Part shown: positions 1 through 64,000 of the stretch, one piece after another
How positions within the stretch are numbered: the first letter of the stretch is position 1
Layout of the letters: every line of letters starts with the position of its first letter
Source: Dehalococcoidia bacterium
GTDB lineage: Bacteria; Chloroflexota; Dehalococcoidia; Bin125
DNA: 64,000 nucleotides
Direction: 5' to 3'
Assembly: GCA_963662615.2 (NCBI GenBank)
Contig: CAXXSR010000002.1
Span: 192,001 to 256,000, forward strand
Notes under the pieces: generated by a model
The model's database searches: none
The model's input: only the letters and a program-made list of their open reading frames with translations
Told to the model about the DNA's origin: nothing
Made by a program: the position numbers and the translations under genes

Positions 1-781
1 TGCCGGCCCCAGGGCCGCCCAGCCCCGTCGCCTGGACGATGGCCGCGTAGTCCTGGATGAGATCGCCGGCGAGAGCGCCGTAGGGAGCGCCGGGCGGAGC
101 CATGACCGGGCCCTGGTGCGGATAGCCGGGGTCGACGGCCATGAGCGCGGGGAGGCCGACCGCCTCAACGAGTCGGGCGCGGATGATTTGGGCCTCCCAA
201 GCCGGCGACAGCATGAAGCTGACCAGCTTGGACCAGATGATGGAGTCCTGCGGCCGCCAGGGCTCCGGCTGGTAGTCAAGGATGCGGATCTCCAGGGGCA
301 GGGGCGTGGCAGCCATGCCCGCATTGATGCCGCCGAAGTACGGCTCCAGGCGACGCTGCAAGGCCGCGGGGGTGGCCGCCCAGGCGGCGGCGGCGGCGCG
401 ATGCAGCCCCACGTGCCGCATCAGGCGATCGCTGGGGAGGGCCGTGGGACCCGCCACTTCCGCCATGCGACCGCCGCCGACGCGGCGGTAGAACTCCATT
501 TGCCAGAAGCGGTCCTGCACGTGGACGAAGCCGAGGGCGAAGAGCGCGTCGTCCGGGTTGCGGGCGAAGATGTGGGGGATGCCGGAGCGGTCGCGGAGGA
601 CGTCGACCGGCGCATGGAGCCCGTCGACGCGCTGCACCCCGTCCAGCGAGGGGCCGGGCGGGGAGCGGCGCATCTCCCCCGCCAGGGCGCGGAAGAAGGC
701 GCCGCCTTGGACGGCGGAGAGGCGAAGCGAACGCCAGCGGCCGAGGAGCGGCCCCGCGCCCAGGTGTCTGCGCCTATCCAT
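1..781 (-). CDS. Penicillin acylase family (Ntn-hydrolase) protein, N-terminal part; runs off window start
   Basis: Not in ORF track; manual translation from ATG 781 gives VDVLRDRSGIPHIFARNPDDALFALGFVHVQDRFWQMEFYRR, the typical alpha-subunit motif of this family. Confidence 0.85.
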   Translation of the reverse strand, partial: MDRRRHLGAGPLLGRWRSLRLSAVQGGAFFRALAGEMRRSPPGPSLDGVQRVDGLHAPVDVLRDRSGIPHIFARNPDDALFALGFVHVQDRFWQMEFYRRVGGGRMAEVAGPTALPSDRLMRHVGLHRAAAAAWAATPAALQRRLEPYFGGINAGMAATPLPLEIRILDYQPEPWRPQDSIIWSKLVSFMLSPAWEAQIIRARLVEAVGLPALMAVDPGYPHQGPVMAPPGAPYGALAGDLIQDYAAIVQATGLGGPGAG

Positions 782-855
782 GCCGCGCGATTGTAGCCCG
801 GCCGCTGCTATGCTGCGGCGGATCTGCTGCGGGTGAATCCGGGCTGGAGTGAGCA

Positions 856-1635
856 ATGGACCTTGGCCTGCGGGGGAAAGCTGCCTTGATCAGCGGGGCC
901 TCTGAGGGAATTGGCAAGCATTGCGCGCTGGCGCTGGCGGCGGAGGGCGCCGACGTGGCAATCTGCGCGCGCCGCCCAGACCTCCTGGAGGCGGCACGAA
1001 CCGAGATTGAAGCCGCCGGCCCCGGTCGCGCCGTGGCGGTGGTGGCGGACGTGGCTCAGGGGGAGGACGTGGAGCGCGTGGTTGCCGAGACGGTGGCCAG
1101 CTTCGACGGCCTGGACATCCTGATCAACAACGTGGGGGTGTCAGCCCCCGGGGATGAAGACGACGTCTGGCAACGGATGTTCGAGGTCAACCTGCTGGCG
1201 ACGGTGCGGATGACCCGGGTCGCGCTGCCCCACCTGCGCGCCCGTGCGCAGCGGCCGAACGCCGACAGCAGCGTCATATTGCACATTGGCTCGATCTTCG
1301 GACGCGAAGCAGGGGGTATCTCGTCCTATAACGCCATGAAGGCGGGCGTTCACAGCCATGCCAAGGCGATGGCGCTGGCACTGGCGAAGGACAATATCCG
1401 CGTCAACTCGATCGCACCGGGCTCGATCGCGTGGCCCGGCAGCCGCTGGGAGCAGCGCTACAAGGCGGACCCCGAGACGATCCAACGCACCATCGTCGAT
1501 ACCATCGCGATGGGGCGCTTCGGGCGGCCCGAAGCGGTTGCGCAAGTGGTGACGTTCCTCGCCTCGCCGCGAGCGGAGTGGGTCACGGGCGTGTGCCTCA
1601 ACGTGGACGGCGGCCAGACGCGGTCGATCATTTAG
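856..1635 (+). CDS. SDR family oxidoreductase
   Basis: SGASEGIG, NNVG, YNAMK (YxxxK), VDGG. Confidence 0.95.
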   Translation: MDLGLRGKAALISGASEGIGKHCALALAAEGADVAICARRPDLLEAARTEIEAAGPGRAVAVVADVAQGEDVERVVAETVASFDGLDILINNVGVSAPGDEDDVWQRMFEVNLLATVRMTRVALPHLRARAQRPNADSSVILHIGSIFGREAGGISSYNAMKAGVHSHAKAMALALAKDNIRVNSIAPGSIAWPGSRWEQRYKADPETIQRTIVDTIAMGRFGRPEAVAQVVTFLASPRAEWVTGVCLNVDGGQTRSII

Positions 1636-1662
1636 CGCAGATGTCGATCATCTAGCGCAGAT
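1623..1662 (+). repeat. 20-bp tandem duplication spanning the SDR stop codon
   Basis: gtcgatcatttagcgcagat / gtcgatcatctagcgcagat, one mismatch. Confidence 0.8.
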
Positions 1663-1711
1663 CGCGTCGGGCGGGGGGAGGTGGAGGCGGCGCGGGCGCG
1701 AGCGCGCGTGG

Positions 1712-2035
1712 CTAGGGCGCCTCCTCCACGATGGCCGACATGGAGCCACGGCAGCGCTCGATGCGGGGGTCCGCCCCGTTGCGGTGGATCATGCGCTGGT
1801 GTCGGGTTGCCTGCTCGTAGCCGGCCGTCTCCACGACGGCTTGGCCCTGGCTGTCGACGACGCCGGCGATGGCGTAGGCCTTCTCGCGCTCGTAGCCGAA
1901 GATGCGGCCCAGCATCTCAATGACGTACTCGTAACTGTGCTCGTCGTCGTCGAGGAGGCTGAGGTGGTAGCGCTTCTCGAGGCCGGTTTGGGGCGCCGTC
2001 TCGCGTCGAGTGGCGGTCTCGGATCGCTGCGTCAC
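1712..2035 (-). CDS. clpS: ATP-dependent Clp protease adaptor ClpS
   Basis: YHLSLLDDDEHSYEYVIEML...AIAGVVDSQGQAVV; GTG 2035 preferred over the longer ORF-track start. Confidence 0.85.
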   Translation of the reverse strand: MTQRSETATRRETAPQTGLEKRYHLSLLDDDEHSYEYVIEMLGRIFGYEREKAYAIAGVVDSQGQAVVETAGYEQATRHQRMIHRNGADPRIERCRGSMSAIVEEAP

Positions 2036-2340
2036 GGAGGCATGATAGCGTGCCGGCGTCGGCGGCTCGGGGCGAGGCGTTGCTCTCGGCGAGGCCGGCG
2101 ATGGGCCCCCGGCGGAGAGATCGCGGTCGCTCGCGCTCCGTCCCCTGCGCGCGCGGCGAGGGTGTGTGCTGAGAGACATGCGGCGACGAGTCGCGGCTGC
2201 TCGGGACCTCCCCCAGGTGCGCGTGGCCAAACCCCTGATACTGATGGACCGTATTCCAACCGACCATCTAGATACGCAGACGGCGCACCCCTGCACGGGT
2301 AGCGGGGCGCGGAGATGCCGTGAGAGGCAGTGGTACAGCG

Positions 2341-2640
2341 ATGACCGAGCGCGTCCTCCCCTGGCCTCGGAAGCGGCCAGGCCCCGGCGTCATCTGCGCC
2401 TGGTGCAAGGCGGTCCTGGTCCACGGCAGCCTGCTGCCGAGCCACGGCCTCTGCGAACGCTGTCTGGAAGAGCGCTTCCAGGACGACGAGAAGATCATTC
2501 CCTTCCCGGGCTCGCAGGCCGAGGCCGAGAGGCCAAGGGCCCAGCGAGGAGGAGAGATGCTACGCCGACGACAGCGGGATGCGCGCTGGTTGCGGGCTGC
2601 GAGCTTTGCGCGCTGGCGTCGCTACCAGCGAGCGAGCTAG
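2341..2640 (+). CDS. Small hypothetical protein with CAWC...SHGLCxxC metal-binding motif
   Basis: ICAWCKAVLVHGSLLPSHGLCERC in a 99-aa ORF. Confidence 0.6.
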   Translation: MTERVLPWPRKRPGPGVICAWCKAVLVHGSLLPSHGLCERCLEERFQDDEKIIPFPGSQAEAERPRAQRGGEMLRRRQRDARWLRAASFARWRRYQRAS

Positions 2641-2735
2641 GGGGCCGGTCAGCTGGAGCCGTCGTGGGCGCCGGTCCGTCCATTATGGGCGCCAGCATTG
2701 CGGGCAAGACGGGCCAGAGGGCGCCCATGGGCCGG

Positions 2736-3629
2736 TCAGGGCTGGGCTCGTCCCTCCTGCACCTCGCGCCGCCGCCGATACTCCGGCGAGGCGCGACCGT
2801 CGCCGAACTTGCCGTCACGCCACTCCAGCGCGGCCTTCATGCCTTGCTCACGGCTGATGCGACGAAACTCCGCGACCGCCGGCGCCAAATGCGCGCGGGC
2901 GTCGTTCTCTGAGGCCAGCCGTTGCAGCGTGCGCGCTCCCATCAGCTCCAGCGCCAGGTTGGTGATCCGCTTGCCCGCGGCGAGCAGGTCAACGTCGATC
3001 ATCGCCATTCTGCCGGCGAGCTGATCGACGGCGTCGTCGAGCTCGTCGAAGGGGACGGCGAGGAGCACGAGGCCGATCGCGGCGGCATCGGCGCCGCTGA
3101 CGCTGTCGCCGGTGAGCAGGAGCCGCTTGGTCCACTGCGGACCGATGTGGTAGAGCCACATGTGGGCGGCCGCCGCGCCCATGGCGCGGACGGCCGGATA
3201 GCCGATAAGACAGTCCTCCGCGGCGATGACGATGTCGCAGAGGAGGGCCAGATCCGTGCCGCCGGCCAGGCAGTAGCCGTGGACCTTGGCGATGACCGGC
3301 TTGTGCATGTCCCAAATCGCCATGCGGAGCCGCTGGGCAAGCTCCAGCTGCCAGACGTCGTCCTCGAAGGTGACGTTGTGCCGAAAGGCGGCGCCGTAGG
3401 TCTCCAGCGGATCACGATCGCGGCCGCCGAGGTCGTAGCCGGCGGAGAAGGCGCGCCCGGCGCCCTGCAAGATCACGACGTGGACCGCGCTCTCATCGTC
3501 GGCTCGCCAGAGCGCGTCGCTGAGTTCGCGCTGCAGGGCGACCGAGAGCGCGTTCAGCTTGTCGGGTCGGTTGAGGGTGAGGTAGGCCTTGCCGTCTTCG
3601 ACGTGGTAGAGGATGTGTTCATACGGCAC
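2736..3629 (-). CDS. Enoyl-CoA hydratase/isomerase (crotonase) family protein
   Basis: TLNRPDKLNAL, AFSAGYDL, KPVIAKVHGYCLAGG. Confidence 0.93.
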   Translation of the reverse strand: MPYEHILYHVEDGKAYLTLNRPDKLNALSVALQRELSDALWRADDESAVHVVILQGAGRAFSAGYDLGGRDRDPLETYGAAFRHNVTFEDDVWQLELAQRLRMAIWDMHKPVIAKVHGYCLAGGTDLALLCDIVIAAEDCLIGYPAVRAMGAAAAHMWLYHIGPQWTKRLLLTGDSVSGADAAAIGLVLLAVPFDELDDAVDQLAGRMAMIDVDLLAAGKRITNLALELMGARTLQRLASENDARAHLAPAVAEFRRISREQGMKAALEWRDGKFGDGRASPEYRRRREVQEGRAQP

Positions 3630-3728
3630 CGCGTGCCTCCTTCCGACGGGCCGTCGCCGGCACGCGTCCTTCCGCGGGAAGGACCGCCGGCCGCGGCTAG
3701 CGGCGCCTCAAAACGCCGCCGGCTGCGG

Positions 3729-4541
3729 CTAGCGGCGCCTTAAGACGCCGCCGTCGATGGCGACGACCTGACCGTTCAGGTAGCCGCTGGCATTGGAGCA
3801 TAGATAGACCACGAGCGGCGCGACGTCGATGGCGCGGCCGAAGCGCTGGAGGGGGATGAAGCGTCGCAGGGCGTCCCGCTGGGCCTCGTCCGCTGCCGGG
3901 CCCGGAGCCTCCTCCATCCATCCCGTGACGATGGCGTTGACCGTGACGCCGCTGGGGCCGAACTCCTGCGACAGCGACCGCACCAGACCCAGCACGCCGG
4001 CCTGGGCGGCGGCGAGGGCGGAAGCGTTGGCGAGGCCGGCGAGCGCCACGCCGGAGAGCAGGGCCACGAGACGGCCGCCCTGGTTGCCGCGGACCAGCTC
4101 TCGGGAGGCGCTGCGGAAGACGTTGTAGGTGGCGGTGAGGTGACCGGCAAGCAGGCGCTGGAGGTCGACGTCGGTCGTTTTGGCGAGCGGCGCCGCCAAG
4201 GTTGAGGCGGGCAGCACGACGGCGCCGTCCAGGCCCGTCAACGCTTTTTGGAGCTTGCGGGTGGCGACTTGGACGCCGGTGGGGTTGCTCATGTCGACGG
4301 CCGCCGAGGGGCCGCCGGCGGCGACCTTCTTCAAGGCGAAGAGCGCCGTGCCGTCGGTGGTGGCGCTGGTAACCCCGACCGTGGCGCCCGCCTCGCGCAG
4401 AGCGTCGACGATGGCGCCGCCGAGGGGCGACTCCGCGCCGTAGACGATGAGGCGTCGCCCGCTGAGATCGAAGCCGCGCAGCTTCCCTTCGGCGACCGTG
4501 GGCGGCGGCAGAGGATTTTGGTGCGACTTTGCCGCGCTCAC
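3729..4541 (-). CDS. SDR-fold protein with degenerate catalytic and cofactor motifs
   Basis: SDR C-terminus (VTVNAIVTGW, GYLNGQVVAIDGG) but YxxxK replaced by LAAAQ and TGxxxGxG by YGAESPLG. Confidence 0.85.
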   Translation of the reverse strand: MSAAKSHQNPLPPPTVAEGKLRGFDLSGRRLIVYGAESPLGGAIVDALREAGATVGVTSATTDGTALFALKKVAAGGPSAAVDMSNPTGVQVATRKLQKALTGLDGAVVLPASTLAAPLAKTTDVDLQRLLAGHLTATYNVFRSASRELVRGNQGGRLVALLSGVALAGLANASALAAAQAGVLGLVRSLSQEFGPSGVTVNAIVTGWMEEAPGPAADEAQRDALRRFIPLQRFGRAIDVAPLVVYLCSNASGYLNGQVVAIDGGVLRRR

Positions 4542-4622
4542 TCCGCTTCCCCTTCGTTCTGGATTGGACGGCGCCGAGCGGGATGACGCCGTCGCGGCAC
4601 GTCCCTTCGATCAGAAGTTCGA

Positions 4623-5447
4623 TTAGAAGGCAGGGGCGCTCCCGGCGGCAGTCAGGTCCCAGTCGCCGGGCGTGAGGCCGCCCGCCATTGCGCCGCCGTC
4701 GATCACAAACGCCTCCCCCGTGACGTAGGACGAGGCCGCGGAGGCGAGATAGACGGCCAAGGGTCCGAGTTCCCAGGCCTCACCCAGGCGCCGAGCGGGG
4801 ATGGAGGCGCCGCGGCTGCGGGCGGCGCGGATGTCGGCCTGATCGCGGAGGGGGCGCTGGAGGATGAAGCCCGGCACGATGCAGTTGACGCGGATGTTGT
4901 CGGTCGCGAGCTGGGCGGCCAGCGACCGCGTGAGGGCGGCCACGGCGGCCTTGGCGGCGCCGTAGGCCAGCAGGCGCGGCTCGCCGCGCAGTCCCGCCGT
5001 TGAGGCCACGGTGATGATCACGCCGCCACCGCGCTCGCGAAAGTGGGGGACGACGGCGCGCGCGCAATAGAAGGCGCTGGAGAGGTTGAGGGCCAAGGCG
5101 TCGTCCCAATCGGCGTCGTTGATCTCGGTGACGTCCTTGAGGGAGGCGGAGCCGCCGCCGCCGGCATTGGCGATGAGCACATCGACGCGGCCCCAGGCGT
5201 CGAGAGTGTGTTGGACGAGCGTGTCGACGTCAGCGGAGCGGGTGACGTCGGTGGGCACGGCGAGGGCGCGCCGGTCCCGAGCGCGGATCTCCTCGGCCGT
5301 CTCCTCGATCTGTTCCGGGGTGCGGGCGGCGCAGGCGACGTCGGCGCCGGCGTCGGCGAGGGCGAGCGCCATCTCCTTACCCAGCCCGCGCCCGGCGCCG
5401 GTCACAATCGCGGTTTTTCCCCGCATGGAGATCTGTTCGAGCAGCAT
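4623..5447 (-). CDS. SDR family oxidoreductase
   Basis: TGAGRGLG, ANAG, YGAAK; ATG 5447 chosen (MLLEQISMRGK). Confidence 0.93.
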   Translation of the reverse strand: MLLEQISMRGKTAIVTGAGRGLGKEMALALADAGADVACAARTPEQIEETAEEIRARDRRALAVPTDVTRSADVDTLVQHTLDAWGRVDVLIANAGGGGSASLKDVTEINDADWDDALALNLSSAFYCARAVVPHFRERGGGVIITVASTAGLRGEPRLLAYGAAKAAVAALTRSLAAQLATDNIRVNCIVPGFILQRPLRDQADIRAARSRGASIPARRLGEAWELGPLAVYLASAASSYVTGEAFVIDGGAMAGGLTPGDWDLTAAGSAPAF

Positions 5448-5709
5448 GGGCCGCACCTCAGCCCCAGGAGAGCGCACATCTGCGGCCGACCGCGGGTGGC
5501 GCGTCCTTCTGTCGAAGGACGGGCCCCGGTATCGTAGCCGACGCTCGCGGGACGGCCGGCCCGGCCCCGCGTGGGAGCGTCGTGGCGGGCAGTGCCTGAA
5601 GCGCACTGGAGGGCGAAGGCGGGATCCGCTAGCCTGGCGGGCGCTTCGGCTGAAGGCGCGCGACGTGCGAGTCGCGGTCACGTGCGAGGGTCGCGCGGGA
5701 GAGACGCCC

Positions 5710-6840
5710 ATGGATCTTGGCCTGTCCGAAGAGCAGGAGATGCTCCGCAACTTCGCGCGGGACTTCCTGGAGAAGGAGTGCCCGGAGAAGCTGGTGCGCG
5801 AGATGGAGGAGGACGAGCGGGGCTACACCGACGCGCTCTGGCAGGGGATGGCCGCGCAGGGCTGGCAGGGGCTGATGATCCCCGAGGAGCATGGCGGCAA
5901 CGGCTTGCGTTTCCTGGACCTGTGCGTGCTGATGGAGGAGATTGGCCGGGCGCTGGTTCCGGGCCCGTTCCTGAGCACGGCGGTGTTGGGCGCGGTCCCC
6001 GTCCTGGTGGCCGGGAGTGAGCGGCAGAAGCGACGGATCCTGCCGAAGGTCGCGAGCGGGGAGCTGGTGATGACGCTGGCCTTCACGGAGCCGTCGGCGC
6101 GGTTCGACGCCGAGGGGGTGGAGCTGCGCGCGATCAAGGACGGCAAAGACTACGTCCTCAACGGGACAAAGCTGTTCATCCCCGACGCGCACGTGGCCGA
6201 CACGATGGTGGTGGTGGCGCGGACGAGCGGCGCCGGCGAGAAGGGGATTACGCTATTCCTGGTGGACGGCGGCGCGGCCGGGCTGAGCACGACGGTGCTG
6301 AAGACGATCGCGGCGGACAAGCAGTGTGAGGTCAAGTTCCAAGACGTGCGGGTGCCGGCGTCGGCGGTGTTGGGGCGGCGGGGCCAGGGCTGGGAGGTGA
6401 TGACGGCGGTGCGTCGCTACGCCACCGTCGCCTATTGCGCCTACTTGGTGGGGCTGGCCCAGCGCGACTTTGAGATCAGCCTGGACTACGCGAAAGAGCG
6501 CATCCAGTTCGACCGGCCGATTGGCTCCTTCCAGGCGATCCAGCACAAGGCGGCGGACATGGTCACGGACGTGGACGGGTCGCGCTTCATGATGTATCGG
6601 GCGGCCTGGGCGGTGACGGAGAACGAGCCGGACCAGGACCTGCAGGTGAGCATGGCGAAGGCCTGGTGCTCCGACGCGAGCCGTCGGGTGGTCGCCCACG
6701 GCCAGCAGATCCACGGCGGCATTGGCTTCACCAAGGAGTACGTGATCCAGCTCTACTTCCGCCGCCAGAAGATGGCCGAGCTGATGTGGGGCGACGGCGA
6801 CTACCATCGCGCGAGGGTGGCGCAACTGCTGGAGATCTAG
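5710..6840 (+). CDS. Acyl-CoA dehydrogenase family protein
   Basis: MDLGLSEEQEML start, AFTEP, YAKERIQFDRPIGSFQAIQH, QIHGGIGFT. Confidence 0.95.
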   Translation: MDLGLSEEQEMLRNFARDFLEKECPEKLVREMEEDERGYTDALWQGMAAQGWQGLMIPEEHGGNGLRFLDLCVLMEEIGRALVPGPFLSTAVLGAVPVLVAGSERQKRRILPKVASGELVMTLAFTEPSARFDAEGVELRAIKDGKDYVLNGTKLFIPDAHVADTMVVVARTSGAGEKGITLFLVDGGAAGLSTTVLKTIAADKQCEVKFQDVRVPASAVLGRRGQGWEVMTAVRRYATVAYCAYLVGLAQRDFEISLDYAKERIQFDRPIGSFQAIQHKAADMVTDVDGSRFMMYRAAWAVTENEPDQDLQVSMAKAWCSDASRRVVAHGQQIHGGIGFTKEYVIQLYFRRQKMAELMWGDGDYHRARVAQLLEI

Positions 6841-7186
6841 GGCTCAGCGGCGCATTTTCGGAGCGTGGTGGTGGGGTGGCCGGGGCCTCGGGAGGCCGGG
6901 GCGGCTTCACACGGTTTCACGGTTTTCTGTCCCGTTTGCGGCGCGCCGGAAAAAAATTTGGGGGAGGCGGGGCGCACCAGATAGGGGCGAGGCCGATCTG
7001 CTCGCTGCGCGACAGAATCCGTCACGGTTCCGGCAGCTTCTTGCACGGTTTGGACAGGAGTTCCCGGGAGGGTTCCGGGGTGGCTGGGGCAGGGCTGAGG
7101 GCGCGGTCTCCTATCAATCGATACGCGGAGTATAGCACGCGGGGTGCGGATTGGGAAAGGAGGGTGAGGGATCGGGTGGAAGATGG

Positions 7187-7222
7187 AGAGGCCCGTCCTT
7201 CCAGACGGAAGGACGGGCCTCT
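7187..7222 (-). terminator. Perfect 16-bp stem hairpin downstream of the glycine-rich peptide ORF
   Basis: agaggcccgtccttcc-agac-ggaaggacgggcctct. Confidence 0.7.
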
Positions 7223-7244
7223 TTACCGTGCTGGTTTCCGAGAG

Positions 7245-7406
7245 CTACGGGCCGCCACCACCGCCCCCGCCGCCTCCGCCCGCGGCACCGCCGCCCCCGC
7301 CGCCACCCGGGCCGCCGCTACCAAAGGGTGGCTAAGCAAAGGCCGTGCCGACGGCGGCGAGGGTCAGGAGGCCGGCTAGAAGTAGTGCGAGCAGCTTCTC
7401 GCGCAT
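7245..7406 (-). pseudogene. Secreted glycine-rich micro-protein with an in-frame TAG right after the signal peptide
   Basis: RBS gaaagga + ATG 7406; MREKLLALLLAGLLTLAAVGTAFA*PPFGSGGPGGGGGGGAAGGGGGGGGGGP*; internal TAG at 7332-7334; own promoter motif and terminator. Confidence 0.6.
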
Positions 7407-7428
7407 GATTCGTTTTTCCTTTCAGTCC

Positions 7429-7459
7429 CTATATGGGTGAACCGGGCGGGATTGTTACG
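7429..7459 (-). promoter_or_regulatory. ECF-sigma-like promoter motif, copy 1
   Basis: CGTAACAA-N14-CCCATATAG on minus strand; same motif and spacing at 16483-16513. Confidence 0.55.
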
Positions 7460-7738
7460 GCGCGTCTCCAGATTGTGAGCCAAAAGGTTAGGGCGCTCCG
7501 ATAATCGGTCAACTCGCCAGTCGGGGGTGGGGCGCTCTTCATGCCCGTGGCCCATCGACGGGGAGCCCCCGCCCGGCGCCGAGGGGCTCCCACGCGGCCA
7601 TTTCAGCTCGACGAGGAGGACTTGGGCCTCGGTGTCGGCCACGTTCTCCGTGCTGGGCGGGACCGCGTCGATTGGCATCGGCATCGCGCTTCTCCAGAAT
7701 CGCGTGGAGCCGAAGAGTCTGCCTCAGCGGCGGCGGCA

Positions 7739-7766
7739 GAGAGGCCGCTGCGGCGAGCGGCCTCTC
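7739..7766 (-). terminator. Hairpin downstream of S8 peptidase 1
   Basis: gagaggccgct-N6-agcggcctctc. Confidence 0.55.
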
Positions 7767-7803
7767 CAGGCGAACCTCTGTCAGAACCATGGACGCCTAC
7801 GAG

Positions 7804-10318
7804 TTATAGGCACTTCCGGTGGGTTGGGTGGCTGTCGCAGAAGCTGCCGCCGCCGCTGTCGCCGTTTCCGCCTTTGCCGCCCTTGGTCACATTGATGGTG
7901 ACCGTGGCGGGAGCCGAGTAAGCCGTGCCGTCGTTGGCCATGTACGTGAAGTAGTCCTTGCCGGTGAAGCCGGCATTCGGTGTGTAGGTGAAGGAGCCGT
8001 CCGCGTTCAGGGTGAGGGCGCCATTCGAGGGATCGCTGCCGAGCACGGCCGTCAGCGGGTCGCCGTTGGCGTCAGTGTCGTTGGCGAGGACGCCGGGGGC
8101 GGCGACGGTGAGGGTCTGTTCTTTCTTGACGGCGTAGCTGTCGTCCGCCGCGGTGGGTGCGACGTTGGTGTTGGGATCAGTGACCGTGACGACGACCGTG
8201 TCGCTCCCGGTTAGGCCGCCGTTGTCAGTGACGGTGCGGGTGACGGTGTGCGGGCCGACGGCCAAGCTGGGCGTGATGATGGCCGTGGTCCCGAGAACGG
8301 TCGCGCCCTCTTTCCACTCGAAAGTCACGATGAGCCCGTCAGGATCGGAGCCGGAGCCGCTGAAGGTGACGCTTTCGATGCCGTCATTATTGATATCGGG
8401 CAGCGACTGGTCGGGACCGGCGTTGGCGGTGGGTGACTGATTGGGAGCGACACCGACAAGGACGGTGTCAGTGTCCGTGGCGTTCGCGTCGTCGGTGACG
8501 ATGAGCGTGATGGAGTGATCACCCACGCTCAAGGTCACGGTTGGGTTGGGGCCGGTCGCGATCTCGACGCCGCTTTCCGACCACACATGGGAGGTGATCG
8601 ACCCGTCCGGATCGGTCGAGGCGGCGCCGTCTAAGGTTACCTGCTCGTTGCCACCATTGTCGACGTCGGTAACGGTCTGGTCGGGGCCGGCGTCAGCGGT
8701 GGGGGGATCGTTGACCGGCGCGACCGTCACGGCGACGGTGGCGGTAGCGGTCCCGCCCCTGCCGTCGCTCATGGTGTAGGTGAAGCTGTCGCTGGTGGTC
8801 TCGGAACCGTCGTGGGTGTAGGTGACGGCGGATCCGTCCTGGCTAACCGGGCCATGTGCGCCCTGAGAGACGGTGGTGATAGTGAGCGGGTCGCCATCGG
8901 GGTCGCTGTCATTGGAGAGGACGTCGATCGTGCCGTAGCCACCCTCGTCGACGGTGTAGGGGTCGTCGACGGCGGTGGGCGGGGTGTTGGTGGGGCCACC
9001 GGCCAGGTAGAGGAGGCCCTCGTGGTAGGCGTCGGGGTCGTTGGTGTTGGACGGGCCCCAGGCGCCCTGAGGCTGCGCGCCGTCGATGAGGGCCTGGCGG
9101 ATGGCGGCGACGCCGTCGGCGTCGGTGGCGCGGCCGTTGGCGGCGGCGTAGAGGGCTGCCGCGCCGGCCACGTGAGGCGAGGACATGCTGGTCCCGCTAA
9201 TGGTCGCATAGAGGCCGCCGGGATAGGTGGAGAGGACGTTCACGCCGGGAGCGGCGACGTCGATGGCCCTGCCCGGCGAGCTGACGGGGTTCCCTGCGAC
9301 CACACTGCGGCTGAAGTTGGTGTTCGAGTAGAAGGTGTCGTCGGCGCCGCGGCTGGTGGAGGGGCCGAGCCCGCCGGGCCGGCCGTCGGTATCGACCATC
9401 CCGGAGATCGTGGCGGCCTCGGGGTAGGCGGCGGGGATGGAGTCGTCGCTGGTGTTCAAAGTGCCGTCGTTGCCGTACACGTCCCGGGAGCCGTTGCCAG
9501 CCGCGACGACGTAGACCACGCCGGCGGCGACGCTGTTCTGAATGGCCAAGCGCAGGGAGTCGAGTTTCCCGATGCCGCCCAAGCTCATATTGACGACTTC
9601 GATCTGGCCGTTGCCCGTGACGAAATCTATGGCCTCGATAATGTCAGAGAAGCTGCCGGAGCCGTTCTTGTTGAGGACCTTGAGGGCCCACAAACGCGCT
9701 CCGTGGGGCGACGCCGACCACGCCGATGCCGTTGTCGATCGCGGCGGCGGTGCCGGCGACGTGGGTGCCGTGGTAGTTGTCGTCGTCGCCGGTGGCGGCG
9801 CCGTTGATGAAGCTCTGGTTGTAGAAGACGTTCAGGTCCGGGTGATCCAGATCGATGCCGGTATCGAGGATGGCGATGTCCACGTTCATGGGATCGGGGA
9901 CGCCGTCGATGTTGGCGGTGGCGTTCTGGTCCGCGTTGATGCGGTCTATGCCTGGGGGAAGGGTCTGGAAGTTGTTGCCGTGGAGGATGGCGTGCGCCTC
10001 CAGGTCGGGCTCCACGAAGGCGACGTTGGGGTTGTGGGCGAGGGCGGCGGCGGCCGTCGCGGAGAAGCGGACGGCGAAGCCGGTGAGGGCGTGCTGGTAG
10101 GTGTGCAGGAGGGCGCCGCCGTGGGCGCCCACGAGCGCGTTGGCCAGGCCGGGCGGGTCGGCTACGCCGTCATGGAAGACGACGATGTACTGGCCGGGGA
10201 TGACGCCGGGCGGAGACTGCGCTTGTGCGTCGGTGGGAGACAGGCTACCGCCCAGGGCGACCGCGAGGGCCGCGGTGACGCCAAGAGCGAGGGAGACGCG
10301 AAGGAGACATCGTCGCAT
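7804..10318 (-). pseudogene. Secreted S8 subtilase with I9 propeptide and Big/PKD-like Ig domains, split by a +1 frameshift near 9703
   Basis: 5' ORF has signal peptide, ILDTGID (Asp) and HGTHVAG (His); 3' ORF has AAGN, SGTSMSSPHVAG (Ser), PTAVDD/PTADAGPDQ repeats; removing one base restores GVAPGARLWALKVL. Confidence 0.88.
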
Positions 10319-10390
10319 GGCAGCGCCGCCTTCCTGGCGCTCAGCCAGCCAATTCTCCGGCCGGCCGTCACGGGACGCTGTCTTCGGCGT

Positions 10391-10421
10391 CTATAGGACG
10401 AGGGCCGTGCGTCTTGTCTTT
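10391..10421 (-). promoter_or_regulatory. ECF-sigma-like promoter motif, degenerate copy
   Basis: AAAGACAA-N14-GTCCTATAG, about 70 bp upstream of S8 peptidase 1. Confidence 0.35.
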
Positions 10422-10627
10422 CTGGCTGCCTGGGGAACGGGTGGCGGCAGTCAGGACGGCGGCCTTCGCCATTCGCGAGAATCGCAGATTAGGCCGGTGA
10501 GCGACCGCTGTCAACCACACCGGGAGCGCGGGGCTGGGGCGTGGTGCGTCCGCGTCGGCGCCGAGCGAGCCCTCCAGACCGGCGTCACGGGCCCTGTTTA
10601 TGGCCGGGTACCCGGTACCCTGCGCGC

Positions 10628-10656
10628 CCCGTCCTTCCCGGAGGGACGGGCCTCTT
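10628..10656 (-). terminator. Hairpin downstream of the lysyl-oxidase-like gene
   Basis: cccgtccttc-ccg-gagggacggg-cctctt; sequence closely related to the 7187-7222 hairpin. Confidence 0.55.
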
Positions 10657-10671
10657 CATCCGATCAGTGCG

Positions 10672-11595
10672 TCAGCCGCTGGACGTGTGGCGGCACACCC
10701 TGGCGTTCGAGTTCTTGCTGCAGTCGGGGCCGGGGCCACCCCCCGACGACCCGCAACTGCCTTTTTGCAGCGTGAGATTCGTGAAGTCGATGCAGAGCGC
10801 CGCCTGGCTGACGTTCGCGTGGACATTTTCGGTCGTTTCCTTGATCTCCCCGTCACCGCCCACAGGATCGACTTCGATGGTGAGGACGTAGTCGCGGTCG
10901 TTGGCGCCGTCGGCGTTGTTCTGGACCAAGTCGGTCACGTCGACCCACTGGCCGTCCAGGTAGTAGCTGTACTTGTCGCCCCAGCCCACCGACATGCCCT
11001 GGACTTCGCCGCCGCAGGTGCGATAGACGGCCCGCTTGGGCGCGCCGGGCAGTTTTCTGTCAATGCGAGTGGTGTCCATGATGCAGAAGGTGGTCTTGGC
11101 GCCGTGCGCCCTGACATTCTCCCGGTCATTGGGCCGGTGGAGGTCGTAGATGGCGTAGCCCTGAAAGTGGGTATGGTTGTGCCCGTCGTGATAGATGAAG
11201 GTGCCGGCGGGGCTGGCAAGGGTCTCCCAAGTGCCGTCGGCGAGGAGGACGCGCTGGTAGACCTTCTGCTTCTGCGATCCGTTCTGGACGATGATCTCCG
11301 GGTCGGCCCAGAGGTCGAGGGGGCCGTCGCCGCCATTGGCGCTGGTGGTGCTGAAGCGGAGGACGGTGCGCTGCTCCCCGTTGATGGTGACCGTGTCGAA
11401 GCGGAAGTCGGTGGCCGCCAGAGGGTAGAGGTCGGGGTAGAGCGACTGGGGGCTCGCGGCGGCGGGGGTCGGTTCGACGCCTCCGAGACCGGCGGCGAAC
11501 GCCGCGACGGCGCCAGCAATCACGAGGCCGCTAATGGCCGTCCAGGCACGCACGCGGGATCCCTTCGCATCTAGAGTGCGAATTCGCCCTCGCAC
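10672..11595 (-). CDS. Secreted lysyl oxidase-like protein
   Basis: Signal peptide; LRFSTTSAN.GDGPL, YHDGHNHTHF (Cu-binding His cluster), KTTFCIMD (LTQ Lys position), GWGDKY (LTQ Tyr position), GQWVDVTD; start could be GTG about 11553. Confidence 0.8.
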   Translation of the reverse strand: MRGRIRTLDAKGSRVRAWTAISGLVIAGAVAAFAAGLGGVEPTPAAASPQSLYPDLYPLAATDFRFDTVTINGEQRTVLRFSTTSANGGDGPLDLWADPEIIVQNGSQKQKVYQRVLLADGTWETLASPAGTFIYHDGHNHTHFQGYAIYDLHRPNDRENVRAHGAKTTFCIMDTTRIDRKLPGAPKRAVYRTCGGEVQGMSVGWGDKYSYYLDGQWVDVTDLVQNNADGANDRDYVLTIEVDPVGGDGEIKETTENVHANVSQAALCIDFTNLTLQKGSCGSSGGGPGPDCSKNSNARVCRHTSSG

Positions 11596-11662
11596 TCTAG
11601 CGGGGATCGAGCGCGTTGATCTGGCCGGTTTCCACGATGTCCACTGGATCGACAGAAGCGAC

Positions 11663-11688
11663 AGAGCCCGCTCTTGCGAGCGGGCTCT
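11663..11688 (-). terminator. Hairpin downstream of the M10 protease
   Basis: agagcccgctc-ttgc-gagcgggctct. Confidence 0.6.
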
Positions 11689-11718
11689 TGATATCAGCAG
11701 GCTGGGGCGGCGCGGACG

Positions 11719-12603
11719 CTACTTGTTAGGATCGCAATTCGGGTGGTTGGGTTTCTTCGAACAGGGCGGGCCGCCGCCGCCGCCGCCGCCGTCTTCTTCT
11801 TCGCTGCCGCTGGAGGCAGGGTACAGCGCCTTGATCCCGTTCTTGTCGTCCCTGTCCAAATTCTGGTCCACGCCGAGATAGGCGAAATACATCACGGCTT
11901 TCCATTGGGGAGAGTGGCCGAGGCCAGCCACGTGGCCGTTCTCGTGGAGGAAGACGGACTCAACGTCGTAGGTGTTGGCAGCGCCATTGGTGGACCAGGA
12001 GAAATTGGTGTTCATGGCCATGTCGGCTTCGAACGGCGCTGCGGTCCAGTACCAGGTCACGCCCAGCGTGTTGGGGTCATCGAGTGCCATCCAGGCCACG
12101 TCGTTGAGGCCGTCGCGGGTCTGGTTGCCGCATTCGTAGACCGTTGAAGGACAGCGGTTGATGTTCAGATCACCGGCGGCCAGAACGAATGCGGAGCCCT
12201 GAACATTGCTCCACGTCGTGTGGGTTGCGGTTAGAGCCGCCGCGCCACCACCGCCAGTTGGATCGCCGGTGGGGTTGTAGTTCTGGGTTAGGAAATCGGT
12301 GGCGGGGTCACCGTCCGAGAATTGAGGCCAGACCACACCGGTAACGGAAAAGGGAGCGGAGATCGGCTGCGCGCCCTGACGGCGCACGGCTCGCTCGGCC
12401 ACTGCGCGCGCATCCTGGCCCGGGGGCACGACCACGGCGACGTGGACGATGACATCCTCCCCCTGAATCTGGGCGAGACCGAACGCCGATACGACTTGCC
12501 CCGCCAGCGGGCCCTGGGCCTCGGCGCCGTCCGAGCGCAGGCCGAAGGCCAGGCCTACGGCCAGGGCCGCTACTGCGACCGCCGCGATTGAGAATCGTTT
12601 CAT
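11719..12603 (-). CDS. Secreted matrixin-family (M10) zinc metalloprotease
   Basis: HENGHVAGLGH (HExxHxxGxxH), Met-turn AVMY, signal peptide MKRFSIAAV...AEA-Q; RBS gaaagg before ATG 12603. Confidence 0.9.
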   Translation of the reverse strand: MKRFSIAAVAVAALAVGLAFGLRSDGAEAQGPLAGQVVSAFGLAQIQGEDVIVHVAVVVPPGQDARAVAERAVRRQGAQPISAPFSVTGVVWPQFSDGDPATDFLTQNYNPTGDPTGGGGAAALTATHTTWSNVQGSAFVLAAGDLNINRCPSTVYECGNQTRDGLNDVAWMALDDPNTLGVTWYWTAAPFEADMAMNTNFSWSTNGAANTYDVESVFLHENGHVAGLGHSPQWKAVMYFAYLGVDQNLDRDDKNGIKALYPASSGSEEEDGGGGGGGPPCSKKPNHPNCDPNK

Positions 12604-12797
12604 GACAAAGCCGCCCTTTCGCACCAACTCGAAGCTAGTACTAGCATCGGCGTCCTTGCCCCGCCCTTGCCATCAGGGAATCCGCGCCACTCTAGACCGC
12701 GCGACCCTGGATCAACAACGTCGGACGGACCCTCGGCGGATGGATCCACTACTCCTCGGGCGCACGGATGCGCCCGTCGCAGAGGCCTTCCTACACT

Positions 12798-12828
12798 CTA
12801 TGAACGCAGAACTGCCGGAAACGTTACG
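12798..12828 (-). promoter_or_regulatory. ECF-sigma-like promoter motif, copy upstream of the M10 protease
   Basis: CGTAACGT-N14-CGTTCATAG, i.e. AAC-N16-CGT. Confidence 0.5.
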
Positions 12829-12918
12829 GGGTCCGCCCGAAACTTCGGCGAATTACCCCGGAGGCGCGGCACGCAGCCGTCGCTGAGCGCTGGTACGAAG
12901 CCCCTACTCGAAGACGCT

Positions 12919-14013
12919 CTACTCGAAAACGATGACGCCGCGGCCGTCCTCGCCGCGCTCCAGGGCGGCGAAGCCGTCGTTGATCTCATCCAGCGAGTAG
13001 CGGCGCTGGATCAGGCTATCCACGTCGATGCGGCCATCGACGTAGAGGCTCACCAGCGTCGCGAAGGTCTGGTGCGGGCTGGCAGAGCCGTAGTAGCTGC
13101 CCTGAAGCCGCTTTTGCTCACGGGTAAGGATGGCGACGTTGATGGGCGCGCGGTCCTCGAGGGGGGCCAGCCCGATGACGACGGCGGTGCCGCCCTTGCG
13201 AACCGAGTCGAGGGCCTGGGCGGCGATCTCGCCGCCGCCGATGGTGTCAAAGGCGAAGTCCACGCCGCCGCCGCTCAGTTCGCGCACGGCCGCGACCGGA
13301 TCGACCTTGCGAGCGTTGACGACGTCGGTGGCGCCGAAGCCACGGGCGAATTCCAGCTTGTGGTCGTGGACGTCGACGGCAATGATGCGCGAGGCGCTGA
13401 TGGTGCGCGCGCCCTGGACGGTGTTGAGGCCGACGCCGCCGCAGCCGAAGACGGCCACGGTGGCGCCGGGGCGAATGTCGGGCTGATTGACGATGCCGCC
13501 GAAGCCGGTGGTGACGCAGCATCCCATCAGCGCAGCGACCTCCGAGGGCACGGCGTCGGGGATGGGGAAGCAGGCCTGCTCCGGGACGACGATGCTCTCG
13601 GCGAAGACGCCGAGCTTGTTCATTTGCTGGATCTCGGTGCCCTCCGCATCGTGGAGGCGAACGGTGCCGTCGAAGAGCCGCGAGACGTCCTTGCGGTGCG
13701 CGTCGCAGAGCTGGGCGAGGCCGCTGCGGCACATAGGACACTGGCCGCAACTGGAGACGAAGGAGAGGATGCAGCGATCGCCGGGGTTGACGGCGGTGAC
13801 GCCGGGACCGATTGCCTCCACGACGCCCGCCCCCTCATGTCCCAGAACGGAGGGGAGCGGGAAGGCGATGGTGCCATGCATGATGTGATGGTCGCTGAGG
13901 CACAGTCCCGCCGCGCTTATGCGCACGAGGACCTCGCGCTCCCGGGGCTCGTCCTGGCTGAGCTCCTTCACCGTGAGCGGACTGTTGACCTCGTACAGTA
14001 CGGCGGCTTTCAT
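12919..14013 (-). CDS. Zn-dependent alcohol dehydrogenase (MDR)
   Basis: GLCLSD, LGHEGAG, CGQCPMC...C structural Zn site, GCGGVG. Confidence 0.95.
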   Translation of the reverse strand: MKAAVLYEVNSPLTVKELSQDEPREREVLVRISAAGLCLSDHHIMHGTIAFPLPSVLGHEGAGVVEAIGPGVTAVNPGDRCILSFVSSCGQCPMCRSGLAQLCDAHRKDVSRLFDGTVRLHDAEGTEIQQMNKLGVFAESIVVPEQACFPIPDAVPSEVAALMGCCVTTGFGGIVNQPDIRPGATVAVFGCGGVGLNTVQGARTISASRIIAVDVHDHKLEFARGFGATDVVNARKVDPVAAVRELSGGGVDFAFDTIGGGEIAAQALDSVRKGGTAVVIGLAPLEDRAPINVAILTREQKRLQGSYYGSASPHQTFATLVSLYVDGRIDVDSLIQRRYSLDEINDGFAALERGEDGRGVIVFE

Positions 14014-14138
14014 GTGCCCCTCCCTTGTGTGCCAGCGGCGTTGAATGGGGCCGTATGGTAATGCACTATCGAGAGGATGCCAACGGCGCTAGGGCCGAGC
14101 TGCGGTGGCCGAGCTGCGGTGACCGCGCTACAACGAGA

Positions 14139-14162
14139 GCGCCCCGGCCTGAGCCGGGGCGC
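14139..14162 (-). terminator. Hairpin downstream of S8 peptidase 2
   Basis: gcgccccggc-ctga-gccggggcgc. Confidence 0.55.
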
Positions 14163-14186
14163 AACTGTAGGGGCGGGCGACAGTCT

Positions 14187-16286
14187 CTACCTCTGTTTGG
14201 TGTAGAGGTTGAATGGCGTGAGGCCGTTCCAGGTCAATCCAGGAGCGTTCAGTTGAACGACGATCGTGGTGTAGGTCCCGCGCGGCGCGTTGCGGACAAA
14301 CCAGGTGACCGTGCCGTCGGCGCCCGTGTCAGCGGTGCCCTCGCCGATCCAGGCGTCCTCCAGGCGGAAGAGCCAGATAGTCACGCTCGCTCCGGCGACG
14401 GGGTTGCCAAGATCGTCCCTCAGAGTGACCGTCACGTTCAGGTCCTTGAAGCCGCGGCTGAGCCAGTAGCCGTCGATGCCGCTGGGCGTCGTGACGATGA
14501 CGCTGGTGGCGTCAACGACTTCCGAGGCAACGTTGAAGGCGGCCGAGCCAAGGCCACTGATGCCGCGGCCATCGGTGACGCTCACCTGCACGGTGTGCTG
14601 TCCCTCAGCGGGCAGGGCAAGATTCGCGGTGTACATTCCGGGCGTCGCGGTTGGGCCGAACGTCACCGCGGCAGGGGAGCCGTCAAGCGTCGTGGCGAAG
14701 GCGGCGGAGGCGAGCTGGTCGATGGCGGCGCCGTACTCGTCGGTGACGATGGCGGTGACGATCGCGGTGGTATCGGTCCCGATCAGGTAGTCGGACTTGT
14801 CCGTGCTGAGGGCGACAATGACGGCCGGAGGCGCAGCGGTAACGGTGAGGCTGCTGCCAGTGCTGACACCTTCGCTGGACGCGGTGATCGTCGCTGCGCC
14901 GACGGCAAGGCCCGTGGCCAAGCCCGCGGCATCCACGGTTGCGATAGCGCCGACAGAGCTGCTCCAGGCCACCACGGCAGTGACATCGCGGCTGGTGTCG
15001 TCGTCGAAGGTGCCCATGGCGGTGAACTGTTGGCTCTGGCCCACTTCGATCGATGCGCTGCTGGGCGTGACGTCGATGCCGGTCAGCGCGGCGTCGGTGC
15101 CGACGAAGAGCAGCAGGTTGGGCGTGTTCCCCACAGCACTGTAGGCGTGCAACGCGATCTTGCCGGCGCTGGCGTTGCTGGTGATGGCGGCGGCGACGTT
15201 GGCCGGGCTGGCGGATGGATTGGACTCGAGATAGAGCGCCGCGGCGCCGGCGACGTGCGGCGTGGCCATGGAGGTGCCGCTAATGGTCCTGGTGGACTTG
15301 GGGCCGTTCTTCCAGGCCGAGGTGATGTCGACACCGGGGCCGAGAATGTCCACGCAGGTACCGTAGTTCGAGAAGGAGGCCTCTCGGTCGGAGCTGTCGG
15401 TCGCGCCCACGGTGAGCGCGTCGGCAACGCGTGCCGGAGAGATGTTGCAGGCGTCTTCGGGGAAGCCGAAGAAGTTGCCGTTGCCGGCGGCGATGGCGTA
15501 GGTCACCCCGTCGGCGATGGAGTTTTCGACCGCGGTATCCAGCGCGACGCTGGCGGAACCGCCGAGGCTCATGTTGGCAACGGCGGGTTCGCCGGCGACG
15601 TGGTCGCCTGTGACCCAATCGATGGCGGCGATCACGCCACTGTCGCTGCCGCTGCCGCGGCAGTTGAGCACGCGCAGCGCGATCAGATTCACGCTCTTGG
15701 CGACGCCGTAGGTCGCGCCGCCGACCGTACCGGCCACGTGGGTCCCATGGCCGTTACAGTCGCTGGCGACGGCATCGTCGCTGACGAAGTCCCAGCCGTA
15801 GGAGGCGCGGCCCTGAAATTCCCGGTGGGTGATGCGGATGCCGGTATCGATGATGTAGACGTTGACCCCGAGGCCGGTGGGGTTGTGGGTGTAGGCGCCG
15901 TCGAGGGGCAGGTCGCGCTGATCGATGCGATCGAGGCCCCAGGGGGCGTCGGATTGCGTGTCGCTCGCCCAGACCACGCGGTCCGGCTCCACGAAGTCCA
16001 CATTGGGGTTGCGGGCGAGGGCGCCAGCCGCTTGCTCGGAAAGCGTAGCCGCGAAGCCGTTGAGGGCGTGTTGGTAGACGAAATGCAGCGAACCGCCGTT
16101 GGCACGGACGAGCCGATTCGCCAATCCGGGCGCGTCGCGGACGTCGTTGTTGAAGACGACGATGTAGCGGCCGGGGATGACGTCAGGGGGTTGACCCTGG
16201 GCCTCGGCGTCGCCGGATCCCAGGCTCACGCCCAGCCCGATGGCCACGGCCGCCAATGCGACCAGGGCGATGGAGAATCGTTTCAT
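14187..16286 (-). CDS. Secreted S8 serine peptidase (proteinase K/aqualysin-like) with I9 propeptide and Ig-like C-terminal domains
   Basis: [39 protein letters not shown]; BIG2-like [18 protein letters not shown]. Confidence 0.93.
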
Positions 16287-16482
16287 GTCAGTACCGCCTC
16301 CCCCTCCCCATGTCCGCGAACATGGGGCTCACAGCCGGCGGCACTCCCTGCCTCAAGCGTGCGCGGTCCCGGTCAACTCATAGACCCCCTCTGAAGGAGC
16401 GCCGTTATGCCCGGAGCACAGCCAGTGCACACCGACATGGGCGGCGGTGCGTCTCCGCAGACGGAAGCCCGACTTCTACCCT

Positions 16483-16513
16483 CTATATGGGGGGAAAGGG
16501 GGCATTTGTTACG
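16483..16513 (-). promoter_or_regulatory. ECF-sigma-like promoter motif upstream of S8 peptidase 2
   Basis: CGTAACAA-N14-CCCATATAG, both boxes identical to 7429-7459. Confidence 0.55.
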
Positions 16514-16618
16514 CGACGCCGCCGTGTGCTCCAGGTAACACTGGGTTGGTGATCCAGATAACGCCGGACGGGAGGCGGTGTGCCTGGCGATGCCGCTCCT
16601 GGCTCCGCCGAGGGGAGC

Positions 16619-17695
16619 TCAGGCCCCCAGCCGCCGTCGCCAGAGGGAGTAGGCAACGCCGACGAGAACGGCCGCGCCGGCGACGGCGCCGATCACACCC
16701 CAGACCCAGGCCGGCGGGTTGTCATCCACGTTGTCACCGCCGCTGCCGGTGGAGGGCAGCGCCTCGGGCGACACGGCCGGGGGTGGAGGCTGCGGTTGGG
16801 GTGGCGGTGGGGGTGGGGGTGGCGGTGGGGGCGGCAGGCCGGCGATGGTGGCGATGGCCGGGAAGCCCAAGATCTCGTTGAGCGTGGCCTCCACGGCGGG
16901 ATTTTCCGGCGCGTTGATCAGGATCACGATGAGGGCGCCCGGTCCCCAGATCGTCGCGTTGGCGGGCGGAGGGACGCCATCGTCGGCGCGGAAGCGATCC
17001 AAGGTCGCCTCCACGGCGGCGGCGCTCTCAAGCTGGTACGGCTCGATCGCGGCGGTACCCACGGGGATCCGCCCCGCGCTGGAAACGGGGATGCCATCGC
17101 GCTGGATGGCGATCTCCTGGAGGGCGGTGGGCAGGCCGGCGGCCGCCAGCGCCGTGAACAGCTCCGCCAACGTTGTGGGCCCTGCCACCGGCTCCGGCTC
17201 AATGACGGGCTCAGCGCGGGGCCCGCGCAGCGTCGCGCCGGGAGGGAGGGGCGCCTCTGGCACGGCGGCGGGCGACAGCTCGCCCTCAGCGAGGCGGAGG
17301 GAATCGCCGCGCAGGTCGGTGTGATAGCGGTAGGCGAGGGCACCGTCGCCGAGCCAGAGCGCCCAGCCGTCCACCAACACTTGGGCGCACAGCTCGCCGA
17401 CGTCGGCGGCTCCGAGACAGGCGTCATTCCAGGTGACCGCCTGGGCGCGGAGGAGCTGGATCGCGTCGGCCGCGGCGCCGCTGCGTTCGGCGAGATCGGC
17501 GGCGGCAGCGGCGAAGGCAGCGTCCGGCGGCTCCTGATTGCGCTGTGCCGAGACGAGGGAGGGCGCAAAGACGGCAAAGGCTGCCGCAAGCAGCAGCGCG
17601 AGGATGGATTGCGCGGCGAGCGATGGAAGGGGTCTCCGGTGCGGCGAGGCGGTTGCAAGGCCCCGGCCGGGCCGAGAGGGTCGATGGCCAGGCAT
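16619..17695 (-). CDS. Secreted surface protein with poly-Pro linker and LPXTG-type anchor
   Basis: Signal peptide; WNDACLG...CAQVLVDGW...YRYHTD domain; P11 tract; LPSTG + TM helix + RRR tail. Confidence 0.75.
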   Translation of the reverse strand: MPGHRPSRPGRGLATASPHRRPLPSLAAQSILALLLAAAFAVFAPSLVSAQRNQEPPDAAFAAAAADLAERSGAAADAIQLLRAQAVTWNDACLGAADVGELCAQVLVDGWALWLGDGALAYRYHTDLRGDSLRLAEGELSPAAVPEAPLPPGATLRGPRAEPVIEPEPVAGPTTLAELFTALAAAGLPTALQEIAIQRDGIPVSSAGRIPVGTAAIEPYQLESAAAVEATLDRFRADDGVPPPANATIWGPGALIVILINAPENPAVEATLNEILGFPAIATIAGLPPPPPPPPPPPPQPQPPPPAVSPEALPSTGSGGDNVDDNPPAWVWGVIGAVAGAAVLVGVAYSLWRRRLGA

Positions 17696-17882
17696 GCCCG
17701 CACCTTACTCTTCGTTGACTAGCGCTGAGCCGACATCCGCTGCCGTCCCTACACGATACCGCGCCGCTGAGCGAGTCGGTTCCGCTCCTTTCGCGTCCGA
17801 GCGGGGTGGGCGCGCGGTGGACGGCGCGCGCGGCGCGTGGGTAGGCTCCCGGCATGGCGAGCGACGAGATGAGCGCGACGGC

Positions 17883-18230
17883 ATGAGCGCCCCCGACTGC
17901 CTCTTCTGCAAGTTGGTCGCGGGCGACGTCGCCAGCGAGCGGCTGATGGAGAACGAGCAGGTCCTGGTGATTCGTGATATCCAGCCGCGCGCTCCGGTAC
18001 ACCTGCTCTTGATTCCGAAGGAGCACATTGCCGACGCCCGCGAACTGACGGTCGAGCACGGTCCTCTCCTGGGCCGGCTCTTCGTGGCGGCGGGGCAGGC
18101 GGCGCACCTGGAAAGGGTCGATGGGGACGGCTACCGGCTCGCCTTCAACGTGGGCGAGGCGGCGGGCATGACTGTGCCCCATCTCCATCTGCACCTGCTG
18201 GGCGGCCGGCGTCTGGGGCCCGAGGGGTGA
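17883..18230 (+). CDS. Histidine triad (HIT/Hint) nucleotide-binding protein
   Basis: DCLFCK, DIQPRAPVHLLLIPK, HLHLHLLGG; ATG 17883. Confidence 0.93.
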   Translation: MSAPDCLFCKLVAGDVASERLMENEQVLVIRDIQPRAPVHLLLIPKEHIADARELTVEHGPLLGRLFVAAGQAAHLERVDGDGYRLAFNVGEAAGMTVPHLHLHLLGGRRLGPEG

Positions 18231-18880
18231 CGGGCGGGGCCGCGACGACGGGGCGCGCGGAGCCGCCGCTGGTGCAACTTTTTCGCGAGCGCGCCGAACG
18301 GCTGCCCGCAGGGCTGCGTGAGCACGTGGTCCGCGTTGTGGGAGAGGCGCGGCGGTTGGCCCCGCTGTACGACCCTGACCTCTTTGAGCTGGACCTGGCA
18401 GGCGTGGAGGCTGCGGCCTGGGGGCACGATCTCTATCGGGCGCACGCCGACGCTGATCTCTTGGGGCTGGCGGAGCAGCTGGCGATCCCGGTGTCGGCGG
18501 CAGAGCACGCGGTACCGATGCTCCTACACGGGCCGGTGGCCGCCGTGATGGCGGAGGCTGAGTGGGGTGTGACCGACGCCGAGGTGCTGGAGGCGATTCG
18601 CTGGCACACGACGGGGCGCGCGGGCCTGTCGGCGCTGGCGATGACGGTCTTCCTGGCCGACAAGATCGAGCCGGAGAAGGTGCGGGCCGATCCGGGCTTG
18701 CTCCCGATCCGCCGCCTGGCCGAGCGCGGTCCCGAAGCGGCGCTGCTGGCGTACCTGGAGCGCCAGATCGCGCGGCAGATCAGCACGGGCGGCGTGCTGC
18801 ATCCCGCCAGCGTCGAGGCGCGCAACGCCCTCCTTCTGGCCCTGCAGAGCACGGGTCCGGCAGAGCACGACGGGGCGTGA
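18227..18880 (+). CDS. yqeK: YqeK-like HD-domain Ap4A hydrolase
   Basis: HVVRV, GHDL, LLHGP, AIRWHTTG, FLADKIEP. Confidence 0.8.
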   Translation: MTGGAATTGRAEPPLVQLFRERAERLPAGLREHVVRVVGEARRLAPLYDPDLFELDLAGVEAAAWGHDLYRAHADADLLGLAEQLAIPVSAAEHAVPMLLHGPVAAVMAEAEWGVTDAEVLEAIRWHTTGRAGLSALAMTVFLADKIEPEKVRADPGLLPIRRLAERGPEAALLAYLERQIARQISTGGVLHPASVEARNALLLALQSTGPAEHDGA

Positions 18881-18907
18881 CGATGAGCGGCGCCGGCGCC
18901 GACGGGC

Positions 18908-20098
18908 TTAGCGAGGAGGATCGCGGTCGGGAGGGTTGCGGAAGGCGTCAATGCCGCCCGGTTTCTTGCGCCGTCGCAGGCGCGGCAGCCTCCGCCTACC
19001 GAGACCGGGGCGGAGCGAGAGCGGGCTCCGTATGCGCGCGCGTCGAGCGGGGGGAACCGGGAACTCTAGGAGGTTGGTGTCGGGAGTTGCGGTGGTATCG
19101 AGCGGGGGTGGGCGGTGGGGCTGGCGTTGGCTCTGGCGGTGGCGGCGCGCGCCGAAGCCGAAGCCGAAGCTGGGGGGCAGGTTCCAGGTGGGGCCGATGG
19201 CTCCGGCGGGCGCGCGCCAGCGGCCGATCAGGAAGGGGTAGATGAGAGCCATGCCGGCCACGAAGCCGCCGATGTGGGCGAACCAGGCGGTGCCGCCGCT
19301 GCCGACAGCATCGCCGGCGATGGAACCGACGCCGCTGATCAGGTTGAGGAGGAACCAGAAGCCGATCATGAGCGGCGCCGGAATGACCGCGGGGATAAAG
19401 AAGATGATGGGGATCAGGACCTGGATCATGGAGCGGGGGAAAAGGAGGAGGTAGGCGCCGAGGACGCCGGAGATGGCGCCGCTGGCGCCGATCATGGGCA
19501 CGAGGTCGCCGCTGTCGATCAAGATGTGGGCGGCGACGGCGGCGTACCCGATGACCATGTAGAAGAGGGCGAAGCGGACGTGGCCGAGGCGGTCTTCGAC
19601 GTTGTCGGCGAAGACCCAGAGGAAGAGCATGTTGCCAATGAGGTGCAGGAAGCCGCCGTGCAGGAACATGGCGAAGAGCGGCGTGAGGAGGAGGAGGATG
19701 AGGCCATCGAAGAGTTGGACGCCCTGCAGCTCCACCACGTCGTGGGACGTCGAATTGCCGTCGATCTCGCCGGTGATGAACTCGGGGACGGCACCGAACC
19801 GCAGCGTGAACTCGTCCCGCGGTGAAACGGGATAGCGGACGAACACGTCCGACCCTAGCCGACGAGGGAAGACGAACTCGCCGGCGCTTTCGAGACGCGG
19901 ATCCGCCGCGGCGATCGCCTCTGCTGCTTGGGGGCTTCCCGCTTCGGTGATGGCGGCGTCGTCGATGATGAAGACAGCGCGAGTCGGGGTATCGTTCATC
20001 ACGAACATCAGCAAGAAGACGAGGACGTTAATGACGATAAGCGCCCTGGTGACATAGGGCGTCGTGGTGCGCCACTGGCTGTCGCGGATGGGAATCAT
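18908..20098 (-). CDS. Rhomboid family intramembrane serine protease
   Basis: MFLHGGFLHLIGNMLFLW, GASG (Ser), WFAHIGG (His). Confidence 0.93.
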   Translation of the reverse strand: MIPIRDSQWRTTTPYVTRALIVINVLVFLLMFVMNDTPTRAVFIIDDAAITEAGSPQAAEAIAAADPRLESAGEFVFPRRLGSDVFVRYPVSPRDEFTLRFGAVPEFITGEIDGNSTSHDVVELQGVQLFDGLILLLLTPLFAMFLHGGFLHLIGNMLFLWVFADNVEDRLGHVRFALFYMVIGYAAVAAHILIDSGDLVPMIGASGAISGVLGAYLLLFPRSMIQVLIPIIFFIPAVIPAPLMIGFWFLLNLISGVGSIAGDAVGSGGTAWFAHIGGFVAGMALIYPFLIGRWRAPAGAIGPTWNLPPSFGFGFGARRHRQSQRQPHRPPPLDTTATPDTNLLEFPVPPARRARIRSPLSLRPGLGRRRLPRLRRRKKPGGIDAFRNPPDRDPPR

Positions 20099-20306
20099 GC
20101 GAGCCGGGACGCTCCCCTGCCGACGTGCGACGCGAGCGGTGTCATCTCATCGTAGCCGAGGCGGACGTCGTCCCGGCCGGCAGCGGGGCTTGGCATCGGG
20201 ACAACGGTGATGACCAGCGCCAGCGCCACTGCGACGGGAGAGCCGCTGGGGCGGGAGAGCCGACGTCGCGGGCGAAGCTGGCGGCGCGGTTCGGGCGGGG
20301 GCAGGG

Positions 20307-21224
20307 CTAGGCCGCCGAGGAGGGGTGAAGGCGAGCCGTCCCGGCCGAGGCGGTGTCCGCGAGCGGATCGGCGAAGATACGGGCAAGCACGTCGATGCCG
20401 TCGAAGGCGCGGGGCCCGGGACGACTGAACCAGGCGCCGGCGTCCACGGCCCAGACCGCGCCCTCCCTCACGGCCGGCAACTGTTGCCAGGACGGATTCG
20501 TCTCGAGTTGGCGCGCCTGCTGCACGACCTGAGGCTGGCTGAAGCCGCAGGGGAGCAGGATGACGACGTGGGGCTGCGTCTCGGCGATGGCATCCCAACT
20601 GGTCCGGGCCGACTTCTCGCCGGCGCGGCCGATGACGTCGATGCCGCCGGCGGCCTCGATCTGCTCCGGGACCCAGTGCCCCGCCGTGAAGGGCGGGTCC
20701 AGCCACTCCAGGGCAAGGACGCGTAGCAGCGGCTGCGGGGCAGTCGCGCGGGCGCGGGCGACGCGCGCGCGGAGAGCCGCCGTGACCTCCCGAGCCGCCT
20801 TGCCGCGGCCGGCGGCGTCGCCGACCTGTTCGATGGATTCAAAGATGCCCTCCAGGGTCAAGGGCGAGAGGGTGAGGACGCGCGCGCCCAGCTCCTCTTC
20901 GTGAGCGGCGCGGTGGACCTGGCTTTCGCTGACGGCGCAGACGTCGCAGAGGGCCTGGGTGAGGATGAGATCGGGGGCGAGGCGGCGCAGGAGGGGGGCG
21001 TCGATGGTGTAGGTGGAGCCGCCCTCGTGGAGGAGGGCGGCGACGGCACGGTCGATCTCGGCGGGGCGCATGTCCTGCATGTTGATGGCGGTGCGGGTCA
21101 GGACAGGGCGACCGACCACGGCCGGGGGGTAGTCGCACTCGTGGGAAACGCCGACGACTGCGTCGCCCAGTCCCAAGGCGAAGGCGATCTCGGTGGCGCT
21201 GGGGATGAGGGAGGCGATGCGCAT
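20307..21224 (-). CDS. Cobalamin/iron-complex ABC transporter substrate-binding protein (BtuF-like)
   Basis: RIASLIPSATE, GVSHECDYP, TQALCDVCAV, LEWLDPP, FSRPGPR. Confidence 0.85.
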   Translation of the reverse strand: MRIASLIPSATEIAFALGLGDAVVGVSHECDYPPAVVGRPVLTRTAINMQDMRPAEIDRAVAALLHEGGSTYTIDAPLLRRLAPDLILTQALCDVCAVSESQVHRAAHEEELGARVLTLSPLTLEGIFESIEQVGDAAGRGKAAREVTAALRARVARARATAPQPLLRVLALEWLDPPFTAGHWVPEQIEAAGGIDVIGRAGEKSARTSWDAIAETQPHVVILLPCGFSQPQVVQQARQLETNPSWQQLPAVREGAVWAVDAGAWFSRPGPRAFDGIDVLARIFADPLADTASAGTARLHPSSAA

Positions 21225-21545
21225 TGCCGGCTCCTGGTAGTGGCGTCAGGAGGACCGCCCCGAGCATAGCGGTCGCGGGGAGATCCACTTCGCCCCCCTC
21301 TCTAGGGGCGGGCGATGGAGAGGGGACGCTGTGGGTCCGCCGGTGGAGCGCTGGCGACGCTGATGTCAGGGAGGTTCAGGACCGACATGGCGCCGCGGGA
21401 GCTTCGGGGGCGGGCGGCCGTGGCTGGGGGCTCTGGGTCCGGCAGGGAAGGGAGAGCCAAGACGAGATGAGACTCGCCAGCAGTAAAGCGGTCGTAAACT
21501 CCGTCACAATCGCTGTTGTAGTCGACAATATTGGCCACTTCTCGG

Positions 21546-21575
21546 TTGACAGCCTGATCAGCGCCCCTACACACT
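21546..21575 (+). promoter_or_regulatory. Candidate sigma70 promoter upstream of the riboswitch
   Basis: TTGACA-N18-CACACT in a locally lower-GC stretch. Confidence 0.4.
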
Positions 21576-21640
21576 GTTCAGGAAATCACAAAGTGTGGCG
21601 GCGGTGGGATCGGTCGGTTACCGGGACCGCTCCCGCGCGA

Positions 21641-21756
21641 TGTACCGAATCCTTCCAGCGGGAAGGACCGGGGGACCCGAGTCGGATGGGGTGAATTCCG
21701 CGCAGGCGGATAGGGCTCACCAGCCCGAACCCGGCAGCGAACCCCGGAGGCGCAGG
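21641..21756 (+). ncRNA. c-di-AMP (ydaO/yuaA) riboswitch
   Basis: Ordered conserved blocks ccGAATCC...GGaccGGGGGACC...GGGGTGAAT...TAGGG...CCCGAACCCGgCAGCgAACCcCGgAGGC match the recalled ydaO consensus; not run through Infernal. Confidence 0.85.
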
Positions 21757-21812
21757 CGGGTGTGGGGCGGCGGCGAGCGACCGGGAGTTCGCGGAAAGAG
21801 AGGGCTCCGTCC

Positions 21813-22022
21813 ATGGCCGTGCTATCACCCCCCCACTGTCCCCGCTGTTCCGGATCCATGCTGTCAGAATCAGACGCGCACGGGGCGTACAGCAGCTGCC
21901 TGGCGTGCGGATACGTCTACGAAAGTCACGTCATCTCCGTCTTTGAGCTGGAGCAGGAGCAGACGGTTGAAGAGGGGCGCCAACGCCGCCGCCAGCCGTC
22001 GCACGGGAAGCTCCGTCTCTAG
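21813..22022 (+). CDS. Small Zn-ribbon protein downstream of the c-di-AMP riboswitch
   Basis: CPRC...CLACG, basic C-terminus; RBS gagagg before ATG 21813. Confidence 0.75.
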   Translation: MAVLSPPHCPRCSGSMLSESDAHGAYSSCLACGYVYESHVISVFELEQEQTVEEGRQRRRQPSHGKLRL

Positions 22023-22251
22023 CCGCGTCCCCCGTTGAGGTTCCTGTCTGGCCGGGGCTGCGATTGCCTTCCCAGTCGTTGCGGGGAGGGCGACCCTGTG
22101 GGTGCGCCGGCGGCGCCTGAGGCACTGTCTGAGGCGGTGCCTCAGACAGTGGCGGCTCGGACATGGCAGCGTCGAGAGAGTTCGCCTTGGGGGTCGCTGC
22201 GGGGGTCGGCCCGTGAGCCGAGCGGCCCAAGGGGGTTGCCGCAGTGGCGCA

Positions 22252-22311
22252 TAGGGAGCCCAGGGGGCGGTTTTAGGAGGATGCACTAGGCGAGGTAGGC
22301 CGATCCCTGAT
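22252..22311 (+). promoter_or_regulatory. 22-bp-phased half-sites ending in a 6-5-6 imperfect palindrome
   Basis: TAGG at 22252, 22274, 22296; GTAGGC-CGATC-CCTGAT at 22295-22311. Confidence 0.45.
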
Positions 22312-22409
22312 ATGCGACCGGGGGAGCGCCAGGGAGAATGGCGCTCAGACGGTCAGGGAAGACGCGGCCGAAATCGGCTGCGGGACCCCAGAGGAAAGGC
22401 TGCGTCACC

Positions 22410-22613
22410 ATGGTGCAATGCCGCCACTACTGGCTTCTTTCACCACCGCAGTCTGACAAGGTGATCGGCCACTGCAAGCGGTGCGATTCGGAGCGGATCT
22501 TTCCTGCTCGTCTGGACGACACGGACCGCAGCAATGACTACCTGGACCTGGCGGGGGGATCTGCCTCCTCAAGGGACCTGGCAGGGTCGTGGAGCGAGCG
22601 TGTCGCGTCGTGA
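22410..22613 (+). CDS. Small Zn-finger-like protein
   Basis: CRHYW...GHCKRC..ERIF; RBS gaggaaagg before ATG 22410. Confidence 0.7.
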   Translation: MVQCRHYWLLSPPQSDKVIGHCKRCDSERIFPARLDDTDRSNDYLDLAGGSASSRDLAGSWSERVAS

Positions 22614-22725
22614 TGGCGCAGGCGCGCGCAAGGATTGCCGGCAGATTGGCCTGGGGGTAGAGTAGCGCTCCCATCAGGGGGCGGGCCCGGGACGAGCGGT
22701 CAGAGATCAGGGAGGCGTAAACGCA

Positions 22726-23463
22726 GTGGATACTCCGCAACCGACGAATGAGCCCGGCCTGAGCGCACCGCGACCGATCCGGGCGCGGGTTCGCGTGTTG
22801 ATCGTGGACGATCACGCGGTCCTGCGGCAGGCGTTGCGATTGCTGCTGGAGAGCCACGACGAGATTGAGGTTGTGGACGACGTGTCCAACGGGCGCGAGG
22901 CGGCGGCGGCGGCGGAAGAGCTGGACCCGGATGTGGTGCTGATGGACGTGGTCATGCCGGGCCTCAACGGCCTGGACGCCACGCGCCAGATTCGCAAGCG
23001 CTGCCCCAACACGCGCGTGCTGATCCTCTCCGGCTACGAAGAGGAGGAGCAGATCATTGAAGCGCTGCGTGCGGGGGCGAGCGGCTACCTGATCAAGGAA
23101 TCGGACATTGGCGAGCTGCTGCTGGCGATCCAAGCGGTGTCGCGCGGGAACACGTACTTCTCGTCGTCGCTGTCGGAGCGCGACGAGGGCAACGATTTTC
23201 TCCTGCGAGCGCGCAGCGGCGACGCGAAGGCGGGCTTCGATCGGCTCACCGATCGCGAGCGGGAGGTGCTGCAACTGATTGCGGAAGGCCATTCCAATCA
23301 GTCGATTGCGGATCAGCTGGTCATCAGCGTGAAAACGGTGGAGGCGCACAAAGCGCACATCATGAGCAAGCTGGGGGCTCGGAACCGCACGGACCTGATC
23401 CGGTACGCGATCCGGCGGGGCATCATTCGCTTGGACCCGGTGCCGCGGCTGCAAGCCGGCTAG
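22726..23463 (+). CDS. NarL/FixJ-family response regulator (REC + LuxR HTH)
   Basis: IVDDH, VLMDVVMP, LTDREREVLQLIAEGHSNQSIADQLVISVKTVEAH. Confidence 0.95.
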   Translation: MDTPQPTNEPGLSAPRPIRARVRVLIVDDHAVLRQALRLLLESHDEIEVVDDVSNGREAAAAAEELDPDVVLMDVVMPGLNGLDATRQIRKRCPNTRVLILSGYEEEEQIIEALRAGASGYLIKESDIGELLLAIQAVSRGNTYFSSSLSERDEGNDFLLRARSGDAKAGFDRLTDREREVLQLIAEGHSNQSIADQLVISVKTVEAHKAHIMSKLGARNRTDLIRYAIRRGIIRLDPVPRLQAG

Positions 23464-23481
23464 ATCCCCGAGCCGTCCCTC

Positions 23482-23778
23482 GTGAGCGATTCCAGGGCCG
23501 TTTCGATGCCGACTATCCTCATCGCCAGCGCCATGCCCGCGGGCTGGCTGGGCATCCAGCTGCGGCGCCTGGAGCGCTTGCTGTCGCTGCAGCGCGCCCA
23601 TGCGGAAGAGTTGAACGCGAGCGGGCACCGCCTCCTCCAGCAGGCCACGTTCACCACGTACATGGAGTGTCGCGAGCTGGGCGGGGAGCAGCTCGCCGCC
23701 GAGATGCTGGCGGCGCATCAGGCGAGCGTGGGAGCGGACCTCAAGTCCGGCGCGGCGCCCTCAGCGAGGAGCGGCTAA
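23482..23778 (+). CDS. Hypothetical helical protein
   Basis: ORF follows the regulator and is followed by a terminator; start uncertain. Confidence 0.55.
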   Translation: MSDSRAVSMPTILIASAMPAGWLGIQLRRLERLLSLQRAHAEELNASGHRLLQQATFTTYMECRELGGEQLAAEMLAAHQASVGADLKSGAAPSARSG

Positions 23779-23819
23779 CCGCTCCGCCTCAGCAACCACC
23801 GCCTTCGCCTTGTTGCCAA

Positions 23820-23843
23820 CGCCCGGCCAGCCGGGCGCTTTTG
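23820..23843 (+). terminator. Rho-independent terminator
   Basis: cgcccggc-ca-gccgggcg followed by cttttg. Confidence 0.6.
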
Positions 23844-23881
23844 ATCTCTGCCGAGCGTTGCGGGGGAGCGCGGGGCGAGCC

Positions 23882-23942
23882 ATTGGGGGCGCGCGCCAGA
23901 GCGGTCAGGGCACAGGGGCAAGAGCCTCGGGAATCTCCCAAT
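23882..23942 (+). promoter_or_regulatory. 22-bp-phased half-sites upstream of flbD-motA
   Basis: ATTGGG 23882, GTCAGG 23904, CTCGGG-AATCT-CCCAAT 23926-23942; CATACT -10-like box downstream. Confidence 0.45.
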
Positions 23943-23969
23943 GTGGAGGCGCAGGCACCCGCTCACATA

Positions 23970-24014
23970 CTGATGGCATTGACGCTGATGACCTTGGCGC
24001 TGATGCCGTTGGTG
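23970..24014 (+). repeat. 3 x 15-bp imperfect tandem repeat in the flbD leader
   Basis: ctgatggcattgacg / ctgatgaccttggcg / ctgatgccgttggtg. Confidence 0.65.
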
Positions 24015-24086
24015 GGGGCGACCGTGTGCTTGCGCGGAAAGACCGCCCCTGACTTGGCATGATTGCAGTGAAGTGCTGGAGGCGGC

Positions 24087-24323
24087 GTGATTGAGCTGAC
24101 GAGGTTCAACGGCGCGTCGGTCTGGGTGAATCCGGACCTCCTGCAGTACGTGGAGGCGAATCCGGACACGCGGATCACGCTGACGACGGGGACGAAGTTG
24201 GTGGTGCTGGAGGAGCCGGGAGTGATTGTCCAGCGAGTAGCCCTGTACCGGCGGTCGTTGTTGCAGGACCAGCTCAGTCCGGAAGCGGCATTCAAGTTGT
24301 TGCAACGGTCGGAGGACGCCTAG
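24087..24323 (+). CDS. flbD: Flagellar FlbD/SwrD family protein
   Basis: IELTRFNG...VNPDLLQYVEANPDTRITLTTG.KLVVLE; directly upstream of motA. Confidence 0.9.
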   Translation: MIELTRFNGASVWVNPDLLQYVEANPDTRITLTTGTKLVVLEEPGVIVQRVALYRRSLLQDQLSPEAAFKLLQRSEDA

Positions 24324-24326
24324 GCG

Positions 24327-25124
24327 ATGGATACGGCGACGCTGATCGGCCTGCTGCTGGGATTCGTTGGCGTTTTTAGCGGCAACATGATGGAGGGCGG
24401 CTCGCCGACGGCGCTGATCAACATGCCGGGGTTCCTGATCGTGGTGGTCGGATCGCTGGGGGCGGGGATCATGGCCGTGCCCATGGACACGGTCAAACGG
24501 CTGCCGAAATACATGGGCAAGGCGTTTAAAGAGCAATCGGTGGACACGGCCAAGATCGTGCCGCTGTTCGAGAAGATGGCGGACAAGGCGCGTCGAGAGG
24601 GCCTGCTCTCCTTGGAGGAGGAGGCCAACAACATTGATGACGAATTCACGCGCAAGGGGATGCAGCTGATCGTGGACGGGACGGACCCGGAGGCGCTGCG
24701 TGAGATCATGGAGACGGAGATCACCTCCATGGAGGAGCGCCACCACCAAGGCAGCGGCTTCTTTGAGATCATTGGCGGGTTCGCGCCGACGCTGGGGGTG
24801 CTGGGCACGATCATGGGGCTGATCTCGGTCCTGAGCCACTTGGACGACAGCGCGAACTTGGGGCACGGCATTGCCGTGGCCTTCGTGGCGTCGTTCTACG
24901 GCGTCTTCACCGCGAACCTGATCTGGTTGCCGCTGGCCAACAAACTGAAGCTGAAGAGCAAAAAGGAAGTGCAGATGCGGGAGGCGGTGCTGGAAGGCTT
25001 GATGGCGATTCAGGCCGGGGACAATCCGCGCATCGTCAAGGACAAATTGCAGGGCTACCTGGCACCGTCCGACCGGGGCGCCGCTGAGGAGGCAGAGACG
25101 GCGGCCAGCGCGGAGGCGGCGTGA
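24327..25124 (+). CDS. motA: Flagellar stator MotA
   Basis: ARREGLLSLE, APTLGVLGTIMGLI, AIQAGDNP. Confidence 0.96.
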   Translation: MDTATLIGLLLGFVGVFSGNMMEGGSPTALINMPGFLIVVVGSLGAGIMAVPMDTVKRLPKYMGKAFKEQSVDTAKIVPLFEKMADKARREGLLSLEEEANNIDDEFTRKGMQLIVDGTDPEALREIMETEITSMEERHHQGSGFFEIIGGFAPTLGVLGTIMGLISVLSHLDDSANLGHGIAVAFVASFYGVFTANLIWLPLANKLKLKSKKEVQMREAVLEGLMAIQAGDNPRIVKDKLQGYLAPSDRGAAEEAETAASAEAA

Positions 25125-25885
25125 GCAAGCGGGCCAAGAAGGCCGAGGCCCACGGCGGCGACGAGCGCTGGCTGATCACGTACGCGGACCTGGTGACCCT
25201 CCTGTTCGCGCTGTTCATTGTGCTCTTTGCCTCAGCCGAGCCGAACGGCGACAAGCTGGCGCGAACGGCGCAGTCGATCTCGGAAGCGTTCAACGTCGGC
25301 ATTCTCAGCGGCAGTGGCGGGGCCGGTTCCCTGTTCGACGAGGACGGTGGGACCGTGGCGCCGGATTTTGGCACCGTGGAGCGCAAGGAGTTCCAGCTGA
25401 TCAGCGACGAACTCACGGAGGCGGCGTTGGAGCTGCAGGTCTACGAGCAGGTGCAGGTGCGGTTGTCGGACGAGGGGATCGTGGTGTCGCTCTCCAACAA
25501 CCTGCTGTTCGCTCCGGCCAGCGCGGTGATGAACGACGACGCGCGCCCGCTCTTGGATCGCGTGGGGGCGACGCTGGCGGGTCTTCCCAACTTGATCCGG
25601 GTGGAGGGGCACACCGACGACATTCCGGTGAACTCGGGCGAATTCGCGAGCAACTGGGAGCTGTCCACGTCGCGGGCCACCGCCGTGTTGCGCTACTTGG
25701 TGGACACGAGCGGCGCGACGCCGAGCCGCATCCACGCGGCCGGGTACGCCCATTTTCAGCCGGTGGCCGACAACGCGACGCCGGAGGGGCGGGCGCAGAA
25801 CCGACGAGCGGACATTGTGATTCTGTACTCGACTGCGGCCATCGGCAGCGAGGCGGGGGCCAGCATCCCTGTGGGGGAGGAGTAA
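25121..25885 (+). CDS. motB: Flagellar stator MotB
   Basis: WLITYADLVTLL (conserved Asp), OmpA-like EGHTDD...SNWELS...NRR. Confidence 0.96.
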   Translation: MSKRAKKAEAHGGDERWLITYADLVTLLFALFIVLFASAEPNGDKLARTAQSISEAFNVGILSGSGGAGSLFDEDGGTVAPDFGTVERKEFQLISDELTEAALELQVYEQVQVRLSDEGIVVSLSNNLLFAPASAVMNDDARPLLDRVGATLAGLPNLIRVEGHTDDIPVNSGEFASNWELSTSRATAVLRYLVDTSGATPSRIHAAGYAHFQPVADNATPEGRAQNRRADIVILYSTAAIGSEAGASIPVGEE

Positions 25886-25888
25886 ACC

Positions 25889-26374
25889 ATGCTCGCAAAT
25901 CGCACGGTGCGCATGGGTCTGGTGGGCGTGCTGATCGTAGTGATCGGCTACATGTTCGTGCTGCCGCGGATGCAATCAAGCGACGCGGAGGCGGCCGTGC
26001 CGGAGCACCCGAACCCGGGACCCACGTACACGCTGGAGGCGAAGGTCTACAACTTGCTGACGCCGGCGGCGCAGACTCAGCGCTACTTGAAGGTGGGCAT
26101 GGTGTTCGAGTTTGAAGCGGAAGATCCAGCGTTCTTCGAACTGGAAGGGGAGGCGCTGGCCGTGGAGCTGGAACATTTCGCGGAGACGTTAGCGCCGAAG
26201 CGGCCGATCCTGGAGGACGCCGTGGGCGGCCTGGTCGCCAGCAAGACGCTGGACGATATTTCGACGGCGCTGGGGCGACAACAGTTCAAGGACGAACTGA
26301 GGGAGGCGGTGGGGGAGATTGTAGGGGAACCCCAGCTTCTGACCGTGTATCTGACCGAGTTCGTGTTCCAGTAG
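25889..26374 (+). CDS. fliL: Flagellar basal body-associated FliL
   Basis: N-terminal TM, YNL...RYLKV, C-terminal VYLTEFVFQ; lies between motB and fliM. Confidence 0.85.
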   Translation: MLANRTVRMGLVGVLIVVIGYMFVLPRMQSSDAEAAVPEHPNPGPTYTLEAKVYNLLTPAAQTQRYLKVGMVFEFEAEDPAFFELEGEALAVELEHFAETLAPKRPILEDAVGGLVASKTLDDISTALGRQQFKDELREAVGEIVGEPQLLTVYLTEFVFQ

Positions 26375-26376
26375 CC

Positions 26377-27495
26377 ATGGCCGACACCGACAACCTCAGC
26401 CAGCGAGAAATTGACAGCCTGCTGAAGTCCGGGCCCACGGATGCGGCGGACCAGCCGACCGCGCCGCGGCCGGGATCCCGTCTGGCCGGGCTGGCCAAGA
26501 CGGTGAAGCGCTATGACTTTCGGCGCCCGGACAAGTTCTCCAAGGAGCACCTGCGCACGCTGCAGGCGGTGCACGAATCGTTCGCACGGCTGGTGGCGTC
26601 CTCGCTGTCGAACCAACTGCGGACCGATGTGGAGATGAAGGTGGCGTCGATTGATCAAGGTCTCTACGAGGAGTACGTGGAGCAAACGGTCGGTCCGGTA
26701 TTCGTGGGCTTGGTGCGGATGGCGCCTCTGGACGGCTCAATTGTGATCGAGTTCGGGCAGGACCTGGGCTTGGTGATCGTGGACCGGCTCTTAGGGGGTC
26801 CGGGAGCGTTGTTGGAACACGGTCATGAGGTGACGGACATTGAACTGGAGTTGGTGCGCGGCTTCGGCGGCACGCTGGCGCGGAACTTGGGAGAGGCCTG
26901 GGAGAACCTGGCGAAGGTGGAGCCGACGATCTCCGATATGCACCAGGACATCCAGCAGGCGCGGCTGGCCCCGGCCTCCGAGGTGGTGATCATGGTCTTC
27001 ATGGAGGTCACGGTCGTGGGCGTGGTGGGGGGCATGAGCATCTGCACGCCGTTCAGCGTGCTGGAGCCCCTCCTGTCGCGCCTCACCGCGAACGTCTGGG
27101 TGGGGACGGGCGGCGCGAAGAACGTGCCGGCGGAGAGCCGAAAGAAGCTGCAGCGGCAACTTGAGCGGACGCCGACATCGATCGGGGTGGAACTGGGAAG
27201 CGCGGCGGTGCGCACCGCCGATCTGGCGCAGTTGCACGTGGGCGACGTGATCCGCTTGGAGGGGCTGGCGACGCGGCCAGTGGCGGTGAGCATGGGCAGG
27301 ATCCGCAAGTGGTACGGCCGTCCCGGCGTGGTCTCCGGGCGCGTTTCTGTGCAGTTGGAGGAGTGGGCGCCGGCGGAGGCGCCGAACCCCACGTCCGCGG
27401 ACGAGCCGGGGGCGTCCGCCGGGCCCAGCGAGGAGCCGGCGAACGTGGTCCCGCTGCCCGCGACACAGGAAAGCGAGGACGCCCGTGCCGCCTGA
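26377..27495 (+). CDS. fliM: Flagellar motor switch FliM
   Basis: LSQREIDSLL, YDFRRPDKFSKEHLR, C-terminal SpoA domain. Confidence 0.95.
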   Translation: MADTDNLSQREIDSLLKSGPTDAADQPTAPRPGSRLAGLAKTVKRYDFRRPDKFSKEHLRTLQAVHESFARLVASSLSNQLRTDVEMKVASIDQGLYEEYVEQTVGPVFVGLVRMAPLDGSIVIEFGQDLGLVIVDRLLGGPGALLEHGHEVTDIELELVRGFGGTLARNLGEAWENLAKVEPTISDMHQDIQQARLAPASEVVIMVFMEVTVVGVVGGMSICTPFSVLEPLLSRLTANVWVGTGGAKNVPAESRKKLQRQLERTPTSIGVELGSAAVRTADLAQLHVGDVIRLEGLATRPVAVSMGRIRKWYGRPGVVSGRVSVQLEEWAPAEAPNPTSADEPGASAGPSEEPANVVPLPATQESEDARAA

Positions 27496-28534
27496 TCCGG
27501 CGATCTCTCCCGAGGCATTGATGGAAGACGAGACGTTCGTGGACTTCGGACGCCAACTGGGGGACGTGGCGCCGGTGGTGGCAGAGAGCGTGTTGAGCCG
27601 GCGTATCAGCTTCGCCAACGGCGCTTTGCGCCCGACGAGCGGAGCGGACATTGAGGAGGCGTTCGGCGCTCTGCCGCACGTGGCGGTGGAGACGCGCATT
27701 GCGCTGTCGGAGTCGGAGGCGTACCTGGGGACGGTGCTGCTGCCGCTGGCGACGGTGACGGCGCTGCTGGGCGCGGCGGGCGAGGCCGAGCCGGCGGCTG
27801 CCGACGAGGCCGCGGCCCTGCGAGAACAAATGGAAGCGAAGGCGCCGGAGTTCGTGAGCCTGCTCACGCTCATGCTCTTCACGGACTCACCGCTGCGTGC
27901 GGAGATCAGTGTGTCGGAGGTCCGCGGCGACTCCATTGAGGAGAGCGTGGGCATGCTGGTGGACAGCGCCGGCAATCCGACGTTGTACCGCTTGGACGCC
28001 GATCTGCAGTTTGGCGAGGACGAGCGGGGCGCGCTGACGCTCATTCTCCCGGCGGCGTTGCCGAGCGCCCTGGTGCGCGGGTTGACGGGCGCGGGCAAGA
28101 GCGCGGCGAACGCGAGTGGAACGCGGCCGCGCGACGAGGAAGGAAACGAACCAGCGCCGCGCCGGGCCATTGATCTGGATGACGACGAGGACGACGAGGA
28201 GTCCATCCCGATCTCGCCGTTGCAGTTCCCGAGCCTTCAGGCGGACGCGGGCGGCGGCGGTCCCCCGCAGCCGCTCGATCTCATCCTGGACGTCACGATG
28301 CGGGTCAGCGTGGAGCTGGGCAGGGCGACGCTGACGGTCCAGGAGATCTTGGCGCTGGGCCCGGGCTCCGTGGTGGAGCTGGACAAGCTGGCGGGCGAGC
28401 CGGTGGACATCCTGGTGAATGAGCGCCTGATTGCGCGGGGCGAGGTGGTCATGGTGGATGAAAACTTCGGCGTGCGGGTGACCGAGATCCTGTCACCGGG
28501 GGCGAACGCCGCCGCGATGAGGCGCGCCGCATGA
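27485..28534 (+). CDS. fliN: FliN / FliY-like switch protein with a long N-terminal domain
   Basis: C-terminal LDLILDVTMRVSVELG...GSVVELDKLAGEPVDILVN...GVRVTEI. Confidence 0.88.
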   Translation: MPPDPAISPEALMEDETFVDFGRQLGDVAPVVAESVLSRRISFANGALRPTSGADIEEAFGALPHVAVETRIALSESEAYLGTVLLPLATVTALLGAAGEAEPAAADEAAALREQMEAKAPEFVSLLTLMLFTDSPLRAEISVSEVRGDSIEESVGMLVDSAGNPTLYRLDADLQFGEDERGALTLILPAALPSALVRGLTGAGKSAANASGTRPRDEEGNEPAPRRAIDLDDDEDDEESIPISPLQFPSLQADAGGGGPPQPLDLILDVTMRVSVELGRATLTVQEILALGPGSVVELDKLAGEPVDILVNERLIARGEVVMVDENFGVRVTEILSPGANAAAMRRAA

Positions 28535-29481
28535 ACGGCGGCGGGCGGCGGAGCATCAAGCCGATCTGGTTGGTGGGCGGGATCGTGGGCCTGGGCCTGA
28601 TCGTGCTGCTGGCCGGTCCCGTCTCCAGTGTCACCAGTGACCGCAGCGAGCCGCTCTTCGCCGAGCGCCCTGACAGCGATGAGCTGGAGCGGCTGGGCAC
28701 GTTCGCGGCGAACGAGAGCGGGGACGAGCGGTCTCTCGACGCTGCGGCGGGAGGAGACGGCGAGGCGTCATTGGTTGAGGCGGTGGGGGTTGAGACGGTG
28801 GGGGTTGAGACGGTGGCGGCGGCGGGCGCCGCGCAGGCCGCGGCGCCGGCGGGCGCCGGCGAGGGCGCGTCCGCGGAGACGGGGGCGGGGACAGACTCCT
28901 CCACTTCGATTATCGGCGCGAAAGTCGGCAGCTTTAGCACTGGCGATATTTTTGACCTGCTTTGGCGGTTGGCGCTGGTGGGCGGCATTATCTGGCTCTC
29001 CATCTTTCTGCTGCGGAAGTTCGTGGCGCGCAGCGGTCGGACGCAGAGCAATTCGGGCGCGCTGAAAGTGTTGGAGACGATTGGGCTGGCGAACAACCGG
29101 CTGATCTCCCTCCTGGAGGCGGGCGATCGGGTGCTGGTGGTGGGGAGCACGCCGACGCATGTGGCCCTGCTGGCCGAGCTGGACGACCCCGAGGTGGTCT
29201 CGGCGCTGCGCAGCGACGCGGATCGCACGAGTCCCAAGGTGGCGACGCTGGGGGAGATGATGCGGGGCTACGGCGAGCGGGCGGGCCATCAGTTCTCGCG
29301 GCGTTTCAGCCGTCCCCGCGCCGAGAGGAGCGCAGGGGCGAGCGAGCCGGGCGGCGATCTGACGCCCATCCTCCAGCAGCTCCTCAAGGCGCAGGCAGAG
29401 ATTGCGTTGAGCGCGGAGCGCTTGGAGCGGCCCTCAGCGGCGACGGCGGCGCCGTCGCCGGCCGGATCGGAGGGCGAGTGA
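28531..29481 (+). CDS. fliO: FliO-family protein with an extended N-terminus
   Basis: TM followed by LKVLETIGLANNRLISLLEAGDRVLVVG; lies between fliN and fliP. Confidence 0.8.
   Translation: MNGGGRRSIKPIWLVGGIVGLGLIVLLAGPVSSVTSDRSEPLFAERPDSDELERLGTFAANESGDERSLDAAAGGDGEASLVEAVGVETVGVETVAAAGAAQAAAPAGAGEGASAETGAGTDSSTSIIGAKVGSFSTGDIFDLLWRLALVGGIIWLSIFLLRKFVARSGRTQSNSGALKVLETIGLANNRLISLLEAGDRVLVVGSTPTHVALLAELDDPEVVSALRSDADRTSPKVATLGEMMRGYGERAGHQFSRRFSRPRAERSAGASEPGGDLTPILQQLLKAQAEIALSAERLERPSAATAAPSPAGSEGE
28773..28817 (+). repeat. 3 x 15-bp in-frame tandem repeat in fliO
   Basis: ggttgaggcggtggg / ggttgagacggtggg / ggttgagacggtggc (VEAVG VETVG VETVA). Confidence 0.7.
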
Positions 29482-30314
29482 CCAGATGGGCACAGATGCC
29501 GCTGCGGATCGGGCGGCCCCGTCTGTCGCGCCCGAGGGTCGCGGGGCGCTGGGGCAAGAAGCGCACGGTCGCGCTGCTGTTGGTGACGGTGGCCCTGGCG
29601 CTGACGAGCTGCGTGGAGGGCGACCCGGGCCTGAGCATTACGGTGGGCGGCTCCGGCGAAGAGGGCGTGGCCTCCGACGGCACCACGGTGGGCTTCAACA
29701 GCGTGCAGCTGTTGGGGCTGCTCACGGTCCTGGCGCTGGCACCAGCGTTCCTGATCATGGTGACGTCATTCACGCGGACGATTGTGGTGCTGTCGCTGGT
29801 GCGGAATGCGATCGGTGTGCCGCAGCTGCCCCCGCACCAAGTGCTGCTGGGCCTGGCGCTCTTTCTCACCATCTTTGTGATGGCGCCGACGTTCGAGGAG
29901 ATCAACGAGACGGCGTTGCAGCCGTACTTCCGGGGGGAGCTGTCGCAGGGGGAGGCGTTCAAGATCGGCCAGGAGCCGCTGCGCGAGTTCATGTTCAAGC
30001 AGACGCGCGAGCAGGATCTGGGCCTCTTCGTCAAGTTGAGCGGGATGGAGCGCCCGGGGACGCCGGCGGATGTGCCGACACACGTGCTGATTCCGGCCTT
30101 CATCATCTCGGAGCTGAAGGCGGCGTTTCAGATGGGCTTTATTGCCTTCGTGCCGTTTCTGATCATCGACATTGTGGTGAGCAGCGCGTTGCTATCGATG
30201 GGGATGATGATGCTGCCGCCGGTGCTGATCTCGCTGCCCTTCAAGATTCTGCTGTTCGTGCTGGTGGACGGTTGGTTCCTGATCGTGGGCTCGCTGGCGG
30301 GCAGCTTTAGCTGA
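29478..30314 (+). CDS. fliP: Flagellar export gate FliP
   Basis: MVTSFTR, PAFIISELK, GMMMLPPVLISLPFKILLFVLVDGW; GTG 29478 overlaps the fliO stop. Confidence 0.96.
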   Translation: MTRWAQMPLRIGRPRLSRPRVAGRWGKKRTVALLLVTVALALTSCVEGDPGLSITVGGSGEEGVASDGTTVGFNSVQLLGLLTVLALAPAFLIMVTSFTRTIVVLSLVRNAIGVPQLPPHQVLLGLALFLTIFVMAPTFEEINETALQPYFRGELSQGEAFKIGQEPLREFMFKQTREQDLGLFVKLSGMERPGTPADVPTHVLIPAFIISELKAAFQMGFIAFVPFLIIDIVVSSALLSMGMMMLPPVLISLPFKILLFVLVDGWFLIVGSLAGSFS

Positions 30315-30351
30315 GCGCGTATGGCCGGGAGGCCTGAGGAGGCGGAGAGGT

Positions 30352-30618
30352 ATGTCGGAGGAGTTCGTCGTAGCGCTGGGCAGAGACGCCGTGATGACGG
30401 CCTTGATGGTGGCCGCGCCCATCTTGGGCTTCAGCCTGGTCACGGGCTTGGTGGTGTCGATCTTCCAGGCGGTCACGCAGATCAACGAGATCACGTTGAC
30501 CTTCGTGCCCAAGATCTTGGCGGTGTTCTTGTCGCTGGCGCTGTTCGGCCCGTGGAGCATGGGCGTGATAGTGGGCTTCTCGGAGCGACTGTTGGGCAAT
30601 TTGGGCGCGGTGGCCTAG
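30352..30618 (+). CDS. fliQ: Flagellar export gate FliQ
   Basis: FQAVTQINEITLTFVPK. Confidence 0.96.
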   Translation: MSEEFVVALGRDAVMTALMVAAPILGFSLVTGLVVSIFQAVTQINEITLTFVPKILAVFLSLALFGPWSMGVIVGFSERLLGNLGAVA

Positions 30619-30673
30619 GACGGCGCGCGCGGCGAGACGATGGATCGCAGGCAAGTGAACGGAAACGCAGCCC

Positions 30674-31447
30674 GTGCCCGAGCTGACCGAGCCGATGCTG
30701 CTCACGTACGTGCTGATTGTGGTGCGGCTGAGCACGGCGCTGGTGATCATGCCGATGTTCGGGGCGGTCGGCGTGCCACCCCACACGAAGGTTGGCCTGG
30801 CGCTGTTCATGGGGCTGATCCTGGTGCCGCTGGCGCCAGCGGTGGAGCTGGCGCCGGGCTTGGCGCCGCTGCTGGCCGCTGTCGCCTTGGAGGCGCTGGT
30901 GGGCTTCGCGGTGGGCTTCGCGGTGGTGCTGGTCTTCCAGGGGCTGGAGGCGGCGGGCGGCTTGGTGGGGATCCAGATGGGCATGGGGCTGGGCGAGATC
31001 CTGGATCCGATCTCCGGGGCCCAGTCCAATGTGCTGCGTCGCTTTTACGCCATGCTGGCGATCTTGATCTTCTTCATGGTGAATGCGCACCACCAGGTGA
31101 TTGTGGGGCTGTTCGCGACGTTCGATCTGGTGCCGTTGTCATCGGTGAACGCGGCCGATCTGGACGTGACCGCTCTGATCCGGCTTTCGGGGTCTCTGTT
31201 CATTGTGGCGGTGCGGATTGCGCTGCCGGTGCTGGCCGCGGTGTTCATCACGGATTTGTCTCTGGGCGTGATGGCGCGGACCATGCCGCAGCTCAACGTC
31301 CTCATTGTGGGGTTGCCGGTGAAGATCGTGGTGGGGCTGCTGGTGCTGTTCGCGGCGTTGCCGGCGACGACGTCGGTGATGGGCTTCACCTTCGGCAATG
31401 TGCTCAGCGACATGACGGCGGTGCTGACGCCGTCGGCGCAGGGATGA
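30674..31447 (+). CDS. fliR: Flagellar export gate FliR
   Basis: GIQMGMG, ARTMPQLNVLIVGLPVK. Confidence 0.95.
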   Translation: MPELTEPMLLTYVLIVVRLSTALVIMPMFGAVGVPPHTKVGLALFMGLILVPLAPAVELAPGLAPLLAAVALEALVGFAVGFAVVLVFQGLEAAGGLVGIQMGMGLGEILDPISGAQSNVLRRFYAMLAILIFFMVNAHHQVIVGLFATFDLVPLSSVNAADLDVTALIRLSGSLFIVAVRIALPVLAAVFITDLSLGVMARTMPQLNVLIVGLPVKIVVGLLVLFAALPATTSVMGFTFGNVLSDMTAVLTPSAQG

Positions 31448-31455
31448 CGTAACGC

Positions 31456-32550
31456 ATGCCGGGAGAAAAGACCGAGGAAGCGACGCCCAAGCGGCGCGCG
31501 GAGACGCGGCGGCGGGGCCAGGTTGCGCGCAGCCAGGACTTGAGCGGCGTCCTGGTCTTGCTGGGCGGCGTGGTGTTGCTGCGGGTGCTGGGCCCGGGGA
31601 TGATTGACGGCTTCACGACCTTTATGACCGGAGCGTTCACGCACATTGGCGAGGCAAAGCTGACGCCGCAGGGCGTGCTGGGCGGCGACAGGCACGTGCT
31701 GATGGCGACGGCGCAGATCATGCTGCCTCTCCTGTTCGGCATTGCGCTGGTGAGCGTGGCCGCGAACGTCCTGCAGACGGGGCCGCTGTTCTCGGCCTAC
31801 CCACTGCGCCCACAGCTGAGCCGGATTAGTCCGAAGTCGGGGGTCAAGCGGATCTTGAGCAAGCAGAGCCTGGTGACGCTGGCCAAGAGCCTGGCGAAGT
31901 TGGCGATCGTGGGCGGGGTGCTGGCGCTGGCGCTGCGTGCGCGTCTGGGTGATTTCGTATCGCTGGGGAGCGGCAGCGCCGGGCAAGGGGCGAACCGCTT
32001 CGCGGAGCTGGCGTTCGAGGTGGTGTTGACGGGGGCGATAGCGCTGCTGCTGCTGGGGCTGATTGACCTGTTTTGGCAGCGTCGGCACCATGCCGCGCAG
32101 ATCCGGATGACCAAGGAGGACGTGAAGGACGAGCTGAAGCAGTCGGAGGGGGATCCGGCGGTGCGAGGTCGGTTCCGGCAGCTTCGTCGCGACTTTTTCA
32201 ACCGCATGATGAGCGCCGTTCCGAAGGCGGACGTGGTGGTCACCAATCCCACCCACGTAGCCGTGGCGCTGCGCTACGACCCGCTGCGGAACGACGCGCC
32301 GGTGGTGGTCGCGAAGGGGGAGCGGCTGGTGACGGTGCGGATCAAGGAGATCGCGCGGGCGAACGACGTGCCGATCTGGGAGGATCAGCCCTTGGCGCGG
32401 GTGTTGTACGCCGGTGGGACGGTGGGCCGACCGATTCCGCCGCAGCTGTTCCAGGCGGTGGCGGAGGTGCTGGCCTTCATCTTCCGGCTGCGGGCCGGGC
32501 TGCCGGCGCAGCCGCCGGCGCCGCGCGCCGCCTTGGCGACGGGGACGTAG
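31456..32550 (+). CDS. flhB: Flagellar export switch FlhB
   Basis: EKTEEATPKR, SEGDP, NPTH autocleavage motif. Confidence 0.96.
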   Translation: MPGEKTEEATPKRRAETRRRGQVARSQDLSGVLVLLGGVVLLRVLGPGMIDGFTTFMTGAFTHIGEAKLTPQGVLGGDRHVLMATAQIMLPLLFGIALVSVAANVLQTGPLFSAYPLRPQLSRISPKSGVKRILSKQSLVTLAKSLAKLAIVGGVLALALRARLGDFVSLGSGSAGQGANRFAELAFEVVLTGAIALLLLGLIDLFWQRRHHAAQIRMTKEDVKDELKQSEGDPAVRGRFRQLRRDFFNRMMSAVPKADVVVTNPTHVAVALRYDPLRNDAPVVVAKGERLVTVRIKEIARANDVPIWEDQPLARVLYAGGTVGRPIPPQLFQAVAEVLAFIFRLRAGLPAQPPAPRAALATGT

Positions 32551-32553
32551 GCC

Positions 32554-34635
32554 ATGAGCGCTCAGACGCCGCCCAGCGAGAGCCCGGGACTGCGCCGCCT
32601 CTGGGGCAACAGCGAGGTGGTGCTGGGGATCGCGGTGCTGCTGATCGTGGGGATGATGATCATCCCCATGCCGACGCCGCTGCTGGACCTGCTGCTGGCC
32701 CTGAACATTGCCCTGGCGGTGACGATCCTGCTGGTCACGCCGTTCGCGAAGAAGCCGCTGGACTTCAGCATCTTCCCATCAATCTTGCTGATCGTGACGC
32801 TCTACCGGCTGGCGCTGAACGTGAGCAGCACGCGGCTGATCCTGCTCAACGGAGACGCGGGCGCGATCATTGGCAGCTTCGGCGACTTCGTGGTGGGCGG
32901 CAACATCATTGTGGGCCTGATCATCTTCATTGTCCTGCTGGTGATTCAGTTCGTGGTGATCACCAACGGGGCGGGGCGCGTGGCGGAGGTGGGCGCGCGC
33001 TTCACGCTGGATGCGATGCCGGGCAAGCAGATGGCGATTGACGCCGATCTCAACGCCGGGCTGATCACGGAATCGGCAGCGCGGCAGCGCCGTGAAGGCA
33101 TTACGCAGGAGGCCGATTTCTACGGGGCAATGGACGGGGCCAGCAAGTTCGTGCGCGGCGACGCCATTGCGGCGCTGATCATTGTGGCAATCAACCTGTT
33201 CGCGGGCGTGGGCATTGGGATGCTGCAGCGAGGGCTGAGCATCAGTGAGGCGCTGAACGTATTTGCGCTGCTGACGGTGGGCGACGGGCTGGTGTCGCAG
33301 ATCCCGGCGCTGCTGATCAGCATTGCGACGGGCATCATCATCACCCGCGACAGCCACGGAGCCGAGCTGGCCGTCCAGATCTCGTCGCAGATTTTCGGCA
33401 ACCCGAAGGCGCTGATGGTGTCGGGCGGCATGCTGGTGGTGATGGGCTTGACGCCGGGCCTGCCCCTGCTGCCCTTCCTGCTGGTCGGGGGCCCGTTGGC
33501 GGCGAGCGGCTATCTCCAGCGTCAGCGTCAGGGGCGGGAGGCGGCGGCGGCGGCGCTGGAGCCGACGAGCGATGTGCCCCGGCTGAGCGGGCCGGAAGAG
33601 GTCATCTCGATCATTCAGCCCGACCCCATGGAGGTGGAGATTGGCTACGGGCTGATCCCGCTGGTGGAGGACGGCAATCCGGTCAACTTGCTGCAGCGGA
33701 TCACGATCATCCGTCGGCAGGTGGCGACGGAGCTGGGCATTGTTCTGCCCACGGTGCGGATTCGCGACAACTTGCAGCTGCCGCCGAACACCTACGTAAT
33801 CAAGCTGCGCGGGATTGAGGTGGGCCGCGGCGAGCTGCAGCTGAACCAGTTCCTGGCGATGAACCCGGGCGCGGCCGAGGAGGCGATTGAGGGCGCGGCG
33901 GCGATTGAGCCGGCGTTCGGGCTACCGGCGCAGTGGATCGAGGCCGGGGCGAAGGAGCGGGCGGAGATGCTGGGCTACACGGTGGTGGACCCGGGCAGCG
34001 TGGTAGCGACGCACCTGACCGAAGTGATCCGTCGGCACGCGCCCAGCATCCTCAGTCGGCAGGACGTGCAGCTGTTGCTCAACAACTTGAAGGAGAGCTA
34101 CCCGGCCGTGGTGGAGGATCTGGTCCCGAATGTGCTCACGATTGGCGAGATCCAACAGGTGCTCCAGAACTTGCTGGCCGAGCGCATTCCCATCCGCGAT
34201 CTGGTGACGATCCTGGAGGCGCTGGCGAATCAGGCCGGCGCGACCCGCGATCCGGAGCTGCTGACGGAGTACGCGCGGGCGGCGCTGGCGCGGTCGATCA
34301 GCGCGCAGTACGGGGGCGAGGAGAAGCGGCTCCACGTGATCACGTTGAGCCCGGCGCTGGAGGAGTTGATCGCCGGGGGGTTGCAGGCCGAGACGAGCCA
34401 GATCGTGTTGGAGCCTCCGGTTGCGCAGCAACTGCTGAGTGAACTGTCGCAACAGATGGAGCAGCTGGCGCAGCGCGGGCGGCGGCCCGTCCTGCTCTGC
34501 GCCAGCCGACTGCGGCGGCCGCTGCGCCGGCTCACCGAGCGAGCGCTGCCCAGTCTCTCGATTGTGTCGTTCAACGAGGTGACCGCGGATGTGGATGTCC
34601 AGGCTGAAGGAGTGGTGGAGGCAACGTCGTCATGA
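32554..34635 (+). CDS. flhA: Flagellar export protein FlhA
   Basis: RVAEVGARFTLDAMPGKQMAIDADL, FYGAMDGASKFVRGD. Confidence 0.97.
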   Translation: MSAQTPPSESPGLRRLWGNSEVVLGIAVLLIVGMMIIPMPTPLLDLLLALNIALAVTILLVTPFAKKPLDFSIFPSILLIVTLYRLALNVSSTRLILLNGDAGAIIGSFGDFVVGGNIIVGLIIFIVLLVIQFVVITNGAGRVAEVGARFTLDAMPGKQMAIDADLNAGLITESAARQRREGITQEADFYGAMDGASKFVRGDAIAALIIVAINLFAGVGIGMLQRGLSISEALNVFALLTVGDGLVSQIPALLISIATGIIITRDSHGAELAVQISSQIFGNPKALMVSGGMLVVMGLTPGLPLLPFLLVGGPLAASGYLQRQRQGREAAAAALEPTSDVPRLSGPEEVISIIQPDPMEVEIGYGLIPLVEDGNPVNLLQRITIIRRQVATELGIVLPTVRIRDNLQLPPNTYVIKLRGIEVGRGELQLNQFLAMNPGAAEEAIEGAAAIEPAFGLPAQWIEAGAKERAEMLGYTVVDPGSVVATHLTEVIRRHAPSILSRQDVQLLLNNLKESYPAVVEDLVPNVLTIGEIQQVLQNLLAERIPIRDLVTILEALANQAGATRDPELLTEYARAALARSISAQYGGEEKRLHVITLSPALEELIAGGLQAETSQIVLEPPVAQQLLSELSQQMEQLAQRGRRPVLLCASRLRRPLRRLTERALPSLSIVSFNEVTADVDVQAEGVVEATSS

Positions 34636-36074
34636 ACGTGAAACGTTTCGAAGCGCCGGACATGGCCGCGGCGCTGGAGATGATCCGACGCGAACTGGGC
34701 CCGGAGGCGGTCGTGATCTCCAGTCGCAGGCAAACGAGCAGCCGCATCTTGGGCCTCCGCCGCCGCAACGTGATTGAGGTGATTGCGGGGCTGCCGGATG
34801 GGGCGAGCGCGGGAGCCGCAAGTGAGGCCGAAGCGGAGGGCGGTCCGGCGCCGGCGACGGGCGAGCCGACAGCCGCGCCCCGGCCCGCGAGCGTGAGGAC
34901 GAGGCGCAGCGCCACCGCGGACGGCGCCGCGGCGCTGGAGATCTCGGCGGCCGCGCATGAGGCCGCCGTGGAGGAGAGCCGGGGGGACCGCGTGGCCGCG
35001 CCAGCGGTTGCGCAGGAGCCTCCGATCGCGAGTGAGCAGAGCGAGAGCGGCGGCGGCTTCACGGCGCTGGATTCCCTGGTAGAGCGGATCAGCGGGGCGG
35101 AGCCGAGCGCGACCAGCGCCGACGAGGGCGAGGCGCCGCCGGCGGCGGTGACCGCGGGCAGTCTGGGAACCGAGCAGTTCGAGGCGCTGAGCACACAAAT
35201 CGGTGAGCTGCGGCGGTTGATCGTGGCGGCACCGCGTCAGCCCGGTGGGACCGAGGCCGTGCTGCCGGAGGCGGCGCGGGAGTTCGTTGAGCGGCTGCGC
35301 GAGGGCGGCGTCTCCGAGGCGCTGATTACGCGGACGCGCGAGGCGGCGGCGGAGCTGCTGGATGCTGGGGCCGGCGCCGATGCAGCGCAGGCGGCGATGC
35401 GGAAGTCGCTGCTGTCGTTGATTCCGGCGGCGGGCACGCCGAAATACGAGCACGGCAAGACGATAGCGATCCACTTGGTGGGACCGTCAGGGACGGGCAA
35501 GACGGTGGCCGCGGTGAAACTGGCGCTGCAGCTGGCGCGGTCGGAGGGGCGGGCGGTGATCCTGGCGAACGCCGACCAGAAGCGGCCGGGGGCGGGCGCG
35601 CAGCTGGCAGCGTACGGCGAGTCGCTGGATCTGCCCACGGCGCAGATCTACGAGCCGTCCGACCTGAAGGAGCTGGCGGCCCAGCATCCGGAGGCCGCCA
35701 TTGTTGTGGATACGCCGGGAGGGCTGCCGCGGAGCGCGGCGGAGCTGACTTGGTATCGGGGCCTGACGAACGCCATCCGGCGCCGTCGGATCTTTTTGGC
35801 CCTGGAGGCAACGGCGAAAGAGTCGGACCTGACGCTGGGCTACGAAGCGTTCCGGCCGTTGAAGCTGACGGGGGTGATTCTGAGCAAGCTGGATGAGACG
35901 GAGCGCTATGGCGCGGCACTGAGCTTTCTTCACTCCGCGGAAGCGCGACTGCTGTTCGTCTCCGATGATGCGGACGTTTTGAGCGAATTGGAGGCGGCCG
36001 GGGCGGCGGCGCTGCTGGACCGCGTTCTGCAAGCGACCACGGGGGACGGGTACGGTGAATCAGTCGCCAGCTGA
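34632..36074 (+). CDS. flhF: SRP-family GTPase FlhF (divergent)
   Basis: N-terminal KRFEA...IRRELGPEAVVI, GPSGTGKT, DTPG, SKLDE. Confidence 0.88.
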   Translation: MNVKRFEAPDMAAALEMIRRELGPEAVVISSRRQTSSRILGLRRRNVIEVIAGLPDGASAGAASEAEAEGGPAPATGEPTAAPRPASVRTRRSATADGAAALEISAAAHEAAVEESRGDRVAAPAVAQEPPIASEQSESGGGFTALDSLVERISGAEPSATSADEGEAPPAAVTAGSLGTEQFEALSTQIGELRRLIVAAPRQPGGTEAVLPEAAREFVERLREGGVSEALITRTREAAAELLDAGAGADAAQAAMRKSLLSLIPAAGTPKYEHGKTIAIHLVGPSGTGKTVAAVKLALQLARSEGRAVILANADQKRPGAGAQLAAYGESLDLPTAQIYEPSDLKELAAQHPEAAIVVDTPGGLPRSAAELTWYRGLTNAIRRRRIFLALEATAKESDLTLGYEAFRPLKLTGVILSKLDETERYGAALSFLHSAEARLLFVSDDADVLSELEAAGAAALLDRVLQATTGDGYGESVAS

Positions 36075-36756
36075 TCCAGCCTGGTTGGACGGGGCCGTTG
36101 AGCTGACGGTGGGTCAGCGGGTCACGCTGGAGCCGCTGAGCGGGCCGGCGGCCGGCTCCATCTATAGCAGCCGCATAGAGCGGGTGAGTGAGCGCGAGCT
36201 GTATGTGCTATCGCCGATGGCACGGCTTGAGGTGATCTCGGTCCCGCTGGGAACGCCTGTCCGCCTGGGTGTGCGACTAGACACGCGCTACTTCGGCGCC
36301 AATGTCACCGTGCTGGAGCATGTGTTCCATCCGGAGTTCTTGCTGGGGCTGACTCACCCGGATGTGCTGCAACGTCGCAACCAACGGGCGTTCTACCGCC
36401 TTCCGGCCATTATCCAGCCACGGAGCGCCGCCGTGGTGAACGACGACGGGGCGAGGGAGCAGCCGTTGCGCGCCACCATTGTCAATGTCAGCGGCGGGGG
36501 GGTGGAGCTGGTTGCGCCCGAGCCGGCTCGGAGCGGGCAGTTGGTGACCATTCTGTTCAACATTGAAGGGGTTCCGCTGCGGTCGCTGGCGCAGGTGGTG
36601 GCGGTGCAGGCACCGGGGGAGGGGCGGTTTAACCATCGGGTGCACTGCCAGTTTCTGAATCTGGACTGGCAAGTGCGCGAACGGATCATTCGCTACATCT
36701 TCCGACAGCAGTTGGAGCTGCTGCGTCGTGGGGTGGGGGGAGAGGCTGCAGCGTGA
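36055..36756 (+). CDS. PilZ-domain flagellar brake (YcgR/DgrA-like)
   Basis: RAFYR (RxxxR) and NVSGGG (N/DxSxxG) c-di-GMP-binding motifs. Confidence 0.88.
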   Translation: MNQSPADPAWLDGAVELTVGQRVTLEPLSGPAAGSIYSSRIERVSERELYVLSPMARLEVISVPLGTPVRLGVRLDTRYFGANVTVLEHVFHPEFLLGLTHPDVLQRRNQRAFYRLPAIIQPRSAAVVNDDGAREQPLRATIVNVSGGGVELVAPEPARSGQLVTILFNIEGVPLRSLAQVVAVQAPGEGRFNHRVHCQFLNLDWQVRERIIRYIFRQQLELLRRGVGGEAAA

Positions 36757-37097
36757 GCTCGAGCGCAAGCGTCCTACTGGTGGCGGTGTGGTTGAGCGCC
36801 TTCGCCGGAGTGGCGATTGGGGCCGTGTCGCTGTGGGCGGGGACGGCGCCGGAATGGGCGGTGCTGCGCGCGGTGGGCGGATTCGCGGCCTTCATGGTGC
36901 TGGGGCTGGTGGCGGAGGCGACGACGCGGCACGGGCTGGCCGCCGCGCCGCCGGGCGGATCGGGTGGTGGTGGCGGAGCCACGGTGGAGGGATCCGGGCG
37001 CGCCGGTGGGGACGTGGGTGCGGATCAAGTGGAGGCGCTGGAAGCAGAAGTGTTAAGCGTCGCGGACGCTGAGGAGAGGTCTGATGGGCGCGTCTGA
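36753..37097 (+). CDS. Hypothetical two-TM membrane protein
   Basis: Overlaps both neighbours; two hydrophobic segments. Confidence 0.6.
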   Translation: MSSSASVLLVAVWLSAFAGVAIGAVSLWAGTAPEWAVLRAVGGFAAFMVLGLVAEATTRHGLAAAPPGGSGGGGGATVEGSGRAGGDVGADQVEALEAEVLSVADAEERSDGRV

Positions 37098-37878
37098 GGT
37101 CGGACGAGGGCGGCTGTCGGCGATTGAGATCCAAGCGCGTTGGGAGCAGTTCGTGGAGGCGCCCACGGCGGAGCTGCGGGAATCGCTCATTCTGCAGTAC
37201 GCGCCGCTGGTGAAGTACGTGATGGGGCGGCTGGCGATCGGGCTGCCGGCGATCATGGACTATGAAGATGTCCTGTCGGACGGGACGATCGGCTTGATTG
37301 AAGCGGTGGAGCGTTTCGACCCCGCCAAAGGGGTGAAATTTGAGACGTACGCGATCAGCCGGATCCGCGGGTCGATCATTGACTCGCTGCGGAAGGCGGA
37401 CCGGCTGCCGCGCTCGGCGCGGCAGAACATGCGCCGGGTGCAGGAGGCGATGCAGGCGCTGCGCGAGCGTTTGGAGCGCGAGCCGGAAGACGTGGAAGTC
37501 GCCAGGGTGCTGGGGCTCACGCTGGATCGCTATTACACGATCCTGACCGATGCATCCTGGGTCACCGTGAGCCTGGACAGCATTCTGAGCGCCAGCGCGG
37601 AAGGTGAGGGGTATCCCGCGGCGGAAATGCCGAAGGACCCTGATGCCCAGGATGTGAGTCGCCCGGTAGAACAGAAAGAGACGATCACCGCACTGACGGA
37701 ATCGATCCGAGAGTTGCCGGAGCGGGAGCAGCTGGTGGTGGCGCTTTACTACCAGGACGAGTTGACGCAGCGCGAGATTGCGAAGGTGCTGAGCATCTCG
37801 GAGTCGCGCGTGTGCCAGTTGCACGCCAGGGCGATCCAGCGGCTGCGGACGGCAATGCTGGACCGGCAAGCGGCGTAG
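37084..37878 (+). CDS. fliA: Flagellar sigma factor sigma28 (FliA/SigD/WhiG)
   Basis: YAPLVK, GLIEAVERFDPAKGVKFETYA, ISESRVCQLH. Confidence 0.95.
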   Translation: MGASEVGRGRLSAIEIQARWEQFVEAPTAELRESLILQYAPLVKYVMGRLAIGLPAIMDYEDVLSDGTIGLIEAVERFDPAKGVKFETYAISRIRGSIIDSLRKADRLPRSARQNMRRVQEAMQALRERLEREPEDVEVARVLGLTLDRYYTILTDASWVTVSLDSILSASAEGEGYPAAEMPKDPDAQDVSRPVEQKETITALTESIRELPEREQLVVALYYQDELTQREIAKVLSISESRVCQLHARAIQRLRTAMLDRQAA

Positions 37879-37889
37879 GGGAGCTGCCT

Positions 37890-38381
37890 ATGACTGCCCT
37901 GCTGCTGGCCCTGCACGTCCTGACGGCCGCCGGCCTGATCTATCTCTACTGGCGCATGCGGCGGCGGCCCGCGAGCGGGTACGGCTCCGAGGAGGAGGCG
38001 CAGGCCGAGGCGTTTTTGGCGAACACGGTAGAGCGGCTCCTGCACGATCTGCAGGAGTCGGCGCAGCGCGCCACGGCCGGCCTCAGCCAGCAAACGGAAG
38101 CGCTGGAGGCGCTGATGTCGGAGGCCGAGACTCGCGTTGTGCGGCCGCCCGAGCGAGGCGCAGAGGCGGGCGGCGCGGAGGCGCCGTTGAGGCGGACGGG
38201 TGGCGCGGAGGCGCCGTTGAGGCGGACGGGTGGCGGCGCCTTGCTACGGGCGGCCTGGACGTTGGACGCTCTCGATCTCGCCCGGCAGGGGTTGCCACCG
38301 TTGCAGATTGCCCGGCGCGTGGGTCGGGGGGAGACCGAGGTGCAGTTGGTGCTTACCAGCGCGAAGGGTGGCGGCCCGTGA
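37890..38381 (+). CDS. Membrane-anchored coiled-coil protein with C-terminal HTH-like motif
   Basis: N-terminal TM; LARQGLPPLQIARRVGRGETEVQLVL resembles the uncharacterised genes often found after sigD; ATG 37890. Confidence 0.7.
   Translation: MTALLLALHVLTAAGLIYLYWRMRRRPASGYGSEEEAQAEAFLANTVERLLHDLQESAQRATAGLSQQTEALEALMSEAETRVVRPPERGAEAGGAEAPLRRTGGAEAPLRRTGGGALLRAAWTLDALDLARQGLPPLQIARRVGRGETEVQLVLTSAKGGGP
38172..38231 (+). repeat. Perfect 30-bp in-frame tandem duplication
   Basis: ggcgcggaggcgccgttgaggcggacgggt x2 (GAEAPLRRTG). Confidence 0.85.
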
Positions 38382-39136
38382 TGAGGGCGCTGCGCGGGCT
38401 GATGGGACGGTTCCTGCTTCCCGTCGCGGTGGGCGGAGGGCTTTTGGCGCTTGTGGCGCAGCCCGCTCACGCCAACGGGGTGCCGCAGCTGGTGAAGCTG
38501 ACGTACCTGGAGGATCTCTCCAGCTGGGGGCCGAAGGATGCGGAGGGCGTGCTGGAGTTCTCCTTCGCGGAGGGGTTCCTTTCGCTTGAAGCCGTGGGCC
38601 TGCCGCGTCTGGTGGGGCAAGCGTACGAGGGGTGGCTGGTGCGATCAGCGACGAACGAGGCCATCAGCGTGGGCCAGTTCAACGCCGGCAGCGACAACCA
38701 AGCGTCGTATGACGTGCGTCTGCCGCGGATTAGCGACTATTCCCTGGACCTGTTCATTGTCACGGTGGAATCGCTGTCGGATCCGAGCGAGGGGCCGAGC
38801 GAGCAGCGGTCGATCGGTGGGTTCTTTTCAGTGCTGGACCCGGTTGCGGAGGAGAGCCAGCACAGTGAGACCGGCGAGTTGAGCGATCAAGACAGGAGCG
38901 CCACGGCGCCAGACGCCGAGGGGAGCGATGCGGGGACGCAGAGCAGCGCCGCGGGAGATCCGAGCGGCGACGCGGGGGCTCAGAGCGGCGCCGACGCGCC
39001 CACTCGCCTCCCGGAGACGGGCGACGCGGAGAGCTTCATTAGCAGCGTGCGTGGGCTAGCGCTGATCGTCGCGGGCGGGGTGGCCCTGTTGTGGGCCACC
39101 GTGCGCACGCGCAAGCGGTTGCGGAAGGGCGGCTGA
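38378..39136 (+). CDS. Secreted LPXTG-anchored protein with an RskA-C-like beta domain
   Basis: Signal peptide ending AHA; YEGWLV...SVGQF...FIVTVE; acidic linker; LPETG + TM + RTRKRLRK. Confidence 0.75.
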   Translation: MMRALRGLMGRFLLPVAVGGGLLALVAQPAHANGVPQLVKLTYLEDLSSWGPKDAEGVLEFSFAEGFLSLEAVGLPRLVGQAYEGWLVRSATNEAISVGQFNAGSDNQASYDVRLPRISDYSLDLFIVTVESLSDPSEGPSEQRSIGGFFSVLDPVAEESQHSETGELSDQDRSATAPDAEGSDAGTQSSAAGDPSGDAGAQSGADAPTRLPETGDAESFISSVRGLALIVAGGVALLWATVRTRKRLRKGG

Positions 39137-39867
39137 TGGGCCGGGGCCTCTACACCGCGGCGTCGGCCATGCTGGCCGGTCTGGAACGGCAACTGAGCCT
39201 GGCCAACATGGTGGCGAACGTGAACACGCCCGGGTTCAAGGGTGATCAGACGACGACGCGCTCGTTTCCGAGCGTGCTGGCCATGGCGGGGGGCGGCGGC
39301 GCGGCGCGGTTGGGCAGCGGCGTGCTCATGGAGCACGTGGGGGTGGACCTGCGACCGGGTCCGCTGCAGGCGACCGGCTCGCCCTGGGACATGGGTCTGG
39401 AGGGGGCCGGGTTCTTTGTCGTGGAGGACGCGAACGGCGGCCTGCGGCTCACACGCGACGGCCATCTGGTGACGGATACGGAGGGGTTCCTGGCGACGAC
39501 GTCCGGGCACCGGCTGCTGTCTCAGGAGAATGCCCCGCTGCAAGTGGGCAACGCGACGGCGGAGATCGGGCGCGACGGAGCGGTGTTCGTGGAGGGCGAG
39601 CGCATTGGCACGATCCGCGTGGTGACGGCGCCGGCTGACGGGTTGCTGCGCGCGGGCGGTTCGTCCTTTGTGGTCGTGGACGCGGGAGCACTGGAGCCGG
39701 CGACGCCGGAGGTGGTGCAAGGCAGCCTGGAAGGATCGAACGTCAACACGACACAGGCGCTCACGGCGATGGTGAGCGTGGCGCGGGCCTACGAGAGCGC
39801 GCAGCGGATCTTCACGATGCAGAATCAGATCCTCGCACGCACCGTCTCCGAGGTCGGGCGGGTCTAG
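39136..39867 (+). CDS. flgF: Flagellar basal-body rod protein FlgF
   Basis: LANMVANVNTPGFK, LTRDGH, LEGSNVN; ATG 39136. Confidence 0.85.
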   Translation: MGRGLYTAASAMLAGLERQLSLANMVANVNTPGFKGDQTTTRSFPSVLAMAGGGGAARLGSGVLMEHVGVDLRPGPLQATGSPWDMGLEGAGFFVVEDANGGLRLTRDGHLVTDTEGFLATTSGHRLLSQENAPLQVGNATAEIGRDGAVFVEGERIGTIRVVTAPADGLLRAGGSSFVVVDAGALEPATPEVVQGSLEGSNVNTTQALTAMVSVARAYESAQRIFTMQNQILARTVSEVGRV

Positions 39868-39878
39868 GAGGGCACGTC

Positions 39879-40652
39879 ATGAGCCAAGGGATGGAGGCGG
39901 CGCGCACGGGCATGTTGCAGCACGAACGCAACCTGGAGGTCATTGCCAACAACTTGGCCAACGTCAACACGGTGGGGTACAAGCGGCTGGCGGTGCACTT
40001 CCGGGATTTGCTGAGCACCCAGAAGGCGCTGGACGTGCTGTTCGCGGGCGCGGATCGTTCGCCCAGTGCGGGCGTGGAGCTGGACGCGACGCCGCGCATC
40101 TTCGATCCGGGCGCGCTTTTCACCAGCGGGGACCCTCTGTCAATGGCCATTGTGGGGGACGGCTTTTTCCCCGTGCGCCTGGATGCGACGACGGTGGCCT
40201 ACACCCGCGACGGCACCTTTTCCCACGACGTGGAGGGCTTTCTGGTGACGACGGACGGCTACCGCCTGGAGCCGCCCACGCAGATTCTGGGCGCCGTGGC
40301 GGAGCTGTATGTGACGCCCGAGGGCGTGGTGCGGAGGCGCGGTCTCGTGGATGACGCCCTCGAGGATGTTGGGCAGCTCCAGCTGGCGCTCTTCGCGGAC
40401 CAGGCGCGGCTTCAGTCCGCAGGGAAGAACTTGTTCGTGGCCACGGCGGAATCTGGCGAAGCGCAGCTGGCGGACCCGGGCACGGGCGCGGCGGGGCACA
40501 TTGTGGCGGGCATGCTGGAGACGTCGAACGTGAACATGGCCACTGAGCTGAGCAACCTGATCGTGGCGCAGCGCGCCTACCAATTCAATCTGGTGGCGTT
40601 CCAAACCGCCAACGAGATGTTGCAACAGCTCAACGAGGCGACGAGGACGTAA
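39879..40652 (+). CDS. flgG: Flagellar distal rod protein FlgG
   Basis: IANNLANVNTVGYK, YTRDG, LETSNVN...LIVAQRAY. Confidence 0.9.
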   Translation: MSQGMEAARTGMLQHERNLEVIANNLANVNTVGYKRLAVHFRDLLSTQKALDVLFAGADRSPSAGVELDATPRIFDPGALFTSGDPLSMAIVGDGFFPVRLDATTVAYTRDGTFSHDVEGFLVTTDGYRLEPPTQILGAVAELYVTPEGVVRRRGLVDDALEDVGQLQLALFADQARLQSAGKNLFVATAESGEAQLADPGTGAAGHIVAGMLETSNVNMATELSNLIVAQRAYQFNLVAFQTANEMLQQLNEATRT

Positions 40653-40663
40653 GGGGGACCTGC

Positions 40664-40987
40664 ATGGCTATCTCCGGCGATCTCACCCCGGTGGTTCGTG
40701 ATGTGGCGTTGGGCGCCGCGGGCGCACGTCGCAGCGACGCGGCGGGCGGCGAGTCCCAGCGGGCCGAGTCCGCAGCGGGGACGGACGGCGCGGGGCGCGA
40801 CGACAGCGTGGAGGTTTCCGAATACGCGCGGTTGCTGGGCAAGCTGGCCGATCCGGTCCGAACGGCGCCGGAAGAGCGGGCACAACTGATTGCGCGGCTG
40901 CGAGCGTCGATCGACACGGGCACGTACAACGTCGACGCGCGCAAGGTCGCGGAGCGGCTGCTGCCGGGCCTGGAGCGCCTGCCATGA
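40664..40987 (+). CDS. flgM: Anti-sigma28 factor FlgM
   Basis: DSVEVS...LRASIDTGTYNVDARKVAERLL; flgM-flgN-flgK-flgL order. Confidence 0.88.
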   Translation: MAISGDLTPVVRDVALGAAGARRSDAAGGESQRAESAAGTDGAGRDDSVEVSEYARLLGKLADPVRTAPEERAQLIARLRASIDTGTYNVDARKVAERLLPGLERLP

Positions 40988-41502
40988 CGCGTGCCGCGCT
41001 GCCGACTTCATTCGAGACGGGCGCTCTGGTGCGAAACCTGGAAGGGCAGGCGGAGGGGTATCGGCGCTTGGCGACGCTGGGACAGCGCGAATTCGAGGGG
41101 CTGCTGGGCGGCCGCTCGGAGGACCTGAGCGTCCTGCTCGCTGAGCAAGAGGCGACGATCCAGCAGCTGCAAGAGCTGGAGCGCGAGCGGCTCACGTTGC
41201 TGGGGCCGGTGGCGGAGGCGTGGCAAGCGCCGGCGGCCGAGATCCGGCTGAGCGCGCTGGAGCCGCTGGTGCCGACAGCGGGGGCGGCGCGTCTGCGCGC
41301 GCTGCGGACCGAGCTGTCCGACGTTGTGGCCGCGTTGGGGGAGCTGAACGGCCGCAACCGCCGGCTGTTGATCAGCGCGGCGCACATTTTGGAGCGGTGG
41401 CGCGGCTACATGACCGCGAGCATGCTGCCCTCGTCGATCTACTCGGCTAAGGGCGATCTCACGGGTCCCAGCGGGCCGCGGGCGCTGGACCAGGCGGCTT
41501 AG
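40984..41502 (+). CDS. flgN: Flagellar chaperone FlgN
   Basis: LQELERER, LNGRNRRLL, terminal YSAKG; synteny. Confidence 0.85.
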   Translation: MTRAALPTSFETGALVRNLEGQAEGYRRLATLGQREFEGLLGGRSEDLSVLLAEQEATIQQLQELERERLTLLGPVAEAWQAPAAEIRLSALEPLVPTAGAARLRALRTELSDVVAALGELNGRNRRLLISAAHILERWRGYMTASMLPSSIYSAKGDLTGPSGPRALDQAA

Positions 41503-41511
41503 GAGCGCGCA

Positions 41512-42918
41512 GTGGGCCTCTCCGTCAGCCTTGATATCGCCACGCGAGCGCTGCAGGTGCAGCAGCTGGGCGTGGATGTGACGGCGCACAACATTGCCAA
41601 CGCGAACACGCAGGGCTATTCGCGCCAGGCGGTCCATTTCACCGCCGAGGTGCTGGCGGCGTCCGGCGCGGGCGGCGGGAGCACCCTGCTGGGCGAGTCG
41701 GGCAGGGGCGTCAACGCGTCGGAGATCCGCCGCTTCCGCGATCAGTTCGTGGACTTCCAGATCCGGGACGTGTTGCAGTTGCTGGGGCGCTACGGCGCGG
41801 AGTCGCAGGCGCTGGCCCAGGCAGAGGTGATTGTGAATGAGCCCACGGAGAGTGGGCTGGGGAGTCTGCTGGCGAATTTCTGGAACAGCTGGCGAGATCT
41901 GAGCAACGCGCCGGAGTCGGCGGCAGCGCGGGCCAACGTGGTAGCGGAGTCCGGGATGCTGGTGACGGCGATCGGCCGCAGACACGACCAGCTGCGGGCG
42001 CTCCAGAGCGATTTGGACACGGAAGTCCAAACAATAGTGGCGCAGATCAACACGCTGGGTGCACAGATTGTGGATCTGAATGCGCAGATCGTGCGGATGT
42101 CGGCCGGGGGCGACAATGCGGGGGATCTGTTGGACCTGCGGGACCTGCGGCTGGACGACCTCTCGCAGTTGGTCAACGTGACTGTGACGACCCGGGAGAA
42201 CGGCGCCATCTCCGTCTTGGTGGGCGGACGGGAGCTGGTGGCGGGCAGCCAGGTCTACGGTCTGACCACCACGCCAGAGCCGGGCAACCTGGGCTACCAC
42301 GCGGTGCGCTGGGGCGCGGACAACGTGCTGACGGATGTGACCTCCGGTAAGCTGTTCGGCCTGCTGCAGGCCCGAGACGTGAGCTTGGTCAAGCCGATCA
42401 ATGATCTCAATACGCTGACGGCGGCGCTCATCACGCAGGTCAACGCCGTGCATCAGACCGGGTTTGGGTTGGACAACACAACGGCCACGGACTTCTTCAG
42501 CGGGACCGACGCGGCCGACATTGCCGTGAACCCGACGCTGGTCGCGGACGCCAACAAGATTGCGGCGGCGAGCGGCGCCAGCCTGCCCGGCGATGCCAGC
42601 AGCGCGCTGGCCATTGCCGACCTGCAGCAGGCGTTGACGATGAATGGGGGGACGGGCACGTTTGAGGATTTCTACAACTCGGCCGTGGGCCGGTTGGGGG
42701 TGAGCATCCAGGAGGCGCGAAGCCTGGCGCAGAACCAGGAGTTCCTGCGCGCCCATTTGCAGACGCTGCGGGAGTCGGTGGCGTGCGTGAACCTGGATGA
42801 GGAGATGACGAACCTGATCAAGTTTCAACGGGCGTTTGAGGCGGCGGCGCGGCTGATCAGCGTGGTGGACTCCATGCTGGAGACGTTGATCAACCGGGTG
42901 GGCTTGGGCGGACGGTAA
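41512..42918 (+). CDS. flgK: Hook-associated protein FlgK
   Basis: TAHNIANANTQGYSRQ, VNLDEEMTNLIKFQRAFEAAA. Confidence 0.95.
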   Translation: MGLSVSLDIATRALQVQQLGVDVTAHNIANANTQGYSRQAVHFTAEVLAASGAGGGSTLLGESGRGVNASEIRRFRDQFVDFQIRDVLQLLGRYGAESQALAQAEVIVNEPTESGLGSLLANFWNSWRDLSNAPESAAARANVVAESGMLVTAIGRRHDQLRALQSDLDTEVQTIVAQINTLGAQIVDLNAQIVRMSAGGDNAGDLLDLRDLRLDDLSQLVNVTVTTRENGAISVLVGGRELVAGSQVYGLTTTPEPGNLGYHAVRWGADNVLTDVTSGKLFGLLQARDVSLVKPINDLNTLTAALITQVNAVHQTGFGLDNTTATDFFSGTDAADIAVNPTLVADANKIAAASGASLPGDASSALAIADLQQALTMNGGTGTFEDFYNSAVGRLGVSIQEARSLAQNQEFLRAHLQTLRESVACVNLDEEMTNLIKFQRAFEAAARLISVVDSMLETLINRVGLGGR

Positions 42919-42924
42919 GCGGCG

Positions 42925-43812
42925 ATGCGGATCACCTACCGCACCACGATTGACCGGGCGCTGGCCGATCTAGGCCGGGGGCAGGAGCGCGTGGCCGATC
43001 TGCAGCAGCGGCTGGCGACGGGCAAGCGGATCAACAAACCCTCAGACGATCCGGCTGGGATCACGCGCGCGCTCTCCATCCGAACGGACTTGAAGCTGAC
43101 CACGCAGTATATGCGCAATATTGACTCCGGGATTGCGCGGGTGAACGCGACGGAGGCGGGACTGGCAACGGTGACCGAGCTCCTGCAGCGGGCCCGGGAG
43201 CTGGCGATTCTTGGCGGCAATGAGACGAATGACCAGGACCAGCGGAACAACATTGCGGCGGAGGTGAGCGGGCTGCTGGATGAGGCGATCGCCGTGAGCA
43301 ACAGCCGGTTCGCCGGGCAGTACATCTTCGGCGGCCACCTCAGCACGGTCGCGCCGTTCAGCCCCGTGGGGGTGCCGACCACGTCCGTGACCTACAACGG
43401 CGACAGCGGGGTGGTGGAACGGGACATCAGTGTGGGCGTGCGGGTGCAGATCAACGTGGCCGGCGATACGGCCCTGGGAACGACGTTCACGGCGTTGATC
43501 GCGCTGCGGGACGACCTCCTGAGCGGTGACACCGGCGCGGTTCGGACCGCCGATCTGCAGGCGCTGGACACCACGCTGGACGACGTGCTGAGCGTGCGGG
43601 GGCAGTTGGGCTCAACGGCGAACCGGCTGGATCTCACGCGGCAGCGGCTGGATCTATCCAGCTTGGCCTCCCAGGAGCAGTTGTCGGCGCTGGAAGACGC
43701 GGACATTGTGGAGACGATCGTGGATTTGAACGCGCAAGAGGCGGTCTACCAGGCGGCGCTGGCGACTGTGGCGCGCAGCATCCAGTCCACCCTGATCAAT
43801 TTCCTCAGATAG
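42925..43812 (+). CDS. flgL: Hook-associated protein FlgL
   Basis: ATGKRINKPSDDP, YIFGG, YQAALA...TLINFLR. Confidence 0.95.
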   Translation: MRITYRTTIDRALADLGRGQERVADLQQRLATGKRINKPSDDPAGITRALSIRTDLKLTTQYMRNIDSGIARVNATEAGLATVTELLQRARELAILGGNETNDQDQRNNIAAEVSGLLDEAIAVSNSRFAGQYIFGGHLSTVAPFSPVGVPTTSVTYNGDSGVVERDISVGVRVQINVAGDTALGTTFTALIALRDDLLSGDTGAVRTADLQALDTTLDDVLSVRGQLGSTANRLDLTRQRLDLSSLASQEQLSALEDADIVETIVDLNAQEAVYQAALATVARSIQSTLINFLR

Positions 43813-43822
43813 GAGGAGGAGC

Positions 43823-44335
43823 ATGCAGTTGCAGATCGTTCGGCAGGGCCAGCAGATGACCGTGGACGTCTCGGAGGCGGAGCGGATCCGCTTTCCGACG
43901 GGGATGATTGGCTTTGAGAAGGCGACGGAGTTCGCGCTCTTTCCGGACCCCGAAGGCGGCATCCAGTGGTTGCACGCCACGAACGAGGAGACGGTGGCGT
44001 TCGCCGTGCTCGATCCGTTTCTGATCTGGCCCGACTATGACGTGACGGTGCCGGACGCGGATGCGGAGGCGCTGGAACTGTCGCGGCCACAGGATGCGCA
44101 ACTTCTGGCGATCATCACGCCGCGGGAGGATCCGAGCCAGATCACGGCGAACTTGCGGGCGCCGATCGTGATTAACCGTCGGCTGCGCATTGGGCGGCAG
44201 ATCATCCTGGCAGACACGGGCTACCCCCTGCATGCGCCGATCCTGGAGGCGTTGACGATGGAGATGTCGGGGGCCGGTGCGGATGCCGCCGACGACGAGA
44301 TGGATCAAGAGGCGTCGGACCGGGCCGCCGCCTAG
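43823..44335 (+). CDS. fliW: Flagellar assembly factor FliW
   Basis: FPTGMIGFE, DPFLIWPDY, TANLRAPIVIN...GRQIIL. Confidence 0.92.
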   Translation: MQLQIVRQGQQMTVDVSEAERIRFPTGMIGFEKATEFALFPDPEGGIQWLHATNEETVAFAVLDPFLIWPDYDVTVPDADAEALELSRPQDAQLLAIITPREDPSQITANLRAPIVINRRLRIGRQIILADTGYPLHAPILEALTMEMSGAGADAADDEMDQEASDRAAA

Positions 44336-44422
44336 GACCACGACCAGGGAAGCACGGCGCCTTCCGCGGCCGACGCGGGGGGCTAGCCCGCGGCGGGCTG
44401 GCCGGCGCAGGGGAGGACGACC

Positions 44423-46591
44423 ATGGCAGATGCCGGCAGTGACGGCGAGCAACTGCGCTTCGATGCCGATGAGGAGGACCTTCAAGTCTTCCTGGAAGAC
44501 GGCAGCGAGCAGCTGGAGATGCTGGACCAGGACATTGTGCGGCTGGAACAAGAGCCGGACGACGAGATCCTGCAGGGGATCTTCCGGGCGGCGCACAGTC
44601 TGAAGGGATCCTCCGCGACGATTGACCATACGCGGATGGCTGAGTTGACGCATGCCATGGAGAGCGTGCTGGATGCGGTGCGGAAGAAGACGCTGCCGAT
44701 CACCACGCCGATCATTGACGCGCTGCTGGAGAGCTTGGACGCGCTGCGCGTACTGCTGGAGGAAGTGGCGACGCTGCGGGGATCGGGAATGGAGTTCAGT
44801 CCGCTGGCGGCGCGGCTGCAGACGCTCCTGGCGGGCGGAACGGCGGAGGGCGAGGCTGCGCCGGCGGCGGCGAGTGCGATCTCCGTGGGCGCGGGACTGG
44901 CGGAGGCCATGGCGGCGCGCGAGGCGACCGGCCTGCAGATGGTGGAGGTGCGCGTGTGCTTGGCGCCGGACTGCGCGATGCCGGCGGTGCGCTTGTTCCA
45001 GTGCTTGGTGGAATTGAACGCCAACGGCGAGGTGCTGACGTCAGCGCCCAGTTCCGCGCAGATCGAGAGCGAGGAGGTGGGCGGGGAGCTGGTGGCGCTG
45101 TTCGCGACGGACCGCGAGCCGGGGCAGGTGGCCGAGTTGCTGCGGCCGGTGCTGGACGTGGCTGCGGTGGAGGCGACCGCCTACAACGCAGGCGGCGAGG
45201 CAGCGACGGCCGCTGTCGCAGGCGAGCCAGTGGACCAGCGCGGAGCCGGCTCCACTGCGCCCGAGGCGGAGGACAGTCGGCGTCGCATTGACTTGGGCCC
45301 GGAGGCACGAGGGAAGTCCTCGGACGATCAGCTGCGGCTGGCGGCGAGCAAGCTGTCGCAGCAGGCGAAGTCGGTGCGGATTGACGTGGAGCGCTTGGAC
45401 AGCTTGATGAATCTCACGGGCGAGCTGGTGATTGACCGGGGGCGGCTGGCGGCGGTGGCGCATCGGTTCGGGGCGGGGGCGGAGGCGGTGGACGCGGGGC
45501 TGCTGGATGCGCTGAATGACACCACATCCCATCTCGGTCTGATCACGACGGAGCTGCAAGACCAGGTGATGAAGGCGCGCATGCAACCGGTGGCGAACGT
45601 GTTCCACCGCTTTCCGCGGATGGTGCGCGACCTTGCGCAGCGGGCGGGGAAAGAGGTCGATCTGCGGATCTCGGGCGAAGACACGGAGCTGGACCGCTCA
45701 GTCATTGAGGAGATCGGTGACCCGCTCATCCACCTGCTCCGCAACGCGGTGGACCACGGGCTGGAGGCGCCGGATGAACGCCGGCGGGCGGGGAAGCCGT
45801 CGAAGGGCGTCCTGCAGCTGAGTTCCGGACATGAGGACAACGCCATTGTCATTCGCGTGCAGGACGATGGGCGGGGTATCGATCCGGAGAAGATCAAGGC
45901 CCAGGCCATACGCAAGGGGCTGATCTCGTCGGAGGCCGCCGAGCGGCTGGGAGCGCGGGAGACGCTGGACCTGATCTGGATGCCGGGCTTCACCACGGCG
46001 GCGGAGGTGACGGAGGTCTCCGGGCGCGGGGTGGGCATGGACGTTGTCAAGACGAACATTGAAAAGCTTAACGGCACCGCCAGCTTGGAGTCGGAGGTGG
46101 GCGTGGGCACCACCTTGACGGTGCGGGTCCCGCTGACGCTCGCGGTGATTCAAGGATTGGCGCTGCGCGTGCAGCAGAGCCGGCTGGTGGTACCGCTGTC
46201 CGCCGTGACGGAGACGCTGCAGGTGCATAGGAGCGAGATCAAGCGGGTGCACGGTGGCCAGGCCATCCAACTGCGCGGCAAGGTGCTGCCGGTGATAGAC
46301 CTGGCGGAGGTGCTGCAGCTCCGCGCCGGCCCGTCCGAGGAAACGGCCGGCGGTGGTGCGGGGGAGGAAGAGCGCTTCGTGGTGGCGGTGCGCACGGCGG
46401 CGGATTCCGCCGGACTGATCGTGGACGAACTGTTGGGGCAAGAAGAGGTGGTGATCAAGAGCTTAGGGAGCCTGTTGCGACGGGTTCCGGGTGTTTCCGG
46501 AGCGACGCTGATGGGCGACGAGGTGGCCTTGATCCTTGATGTCCCGAACCTCCTCAAGCTTCACCGCAGTCGGCAGGGAGCGGCGGCATGA
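44423..46591 (+). CDS. cheA: Chemotaxis histidine kinase CheA
   Basis: IFRAAHSLKG (HPt), HLLRNAVDHG, DDGRG, SGRGVGMDVV, CheW-like C-terminus. Confidence 0.97.
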   Translation: MADAGSDGEQLRFDADEEDLQVFLEDGSEQLEMLDQDIVRLEQEPDDEILQGIFRAAHSLKGSSATIDHTRMAELTHAMESVLDAVRKKTLPITTPIIDALLESLDALRVLLEEVATLRGSGMEFSPLAARLQTLLAGGTAEGEAAPAAASAISVGAGLAEAMAAREATGLQMVEVRVCLAPDCAMPAVRLFQCLVELNANGEVLTSAPSSAQIESEEVGGELVALFATDREPGQVAELLRPVLDVAAVEATAYNAGGEAATAAVAGEPVDQRGAGSTAPEAEDSRRRIDLGPEARGKSSDDQLRLAASKLSQQAKSVRIDVERLDSLMNLTGELVIDRGRLAAVAHRFGAGAEAVDAGLLDALNDTTSHLGLITTELQDQVMKARMQPVANVFHRFPRMVRDLAQRAGKEVDLRISGEDTELDRSVIEEIGDPLIHLLRNAVDHGLEAPDERRRAGKPSKGVLQLSSGHEDNAIVIRVQDDGRGIDPEKIKAQAIRKGLISSEAAERLGARETLDLIWMPGFTTAAEVTEVSGRGVGMDVVKTNIEKLNGTASLESEVGVGTTLTVRVPLTLAVIQGLALRVQQSRLVVPLSAVTETLQVHRSEIKRVHGGQAIQLRGKVLPVIDLAEVLQLRAGPSEETAGGGAGEEERFVVAVRTAADSAGLIVDELLGQEEVVIKSLGSLLRRVPGVSGATLMGDEVALILDVPNLLKLHRSRQGAAA

Positions 46592-47208
46592 CCGGGAAGC
46601 CAACGAGACCCCGAGCGCGCGGACTGGCCAAGCTGACGAGCGTGACGGCGGCGGGGGCCGAGCGCGCGGCGGAACGGCTCTCGGAGCTGCTGGGCCGGGA
46701 GATCCTGCTGGACGCGACGGGCGTGCACTTCGGCGGGAGCGCCCGCCTTCTGGACCTTGTGGGCGGCCCCGGTGCGGCCGTGGCCGGCGTCTATCTGAGG
46801 ATGGGCGAGGAGATCACGGGCCATGTGATGTTGCTCTTTGAGCTGGAGGAGGCGCGGAGCCTGGTTGACCAGCTGCTGGAGCTGGAGCCGGGAACGACAC
46901 AGGAGCTGGACGAGCTGGGGCGGTCTGCCCTGGGCGAAGTGGGCAACATCACGGCGTCGTCGTTCCTCAATGAGCTGGGCGACGCGGTGAAGATTGAGCT
47001 GCATCTGTCGCCACCGGAGGTGGTGGAAGAGCTGGCGGGGGCGCTGTTGAATTCGGTGCTGGCGGACGTGGCCTCCCTGGGCGGGGACATTCTGATCTTG
47101 GAGACGGTGTTTATTGAGGCGGGATCGCAGGTCAAGGGGTTCGTGCTGCTGACCCCGGACCCGGAGTCTCTCACCGTCCTGTTGGACCGCTTGGTGGAAG
47201 CGGCATGA
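46588..47208 (+). CDS. cheC: Chemotaxis phosphatase CheC
   Basis: SALGEVGNITASSFLN, HLSPP; precedes cheD. Confidence 0.88.
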   Translation: MTGKPTRPRARGLAKLTSVTAAGAERAAERLSELLGREILLDATGVHFGGSARLLDLVGGPGAAVAGVYLRMGEEITGHVMLLFELEEARSLVDQLLELEPGTTQELDELGRSALGEVGNITASSFLNELGDAVKIELHLSPPEVVEELAGALLNSVLADVASLGGDILILETVFIEAGSQVKGFVLLTPDPESLTVLLDRLVEAA

Positions 47209-47701
47209 GCCCGGCGGCGGAAGAGGAGGTGTCGGTGGGGATCGGGGAGCTGGTGGTGACGGACGAACCCAACACGACGCTGATAGTGCACGGGCTGGGC
47301 TCCTGCGTGGCGGTGGTGGCATATTCGCGTACGCCCTTGGTGGGCGGCATGCTCCACATCATGCTGCCGTTGGCGCCGGAAGGGGATGGCGCGATGCCGA
47401 CCCGCTATGCGGACAGCGGCATTGAGGCGTTGTGGGCGGCGTTCCGGAAGCGGGGAGCGGCGCCGCGCAACGCGGTGGTTCGCCTGGTGGGGGGGCGGCG
47501 GTGCTTCGCATGGCCGGGGGCGCAAAAAGCCTGCGCGTGGGCGAGCGCAACATTGACGCGGCGGAGTCGACGCTGCGGCGGCTGGGGATCCCCGTGCGCG
47601 CGCGCGACGTGGGCGGAGATCGCGGTCGCACGGTGGAATTTGCGGTGGGGACCGGCCTGGTCCGGGTGCGGACGCTCGGCGAGGCGTATCGCACGATCTA
47701 G
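47205..47701 (+). pseudogene. cheD: Chemoreceptor deamidase CheD, frameshifted in a G7 run (47489-47495)
   Basis: GLGSCVAV, GGMLHIMLP, RYAD in the first frame; VGERNI, DVGGDRGRTV in the second; one more G restores LVGGAA. Confidence 0.9.
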
Positions 47702-47719
47702 ACGAGAGCGGAGGAAAGC

Positions 47720-48076
47720 ATGGCAACGATCCTGATCGTGGACGACGCGGCGTTCATGCGGCTGCGGTGCGCCAAACTGTTGAAAGAGAACGGCTACGAC
47801 GTGGTGGAAGCCGAGAACGGCGTCGTGGCGTTGGAGGTCTACAAGGAGACGAAGCCGGACGCGGTGCTGATGGACATCACCATGCCGGAGATGGACGGCC
47901 TCGCGGCGTTGAAGGCCTTGCTCGAGCTGGATCCGGAGGCGCGAGTGGCGATGGTCACGGCCATGGGGCAGCAGGCCATCATCATGGACGCGATCCAGAA
48001 CGGGGCCAAGGACTTCGTGGTGAAGCCGTTCGAAAAGGCGCGTGTGCTGGCGGCCGTGGAGAAGCTGCTGGCCTAG
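47720..48076 (+). CDS. cheY: Chemotaxis response regulator CheY
   Basis: IVDDAAFMR, MDITMPEMDG, TAMGQ, FVVKPF. Confidence 0.95.
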   Translation: MATILIVDDAAFMRLRCAKLLKENGYDVVEAENGVVALEVYKETKPDAVLMDITMPEMDGLAALKALLELDPEARVAMVTAMGQQAIIMDAIQNGAKDFVVKPFEKARVLAAVEKLLA

Positions 48077-48120
48077 CCGGCGCGCCGGCCGGGGTGGAGT
48101 TCACGAAGGGGAGCGGCCGG

Positions 48121-49170
48121 ATGGCACCACCGATCAAGGCCGTGCGGGTGCTGGTCGTTGATGATTCCGCGTTTATGCGCCACACGATCCGCAAGATCCT
48201 GGGGGCCGAAGCGGACCTGGACGTGGTGGGCGAAGCGCGCGACGGGGTGGAAGGGCTGACGAAGGCGGCAGCGCTGCGCCCGGACGTGATCACGCTGGAC
48301 GTGGAGATGCCACGGCTGGACGGGCTGGCCATGCTGCGGACGTTGATGCAGCGACGTCCCACGCCGGTGGTGATGCTCTCCACCCTCACGCAGGCTGGGG
48401 CCAGCGCCACGCTGGAGGCGCTGGATCTGGGCGCGGTGGACTTTGTGACGAAGCCGGGCACCAGTCGCTTCTCGGATCTGGACGGGGTGCGGACGGCGCT
48501 GGTCAGGTCGGTGCGGGCGGCGGCCATCTCGCGCGTGCGGGCGCGGGCCCAGCGCGCCCCGAGGCGCCGGGCGGCGGCCGCGGCGCCAGCCGCGCAGGGC
48601 AGCGGGGGCGCCATCGATCGTCTGGTGGTGATTGGTTGCAGCACCGGAGGGCCCCCGGCGCTGGCCGAAGTGATCCCCCACCTCCCGGTGGGGCTGAAGG
48701 CGCCGGTGGTGGTGGTGCAACATATGCCCGCGGGGTTCACGGCTACGCTGGCAGAGCGCCTGCACAAGCTGTCCGCCCTGCCCGTGCACGAGGCGCGCGA
48801 TGGTGAACTGCTACAGAACGATCACGTCTACATGGCACCAGGCTCCCGGCAGCTGGAGGTGCGCGCGGATCGGAGCCTCAAGCTCTCGGACGCGCCACCG
48901 GTGCACGGGGTGCGGCCGTCGGTGGACTTCACGTTGGGAACCATTAGTCCCCAGCTCAGCCGCCGGTCCGTGGTGGCGATTCTGACGGGGATGGGCAAGG
49001 ATGGGGCGGACGGCGCGCGGCGCTTGCGCCAGCAGGGAGCCAAGGTGGTGGTGCAAGACGAGTCGACGTGCACGGTCTACGGGATGCCCCGCGCCGTGGT
49101 GGAGTTGGGCGCGGCGGACCAGATCGTTCCGCTGGAGAAGGTGGCTGCCACGATCCAGAAGTTGCTGTGA
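48121..49170 (+). CDS. cheB: Chemotaxis methylesterase CheB
   Basis: REC domain plus GCSTGGP (Ser), QHMP (His), TGMGKDG (Asp); ATG 48121. Confidence 0.96.
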   Translation: MAPPIKAVRVLVVDDSAFMRHTIRKILGAEADLDVVGEARDGVEGLTKAAALRPDVITLDVEMPRLDGLAMLRTLMQRRPTPVVMLSTLTQAGASATLEALDLGAVDFVTKPGTSRFSDLDGVRTALVRSVRAAAISRVRARAQRAPRRRAAAAAPAAQGSGGAIDRLVVIGCSTGGPPALAEVIPHLPVGLKAPVVVVQHMPAGFTATLAERLHKLSALPVHEARDGELLQNDHVYMAPGSRQLEVRADRSLKLSDAPPVHGVRPSVDFTLGTISPQLSRRSVVAILTGMGKDGADGARRLRQQGAKVVVQDESTCTVYGMPRAVVELGAADQIVPLEKVAATIQKLL

Positions 49171-49230
49171 CGGCGCCGCGGGCACGGCGCCCCGGCGGCT
49201 CCGGTTTCTCAGGAGCATAAGGAGAACGCG

Positions 49231-49695
49231 GTGCAGGTCGATACGATCAATCCGTTCATCGCCGCCGCTCGGAAAGTTCTGATGGCAGAGCTGGACAGCG
49301 AGGTAGAGCGCGGCAAGATGAGCCTCAGCAAGGCCGCCGAGACGTCGGACGATGTGACGGCGCTGATCGCGGTGACAGGGGACGTGCGGGGACTGGTGCT
49401 GTACACGATGTCCGACGCGACCGCCTGCGCGACCGCTGCTCGCATGATTGGGCAGGAGTGCGATCAGCTGGACGAGCTGGCGCAGAGCGCGATCGCCGAA
49501 CTGGCCAATATGATCACGGGCAAGGCGAGTGTGCTGCTGGAGGACGCCAACGTGAAGGCGGAGATCTCCCCGCCGGCGATGGTGGTGGGCGCCGGCAGTA
49601 GCGTCTCGACCGTCAGCCTGCCGCGGCTGGTGGTGCCGCTGACGACCGCTTGCGGGGGCATCTCCATCCACCTGGCGCTGGAGCAGGCCGCCTAG
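49231..49695 (+). CDS. cheX: Chemotaxis phosphatase CheX
   Basis: INPF, VTGDVRG, SAIAELANMITG, ISPP. Confidence 0.92.
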   Translation: MQVDTINPFIAAARKVLMAELDSEVERGKMSLSKAAETSDDVTALIAVTGDVRGLVLYTMSDATACATAARMIGQECDQLDELAQSAIAELANMITGKASVLLEDANVKAEISPPAMVVGAGSSVSTVSLPRLVVPLTTACGGISIHLALEQAA

Positions 49696-50813
49696 CCCGA
49701 GGCGCGAGGGCGGCCCGACCACGCTGCCGGGCGGAGCGGCGCGCCGTGCTGCGCGGCTGTGTCGAGACCATAGGAGACGATGTTCAGGGAAGGACGGGGC
49801 GCCCGCGAGGGCGCGGGCTGTGCGCCGGCGCGACCGCCGCGAATGAGTTGCAGGCGGGGCGATTCTCTGACATCGGCGCGATAGAGGACGTCGAGGGTCT
49901 GGCCGCCTTGCTGGGCGGAGTGCAGGAGGTGCTCGCTGAGCGTGAGGCCGTGGATCAGGGTGGCGAGATCGTCGGCGCCTCCGTTGTGGATGCGGCGCAG
50001 GAAGCGCTCCACGATGGCGGGTTTGGGATCAGTTACGGGGACCGGGAGGCGACGCCGGCCGAGGGCGATTCGGCTGAAGTTTTCCCCGCCCGCGGCGGCA
50101 AGCGGCTCCTCATCGGCTTCCACGAAGAGCGCGCCCGTGCCGCCGGCTTCTTCCAGAACGAAGGTGGCGCCGCGGGTGACCAGCCGGACGCGGCGGGAGG
50201 AGGTCCCGGGACCCGTGCCCACGTTGAGGCCGACCGTGACTCCCGTGTCGCAGAGAAGCGTGGCGATGAGGGCGGCGGCTCCGGGGAGATGCGGTGTATC
50301 GGCCACTCCGCAGACCCGCTGCGGCCAGCCACCGGCGAGGTGCGCGATGGTGACCGCGCTGTCGAGGATCGCTGCGGCGACGGCGTCGCCATCGCCGGCG
50401 AGGGGCAGTTGATGCTCTACGGAGATGGATACCGGCGCGGGGGAGCTGTGGGACTGCGCCAACTCGAGCCGGAGGGCGGCGAGCCCAGGGTTGACCGGTC
50501 CGGAGAAGCCCACGGTGACGGCGCCGGCCTGCGCGGGCAGGGCCCGCTGCACGGCGGCAGCTTGCGCCGAGTCGAGTGCGGTGGGGCAGCCGATGAGCAG
50601 AGGAATCCCGCCCGCCAGGGCGCATTCGAGCAGCGCGGCGGGATCCTGCTCGACATCGGTCAAGATCGCCGCCTCCCAGCCACCCCGAGCGAGGGCCGCC
50701 TGGGCCTGTTCCGGCGCGGCGCGGAAGACACTGGCGTCGAAATGGACGGCGTGACGGAGGACCTGCTCGTAGGCACGCGCCTGCGGTCCCCCGCCAACGA
50801 CAAGGTATCTCAC
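49692..50813 (-). CDS. Hypothetical protein, possibly a degenerate Gfo/Idh/MocA-type Rossmann fold
   Basis: RYLVVGGG start, ALAGGIPLLIGCP where EKP is expected, VTVGF; RBS ggagg. Confidence 0.5.
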   Translation of the reverse strand: MRYLVVGGGPQARAYEQVLRHAVHFDASVFRAAPEQAQAALARGGWEAAILTDVEQDPAALLECALAGGIPLLIGCPTALDSAQAAAVQRALPAQAGAVTVGFSGPVNPGLAALRLELAQSHSSPAPVSISVEHQLPLAGDGDAVAAAILDSAVTIAHLAGGWPQRVCGVADTPHLPGAAALIATLLCDTGVTVGLNVGTGPGTSSRRVRLVTRGATFVLEEAGGTGALFVEADEEPLAAAGGENFSRIALGRRRLPVPVTDPKPAIVERFLRRIHNGGADDLATLIHGLTLSEHLLHSAQQGGQTLDVLYRADVRESPRLQLIRGGRAGAQPAPSRAPRPSLNIVSYGLDTAAQHGAPLRPAAWSGRPRASG

Positions 50814-51050
50814 CCCTCCATGCTAGGGAGACGAGGGAGCCGCAAAATGCGGATTCTCCCTTAGGGGCCGGGGAGCACTTCCGGATTCTGGAGGGGAGAA
50901 CGGTGGAGAGGGGCGCCGGCGGGCGCAGGCGGGGGCGGGGAGCGGTCGAGTGGGGGCAGGGGCGTGCTCCGGGCGGTCCGGGCGCGAGATGTGGGGGAGT
51001 CGACGTACGGCGGGCTCCGGCCACTGCTAAGGGATTTACGCCGCCGCCTC

Positions 51051-51078
51051 TAGGGATGACCCCGCCCGCCGCCGATGA
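51051..51078 (+). promoter_or_regulatory. Candidate sigma28 promoter of flagellin
   Basis: TAGG-N16-GCCGATGA about 130 bp upstream of the flagellin ATG. Confidence 0.65.
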
Positions 51079-51207
51079 TCCCGGTGCGCGCACCCGGGAG
51101 TCGTCCCTTCAGGGCCGGCCGCCTCTGTCCAGTTTGCGGTGAACGGAGAGAACACCGCGTCAACGCCGGGGAATCCTCCGGTAGCAAGGAAGCAGTAGGA
51201 ACTCGCA

Positions 51208-52395
51208 ATGGGATTCCAGATCAACACGAATGTGCAGGCGATCAACGCCCAGCGCAACCTGAGCATGACGAACGTGAAGATGGGCAAGGCGCTGGAGAAA
51301 CTGTCCAGCGGCCTGCGCATCAACCGCGCGGCCGACGACGCCGCCGGCCTGGCCATCAGCGAAAAGCTGCGGGCGCAGGTGCGGGGCATGGAGCAGGCCG
51401 GGCGCAACGCCCAAGACGGCATCTCCATGATCCAGACGGCCGAGGGCGCGCTGGGCGAAGACCACAGCATCCTCCAGCGGATGCGCGAGCTGGCCGTCCA
51501 GGCCGGCAACAGCACCCTCTCCAGCGATGACCGCACCGCCATTGGCGAGGAGATGCTGGCCCTCAAGAACGAGATTGACCGCATTGCCACCTCCGTCAAG
51601 TTCAACGGCCAGAGCCTCCTCACCGGGTCTCTGGAGACGGCCTTGGACGGCACCACCGAGATCGCGGTGGGCACCGCCATCAGCAACAACGTCGCCTCCG
51701 CCGTGGACGTCTCCAAGGCGGACGCCGGCACCACGTACACCTTCACCTACGTGGGCGCCACCAACGCCCTGACGTTGACCAACGCGACGACCAGCGTGGC
51801 CCAGACGGTCACCTTCGGCACGGCCGGCGCGGCCGGGGACAAGGTCCTCAGCTTCGACCAGCTCGGCGTCACGGTGACCCTGACCGGTCCGGCCGAGGCC
51901 GTCGCCGATGACCTCGGCACCGCCCTCGCCGCCGCCGGCAGCAACGACATCATCACCGCCGCCGGCTCCGGCTCCGCCACCTTCCAGGTGGGCGCCGAGT
52001 CGGGGGAGACGATCTCCGTCTCCTTCGGGGACATGCGCTCGACGGCGATCGGCACCGGCGCGGGCAACCAGATCTCGGACAAGGTCGCCGACAACCAGGC
52101 CGTCTCGACGACGGCCAAGGCGAGCGCGCTGCTGGTCATCATCGACGACGCCATCACCGACGTCTCGACGCAGCGCGGCGCGCTGGGCGCGGTCCAGAAC
52201 CGCATTGAGCACACCATCGCGGCGCTCGGCATCGTGGTGGAGAACTTGAGCGCGTCGGAGAGCCGGATCCGCGACGCCGACATCGCGTTTGTCTCCTCGC
52301 AGCTGGTGACCCAGCAGATCCTGCAGCAGGCGGGCGTCTCCGTCCTGGCGCAGGCCAATCAGGCGCCGCAGGCGGTGCTACAGCTCCTCCAGTAA
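51208..52395 (+). CDS. fliC: Flagellin
   Basis: INTNVQA, LSSGLRINRAADDAAGLAI, SRIRDAD, LAQANQAPQAVLQLL. Confidence 0.98.
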   Translation: MGFQINTNVQAINAQRNLSMTNVKMGKALEKLSSGLRINRAADDAAGLAISEKLRAQVRGMEQAGRNAQDGISMIQTAEGALGEDHSILQRMRELAVQAGNSTLSSDDRTAIGEEMLALKNEIDRIATSVKFNGQSLLTGSLETALDGTTEIAVGTAISNNVASAVDVSKADAGTTYTFTYVGATNALTLTNATTSVAQTVTFGTAGAAGDKVLSFDQLGVTVTLTGPAEAVADDLGTALAAAGSNDIITAAGSGSATFQVGAESGETISVSFGDMRSTAIGTGAGNQISDKVADNQAVSTTAKASALLVIIDDAITDVSTQRGALGAVQNRIEHTIAALGIVVENLSASESRIRDADIAFVSSQLVTQQILQQAGVSVLAQANQAPQAVLQLLQ

Positions 52396-52422
52396 GCGGA
52401 CGCGCCGGCATCCGCTAGACGT

Positions 52423-52452
52423 TCTGGGGACGGCCCTGCGGCCGTCCCCAGA
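52423..52452 (+). terminator. Hairpin after flagellin
   Basis: tctggggacggcc-ctgc-ggccgtccccaga. Confidence 0.7.
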
Positions 52453-52473
52453 CCGATCCTGGGAGAACGCCTA

Positions 52474-52501
52474 TAGGGAGGGCGGTCGGCGCCGTCGATG
52501 G
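52474..52501 (+). promoter_or_regulatory. Candidate sigma28 promoter of flaG-fliD-fliS
   Basis: TAGG-N16-GTCGATGG. Confidence 0.5.
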
Positions 52502-52559
52502 TTGAGACAGGCGGGGCCACCGCCCCGTGGGCGTGCAGGAAGGCGACGAGCGCGAGGTC

Positions 52560-52898
52560 ATGAGCGACATCAGCGTCAACCGCACCGCCGCCATCGCCGT
52601 GACGCCGACGGACCGGCAAGGCGGCCAAGCGCGCGACCGGCGGCGCGATTCCGATGCCCGCGCTCGGGCCCGTCGGGAGGCGATCGTGGAGCTCCTGGAA
52701 GGACATGGTGTCCCCCACGACGAGGGGTTGACGCCGATCCTGGAGGTGATCACGGATGCCGATAGCGGCGCCACCCGCATTCGCGTGTGGGACGAGCGCA
52801 CGGGGGCCGTGGTGGCGGAAGTGAGCGCGGAGGAGTTCGCCGCGGCGGCGGCGGCGCACCAGGCCTTTGAAGGTCTCTTGGTGGAGCGCAACAGCTAA
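52560..52898 (+). CDS. flaG: FlaG-like protein
   Basis: IRVWDERTGAVVAEVSAEE...GLLVER; lies between fliC and fliD; ATG 52560. Confidence 0.75.
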   Translation: MSDISVNRTAAIAVTPTDRQGGQARDRRRDSDARARARREAIVELLEGHGVPHDEGLTPILEVITDADSGATRIRVWDERTGAVVAEVSAEEFAAAAAAHQAFEGLLVERNS

Positions 52899-54925
52899 TG
52901 GCACCGATTGCCTTTGGCGGGATCATTTCGGGCGTTGATACGACGTCGCTCGTGGACCAGATCATCGCGGCGCAGGCGCGGCCCATCCTGCGCCTGGAGA
53001 GTCGGATCGACGTTCAGGAGGATCGCAAGGAGGCGCTGGGCGACCTGCGCGGCCGGCTTGCGAATCTACTCACGCGGGCGCTGGCGTCGGTGAGCGGGCT
53101 GAGCGCGCGCACGGCGATCGCCGGCAAGACGGCGACGGGCGACAAGAGCGTGATCAGCGTGGCGGTGGACAGCACCACGGCGGTGGGATCGTTCCAAGTC
53201 TCTGTGGAGCAGCTGGCGACGACGACGCGCGTGGAGGCGGCGACGCCGATGGGCCAGGCCGTGACGCAGAACGTGGCGCTGGACAGCGCCGGCTTCAGCG
53301 CGACGATCACCACCGGCACGTTCACCATCAACGGGACGCAGATCAGCATTGACAGCAGCACGGTGCTTTCCGACGGCGTGGATGACGGGACGTCGAACTC
53401 GATCCTGGGCAAGATTAATAACGCCGGGATTAGCGTGACAGCCAGCGTCGTCAACGACCCCTTCAGCAACCCGAACCTTCTGCAACTGAGCTCCGCCAGC
53501 GCCATCACGCTGGGCGCGGGGGGCGACACGAGCAACTTCCTGGAGGCCGCGCACCTCCTGGCGTCGGTGGCGGGGAGCACCCGTACCAGCACGCAGGGTC
53601 TGGGGCAGACGCAGCCGTCGGTGAACCTGGACAGCGCGCGGCTGGTGACGGCGCTGGTCCCGACGACGGGCAGCTTCACGATCAACGGTTTGACCATTAC
53701 GTACGACGCCGCCAATGAGTCGCTCAACGACATCCTCAGCAAGATCAACACGGCGGGGGCGGGGGTCACGGCGAGCTACGACGCGAATGCCGACGCGGTG
53801 GTGCTGACGGCGGAGCAAACCGGGTCGATCACGATCGGCCTGCAGGACGTGAGCGGCAACTTCCTCCAGGCCACGGGCCTGCTGGGCGCAACCCAGACGT
53901 TGGGGCAGAACGCCGCTTACAAGATCGACAGCGGCCCGACCCAGTATTCCACCAGCAATACGATCGCGAACGCGGTGCCCGGAGCGACGGTGACGTTGCT
54001 GGCAGCGGCCCCCGGCGACAACGCGACGGTGACGGTGGAGGCGAACGATGAGGCGATCATCAACGCCGTGAAGGCGTTCGTGCAGCAATACAACTCCACC
54101 TTGACCTTGGTGACCGACCTGACGGCCGCGAATCCTGAGGGCGTCAGCGGCGATCTGGCCGGCGACAGTTCGATCCGGTTATTGGCGCAGACCTTGCGAT
54201 CGCTGGTGGTGGGCTTGGGGGACAACCTGACCACGCAGTACACGAGCCTGAGCGACTTGGGCGTGACCTTCGGCGCGGTGGGCGCCGAATTGGGGGCGAC
54301 CGACATCCTGCAGCTCGATGAGGCGCCCCTGCGCGACGCCATGAAGGAGGATCGCAACGCGGTCATCCAGCTCCTCGCCGCGCTGAGCGTCACCGCCACG
54401 TTCCAGAGCGGGACGGGCAGTCTTGCCAGTACCGCGGGGGTCCCCGACAAGACGCAAGCAGGAACGTACACGATTACGGACGACGGGTCGGGCAATCTGA
54501 CCGTCCAGTTCGACCCGACGGACGGCAGCACCAGCATTGTCAGTACGGGCACGATTATCGCGGGCGGCACCAACAAGACGATCATTCCCGGCATGACGCT
54601 CACGGCCAAAGGGACGCTGCAAGCGGGGGCCGACACGATCCTGGTGACGCGCGATAAGGCCGGCGTGGCCGTGAAACTGGAGAATGCGCTGGACGCGCAA
54701 TTGCGGACGGACGGCACGCTGGACACCAAAACCGAGGTGATCGACAAGCTGATTGCGGACATGAACGACCGCATTGCGCGGCTGGAACAGCGGCTGGTGT
54801 CGGAGCAGGTGCGTCTGGAGCGGCAGTTCGCCCGCATGGAGCAGGCGTTCGCACGCTTCGAAACGCAGCGCAACTTGCTGTCGGGCCTGACGAGCACACT
54901 GAATTCGATCAGCAGCGCACGGTAA
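52898..54925 (+). CDS. fliD: Flagellar filament cap FliD
   Basis: GIISGVDTTSLVDQI, VEQLA, VKAFVQQYN, LERQFARME. Confidence 0.95.
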   Translation: MAPIAFGGIISGVDTTSLVDQIIAAQARPILRLESRIDVQEDRKEALGDLRGRLANLLTRALASVSGLSARTAIAGKTATGDKSVISVAVDSTTAVGSFQVSVEQLATTTRVEAATPMGQAVTQNVALDSAGFSATITTGTFTINGTQISIDSSTVLSDGVDDGTSNSILGKINNAGISVTASVVNDPFSNPNLLQLSSASAITLGAGGDTSNFLEAAHLLASVAGSTRTSTQGLGQTQPSVNLDSARLVTALVPTTGSFTINGLTITYDAANESLNDILSKINTAGAGVTASYDANADAVVLTAEQTGSITIGLQDVSGNFLQATGLLGATQTLGQNAAYKIDSGPTQYSTSNTIANAVPGATVTLLAAAPGDNATVTVEANDEAIINAVKAFVQQYNSTLTLVTDLTAANPEGVSGDLAGDSSIRLLAQTLRSLVVGLGDNLTTQYTSLSDLGVTFGAVGAELGATDILQLDEAPLRDAMKEDRNAVIQLLAALSVTATFQSGTGSLASTAGVPDKTQAGTYTITDDGSGNLTVQFDPTDGSTSIVSTGTIIAGGTNKTIIPGMTLTAKGTLQAGADTILVTRDKAGVAVKLENALDAQLRTDGTLDTKTEVIDKLIADMNDRIARLEQRLVSEQVRLERQFARMEQAFARFETQRNLLSGLTSTLNSISSAR

Positions 54926-55002
54926 AGCGACGGCAGGCGGCACGGCAGTGCCGAGGCCACAGGGGTCACTACAGGGGCAGCCAGGGGGGCAGGGAAGACG
55001 CA

Positions 55003-55410
55003 ATGGAGAATGGCTATCAGACGTACCAGCGGGTGGGGATGGAGACCGCGTCGCCGTCGCAGCTGTTGCTTGCCCTCTATGACGGCGCCATTCGCTTTCT
55101 GGGGCTGGCGCGGACGGGGCTCGAAAGGCGCGACCTGGAGGCGGCCAATCGCAATCTGGGGCGGGTGCAAGACATCATCATGGAGCTGCTGGTCACGCTG
55201 GACATGGAGCAGGGCGAGATTCCGGAGCGGCTGCGGGACCTTTACATCTATCTCTACCGCGTGCTGCTTGAAGCAAATCTGGAGAAGAACGACGCCAAGA
55301 TGGTGGAGGTGGACGGCCATCTGCGCCGGTTGCGGGCGTCGTGGCGGGGCGCCGCGGAGCAGGTGGCGCGGCAGGCCGCCGGCGATGCGCCGGGGCGGAT
55401 GACGGCGTAG
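55003..55410 (+). CDS. fliS: Flagellin chaperone FliS
   Basis: TASPSQLLLALYDGAIRF, QDIIMEL, LRDLYIY. Confidence 0.95.
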   Translation: MENGYQTYQRVGMETASPSQLLLALYDGAIRFLGLARTGLERRDLEAANRNLGRVQDIIMELLVTLDMEQGEIPERLRDLYIYLYRVLLEANLEKNDAKMVEVDGHLRRLRASWRGAAEQVARQAAGDAPGRMTA

Positions 55411-55425
55411 GAAGGCGGGAACTGC

Positions 55426-55824
55426 ATGCAACGCCCAGCCGAGGAACGACTCAGCATCCTCAAACAGCTGCTGCGCCTGGCGCAGGAGCAGCGCGGAGCC
55501 CTGCGGGCGGACGACGTGGCGCAGTTCGAGGCGCTCCTGGGTCAGCGGCAGCGCCTGCTCTATGTGCTCGCGACGGAAGGGGACCAGTTGGTGCCGGCGA
55601 ACGTGATCCCGTTTCCCGGACGGGGCCGCTCCGGCGACGACCAGCTGGCGCTGGCGGCGCTGGTGCAGGGCATCCAGGAGATCGATCGGGAGAACGGGTC
55701 CCTGCTGCAGACGAAGCTGGCCGAGGTGGGCGCGAGCCTGCGCCGCCTGCACCAGGGCCGACAGGCCGCGCGCGGCTACGCGCCGCCGCCGCGGACGTCG
55801 GCAGGGCTCGAGAAGGCAGGATAA
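55426..55824 (+). CDS. FliT/FlgN-like flagellar chaperone
   Basis: Helical protein with LLGQRQRLL and ARGY; directly after fliS. Confidence 0.65.
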   Translation: MQRPAEERLSILKQLLRLAQEQRGALRADDVAQFEALLGQRQRLLYVLATEGDQLVPANVIPFPGRGRSGDDQLALAALVQGIQEIDRENGSLLQTKLAEVGASLRRLHQGRQAARGYAPPPRTSAGLEKAG

Positions 55825-55958
55825 GGCCGCACCCCCCCCAGCGCAGGCCGGCCCGTGCCGCATCATTGGGGATGCCGAGACTCCTGTGAGCCGCTATGCT
55901 GCTGGCACTTTGGCGCGGCCCTTGCCCAAGGGGCGAGGGAAAGTCCAGGGATGCCCCC

Positions 55959-56237
55959 GTGATGCTTGAGCCCAGTGGCCGCCCGCACCCGCACCCGGAC
56001 GCGTCAGCAGCGGCAGGCCCCGAACCGTCGGCGGCGTCGCCCCCGGAGGCCCCCGGGTCCGCCGCGGAGGCGAGCGGGAGCGCGGCAGCCGGAAGCGCGA
56101 AACGGGCAAGCGGCCGCCCCGTTGGTGGGGCGACGCTGCGCACGGAGAAAGTCTTCGCCCTGCGCACGGCGCTCGCCAACGGCACGTACAAGATCGATGC
56201 GAGGCGGATCGCGAAGCGGCTGCTCGGCCGCCCCTAA
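55959..56237 (+). CDS. flgM: Second FlgM-like anti-sigma28 factor
   Basis: RTEKVFALRTALANGTYKIDARRIAKRLL; start uncertain (55896, 55959 or 55962). Confidence 0.75.
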   Translation: MMLEPSGRPHPHPDASAAAGPEPSAASPPEAPGSAAEASGSAAAGSAKRASGRPVGGATLRTEKVFALRTALANGTYKIDARRIAKRLLGRP

Positions 56238-56323
56238 CCTCTCCGCCTGCCCCCGCCAGCGCCCGGAAAAGCGGCCGGCCCACTGTCAGGGCGGAAGCCC
56301 GGCCGTGCTTTCGCCTTCGGCTT

Positions 56324-56383
56324 TCAGGTCTTTCATTGGATCGCATCAGGAACCCCGGCCTGGGCCATCAGGGATCGTCCAAT
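56324..56383 (+). promoter_or_regulatory. 22-bp-phased half-sites upstream of fliF
   Basis: TCAGG at 56324, 56346, 56368; ATCAGG-GATCG-TCCAAT at 56367-56383. Confidence 0.5.
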
Positions 56384-56452
56384 GGGGGCGGAATCCCCAG
56401 CCCCATAGATTGAATGCACACCTGTCCGCAGCAGGGGAGAGGGCCGGCGCGC

Positions 56453-58028
56453 GTGGCTTCGTTCGCAACGCTTCCAAGCGATCTGGGCGGTGTCTGGAAC
56501 CGGCTCCCGCGCGGCCAGAAGGTGGTGCTGTTGCTAATGGGCGGCGGTGCGATCGTGCTGTTCATGCTGATGACCAGCTGGGCGCGGTCGCCGGACTTTG
56601 TGCCGCTGTATGGCGGGCTGGAGCCGGCGGACGCGGGCGCCGTGGTGGACCGCCTGCAAACGCAGGGGATTCCCTACCAGGTCTCGGATGGGGGGGACGA
56701 GCGTGCGTGTGCCGTCCTCGCGGGTGGCGGAGGCGCGGATCGACTTGGCATCGGTGGGGCTGCCCAGCGGTGGCGCGGTCGGCTTCGAAATCTTTGACAA
56801 TCAATCGTTTGGCGTCACGGATTTCGTGCAACGCATCAATCTCCGCCGCAGCCTGGAAGGGGAGCTGTCGCGCACGATCAATCAGCTGGACGGCGTGCGC
56901 GGCAGCCGGGTGCATATTGCGATTCCGGAGAACCAGCTCTTCACGGAGCTGGAGGCGAAGGCGGGGGCGTCCGTGGTGCTGGAGCTGCGGCCGGGGAGCG
57001 GCCTCTCGCAAGCGCAAGTCCGCGGGGTGGCGCATCTGGTGGCGCAGAGCGTCGACGGGCTGGACGCGGCGAACGTCACGATCCTGAATACGAAGGGCGA
57101 CATCCTCTACGACGGCAGCGATGATCTCGGGGTCGCCGGCAGCACTCAGCTGCAACTGGCCCAGGCGTACGAGGACCGGCTGGAACGAGATCTGCGCGGC
57201 TTTTTGCGCTCCGTCCTGGGTCCGCACCGTTCGGCGGTGGAGGTGAGCGCGGCGCTGGACTTCACGCACACGGACACGACGACGGAGACGTTCGTGCCGG
57301 TGGAGGCAGGCGAGCGATCCAGCCAGACGGTGGAGGAGACCTTCACCGGCACGGGCGGTGCGGAGCCGCTCAACGTGCCGGGGGCCGTGGCGAACGTGCC
57401 GGGTGCGAACGTCCCCGAGGTGGATGGCGAATCGGAGGGGGCATCTTCCAGCTATACGCGCACGGAGTCCACTGTCAACAATGAGCTGAACCGCATCCTG
57501 GCGGTGACGACGACGGCGCCGGGGCAGGTCCAGCAGCTCTCCATTTCCGTGATCTTGGACGAATCCGTTTCAGAAGAGCAAGCGAGCGAGTTGAAAGCGG
57601 CGCTGAGCACGGCTGCCGGCATCGATCCGTCGCGGGGCGATGCGCTGACGGTGAGCCGAGTGCCCTTCGATCTGACGGAGCTGGAAGAGGCCGAAGAGGC
57701 GTCCAACCAGACCACGAACATGATGCGGATGGCGCTCCCCGTGGTGGCCGTCCTGCTGGCGGGCGGATTCTTCTGGTTCTTCATCCGCAAGGTGGGGCAG
57801 GCCGGGCAGCGCTCACAGTCGGACCAGTTCACGCTGGCGGTGGGCGCGGGGGCCGCGACGCCGGCGCTGCCGCAGGGCGAAACGGTGGAGCACCTGCAGG
57901 AGCGGATGCGCCTTGAGGCGCAGCAGAAGCAACGGGAGACGACGACCCAGGAGATCACGCAGTTTGCGCGAGCGCAGCCGCAGGCGGTTGCGGAGGTGGT
58001 GCAGACCTGGGTCCGCGAGGACAAGTAA
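56453..58028 (+). pseudogene. fliF: MS-ring protein FliF, frameshifted in a G7 run (56690-56696)
   Basis: 5' frame has TM and PLYGGLEPADAGAVV; 3' frame has VGFEIFD, FGVTDF, LEGELSRTI; one fewer G restores DGGTSVRVP. Confidence 0.92.
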
Positions 58029-58046
58029 GAAGGACGCACAGACGCC

Positions 58047-59069
58047 GTGGTGCAAAAGTCAGCTGGGCGGATGCGCGGGCGCATGAAAGCCGCCGCGCTG
58101 CTGGTGGCCTTGGGCCCGGAGCTGTCGGCGGCGGTGCTGCGGAAGCTGCCGGAAGACGACATTGAACGGATCACGTTTGAGGTATCGGCCCTAGGGACGG
58201 TCGCGCCGCAGTCGCGCGAAGCGATCATGGAAGAGATGTTCTCCACGGCGAAGGCGCAGGAATACGTCAGCGTGGGGAGCGTGGACTACGCCAGGAAGAT
58301 GCTGGAGCAGGCGCTGAGGACGTCCAAGGCGGAGGAGATCGTCCGTCGCATTGCGGTTAGCAGCGACGCGATGCCGTTCGCGTTCCTGCGTGAGGTGGAC
58401 CCGGTGATTCTGGTCGGTTACCTGCAAAAGGAGCACCCGCAGACGGCGGCTTTGATCTTGGCGCACCTGCCGTCCGGGCGCGCCTCGGAGGTGCTGCGCG
58501 GGCTGCCGGCCGACATCCAAGGGGACGTCTCCGCGCGGGTTGCGTCCATGAGCCGGACGGCGCCGGAGGTGGTGCGCGACGTGGCGGGCGTGATGCGCAA
58601 GAAGCTGTCGTCCATGATCACCCCGCATCAGGAGTTCGCGGAGGCCGGCGGCCTGGATGCCCTGGTGCGGATCCTGAAGCAAGTAGACCGGGGGACAGAG
58701 AAGACGATTCTGGAGTCCATGGAGCGCGCCGACCCCAAGCTGGCCGACGAGATCAAGCAGCAGATGTTCGTCTTCGACAACATCACGCAGCTGGACGACC
58801 GGTCGATTCAGCGGGTGCTCCGCGAAGTGGACATGAAAGATTTGGGGCTGGCGCTGAAGGGGACGACGGAGGAAGTGCGCGAACGGATCTTGCGCAACAT
58901 GTCGGATCGCGCGTCGAAGATGCTGGAGGAGGACATGGTCGCCCACGGCCCGGTCCGTGTGCGGCACGTGGAGGAGGCGCAGGGTCGCATTGTTGGCGTG
59001 ATCCGGCGGTTGGACGAGGCCGAGGAGATCCTCATCTCTCGGGGCGGGGAGGACGACATCCTTGCCTAG
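58047..59069 (+). CDS. fliG: Flagellar motor switch FliG
   Basis: KAAALLVALG, EHPQTAALIL, MFVFD, NMSDRA. Confidence 0.96.
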   Translation: MVQKSAGRMRGRMKAAALLVALGPELSAAVLRKLPEDDIERITFEVSALGTVAPQSREAIMEEMFSTAKAQEYVSVGSVDYARKMLEQALRTSKAEEIVRRIAVSSDAMPFAFLREVDPVILVGYLQKEHPQTAALILAHLPSGRASEVLRGLPADIQGDVSARVASMSRTAPEVVRDVAGVMRKKLSSMITPHQEFAEAGGLDALVRILKQVDRGTEKTILESMERADPKLADEIKQQMFVFDNITQLDDRSIQRVLREVDMKDLGLALKGTTEEVRERILRNMSDRASKMLEEDMVAHGPVRVRHVEEAQGRIVGVIRRLDEAEEILISRGGEDDILA

Positions 59070-59784
59070 ACGCAACCCGATCCTCCCGAGCCGAGGGCGC
59101 GCGCTGCGCCCCCGCGATGCGGCGGAAGGCGAGCCCGTGCGGATTCGGCGCAGCCAGCTGCGCGGGCGCCCGCTGCTGAGCCGGGGCCGGGTCGCGCCGG
59201 AGGCGGAGATCCTCGACAACGCGCGCCGGCAAGCGGAGGCGCTGCGGACGGAAGCGGCGGCGGACGCGGCCGCGCTTCGCGAGGGCGCCGGCCACGAATG
59301 CGCGAACGTGCTGGCGGCCGCCCGCGAGCAGGGCCAGCAGGCGGGTTACCTGAGCGGCCAGGCGGCCGCCCAGGAGGAGATGGCGGAGGCGTTACAGCTG
59401 GTGCGGACCGTGGCCGCGGACACGAAGGCGCTACGCGACACGATTTTCCGCAGCTCCCAGGAGCAGCTGTTGCGATTGGTGGCGGCGGCGGCCGTGCGGG
59501 TGGTGGGCGACGTTGCCAAACAGCATCCGGATCTGGTGCTGCGGGCCGTGGAGGAGGCGCTCCAGCGCAGCGGCGATCAGCGCGTGCTGCGCGTGCCGGT
59601 GCATCCGGATTCGCAGCAGATCGTGGAGGCGAGCTACGGGCCGGAGGAGCGCGACTGGGCGCTGCGGAGCGACGGGGGGCTGGCGCTGGGCGGCTGCATT
59701 GTGGACACGGCGGCGGGCGTGATTGACGCCTCCGTGGAGGGCCAGGTGGGGGAGATCGAAGCGGCCTGGCGGGAGCTTTCGTGA
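59062..59784 (+). CDS. fliH: Flagellar assembly protein FliH
   Basis: GQQAGYLSG, VHPD, GGCIVDTAAGVIDAS. Confidence 0.88.
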   Translation: MPRRNPILPSRGRALRPRDAAEGEPVRIRRSQLRGRPLLSRGRVAPEAEILDNARRQAEALRTEAAADAAALREGAGHECANVLAAAREQGQQAGYLSGQAAAQEEMAEALQLVRTVAADTKALRDTIFRSSQEQLLRLVAAAAVRVVGDVAKQHPDLVLRAVEEALQRSGDQRVLRVPVHPDSQQIVEASYGPEERDWALRSDGGLALGGCIVDTAAGVIDASVEGQVGEIEAAWRELS

Positions 59785-61190
59785 TGGTGATGGCGGAGAC
59801 GCCAGCAACGCTGGACCTGGCGCGCTATGAGGCTGTGCTGCCGATGGTGCCGACCGTGCGCGCGCGGGGGCGGGTGGTGCAGATTGTGGGGATGACGCTG
59901 GAGGCGGAGGGGGTCGCCGCGCGGGTCGGTGAGATCTGCCACATCCGCGACGACGAGGCAGGCGAGCTGCGGGCGGCGGAGGTGGTGGGATTCCGCAACG
60001 GGCGGCTGCTGCTGGTTCCGTTGGAGCCGCTCAGCGGCGTTCTGCCCGGCAGTCAGGTGACGGCCAGCGGCAGCTCCTTCCGCGTGCCCGTGGGAGACGA
60101 GATGCTGGGCCGGGTGCTGGACGGTCTGGCGCGGCCCATTGACGGACGAGGGCCGATTCTGGCGACCGATCACACGCTGACACAGGCCTCCACACCGGCT
60201 CCCCTGAGCCGCCAGCTGATCCGGCAACCGTTCTCTACGGGCATCCGTTCCATTGATGCGCTGCTGACGTTGGGCGTGGGTCAGCGCATTGGCATCTTCG
60301 CCGGGTCCGGCGTGGGCAAGAGCACCGTGCTGGGGATGATTGCTCGGTACGCCACGGCCGACGTCAATGTGATTGCGCTCATTGGCGAACGCGGACGCGA
60401 GGTGCGGGAGTTTCTGGAGCACAGCTTGGGGCCGGCCGGCCTGGCGCGATCGGTGGTGGTGGTGGCGACGTCCGACCAGCCGGCGCTGCTGCGACTCAAG
60501 GCGGCCTGGGTGGCCACGGCGGTGGCGGAGTGGTTCCGCGAGCAGGGGCGCAGCGTCCTGCTGATGATGGATTCGCTGACCCGCTTCGCCATGGCGCAGC
60601 GGGAGATTGGCCTGACGGTGGGCGAGCCGCCGGCGGTGCGCGGCTACACGCCTTCCGTCTTCGCCATGCTGCCGGCGCTACTGGAACGAGCGGGCACGTC
60701 GGATGTGGGCGCGATCACGGGGCTTTACACGGTGCAGGTGGAAGGCGATGACCTGCGTGAGCCCGTCAGCGACACGGCGCGCGGCGCGCTGGACGGCCAC
60801 ATTGTGCTGTCGCGGGCGTTGGCGCAGCAGAGCCACTATCCCGCCGTGGACGTGCTGGCGAGCGTGTCGCGATTGGCGCCGGCGCTGCAGAGTCCGGAGC
60901 ATGCGCGCGCCGCGGGCCGGTTGCGGGAGCTGCTGGCGGCGTATGAGGAGACACGCGATCTGATCTCGATCGGCGCGTATCAGGCGGGGAGCAATGCAGA
61001 TGTGGATTACATGATCAAGGCGCGGACGGAGATCAACGCGTTCTTGCAGCAAAAGCCCGGCGAAGGCGCGGACTTCGCGCAGAGCCTCACGCGCTTGCTG
61101 ACGCTGGCGCCACCCGCCGGCATGCCGGTGACACCGTCCGACAACGCGATCATGGCAGCGACGCATAGCGAGGGGGGGCAGGATGTCTAA
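59781..61190 (+). CDS. fliI: Flagellar export ATPase FliI
   Basis: GIFAGSGVGKS, ALIGERGREV, MMDSLTRFA. Confidence 0.96.
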   Translation: MMVMAETPATLDLARYEAVLPMVPTVRARGRVVQIVGMTLEAEGVAARVGEICHIRDDEAGELRAAEVVGFRNGRLLLVPLEPLSGVLPGSQVTASGSSFRVPVGDEMLGRVLDGLARPIDGRGPILATDHTLTQASTPAPLSRQLIRQPFSTGIRSIDALLTLGVGQRIGIFAGSGVGKSTVLGMIARYATADVNVIALIGERGREVREFLEHSLGPAGLARSVVVVATSDQPALLRLKAAWVATAVAEWFREQGRSVLLMMDSLTRFAMAQREIGLTVGEPPAVRGYTPSVFAMLPALLERAGTSDVGAITGLYTVQVEGDDLREPVSDTARGALDGHIVLSRALAQQSHYPAVDVLASVSRLAPALQSPEHARAAGRLRELLAAYEETRDLISIGAYQAGSNADVDYMIKARTEINAFLQQKPGEGADFAQSLTRLLTLAPPAGMPVTPSDNAIMAATHSEGGQDV

Positions 61191-61629
61191 ACCGTTCCGT
61201 TTGCGCCGGGTTCTGGAGCATCGCCGGGGGCTGGAACGAGAACAGCAGGGCGTGATGGCGCTCGCGCGGCGGGCCGCCGCGGAGGGAGAGCAGACCCTGG
61301 GCGAGTTGCTGGAGCATGGTTGGGCCGAGCGTGTGCGCGCCCGCGCGAACAGCGAGGGCACCCTGGACGTTGGCGGCGCCGAGCGGTCACACCGCTACCG
61401 CGCGCAGTTGGGTGAGGCGATCTCGACCCAGGAGGAGCGGGTGGGCGAGTTGGGGAGCGCGTTGAGCGGTGCCGAAGAGACGCTGCTGGTACGACGGCGC
61501 GATCGTCGCGTGTTGGAGAAGTTGGAGGAGCGGCACCGCGATCGGATCGCGGAGGAAGAGGAGCGGCAGGACGCAGCGCTGACCGATGAGGTGGTGATGG
61601 GCCGCGAGGCGCGACGGTTGGCCGGATAG
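61183..61629 (+). CDS. fliJ: Flagellar export protein FliJ
   Basis: FRLRRVLEHR, LEKLEER, EQDxxxDE-like end; follows fliI. Confidence 0.88.
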   Translation: MSKPFRLRRVLEHRRGLEREQQGVMALARRAAAEGEQTLGELLEHGWAERVRARANSEGTLDVGGAERSHRYRAQLGEAISTQEERVGELGSALSGAEETLLVRRRDRRVLEKLEERHRDRIAEEEERQDAALTDEVVMGREARRLAG

Positions 61630-61638
61630 GACGGTTGC

Positions 61639-62091
61639 ATGGCAGGCGTAGATATTGGGTTCATTCGCCAGGCTCTGAACGGGCTGGCGCAGCGGCAAGA
61701 GGCGATTGCGAACAACATCGCCAATATGGAGACGCCGGGCTACAAACGAGCCACGGTGAGTTTCGAATCGGTGCTGCAACGCCAGCTCGCGGACCAGCAA
61801 GCGGTGGGGCGGCAGCTGCGGTTGACGCCCAGCCGCGGCGCCGACAGCGAGCGTCCAGGACAGATGTCGCTTCGGTGGCGGCCCGTTGGCGGAGGGGGGG
61901 CAGTGGTGGGCCGCAGCCTGGCGGGGCTGAGCCCGCAGCAGTTCACCGGGGCTCCCCGCAACGACGCCAACACCGTGGACCTGGACCAAGAGATGACGGA
62001 TCTGGCCACGACGCAGATTCAATTCGCGGGCTTGAGCGCCGCGCTGAACGCCCGCCTGCGGACTCTGCGGCAGGTGATCGAGAGCAGCTAG
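61639..62091 (+). CDS. flgB: Basal-body rod protein FlgB
   Basis: RQEAIANNIANMETPGYK, RNDANTVDLDQEM. Confidence 0.94.
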   Translation: MAGVDIGFIRQALNGLAQRQEAIANNIANMETPGYKRATVSFESVLQRQLADQQAVGRQLRLTPSRGADSERPGQMSLRWRPVGGGGAVVGRSLAGLSPQQFTGAPRNDANTVDLDQEMTDLATTQIQFAGLSAALNARLRTLRQVIESS

Positions 62092-62101
62092 GAGGGCACC
62101 C

Positions 62102-62551
62102 ATGGGACTGCTGAGTTCCATCCGCATCAGCGCGTCGGGTCTGACGGCTCAGCGGCTGCGCATGGACGTGATCGCCAACAATGTGGCGAATATGGACAGC
62201 ACGCGCGGGCTTGACGGAGGGCCGTTCCGCCGTCAGGTTGTCTCATTCCGCGCGCTCCCGAATCAGCGATCGCCCTTTACGGCGCCGTTGCGGCCAGGCA
62301 TTGGCGTGGAGCAGCCCGCGAAGGGTGTGGTGGTGAACCGTCTGGAGACGGACCGGTCGCCGGGCCGGCGGGTCTTGGACCCAACGCACCCCGACGCCGA
62401 CGAGGACGGCTTCGTGGAGATGCCGAACGTCAATCTTGTGGTGGAGATGACCGACATGGTCGCCGCGACGCGCGCCTATGAGGCGAGCGTGACAGTGCTC
62501 AACACCGCCAAAGCGATGGCGATGCGAGCGCTGGACATTGGGCGGCGCTAG
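62102..62551 (+). CDS. flgC: Basal-body rod protein FlgC
   Basis: ISASGLTAQRLRMDVIANNVAN, DPTHPDA, PNVNLVVEM. Confidence 0.96.
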   Translation: MGLLSSIRISASGLTAQRLRMDVIANNVANMDSTRGLDGGPFRRQVVSFRALPNQRSPFTAPLRPGIGVEQPAKGVVVNRLETDRSPGRRVLDPTHPDADEDGFVEMPNVNLVVEMTDMVAATRAYEASVTVLNTAKAMAMRALDIGRR

Positions 62552-62572
62552 AAGTCCAGCGAAGGGACTGTC

Positions 62573-62872
62573 ATGGACCTCAACGGGATCCAGGGGGCGA
62601 AAGGGCTGGGGACGGACGCCGTTGCCGGCCGCGCCAGCAAGGGCGCAACCGAGGGCGGCTTCGGTGATCTCCTTGAATCGCTCCTAAACGGGTTGGAAGG
62701 GTCGCAGGCGCAGGCCGACAGCGCCATTGAGCAGCTCGCGCTCGGAGGCGACGTCGACATCCATGACGTGGTCCTTGCCACGGAGATGGAAGCGATCGCG
62801 TTCCAGTTTGCGATCCAGGTGCGCAACCGGTTTGTCGAAGGGGTGCAGACGGTTTTGAACATGCAGGTGTAG
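62573..62872 (+). CDS. fliE: Hook-basal body protein FliE
   Basis: FGDLL, DIHDVVLA, QVRNRFVEGVQTVLNMQV. Confidence 0.94.
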   Translation: MDLNGIQGAKGLGTDAVAGRASKGATEGGFGDLLESLLNGLEGSQAQADSAIEQLALGGDVDIHDVVLATEMEAIAFQFAIQVRNRFVEGVQTVLNMQV

Positions 62873-62897
62873 CGCAAGAGCGCAGAAAGGAGGGGAG

Positions 62898-64000
62898 ATG
62901 ATCCCTATTGGGCCCATGCCAACTGGGCCACCGCAGGGACCGCCAAGCGCCAGTGAGCAGGAGCAGGCTGGCGATGGCTCATCCGAATTCGCGACGCTCC
63001 TCGCGGCCTCCCCGACGCCAGCCGGGAACGCGGCCGGAGGGACGGCGAAGCCGGGGGGCAACGGTGGGAGCCCGGAGGCTGACGAACCGCTGGACCACGC
63101 AGTGGAGGCGGTCACCCAGAGCGAGGCGGGGATCGGGACGGATCGATCCGGCGGCCTCGACGAGGGCGTTGCGGCGGCGCTTGCGGTCGCCGGCGACGTC
63201 GCGGGCGCGCCGGTCGAAGGCGACGAAGAGGATCCCGAGGCTGGGGCCCCCCGTCGCCCTTCGACCCTTCGACTGAGCTCAGGACAGGCAAGCTCAGGCC
63301 GAACGGGGGCCGGCGAGGCGGCGAGTCAGGCGGCGTCCTACCCGGACGCGACCGTGGCCGTGGGCGCGGGGGAGAGCCCGGGTTCGCCGCGGCCGGAGGT
63401 CGTGCTCGTCGGAGCGGCGTCGCAGAGCGGACCGGCAGCGGTGGGCCACAGCGGAGCAGGTGGGGGGAGGGCGCTCGGCTTCGCAGAGCCGGCCGCGGTT
63501 CCTCAGGAGCCAGCCGCAGCGGCAAGCGAGGTGGCTCCTGGCACCAAGCAGGACCTGTCGACTTTGACGACGGAGGCCGGACGCGCCTCCCTGGAGCGGC
63601 CGTCCGCGCTGGGGCGCGATCTCAATCCCGCCGCCAAGCCAGCCCCCGTGGCGGGTGGCGGGGGGCCAGCGCCCGCGCCGGCGGATGCTGCGGCCGCGTT
63701 GGGGCCGGGCACGGGACCGGCGAGGATGGAGTCCTCGCCTCTGGGACCGTCGCTCGCCGCGAACACAGCGGATGCGGCGGCGACGCCCGGCGAGGGCGAG
63801 GCAGCGAACGGTGGACGGTCCGCCTTCGGGCTCCGCACCGTGCCGGCGAAGGCGGAGTCCTTTTCCGAGGGACAGTCGTTCGTCGCAGACGGGTCGGACG
63901 CGGCGGGCGCCGAGGAGCCGGGCTCGCTGGAGCCGTCGCCGAGGGACAGCGCCGCCGAGGCGCCGATGGTTCGCGTCCCTGCAACCGCCGCGCCCCGGGC
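62898..64000 (+). CDS. Low-complexity Ala/Gly/Pro/Glu-rich protein, probably the N-terminus of hook-length control protein FliK; runs off window end
   Basis: Strong RBS aaaggagggg, frame open from ATG 62898 to the window end, FATLL motif; the diagnostic C-terminal domain is not visible. Confidence 0.6.
   Translation, partial: MIPIGPMPTGPPQGPPSASEQEQAGDGSSEFATLLAASPTPAGNAAGGTAKPGGNGGSPEADEPLDHAVEAVTQSEAGIGTDRSGGLDEGVAAALAVAGDVAGAPVEGDEEDPEAGAPRRPSTLRLSSGQASSGRTGAGEAASQAASYPDATVAVGAGESPGSPRPEVVLVGAASQSGPAAVGHSGAGGGRALGFAEPAAVPQEPAAAASEVAPGTKQDLSTLTTEAGRASLERPSALGRDLNPAAKPAPVAGGGGPAPAPADAAAALGPGTGPARMESSPLGPSLAANTADAAATPGEGEAANGGRSAFGLRTVPAKAESFSEGQSFVADGSDAAGAEEPGSLEPSPRDSAAEAPMVRVPATAAPR
63257..63306 (+). 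repeat. Nested REP-like element inside the putative fliK
   Basis: CCCTTCGA[CCCTTCGACTGAGCTCAGGACAGG]CAAGCTCAGGCCGAACGG. Confidence 0.65.

Follow-up and report, generated by a model that had tools for sequence, protein, structure and literature searches.

What does a C-terminal tail do when it is shared by enzymes whose folds are unrelated? In the window (the whole stretch of DNA analysed, 64,000 nucleotides), three adjacent minus-strand genes, encoding an S8 protease, a lysyl-oxidase-like protein and an M10 metalloprotease, all end in a Gly-rich linker followed by C-x8-C and 1 to 6 residues. The three tails quoted in a preliminary description of this DNA are present exactly in the sequence, their coordinates were checked, and the features it listed for them (identical C-x8-C spacing, a Lys in each of the three local loops, no transmembrane helix, gene adjacency) were all seen; none of the tails contains a hydrophobic stretch, and the 1 to 6 residues after the second Cys are polar. 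The S8 tail and linker also stood as quoted, with the correction that the S8 gene is not one open reading frame (ORF) in this assembly, where a frameshift near 9703/9704 breaks it into two, and is intact elsewhere. The features concerned are listed below.

7804..9693, minus strand: S8 C-terminal ORF, with the remaining catalytic domain, Big_9/cadherin-like and PKD domains, and the tail (Pfam; 99% identity to P0241 residues 205-837)
7810..7839, minus strand: S8 tail loop CDSHPTHRKC, then L and stop (linker KGGKGGNGDSGGGSF; rank 5, E 2, with the external-tail profile)
9644..10318, minus strand: S8 N-terminal ORF, with signal peptide, Inhibitor_I9 propeptide and start of the catalytic domain (Pfam; 99% identity to P0241 residues 1-207)
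9703..9704, no strand: S8 frameshift site of this assembly (one letter fewer in 4/4 runs; P0241 reads GVAPGARLWALK across the site)
10672..11595, minus strand: lysyl-oxidase-like secreted protein (307 aa; PF01186, E 1.7e-13)
10693..10722, minus strand: lysyl-oxidase-like tail loop CSKNSNARVC, then RHTSSG and stop (linker SCGSSGGGPGPD; second-best match of the external-tail profile, E 2.9e-4)
11719..12603, minus strand: M10 (matrixin-like) secreted metalloprotease (294 aa from MKRFS; PF00413, E 6e-13)
11734..11763, minus strand: M10 tail loop CSKKPNHPNC, then DPNK and stop (linker SGSEEEDGGGGGGGPP at 11764-11811; top match of the external-tail profile, E 4e-9)
14187..16286, minus strand: second S8 protease, without the tail (Pfam; signal peptide homologous to that of the M10)

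Pfam assigned Peptidase_S8, Lysyl_oxidase and Peptidase_M10 to the three tailed genes, in agreement with the earlier statement that their catalytic folds are unrelated. The M10 protein scored 49.3 bits against PF00413 (curated cut-off 24) and has the HExxHxxGxxH motif; across 64 aligned sequences, conservation at H220, E221, H224, G227 and H230 was strong or complete. Both S8 halves matched PF00082 (Subtilase S8); P0241 is an intact, near-identical 837-aa version of the tailed S8, and the gene is likewise intact in contigs from 4/4 runs (4 studies), which are one letter shorter at the frameshift site. The lysyl-oxidase-like protein scored 51.1 bits against PF01186 (cut-off 20.4) and was aligned to human LOXL2 (5ZE3) as HDGHNHTH/HDCHRHYH, GAKTTFC/GHKASFC and DKYSY/DMYRH, so that the residues that we take to be catalytic, namely the HxHxH that binds Cu and the Lys and Tyr forming the LTQ cofactor, keep their positions; because of this conservation the protein is plausibly active. 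The tail is a genuine modular element that these secreted enzymes, though unrelated, have in common.

Within the 2.66-Mb genome, no other such C-termini were found beyond these three. C-x8-C-x0-8 ends occurred in 149 of 18,416 stop-to-stop frames of at least 80 aa, nearly all of them Arg-rich and non-coding, and when an upstream G-rich stretch was added, 31 of 25,481 frames of at least 60 aa remained. Gene-likeness of these 31 was judged by eye from composition and codon-position G+C, without a gene caller, and only the three tailed genes looked genuine; two further high-GC3 frames were inspected and appear antisense. A tail profile recovered exactly the three genes at E <= 10, the three having belonged to its training set. 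With an external profile built from six tails of other organisms only and run on 6,354 C-termini, the M10 tail ranked first and the lysyl-oxidase-like tail second, while the S8 tail, at rank 5 and E 2, was not significant and by this measure is only weakly similar.

No Pfam or NCBIfam model matched any of nine tails at E <= 10 apart from noise, the sole exceptions being a SVAGG-family model at 10.5 bits (E 0.22; cut-off 150 bits) and low-complexity noise, which bears out the earlier remark that the tail is not recognised as a named family. In the open-access papers searched, tripartite sorting signals were the sole equivalent encountered, and nothing turned up on disulfide-loop tails of secreted proteases. 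An ESM Atlas look-up with the tail gave no usable match, and a query made of the final 68 residues of the S8 protein retrieved solely tandem-95/Big_9 repeat proteins, with the tail in 0/120.

Across the 21 loops collected here and elsewhere, net charge was +1 to +4 in 21/21 and the number of Cys outside the tail was even in 21/21 of the proteins, counts that overstate independence since the proteins are partly kin. In the S8 protein the number outside is zero, the tail pair being the only Cys of the mature enzyme. Because of this even parity the two tail Cys very probably pair with each other, as the disulfide-looped tag proposed earlier would have it. Homologs of DsbA, DsbB, VKOR and Thioredoxin_4 were not found in this genome (93.6% complete), so any disulfide would have to arise unaided, unless the Cys are in fact free thiols. 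In the AF2 model of the M10 protein, mean pLDDT was 85 for the body and only 50-60 for the tail, which leaves a hairpin without structural support. Loop sequences diverge into subtypes (CSKxPxHPNC, C[VI]P[KR]GNGNNC and CPPGxxRxGxC) that may act differently or be convergent.

The tail recurs in other organisms but is rare in the genomes sampled. A linker and then a cationic Cys loop, either of x8 type or of the x9 form CPPGxxRxGxC (with no residue after the second Cys in the x9 tails), also end related M10 proteases elsewhere, namely 6 of 120 database homologs and 11 of 76 complete M10 loci from named metagenome-assembled genomes (Dehalococcoidia, five; Nitrososphaerota, three; Nealsonbacteria, Acidiferrales and Bryobacterales, one each), so that Nealsonbacteria and Acidobacteriota are among the groups with a tailed M10. 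In sampled genomes it was present in 3/401 of the class, in 1/401 of the phylum (the window's own) and in 2/201 of Nitrosopumilaceae-type. Five other genomes searched whole each held exactly one tailed gene, always the M10. On inspection, 7 of the 9 class-scan matches outside the own genome at E <= 0.01 were non-coding Arg-rich frames (those in G271 and G273 being real), as were five phylum-scan matches at about 1e-3 and all 14 matches at 0.07-0.9 in the five-genome scan. Against 1.84 billion representative proteins, a 29-position tail profile returned P0241 alone at E <= 0.001, a result that is uninformative on breadth because the profile is too short for significance in a library of that size.

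Upstream of the loop stand differing parts, whether the catalytic domain directly, CarboxypepD_reg, PKD plus Big_7 or a Thr/Pro-rich spacer (which, where present, fills all 25 residues examined before the loop), and the loop thus behaves like a spacer-borne module. In a catalytic-domain tree with 160 rows, the 17 loop-bearing rows need 13 state changes, compared with a mean of 16.4 for shuffles, none of 500 of which was as low. The loop is therefore a recurrent yet evolutionarily labile feature of one M10 (matrixin-like) clade of bacteria and archaea.

The reading that we tentatively prefer, short of holding it probable, is that the tail is a minimal cationic module for binding or tethering, stapled by a disulfide and borne on a flexible spacer, labile, and spread here within a laterally acquired exoenzyme island. 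It would be an autonomous mini-module of secreted enzymes, in which the spacer, poly-Gly/acidic in this genome and Thr/Pro- or Asp/Pro-rich in other cases, carries a 10-11-residue net-positive C-terminal loop, presumably closed by a disulfide between its two Cys. The loop would act as a tethered ligand, binding an anionic polymer of the envelope or the substrate non-covalently and mostly by charge, and such binding would hold the enzyme at its work site in the manner of a small binding module on a linker, rather than serve as a sorting signal that an enzyme processes and cleaves off. The same arrangement of enzyme, flexible linker and tiny Cys-stabilised C-terminal unit is offered by small linker-borne binding modules with stabilising disulfides, of which knottin-like and CBM1-like C-terminal modules are examples; the tail differs from these in having one possible disulfide in about ten residues and no predicted fold. 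Homologous M10 proteins have a C-x6-C-x5-CC-x3-C-x8-C module at this position, and this link to larger modules also counts for the preferred reading.

The island component of this reading, in which the tail of the M10 would have come to sit also on its two exoenzyme neighbours, carries the same tentative grade as the whole. Close relatives lack the island, whose genes are scarce: the M10 was found in 4 of 41 relatives' genomes (the window's own counted) and the lysyl oxidase in 2 of 64, and a full-length match to the tailed S8 occurred in 0/64, G009 giving partial domain matches only; across 6-16 kb, G+C is about 3 points below the flanks. The M10 and the tail-less S8 have a common signal-peptide module, with 73/93 nt (78%) and 21/31 aa identical, compared with 29% in the 93 nt that follow. 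When aligned as DNA, the three tails gave no sign of a recent copy, and at the CSK start the Ser codon family differs between the M10 and lysyl-oxidase-like loops (TCG vs AGC), which points to selection or long retention rather than to a recent neutral copy. A promoter and terminator scan of 7300-13000 found nothing above shuffles.

The tail might instead be a regulatory or protective anti-protease peptide, either folding into the active site to impose latency like a cysteine switch, or shielding co-secreted proteins as an inhibitor of the Bowman-Birk/SFTI type. The Bowman-Birk loop is the nine-residue C-T-[KR]-S-x-P-P-x-C, i.e. C-x7-C, and the matrixin cysteine switch is PRCGxPD, with a single Cys in the N-terminal propeptide. 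Like the former, the tail loop would be a disulfide-closed ring, about ten residues long and containing Lys and Pro, and like the latter it is a peptide with Cys on a protease of matrixin type; C-S-K-x-P, the sequence of several x8 loops, resembles both, His stands beside Cys in some loops, the tail occurs mainly on one metalloprotease clade, and the flexible linker before it is long enough to reach the active site. The loops are nevertheless variable in sequence and C-x8-C or C-x9-C (8-9 residues, not 7), none has the T-K-S-x-P-P core, and those of x9 type have neither His nor C-S-K. The same tail is borne by a lysyl oxidase as well as by a subtilase, and two conserved Cys with even parity favour a disulfide over a zinc-binding thiol. 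AF2 did not dock the tail with confidence. We regard an anti-protease role as unlikely; a complex prediction for the M10 catalytic domain and tail, at 0.02 against a mark of 0.32, speaks neither way.

That the tail has no specific function, being what is left of a larger module of knottin type or else an end-cap, closed by a disulfide, that guards the linker from exopeptidases, would fit its frequent gain and loss (13 changes for 17 carriers) and its absence from 114 of 120 homologs. M10 homologs with the same acidic poly-Gly linker (P0203, P0141, P0209) carry, in place of the single loop, a 4-6-Cys knottin-like module whose last loop is also C-x8-C, cationic and of like composition, and P0203 clusters with L046 and P0194, a pair that has the single loop (support 85). 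A six-Cys pattern is seen in P0141, P0209, L038 and L045, with sub-threshold Pfam and PDB scores against inhibitor cystine knot families; such knots have six Cys (C-C-CC-C-C), and the tails here have two. Against an end-cap, linker and loop are the sole C-terminal extension of the window's M10, leaving nothing further to protect; against loss of function, positive charge is retained in all 21 loops despite very different sequences, and the Ser codons likewise speak for selection or long retention. An idle remnant or cap therefore seems rather improbable.

The preliminary description had proposed that the tail is a new signal for sorting or covalent cross-linking at the C-terminus, through which tagged proteins would be joined to the envelope or to one another, whether by an enzyme dedicated to the task or by the co-encoded lysyl oxidase with the loop Lys as its target. 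Short C-terminal tags determine the final location of secreted enzymes, and to our knowledge every well-described prokaryotic one needs a dedicated protease as well as a segment that spans the membrane. According to Haft 2023 (bioRxiv 10.1101/2023.06.07.544157), the described sorting tags of tripartite type all have a hydrophobic segment and a terminal basic cluster; the tail has neither, and it shares with those treated there a short tag at the extreme C-terminus of unrelated secreted enzymes, a Gly-, Ser-, Thr- or Pro-rich, low-complexity spacer before it and, with the Cys-bearing ones, an invariant Cys, differing in its two Cys 8-9 apart, in how few proteins of a genome carry it and in having no co-located enzyme. 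It thus lacks the transmembrane segment of LPXTG, PEP-CTERM, GlyGly-CTERM and MYXO-CTERM signals, matches no curated sorting-domain model, has three substrates here and one in each of five other genomes, and is accompanied by no conserved neighbour of the tailed M10 in 10 loci; together with its rarity in 401 + 401 + 201 genomes, this does not accord with a dedicated sorting system. A classical LPSTG substrate is encoded next door and the genome has four sortase genes, which indicates that it uses an ordinary sorting system. For cross-linking speak the Lys in all three local loops and the conserved catalytic positions of the lysyl oxidase. Such cross-linking cannot be general, since PF01186 was not found in G271, G273 and G010 (95, 86 and 84% complete), which also carry tailed M10 genes, the lysyl oxidase orthologs of two relatives are without the Cys loop, and only 14 of 21 loops have Lys, the other 7 having Arg only. 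Either form of the proposal is now very unlikely.

Equally doubtful is a redox- or metal-active tail, whose reduced Cys (with His in some loops) would bind metal or whose intermolecular disulfides would join the three enzymes to one another or to a surface protein, since the S8 loop (C-x2-H-x2-H-x2-C), the Cys, His and Cys of the M10 loop, the failure to find canonical disulfide-forming enzymes in the genome and the joint encoding of the three tagged proteins in its favour are set against loops without His in 15/21 cases, the local lysyl-oxidase-like loop included, and against the single tailed protein of the five other genomes, which leaves no tagged partner.

The tail is a tag-like element, some ten residues long, with neither a membrane-spanning segment nor a dedicated protease, and it spans domains of life on extracellular proteases of environmentally abundant, hard-to-culture groups (Dehalococcoidia, ammonia-oxidising archaea, candidate-phyla bacteria). 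If tethering is its function, it would be a cheap means of keeping costly exoenzymes near the cell, and protein engineers could use it as a tiny, portable handle; if it does no more than decorate one protease family in a labile way, its interest is modest and a matter of annotation. In both cases, the motif merits a family-database model in place of annotation as a low-complexity tail. A bolder extension, which we consider improbable, is that the tail represents a new class of C-terminal localisation tag without a transmembrane segment, docking exoenzymes on a specific envelope receptor or polymer in Dehalococcoidia, ammonia-oxidising archaea, Patescibacteria and Acidobacteriota, and here co-localising protease, oxidase and protease as one extracellular protein-processing unit.

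Tails of another kind were seen in the lysyl oxidase family. About 20 of its 120 homologs have at their ends short cationic stretches rich in Gly and Asn, for example GPGNGNGRGNGRGPR, for which the searches made found no described family; these Arg-terminated tails are mostly without Cys and resemble the Cys loop in composition only. Four of the homologs join a G-rich stretch to a terminal Cys pair, as in GNGNGNGGCNPNRPNCPGS.

The tail was found on three minus-strand genes spanning 7.8-12.6 kb of the window (G000:C2:192001-256000) in a 2.66-Mb genome (G000) with 68% G+C and two contigs:

11719-12603, minus strand: M10/matrixin-like metalloprotease (M10)
10672-11595, minus strand: lysyl-oxidase-family protein (LOX)
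7804-10318, minus strand: subtilase (S8) with Big_9/cadherin-like and PKD domains

By inspection, M10, LOX and S8 alike carry a signal-like hydrophobic segment at the N-terminus. The preliminary description had all three ending in a Gly-rich linker followed by C-x8-C and 1-6 further residues, and this anatomy proved exact in each case when the coordinates were checked. The S8 gene is split into two ORFs in the G000 assembly (9644-10318 and 7804-9693) by a frameshift near 9703/9704. Because a near-identical S8 protein of 837 aa in the public collection (P0241) is intact, and because contigs from four of four runs, each from a different study, are one letter shorter at the frameshift site, the break can be put down either to an error in the assembly or to a mutation private to the strain.

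In a high-GC genome, non-coding frames rich in Arg and Cys often have C-x8-C near the end, and the pattern was present close to the frame end in 149 of 18,416 frames of G000, almost all of this kind. When a G-rich stretch upstream was required, 31 of 25,481 frames were left, among which the three tailed genes alone looked coding by inspection. An external profile was trained on six tails, all from other organisms, and used to search the 6,354 C-termini of plausible coding frames; it ranked M10 first (E 4e-9), LOX second (E 2.9e-4) and S8 fifth (E 2). The resemblance between the M10 and LOX tails thus goes beyond the bare pattern, while the S8 tail has the design in common with them (G-rich linker, x8 spacing, P-T-H core) at a profile similarity that is not significant. 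DNA alignment gave no sign of recent copying among the three tails, and for the Ser of the C-S-K start common to two of them the genes use different codons, TCG and AGC. Pfam and NCBIfam models searched against nine tails returned no match even at E <= 10; the tail is real and is absent as a described feature from the libraries searched.

The tail is also more widespread than was visible in the window. Among 120 database homologs of M10, six (one being the window's own protein) had a linker with a terminal cationic Cys loop, and in five the C-terminus was a knottin-like module with 4-6 Cys, its last loop once more a cationic C-x8-C. Of 80 M10 loci sampled at one genome per GTDB species, 76 had a complete 3' end; the loop terminated 11 of these and a multi-Cys module two. 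The 11 looped loci belonged to Dehalococcoidia (5), Nitrososphaerota (3, Nitrosopumilus and relatives), Candidatus Nealsonbacteria (1), Candidatus Acidiferrales (1) and Bryobacterales (1), and many of them carried an x9 form, C-P-P-G-x-x-R-x-G-x-C, with the stop codon immediately after. The parts upstream of the loop varied, being the catalytic domain directly, CarboxypepD_reg, PKD plus Big_7, or long Thr/Pro- or Asp/Pro-rich spacers. In the multi-Cys M10 homologs (proteins P0141, P0161, P0196, P0203 and P0209; Bryobacterales loci L038 and L045), a knottin-like pattern, C-x6-C-x5-CC-x3-C-x8-C, stood behind Thr- or Gly-rich linkers, and its scores against ICK families in Pfam and PDB all stayed below threshold. 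A C-terminal Cys pair occurred in 7 of 120 LOX homologs, and approximately 20 of the 120, bacterial proteins among P0002-P0110, bore Gly/Asn-rich, Arg-terminated tails without Cys (e.g., GPGNGNGRGNGRGPR), which constitute a second recurrent tail. Two tailed loci were unusual in other respects: the M10-like ORF at L005 (G010:C389) contains three TGA codons in frame ahead of its catalytic domain, which may mark it as a pseudogene or stem from faulty assembly or from recoding, and the M10 gene at L097 (a Bryobacterales MAG) is 5'-truncated and directly adjoins a DDE transposase gene.

The distribution of the tail is sparse. Of 401 genomes sampled from the class, the tail profile detected real tails in three (G000, G271 and G273; the unpublished G259, also among the 401, gave a spurious match only), and of 401 sampled from the phylum in one, namely the window's own. 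The x9 profile found tails in 2 of 201 genomes of the Nitrosopumilus-type family, and G010, from the window's own family, carries an x9 tail on an M10-like ORF. A FastTree of 160 catalytic domains, a quick tree with several long branches on which the exact change count is soft, required 13 state changes for the 17 loop-bearing rows, versus a mean of 16.4 and a minimum of 14 for shuffled states (0 of 500 as low as 13). The tail is only weakly clustered on the tree, and its gain, its loss or its replacement by other C-terminal modules is frequent.

Across 21 collected tails, whose proteins are mutually related so that the counts are not independent, the loop comprised 6-9 residues and its net charge was +1 to +4 in all 21; Lys was present in 14 loops and His in 6. 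The number of Cys outside the tail in the mature protein was even in 21 of 21 (zero in S8), which leaves the tail Cys pair with only each other as partner. The AF2 pLDDT of the tail was 50-60. Homologs of DsbA, DsbB, VKOR and Thioredoxin_4 were not found in G000 (93.6% complete), although the secreted M10 and LOX bear paired cysteines; the tail disulfide would therefore have to form unaided. The anatomy is what a very small binding module would show: the enzyme is followed by a flexible spacer and, at the very end, a tiny Cys-stapled cationic unit interchangeable with a knottin-like one. For this reason we tentatively favor a putative tether that would bind non-covalently, assisted by charge, to an anionic polymer of the envelope or the substrate; the AF2 values and the lack of the disulfide-forming enzymes weigh against it. 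That the loop is instead autoinhibitory or inhibitor-like seems unlikely, and that it is a functionless remnant or end-cap seems slightly less likely again. A metal- or redox-active tail, to which the Cys pair and the occasional His might be assigned, is improbable.

Equally improbable is a sorting or cross-linking tag, the role put forward in the preliminary description. According to Haft (2023), known C-terminal sorting signals, including the four with an invariant Cys, are all tripartite, running from a motif through a transmembrane segment to an Arg cluster, whereas the tails described here lack a hydrophobic segment. When five genomes were each searched in full with the x9 profile, M10 was the sole tail carrier in every one (14 weaker matches were all non-coding frames), and no neighbor genes were common to the tailed M10s across ten loci. 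These observations count against a cleaved sorting signal served by a dedicated enzyme. Searches for PF01186 found none in G271, G273 or G010, which counts against a general role of lysyl oxidase through cross-linking. The tail's behavior is that of a labile add-on to a protease family, not of a new sorting system. A classical sortase substrate, unannotated, is encoded 4 kb away (P0362; ORF 16619-17695, minus strand); it combines a signal peptide and a poly-Pro stalk (~20 Pro) with LPSTG, a hydrophobic helix and RRR, and G000 has four sortase genes (PF04203). The rhomboid-family protein at 18908-20098, minus strand (PF01694, E 1.4e-30), matched none of the NCBIfam models, rhombosortase included.

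Within the window, G+C was 0.667-0.673 across 6-16 kb (6001-16000) versus 0.70-0.72 in the flanks. M10 occurred in 4 of 41 relatives (the window's own genome counted) and LOX in 2 of 64 family members, both without the Cys loop; none of the 64 had a full-length match to the tailed S8 at E <= 1e-20, G009 giving partial domain matches only. The lower G+C and the scarcity of all three genes among relatives suggest a laterally acquired island. M10 and a tail-less second S8 (14187-16286), both on the minus strand, have a signal-peptide module in common (MKRFSIA...DAEAQG; 12511-12603 in M10 and 16194-16286 in the second S8), identical at 73 of 93 nt and 21 of 31 aa, with identity falling to 29% just past the predicted cleavage site. 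It follows that terminal modules have been transferred among unrelated island genes, and by analogy local spread of the C-terminal tail within it is plausible. Farther along the same 653-kb second contig, the window contains a flagellar gene cluster at 24327-36074 (MotA/B, FliL, FliM, FliN, FliO, FlhB and FlhA).
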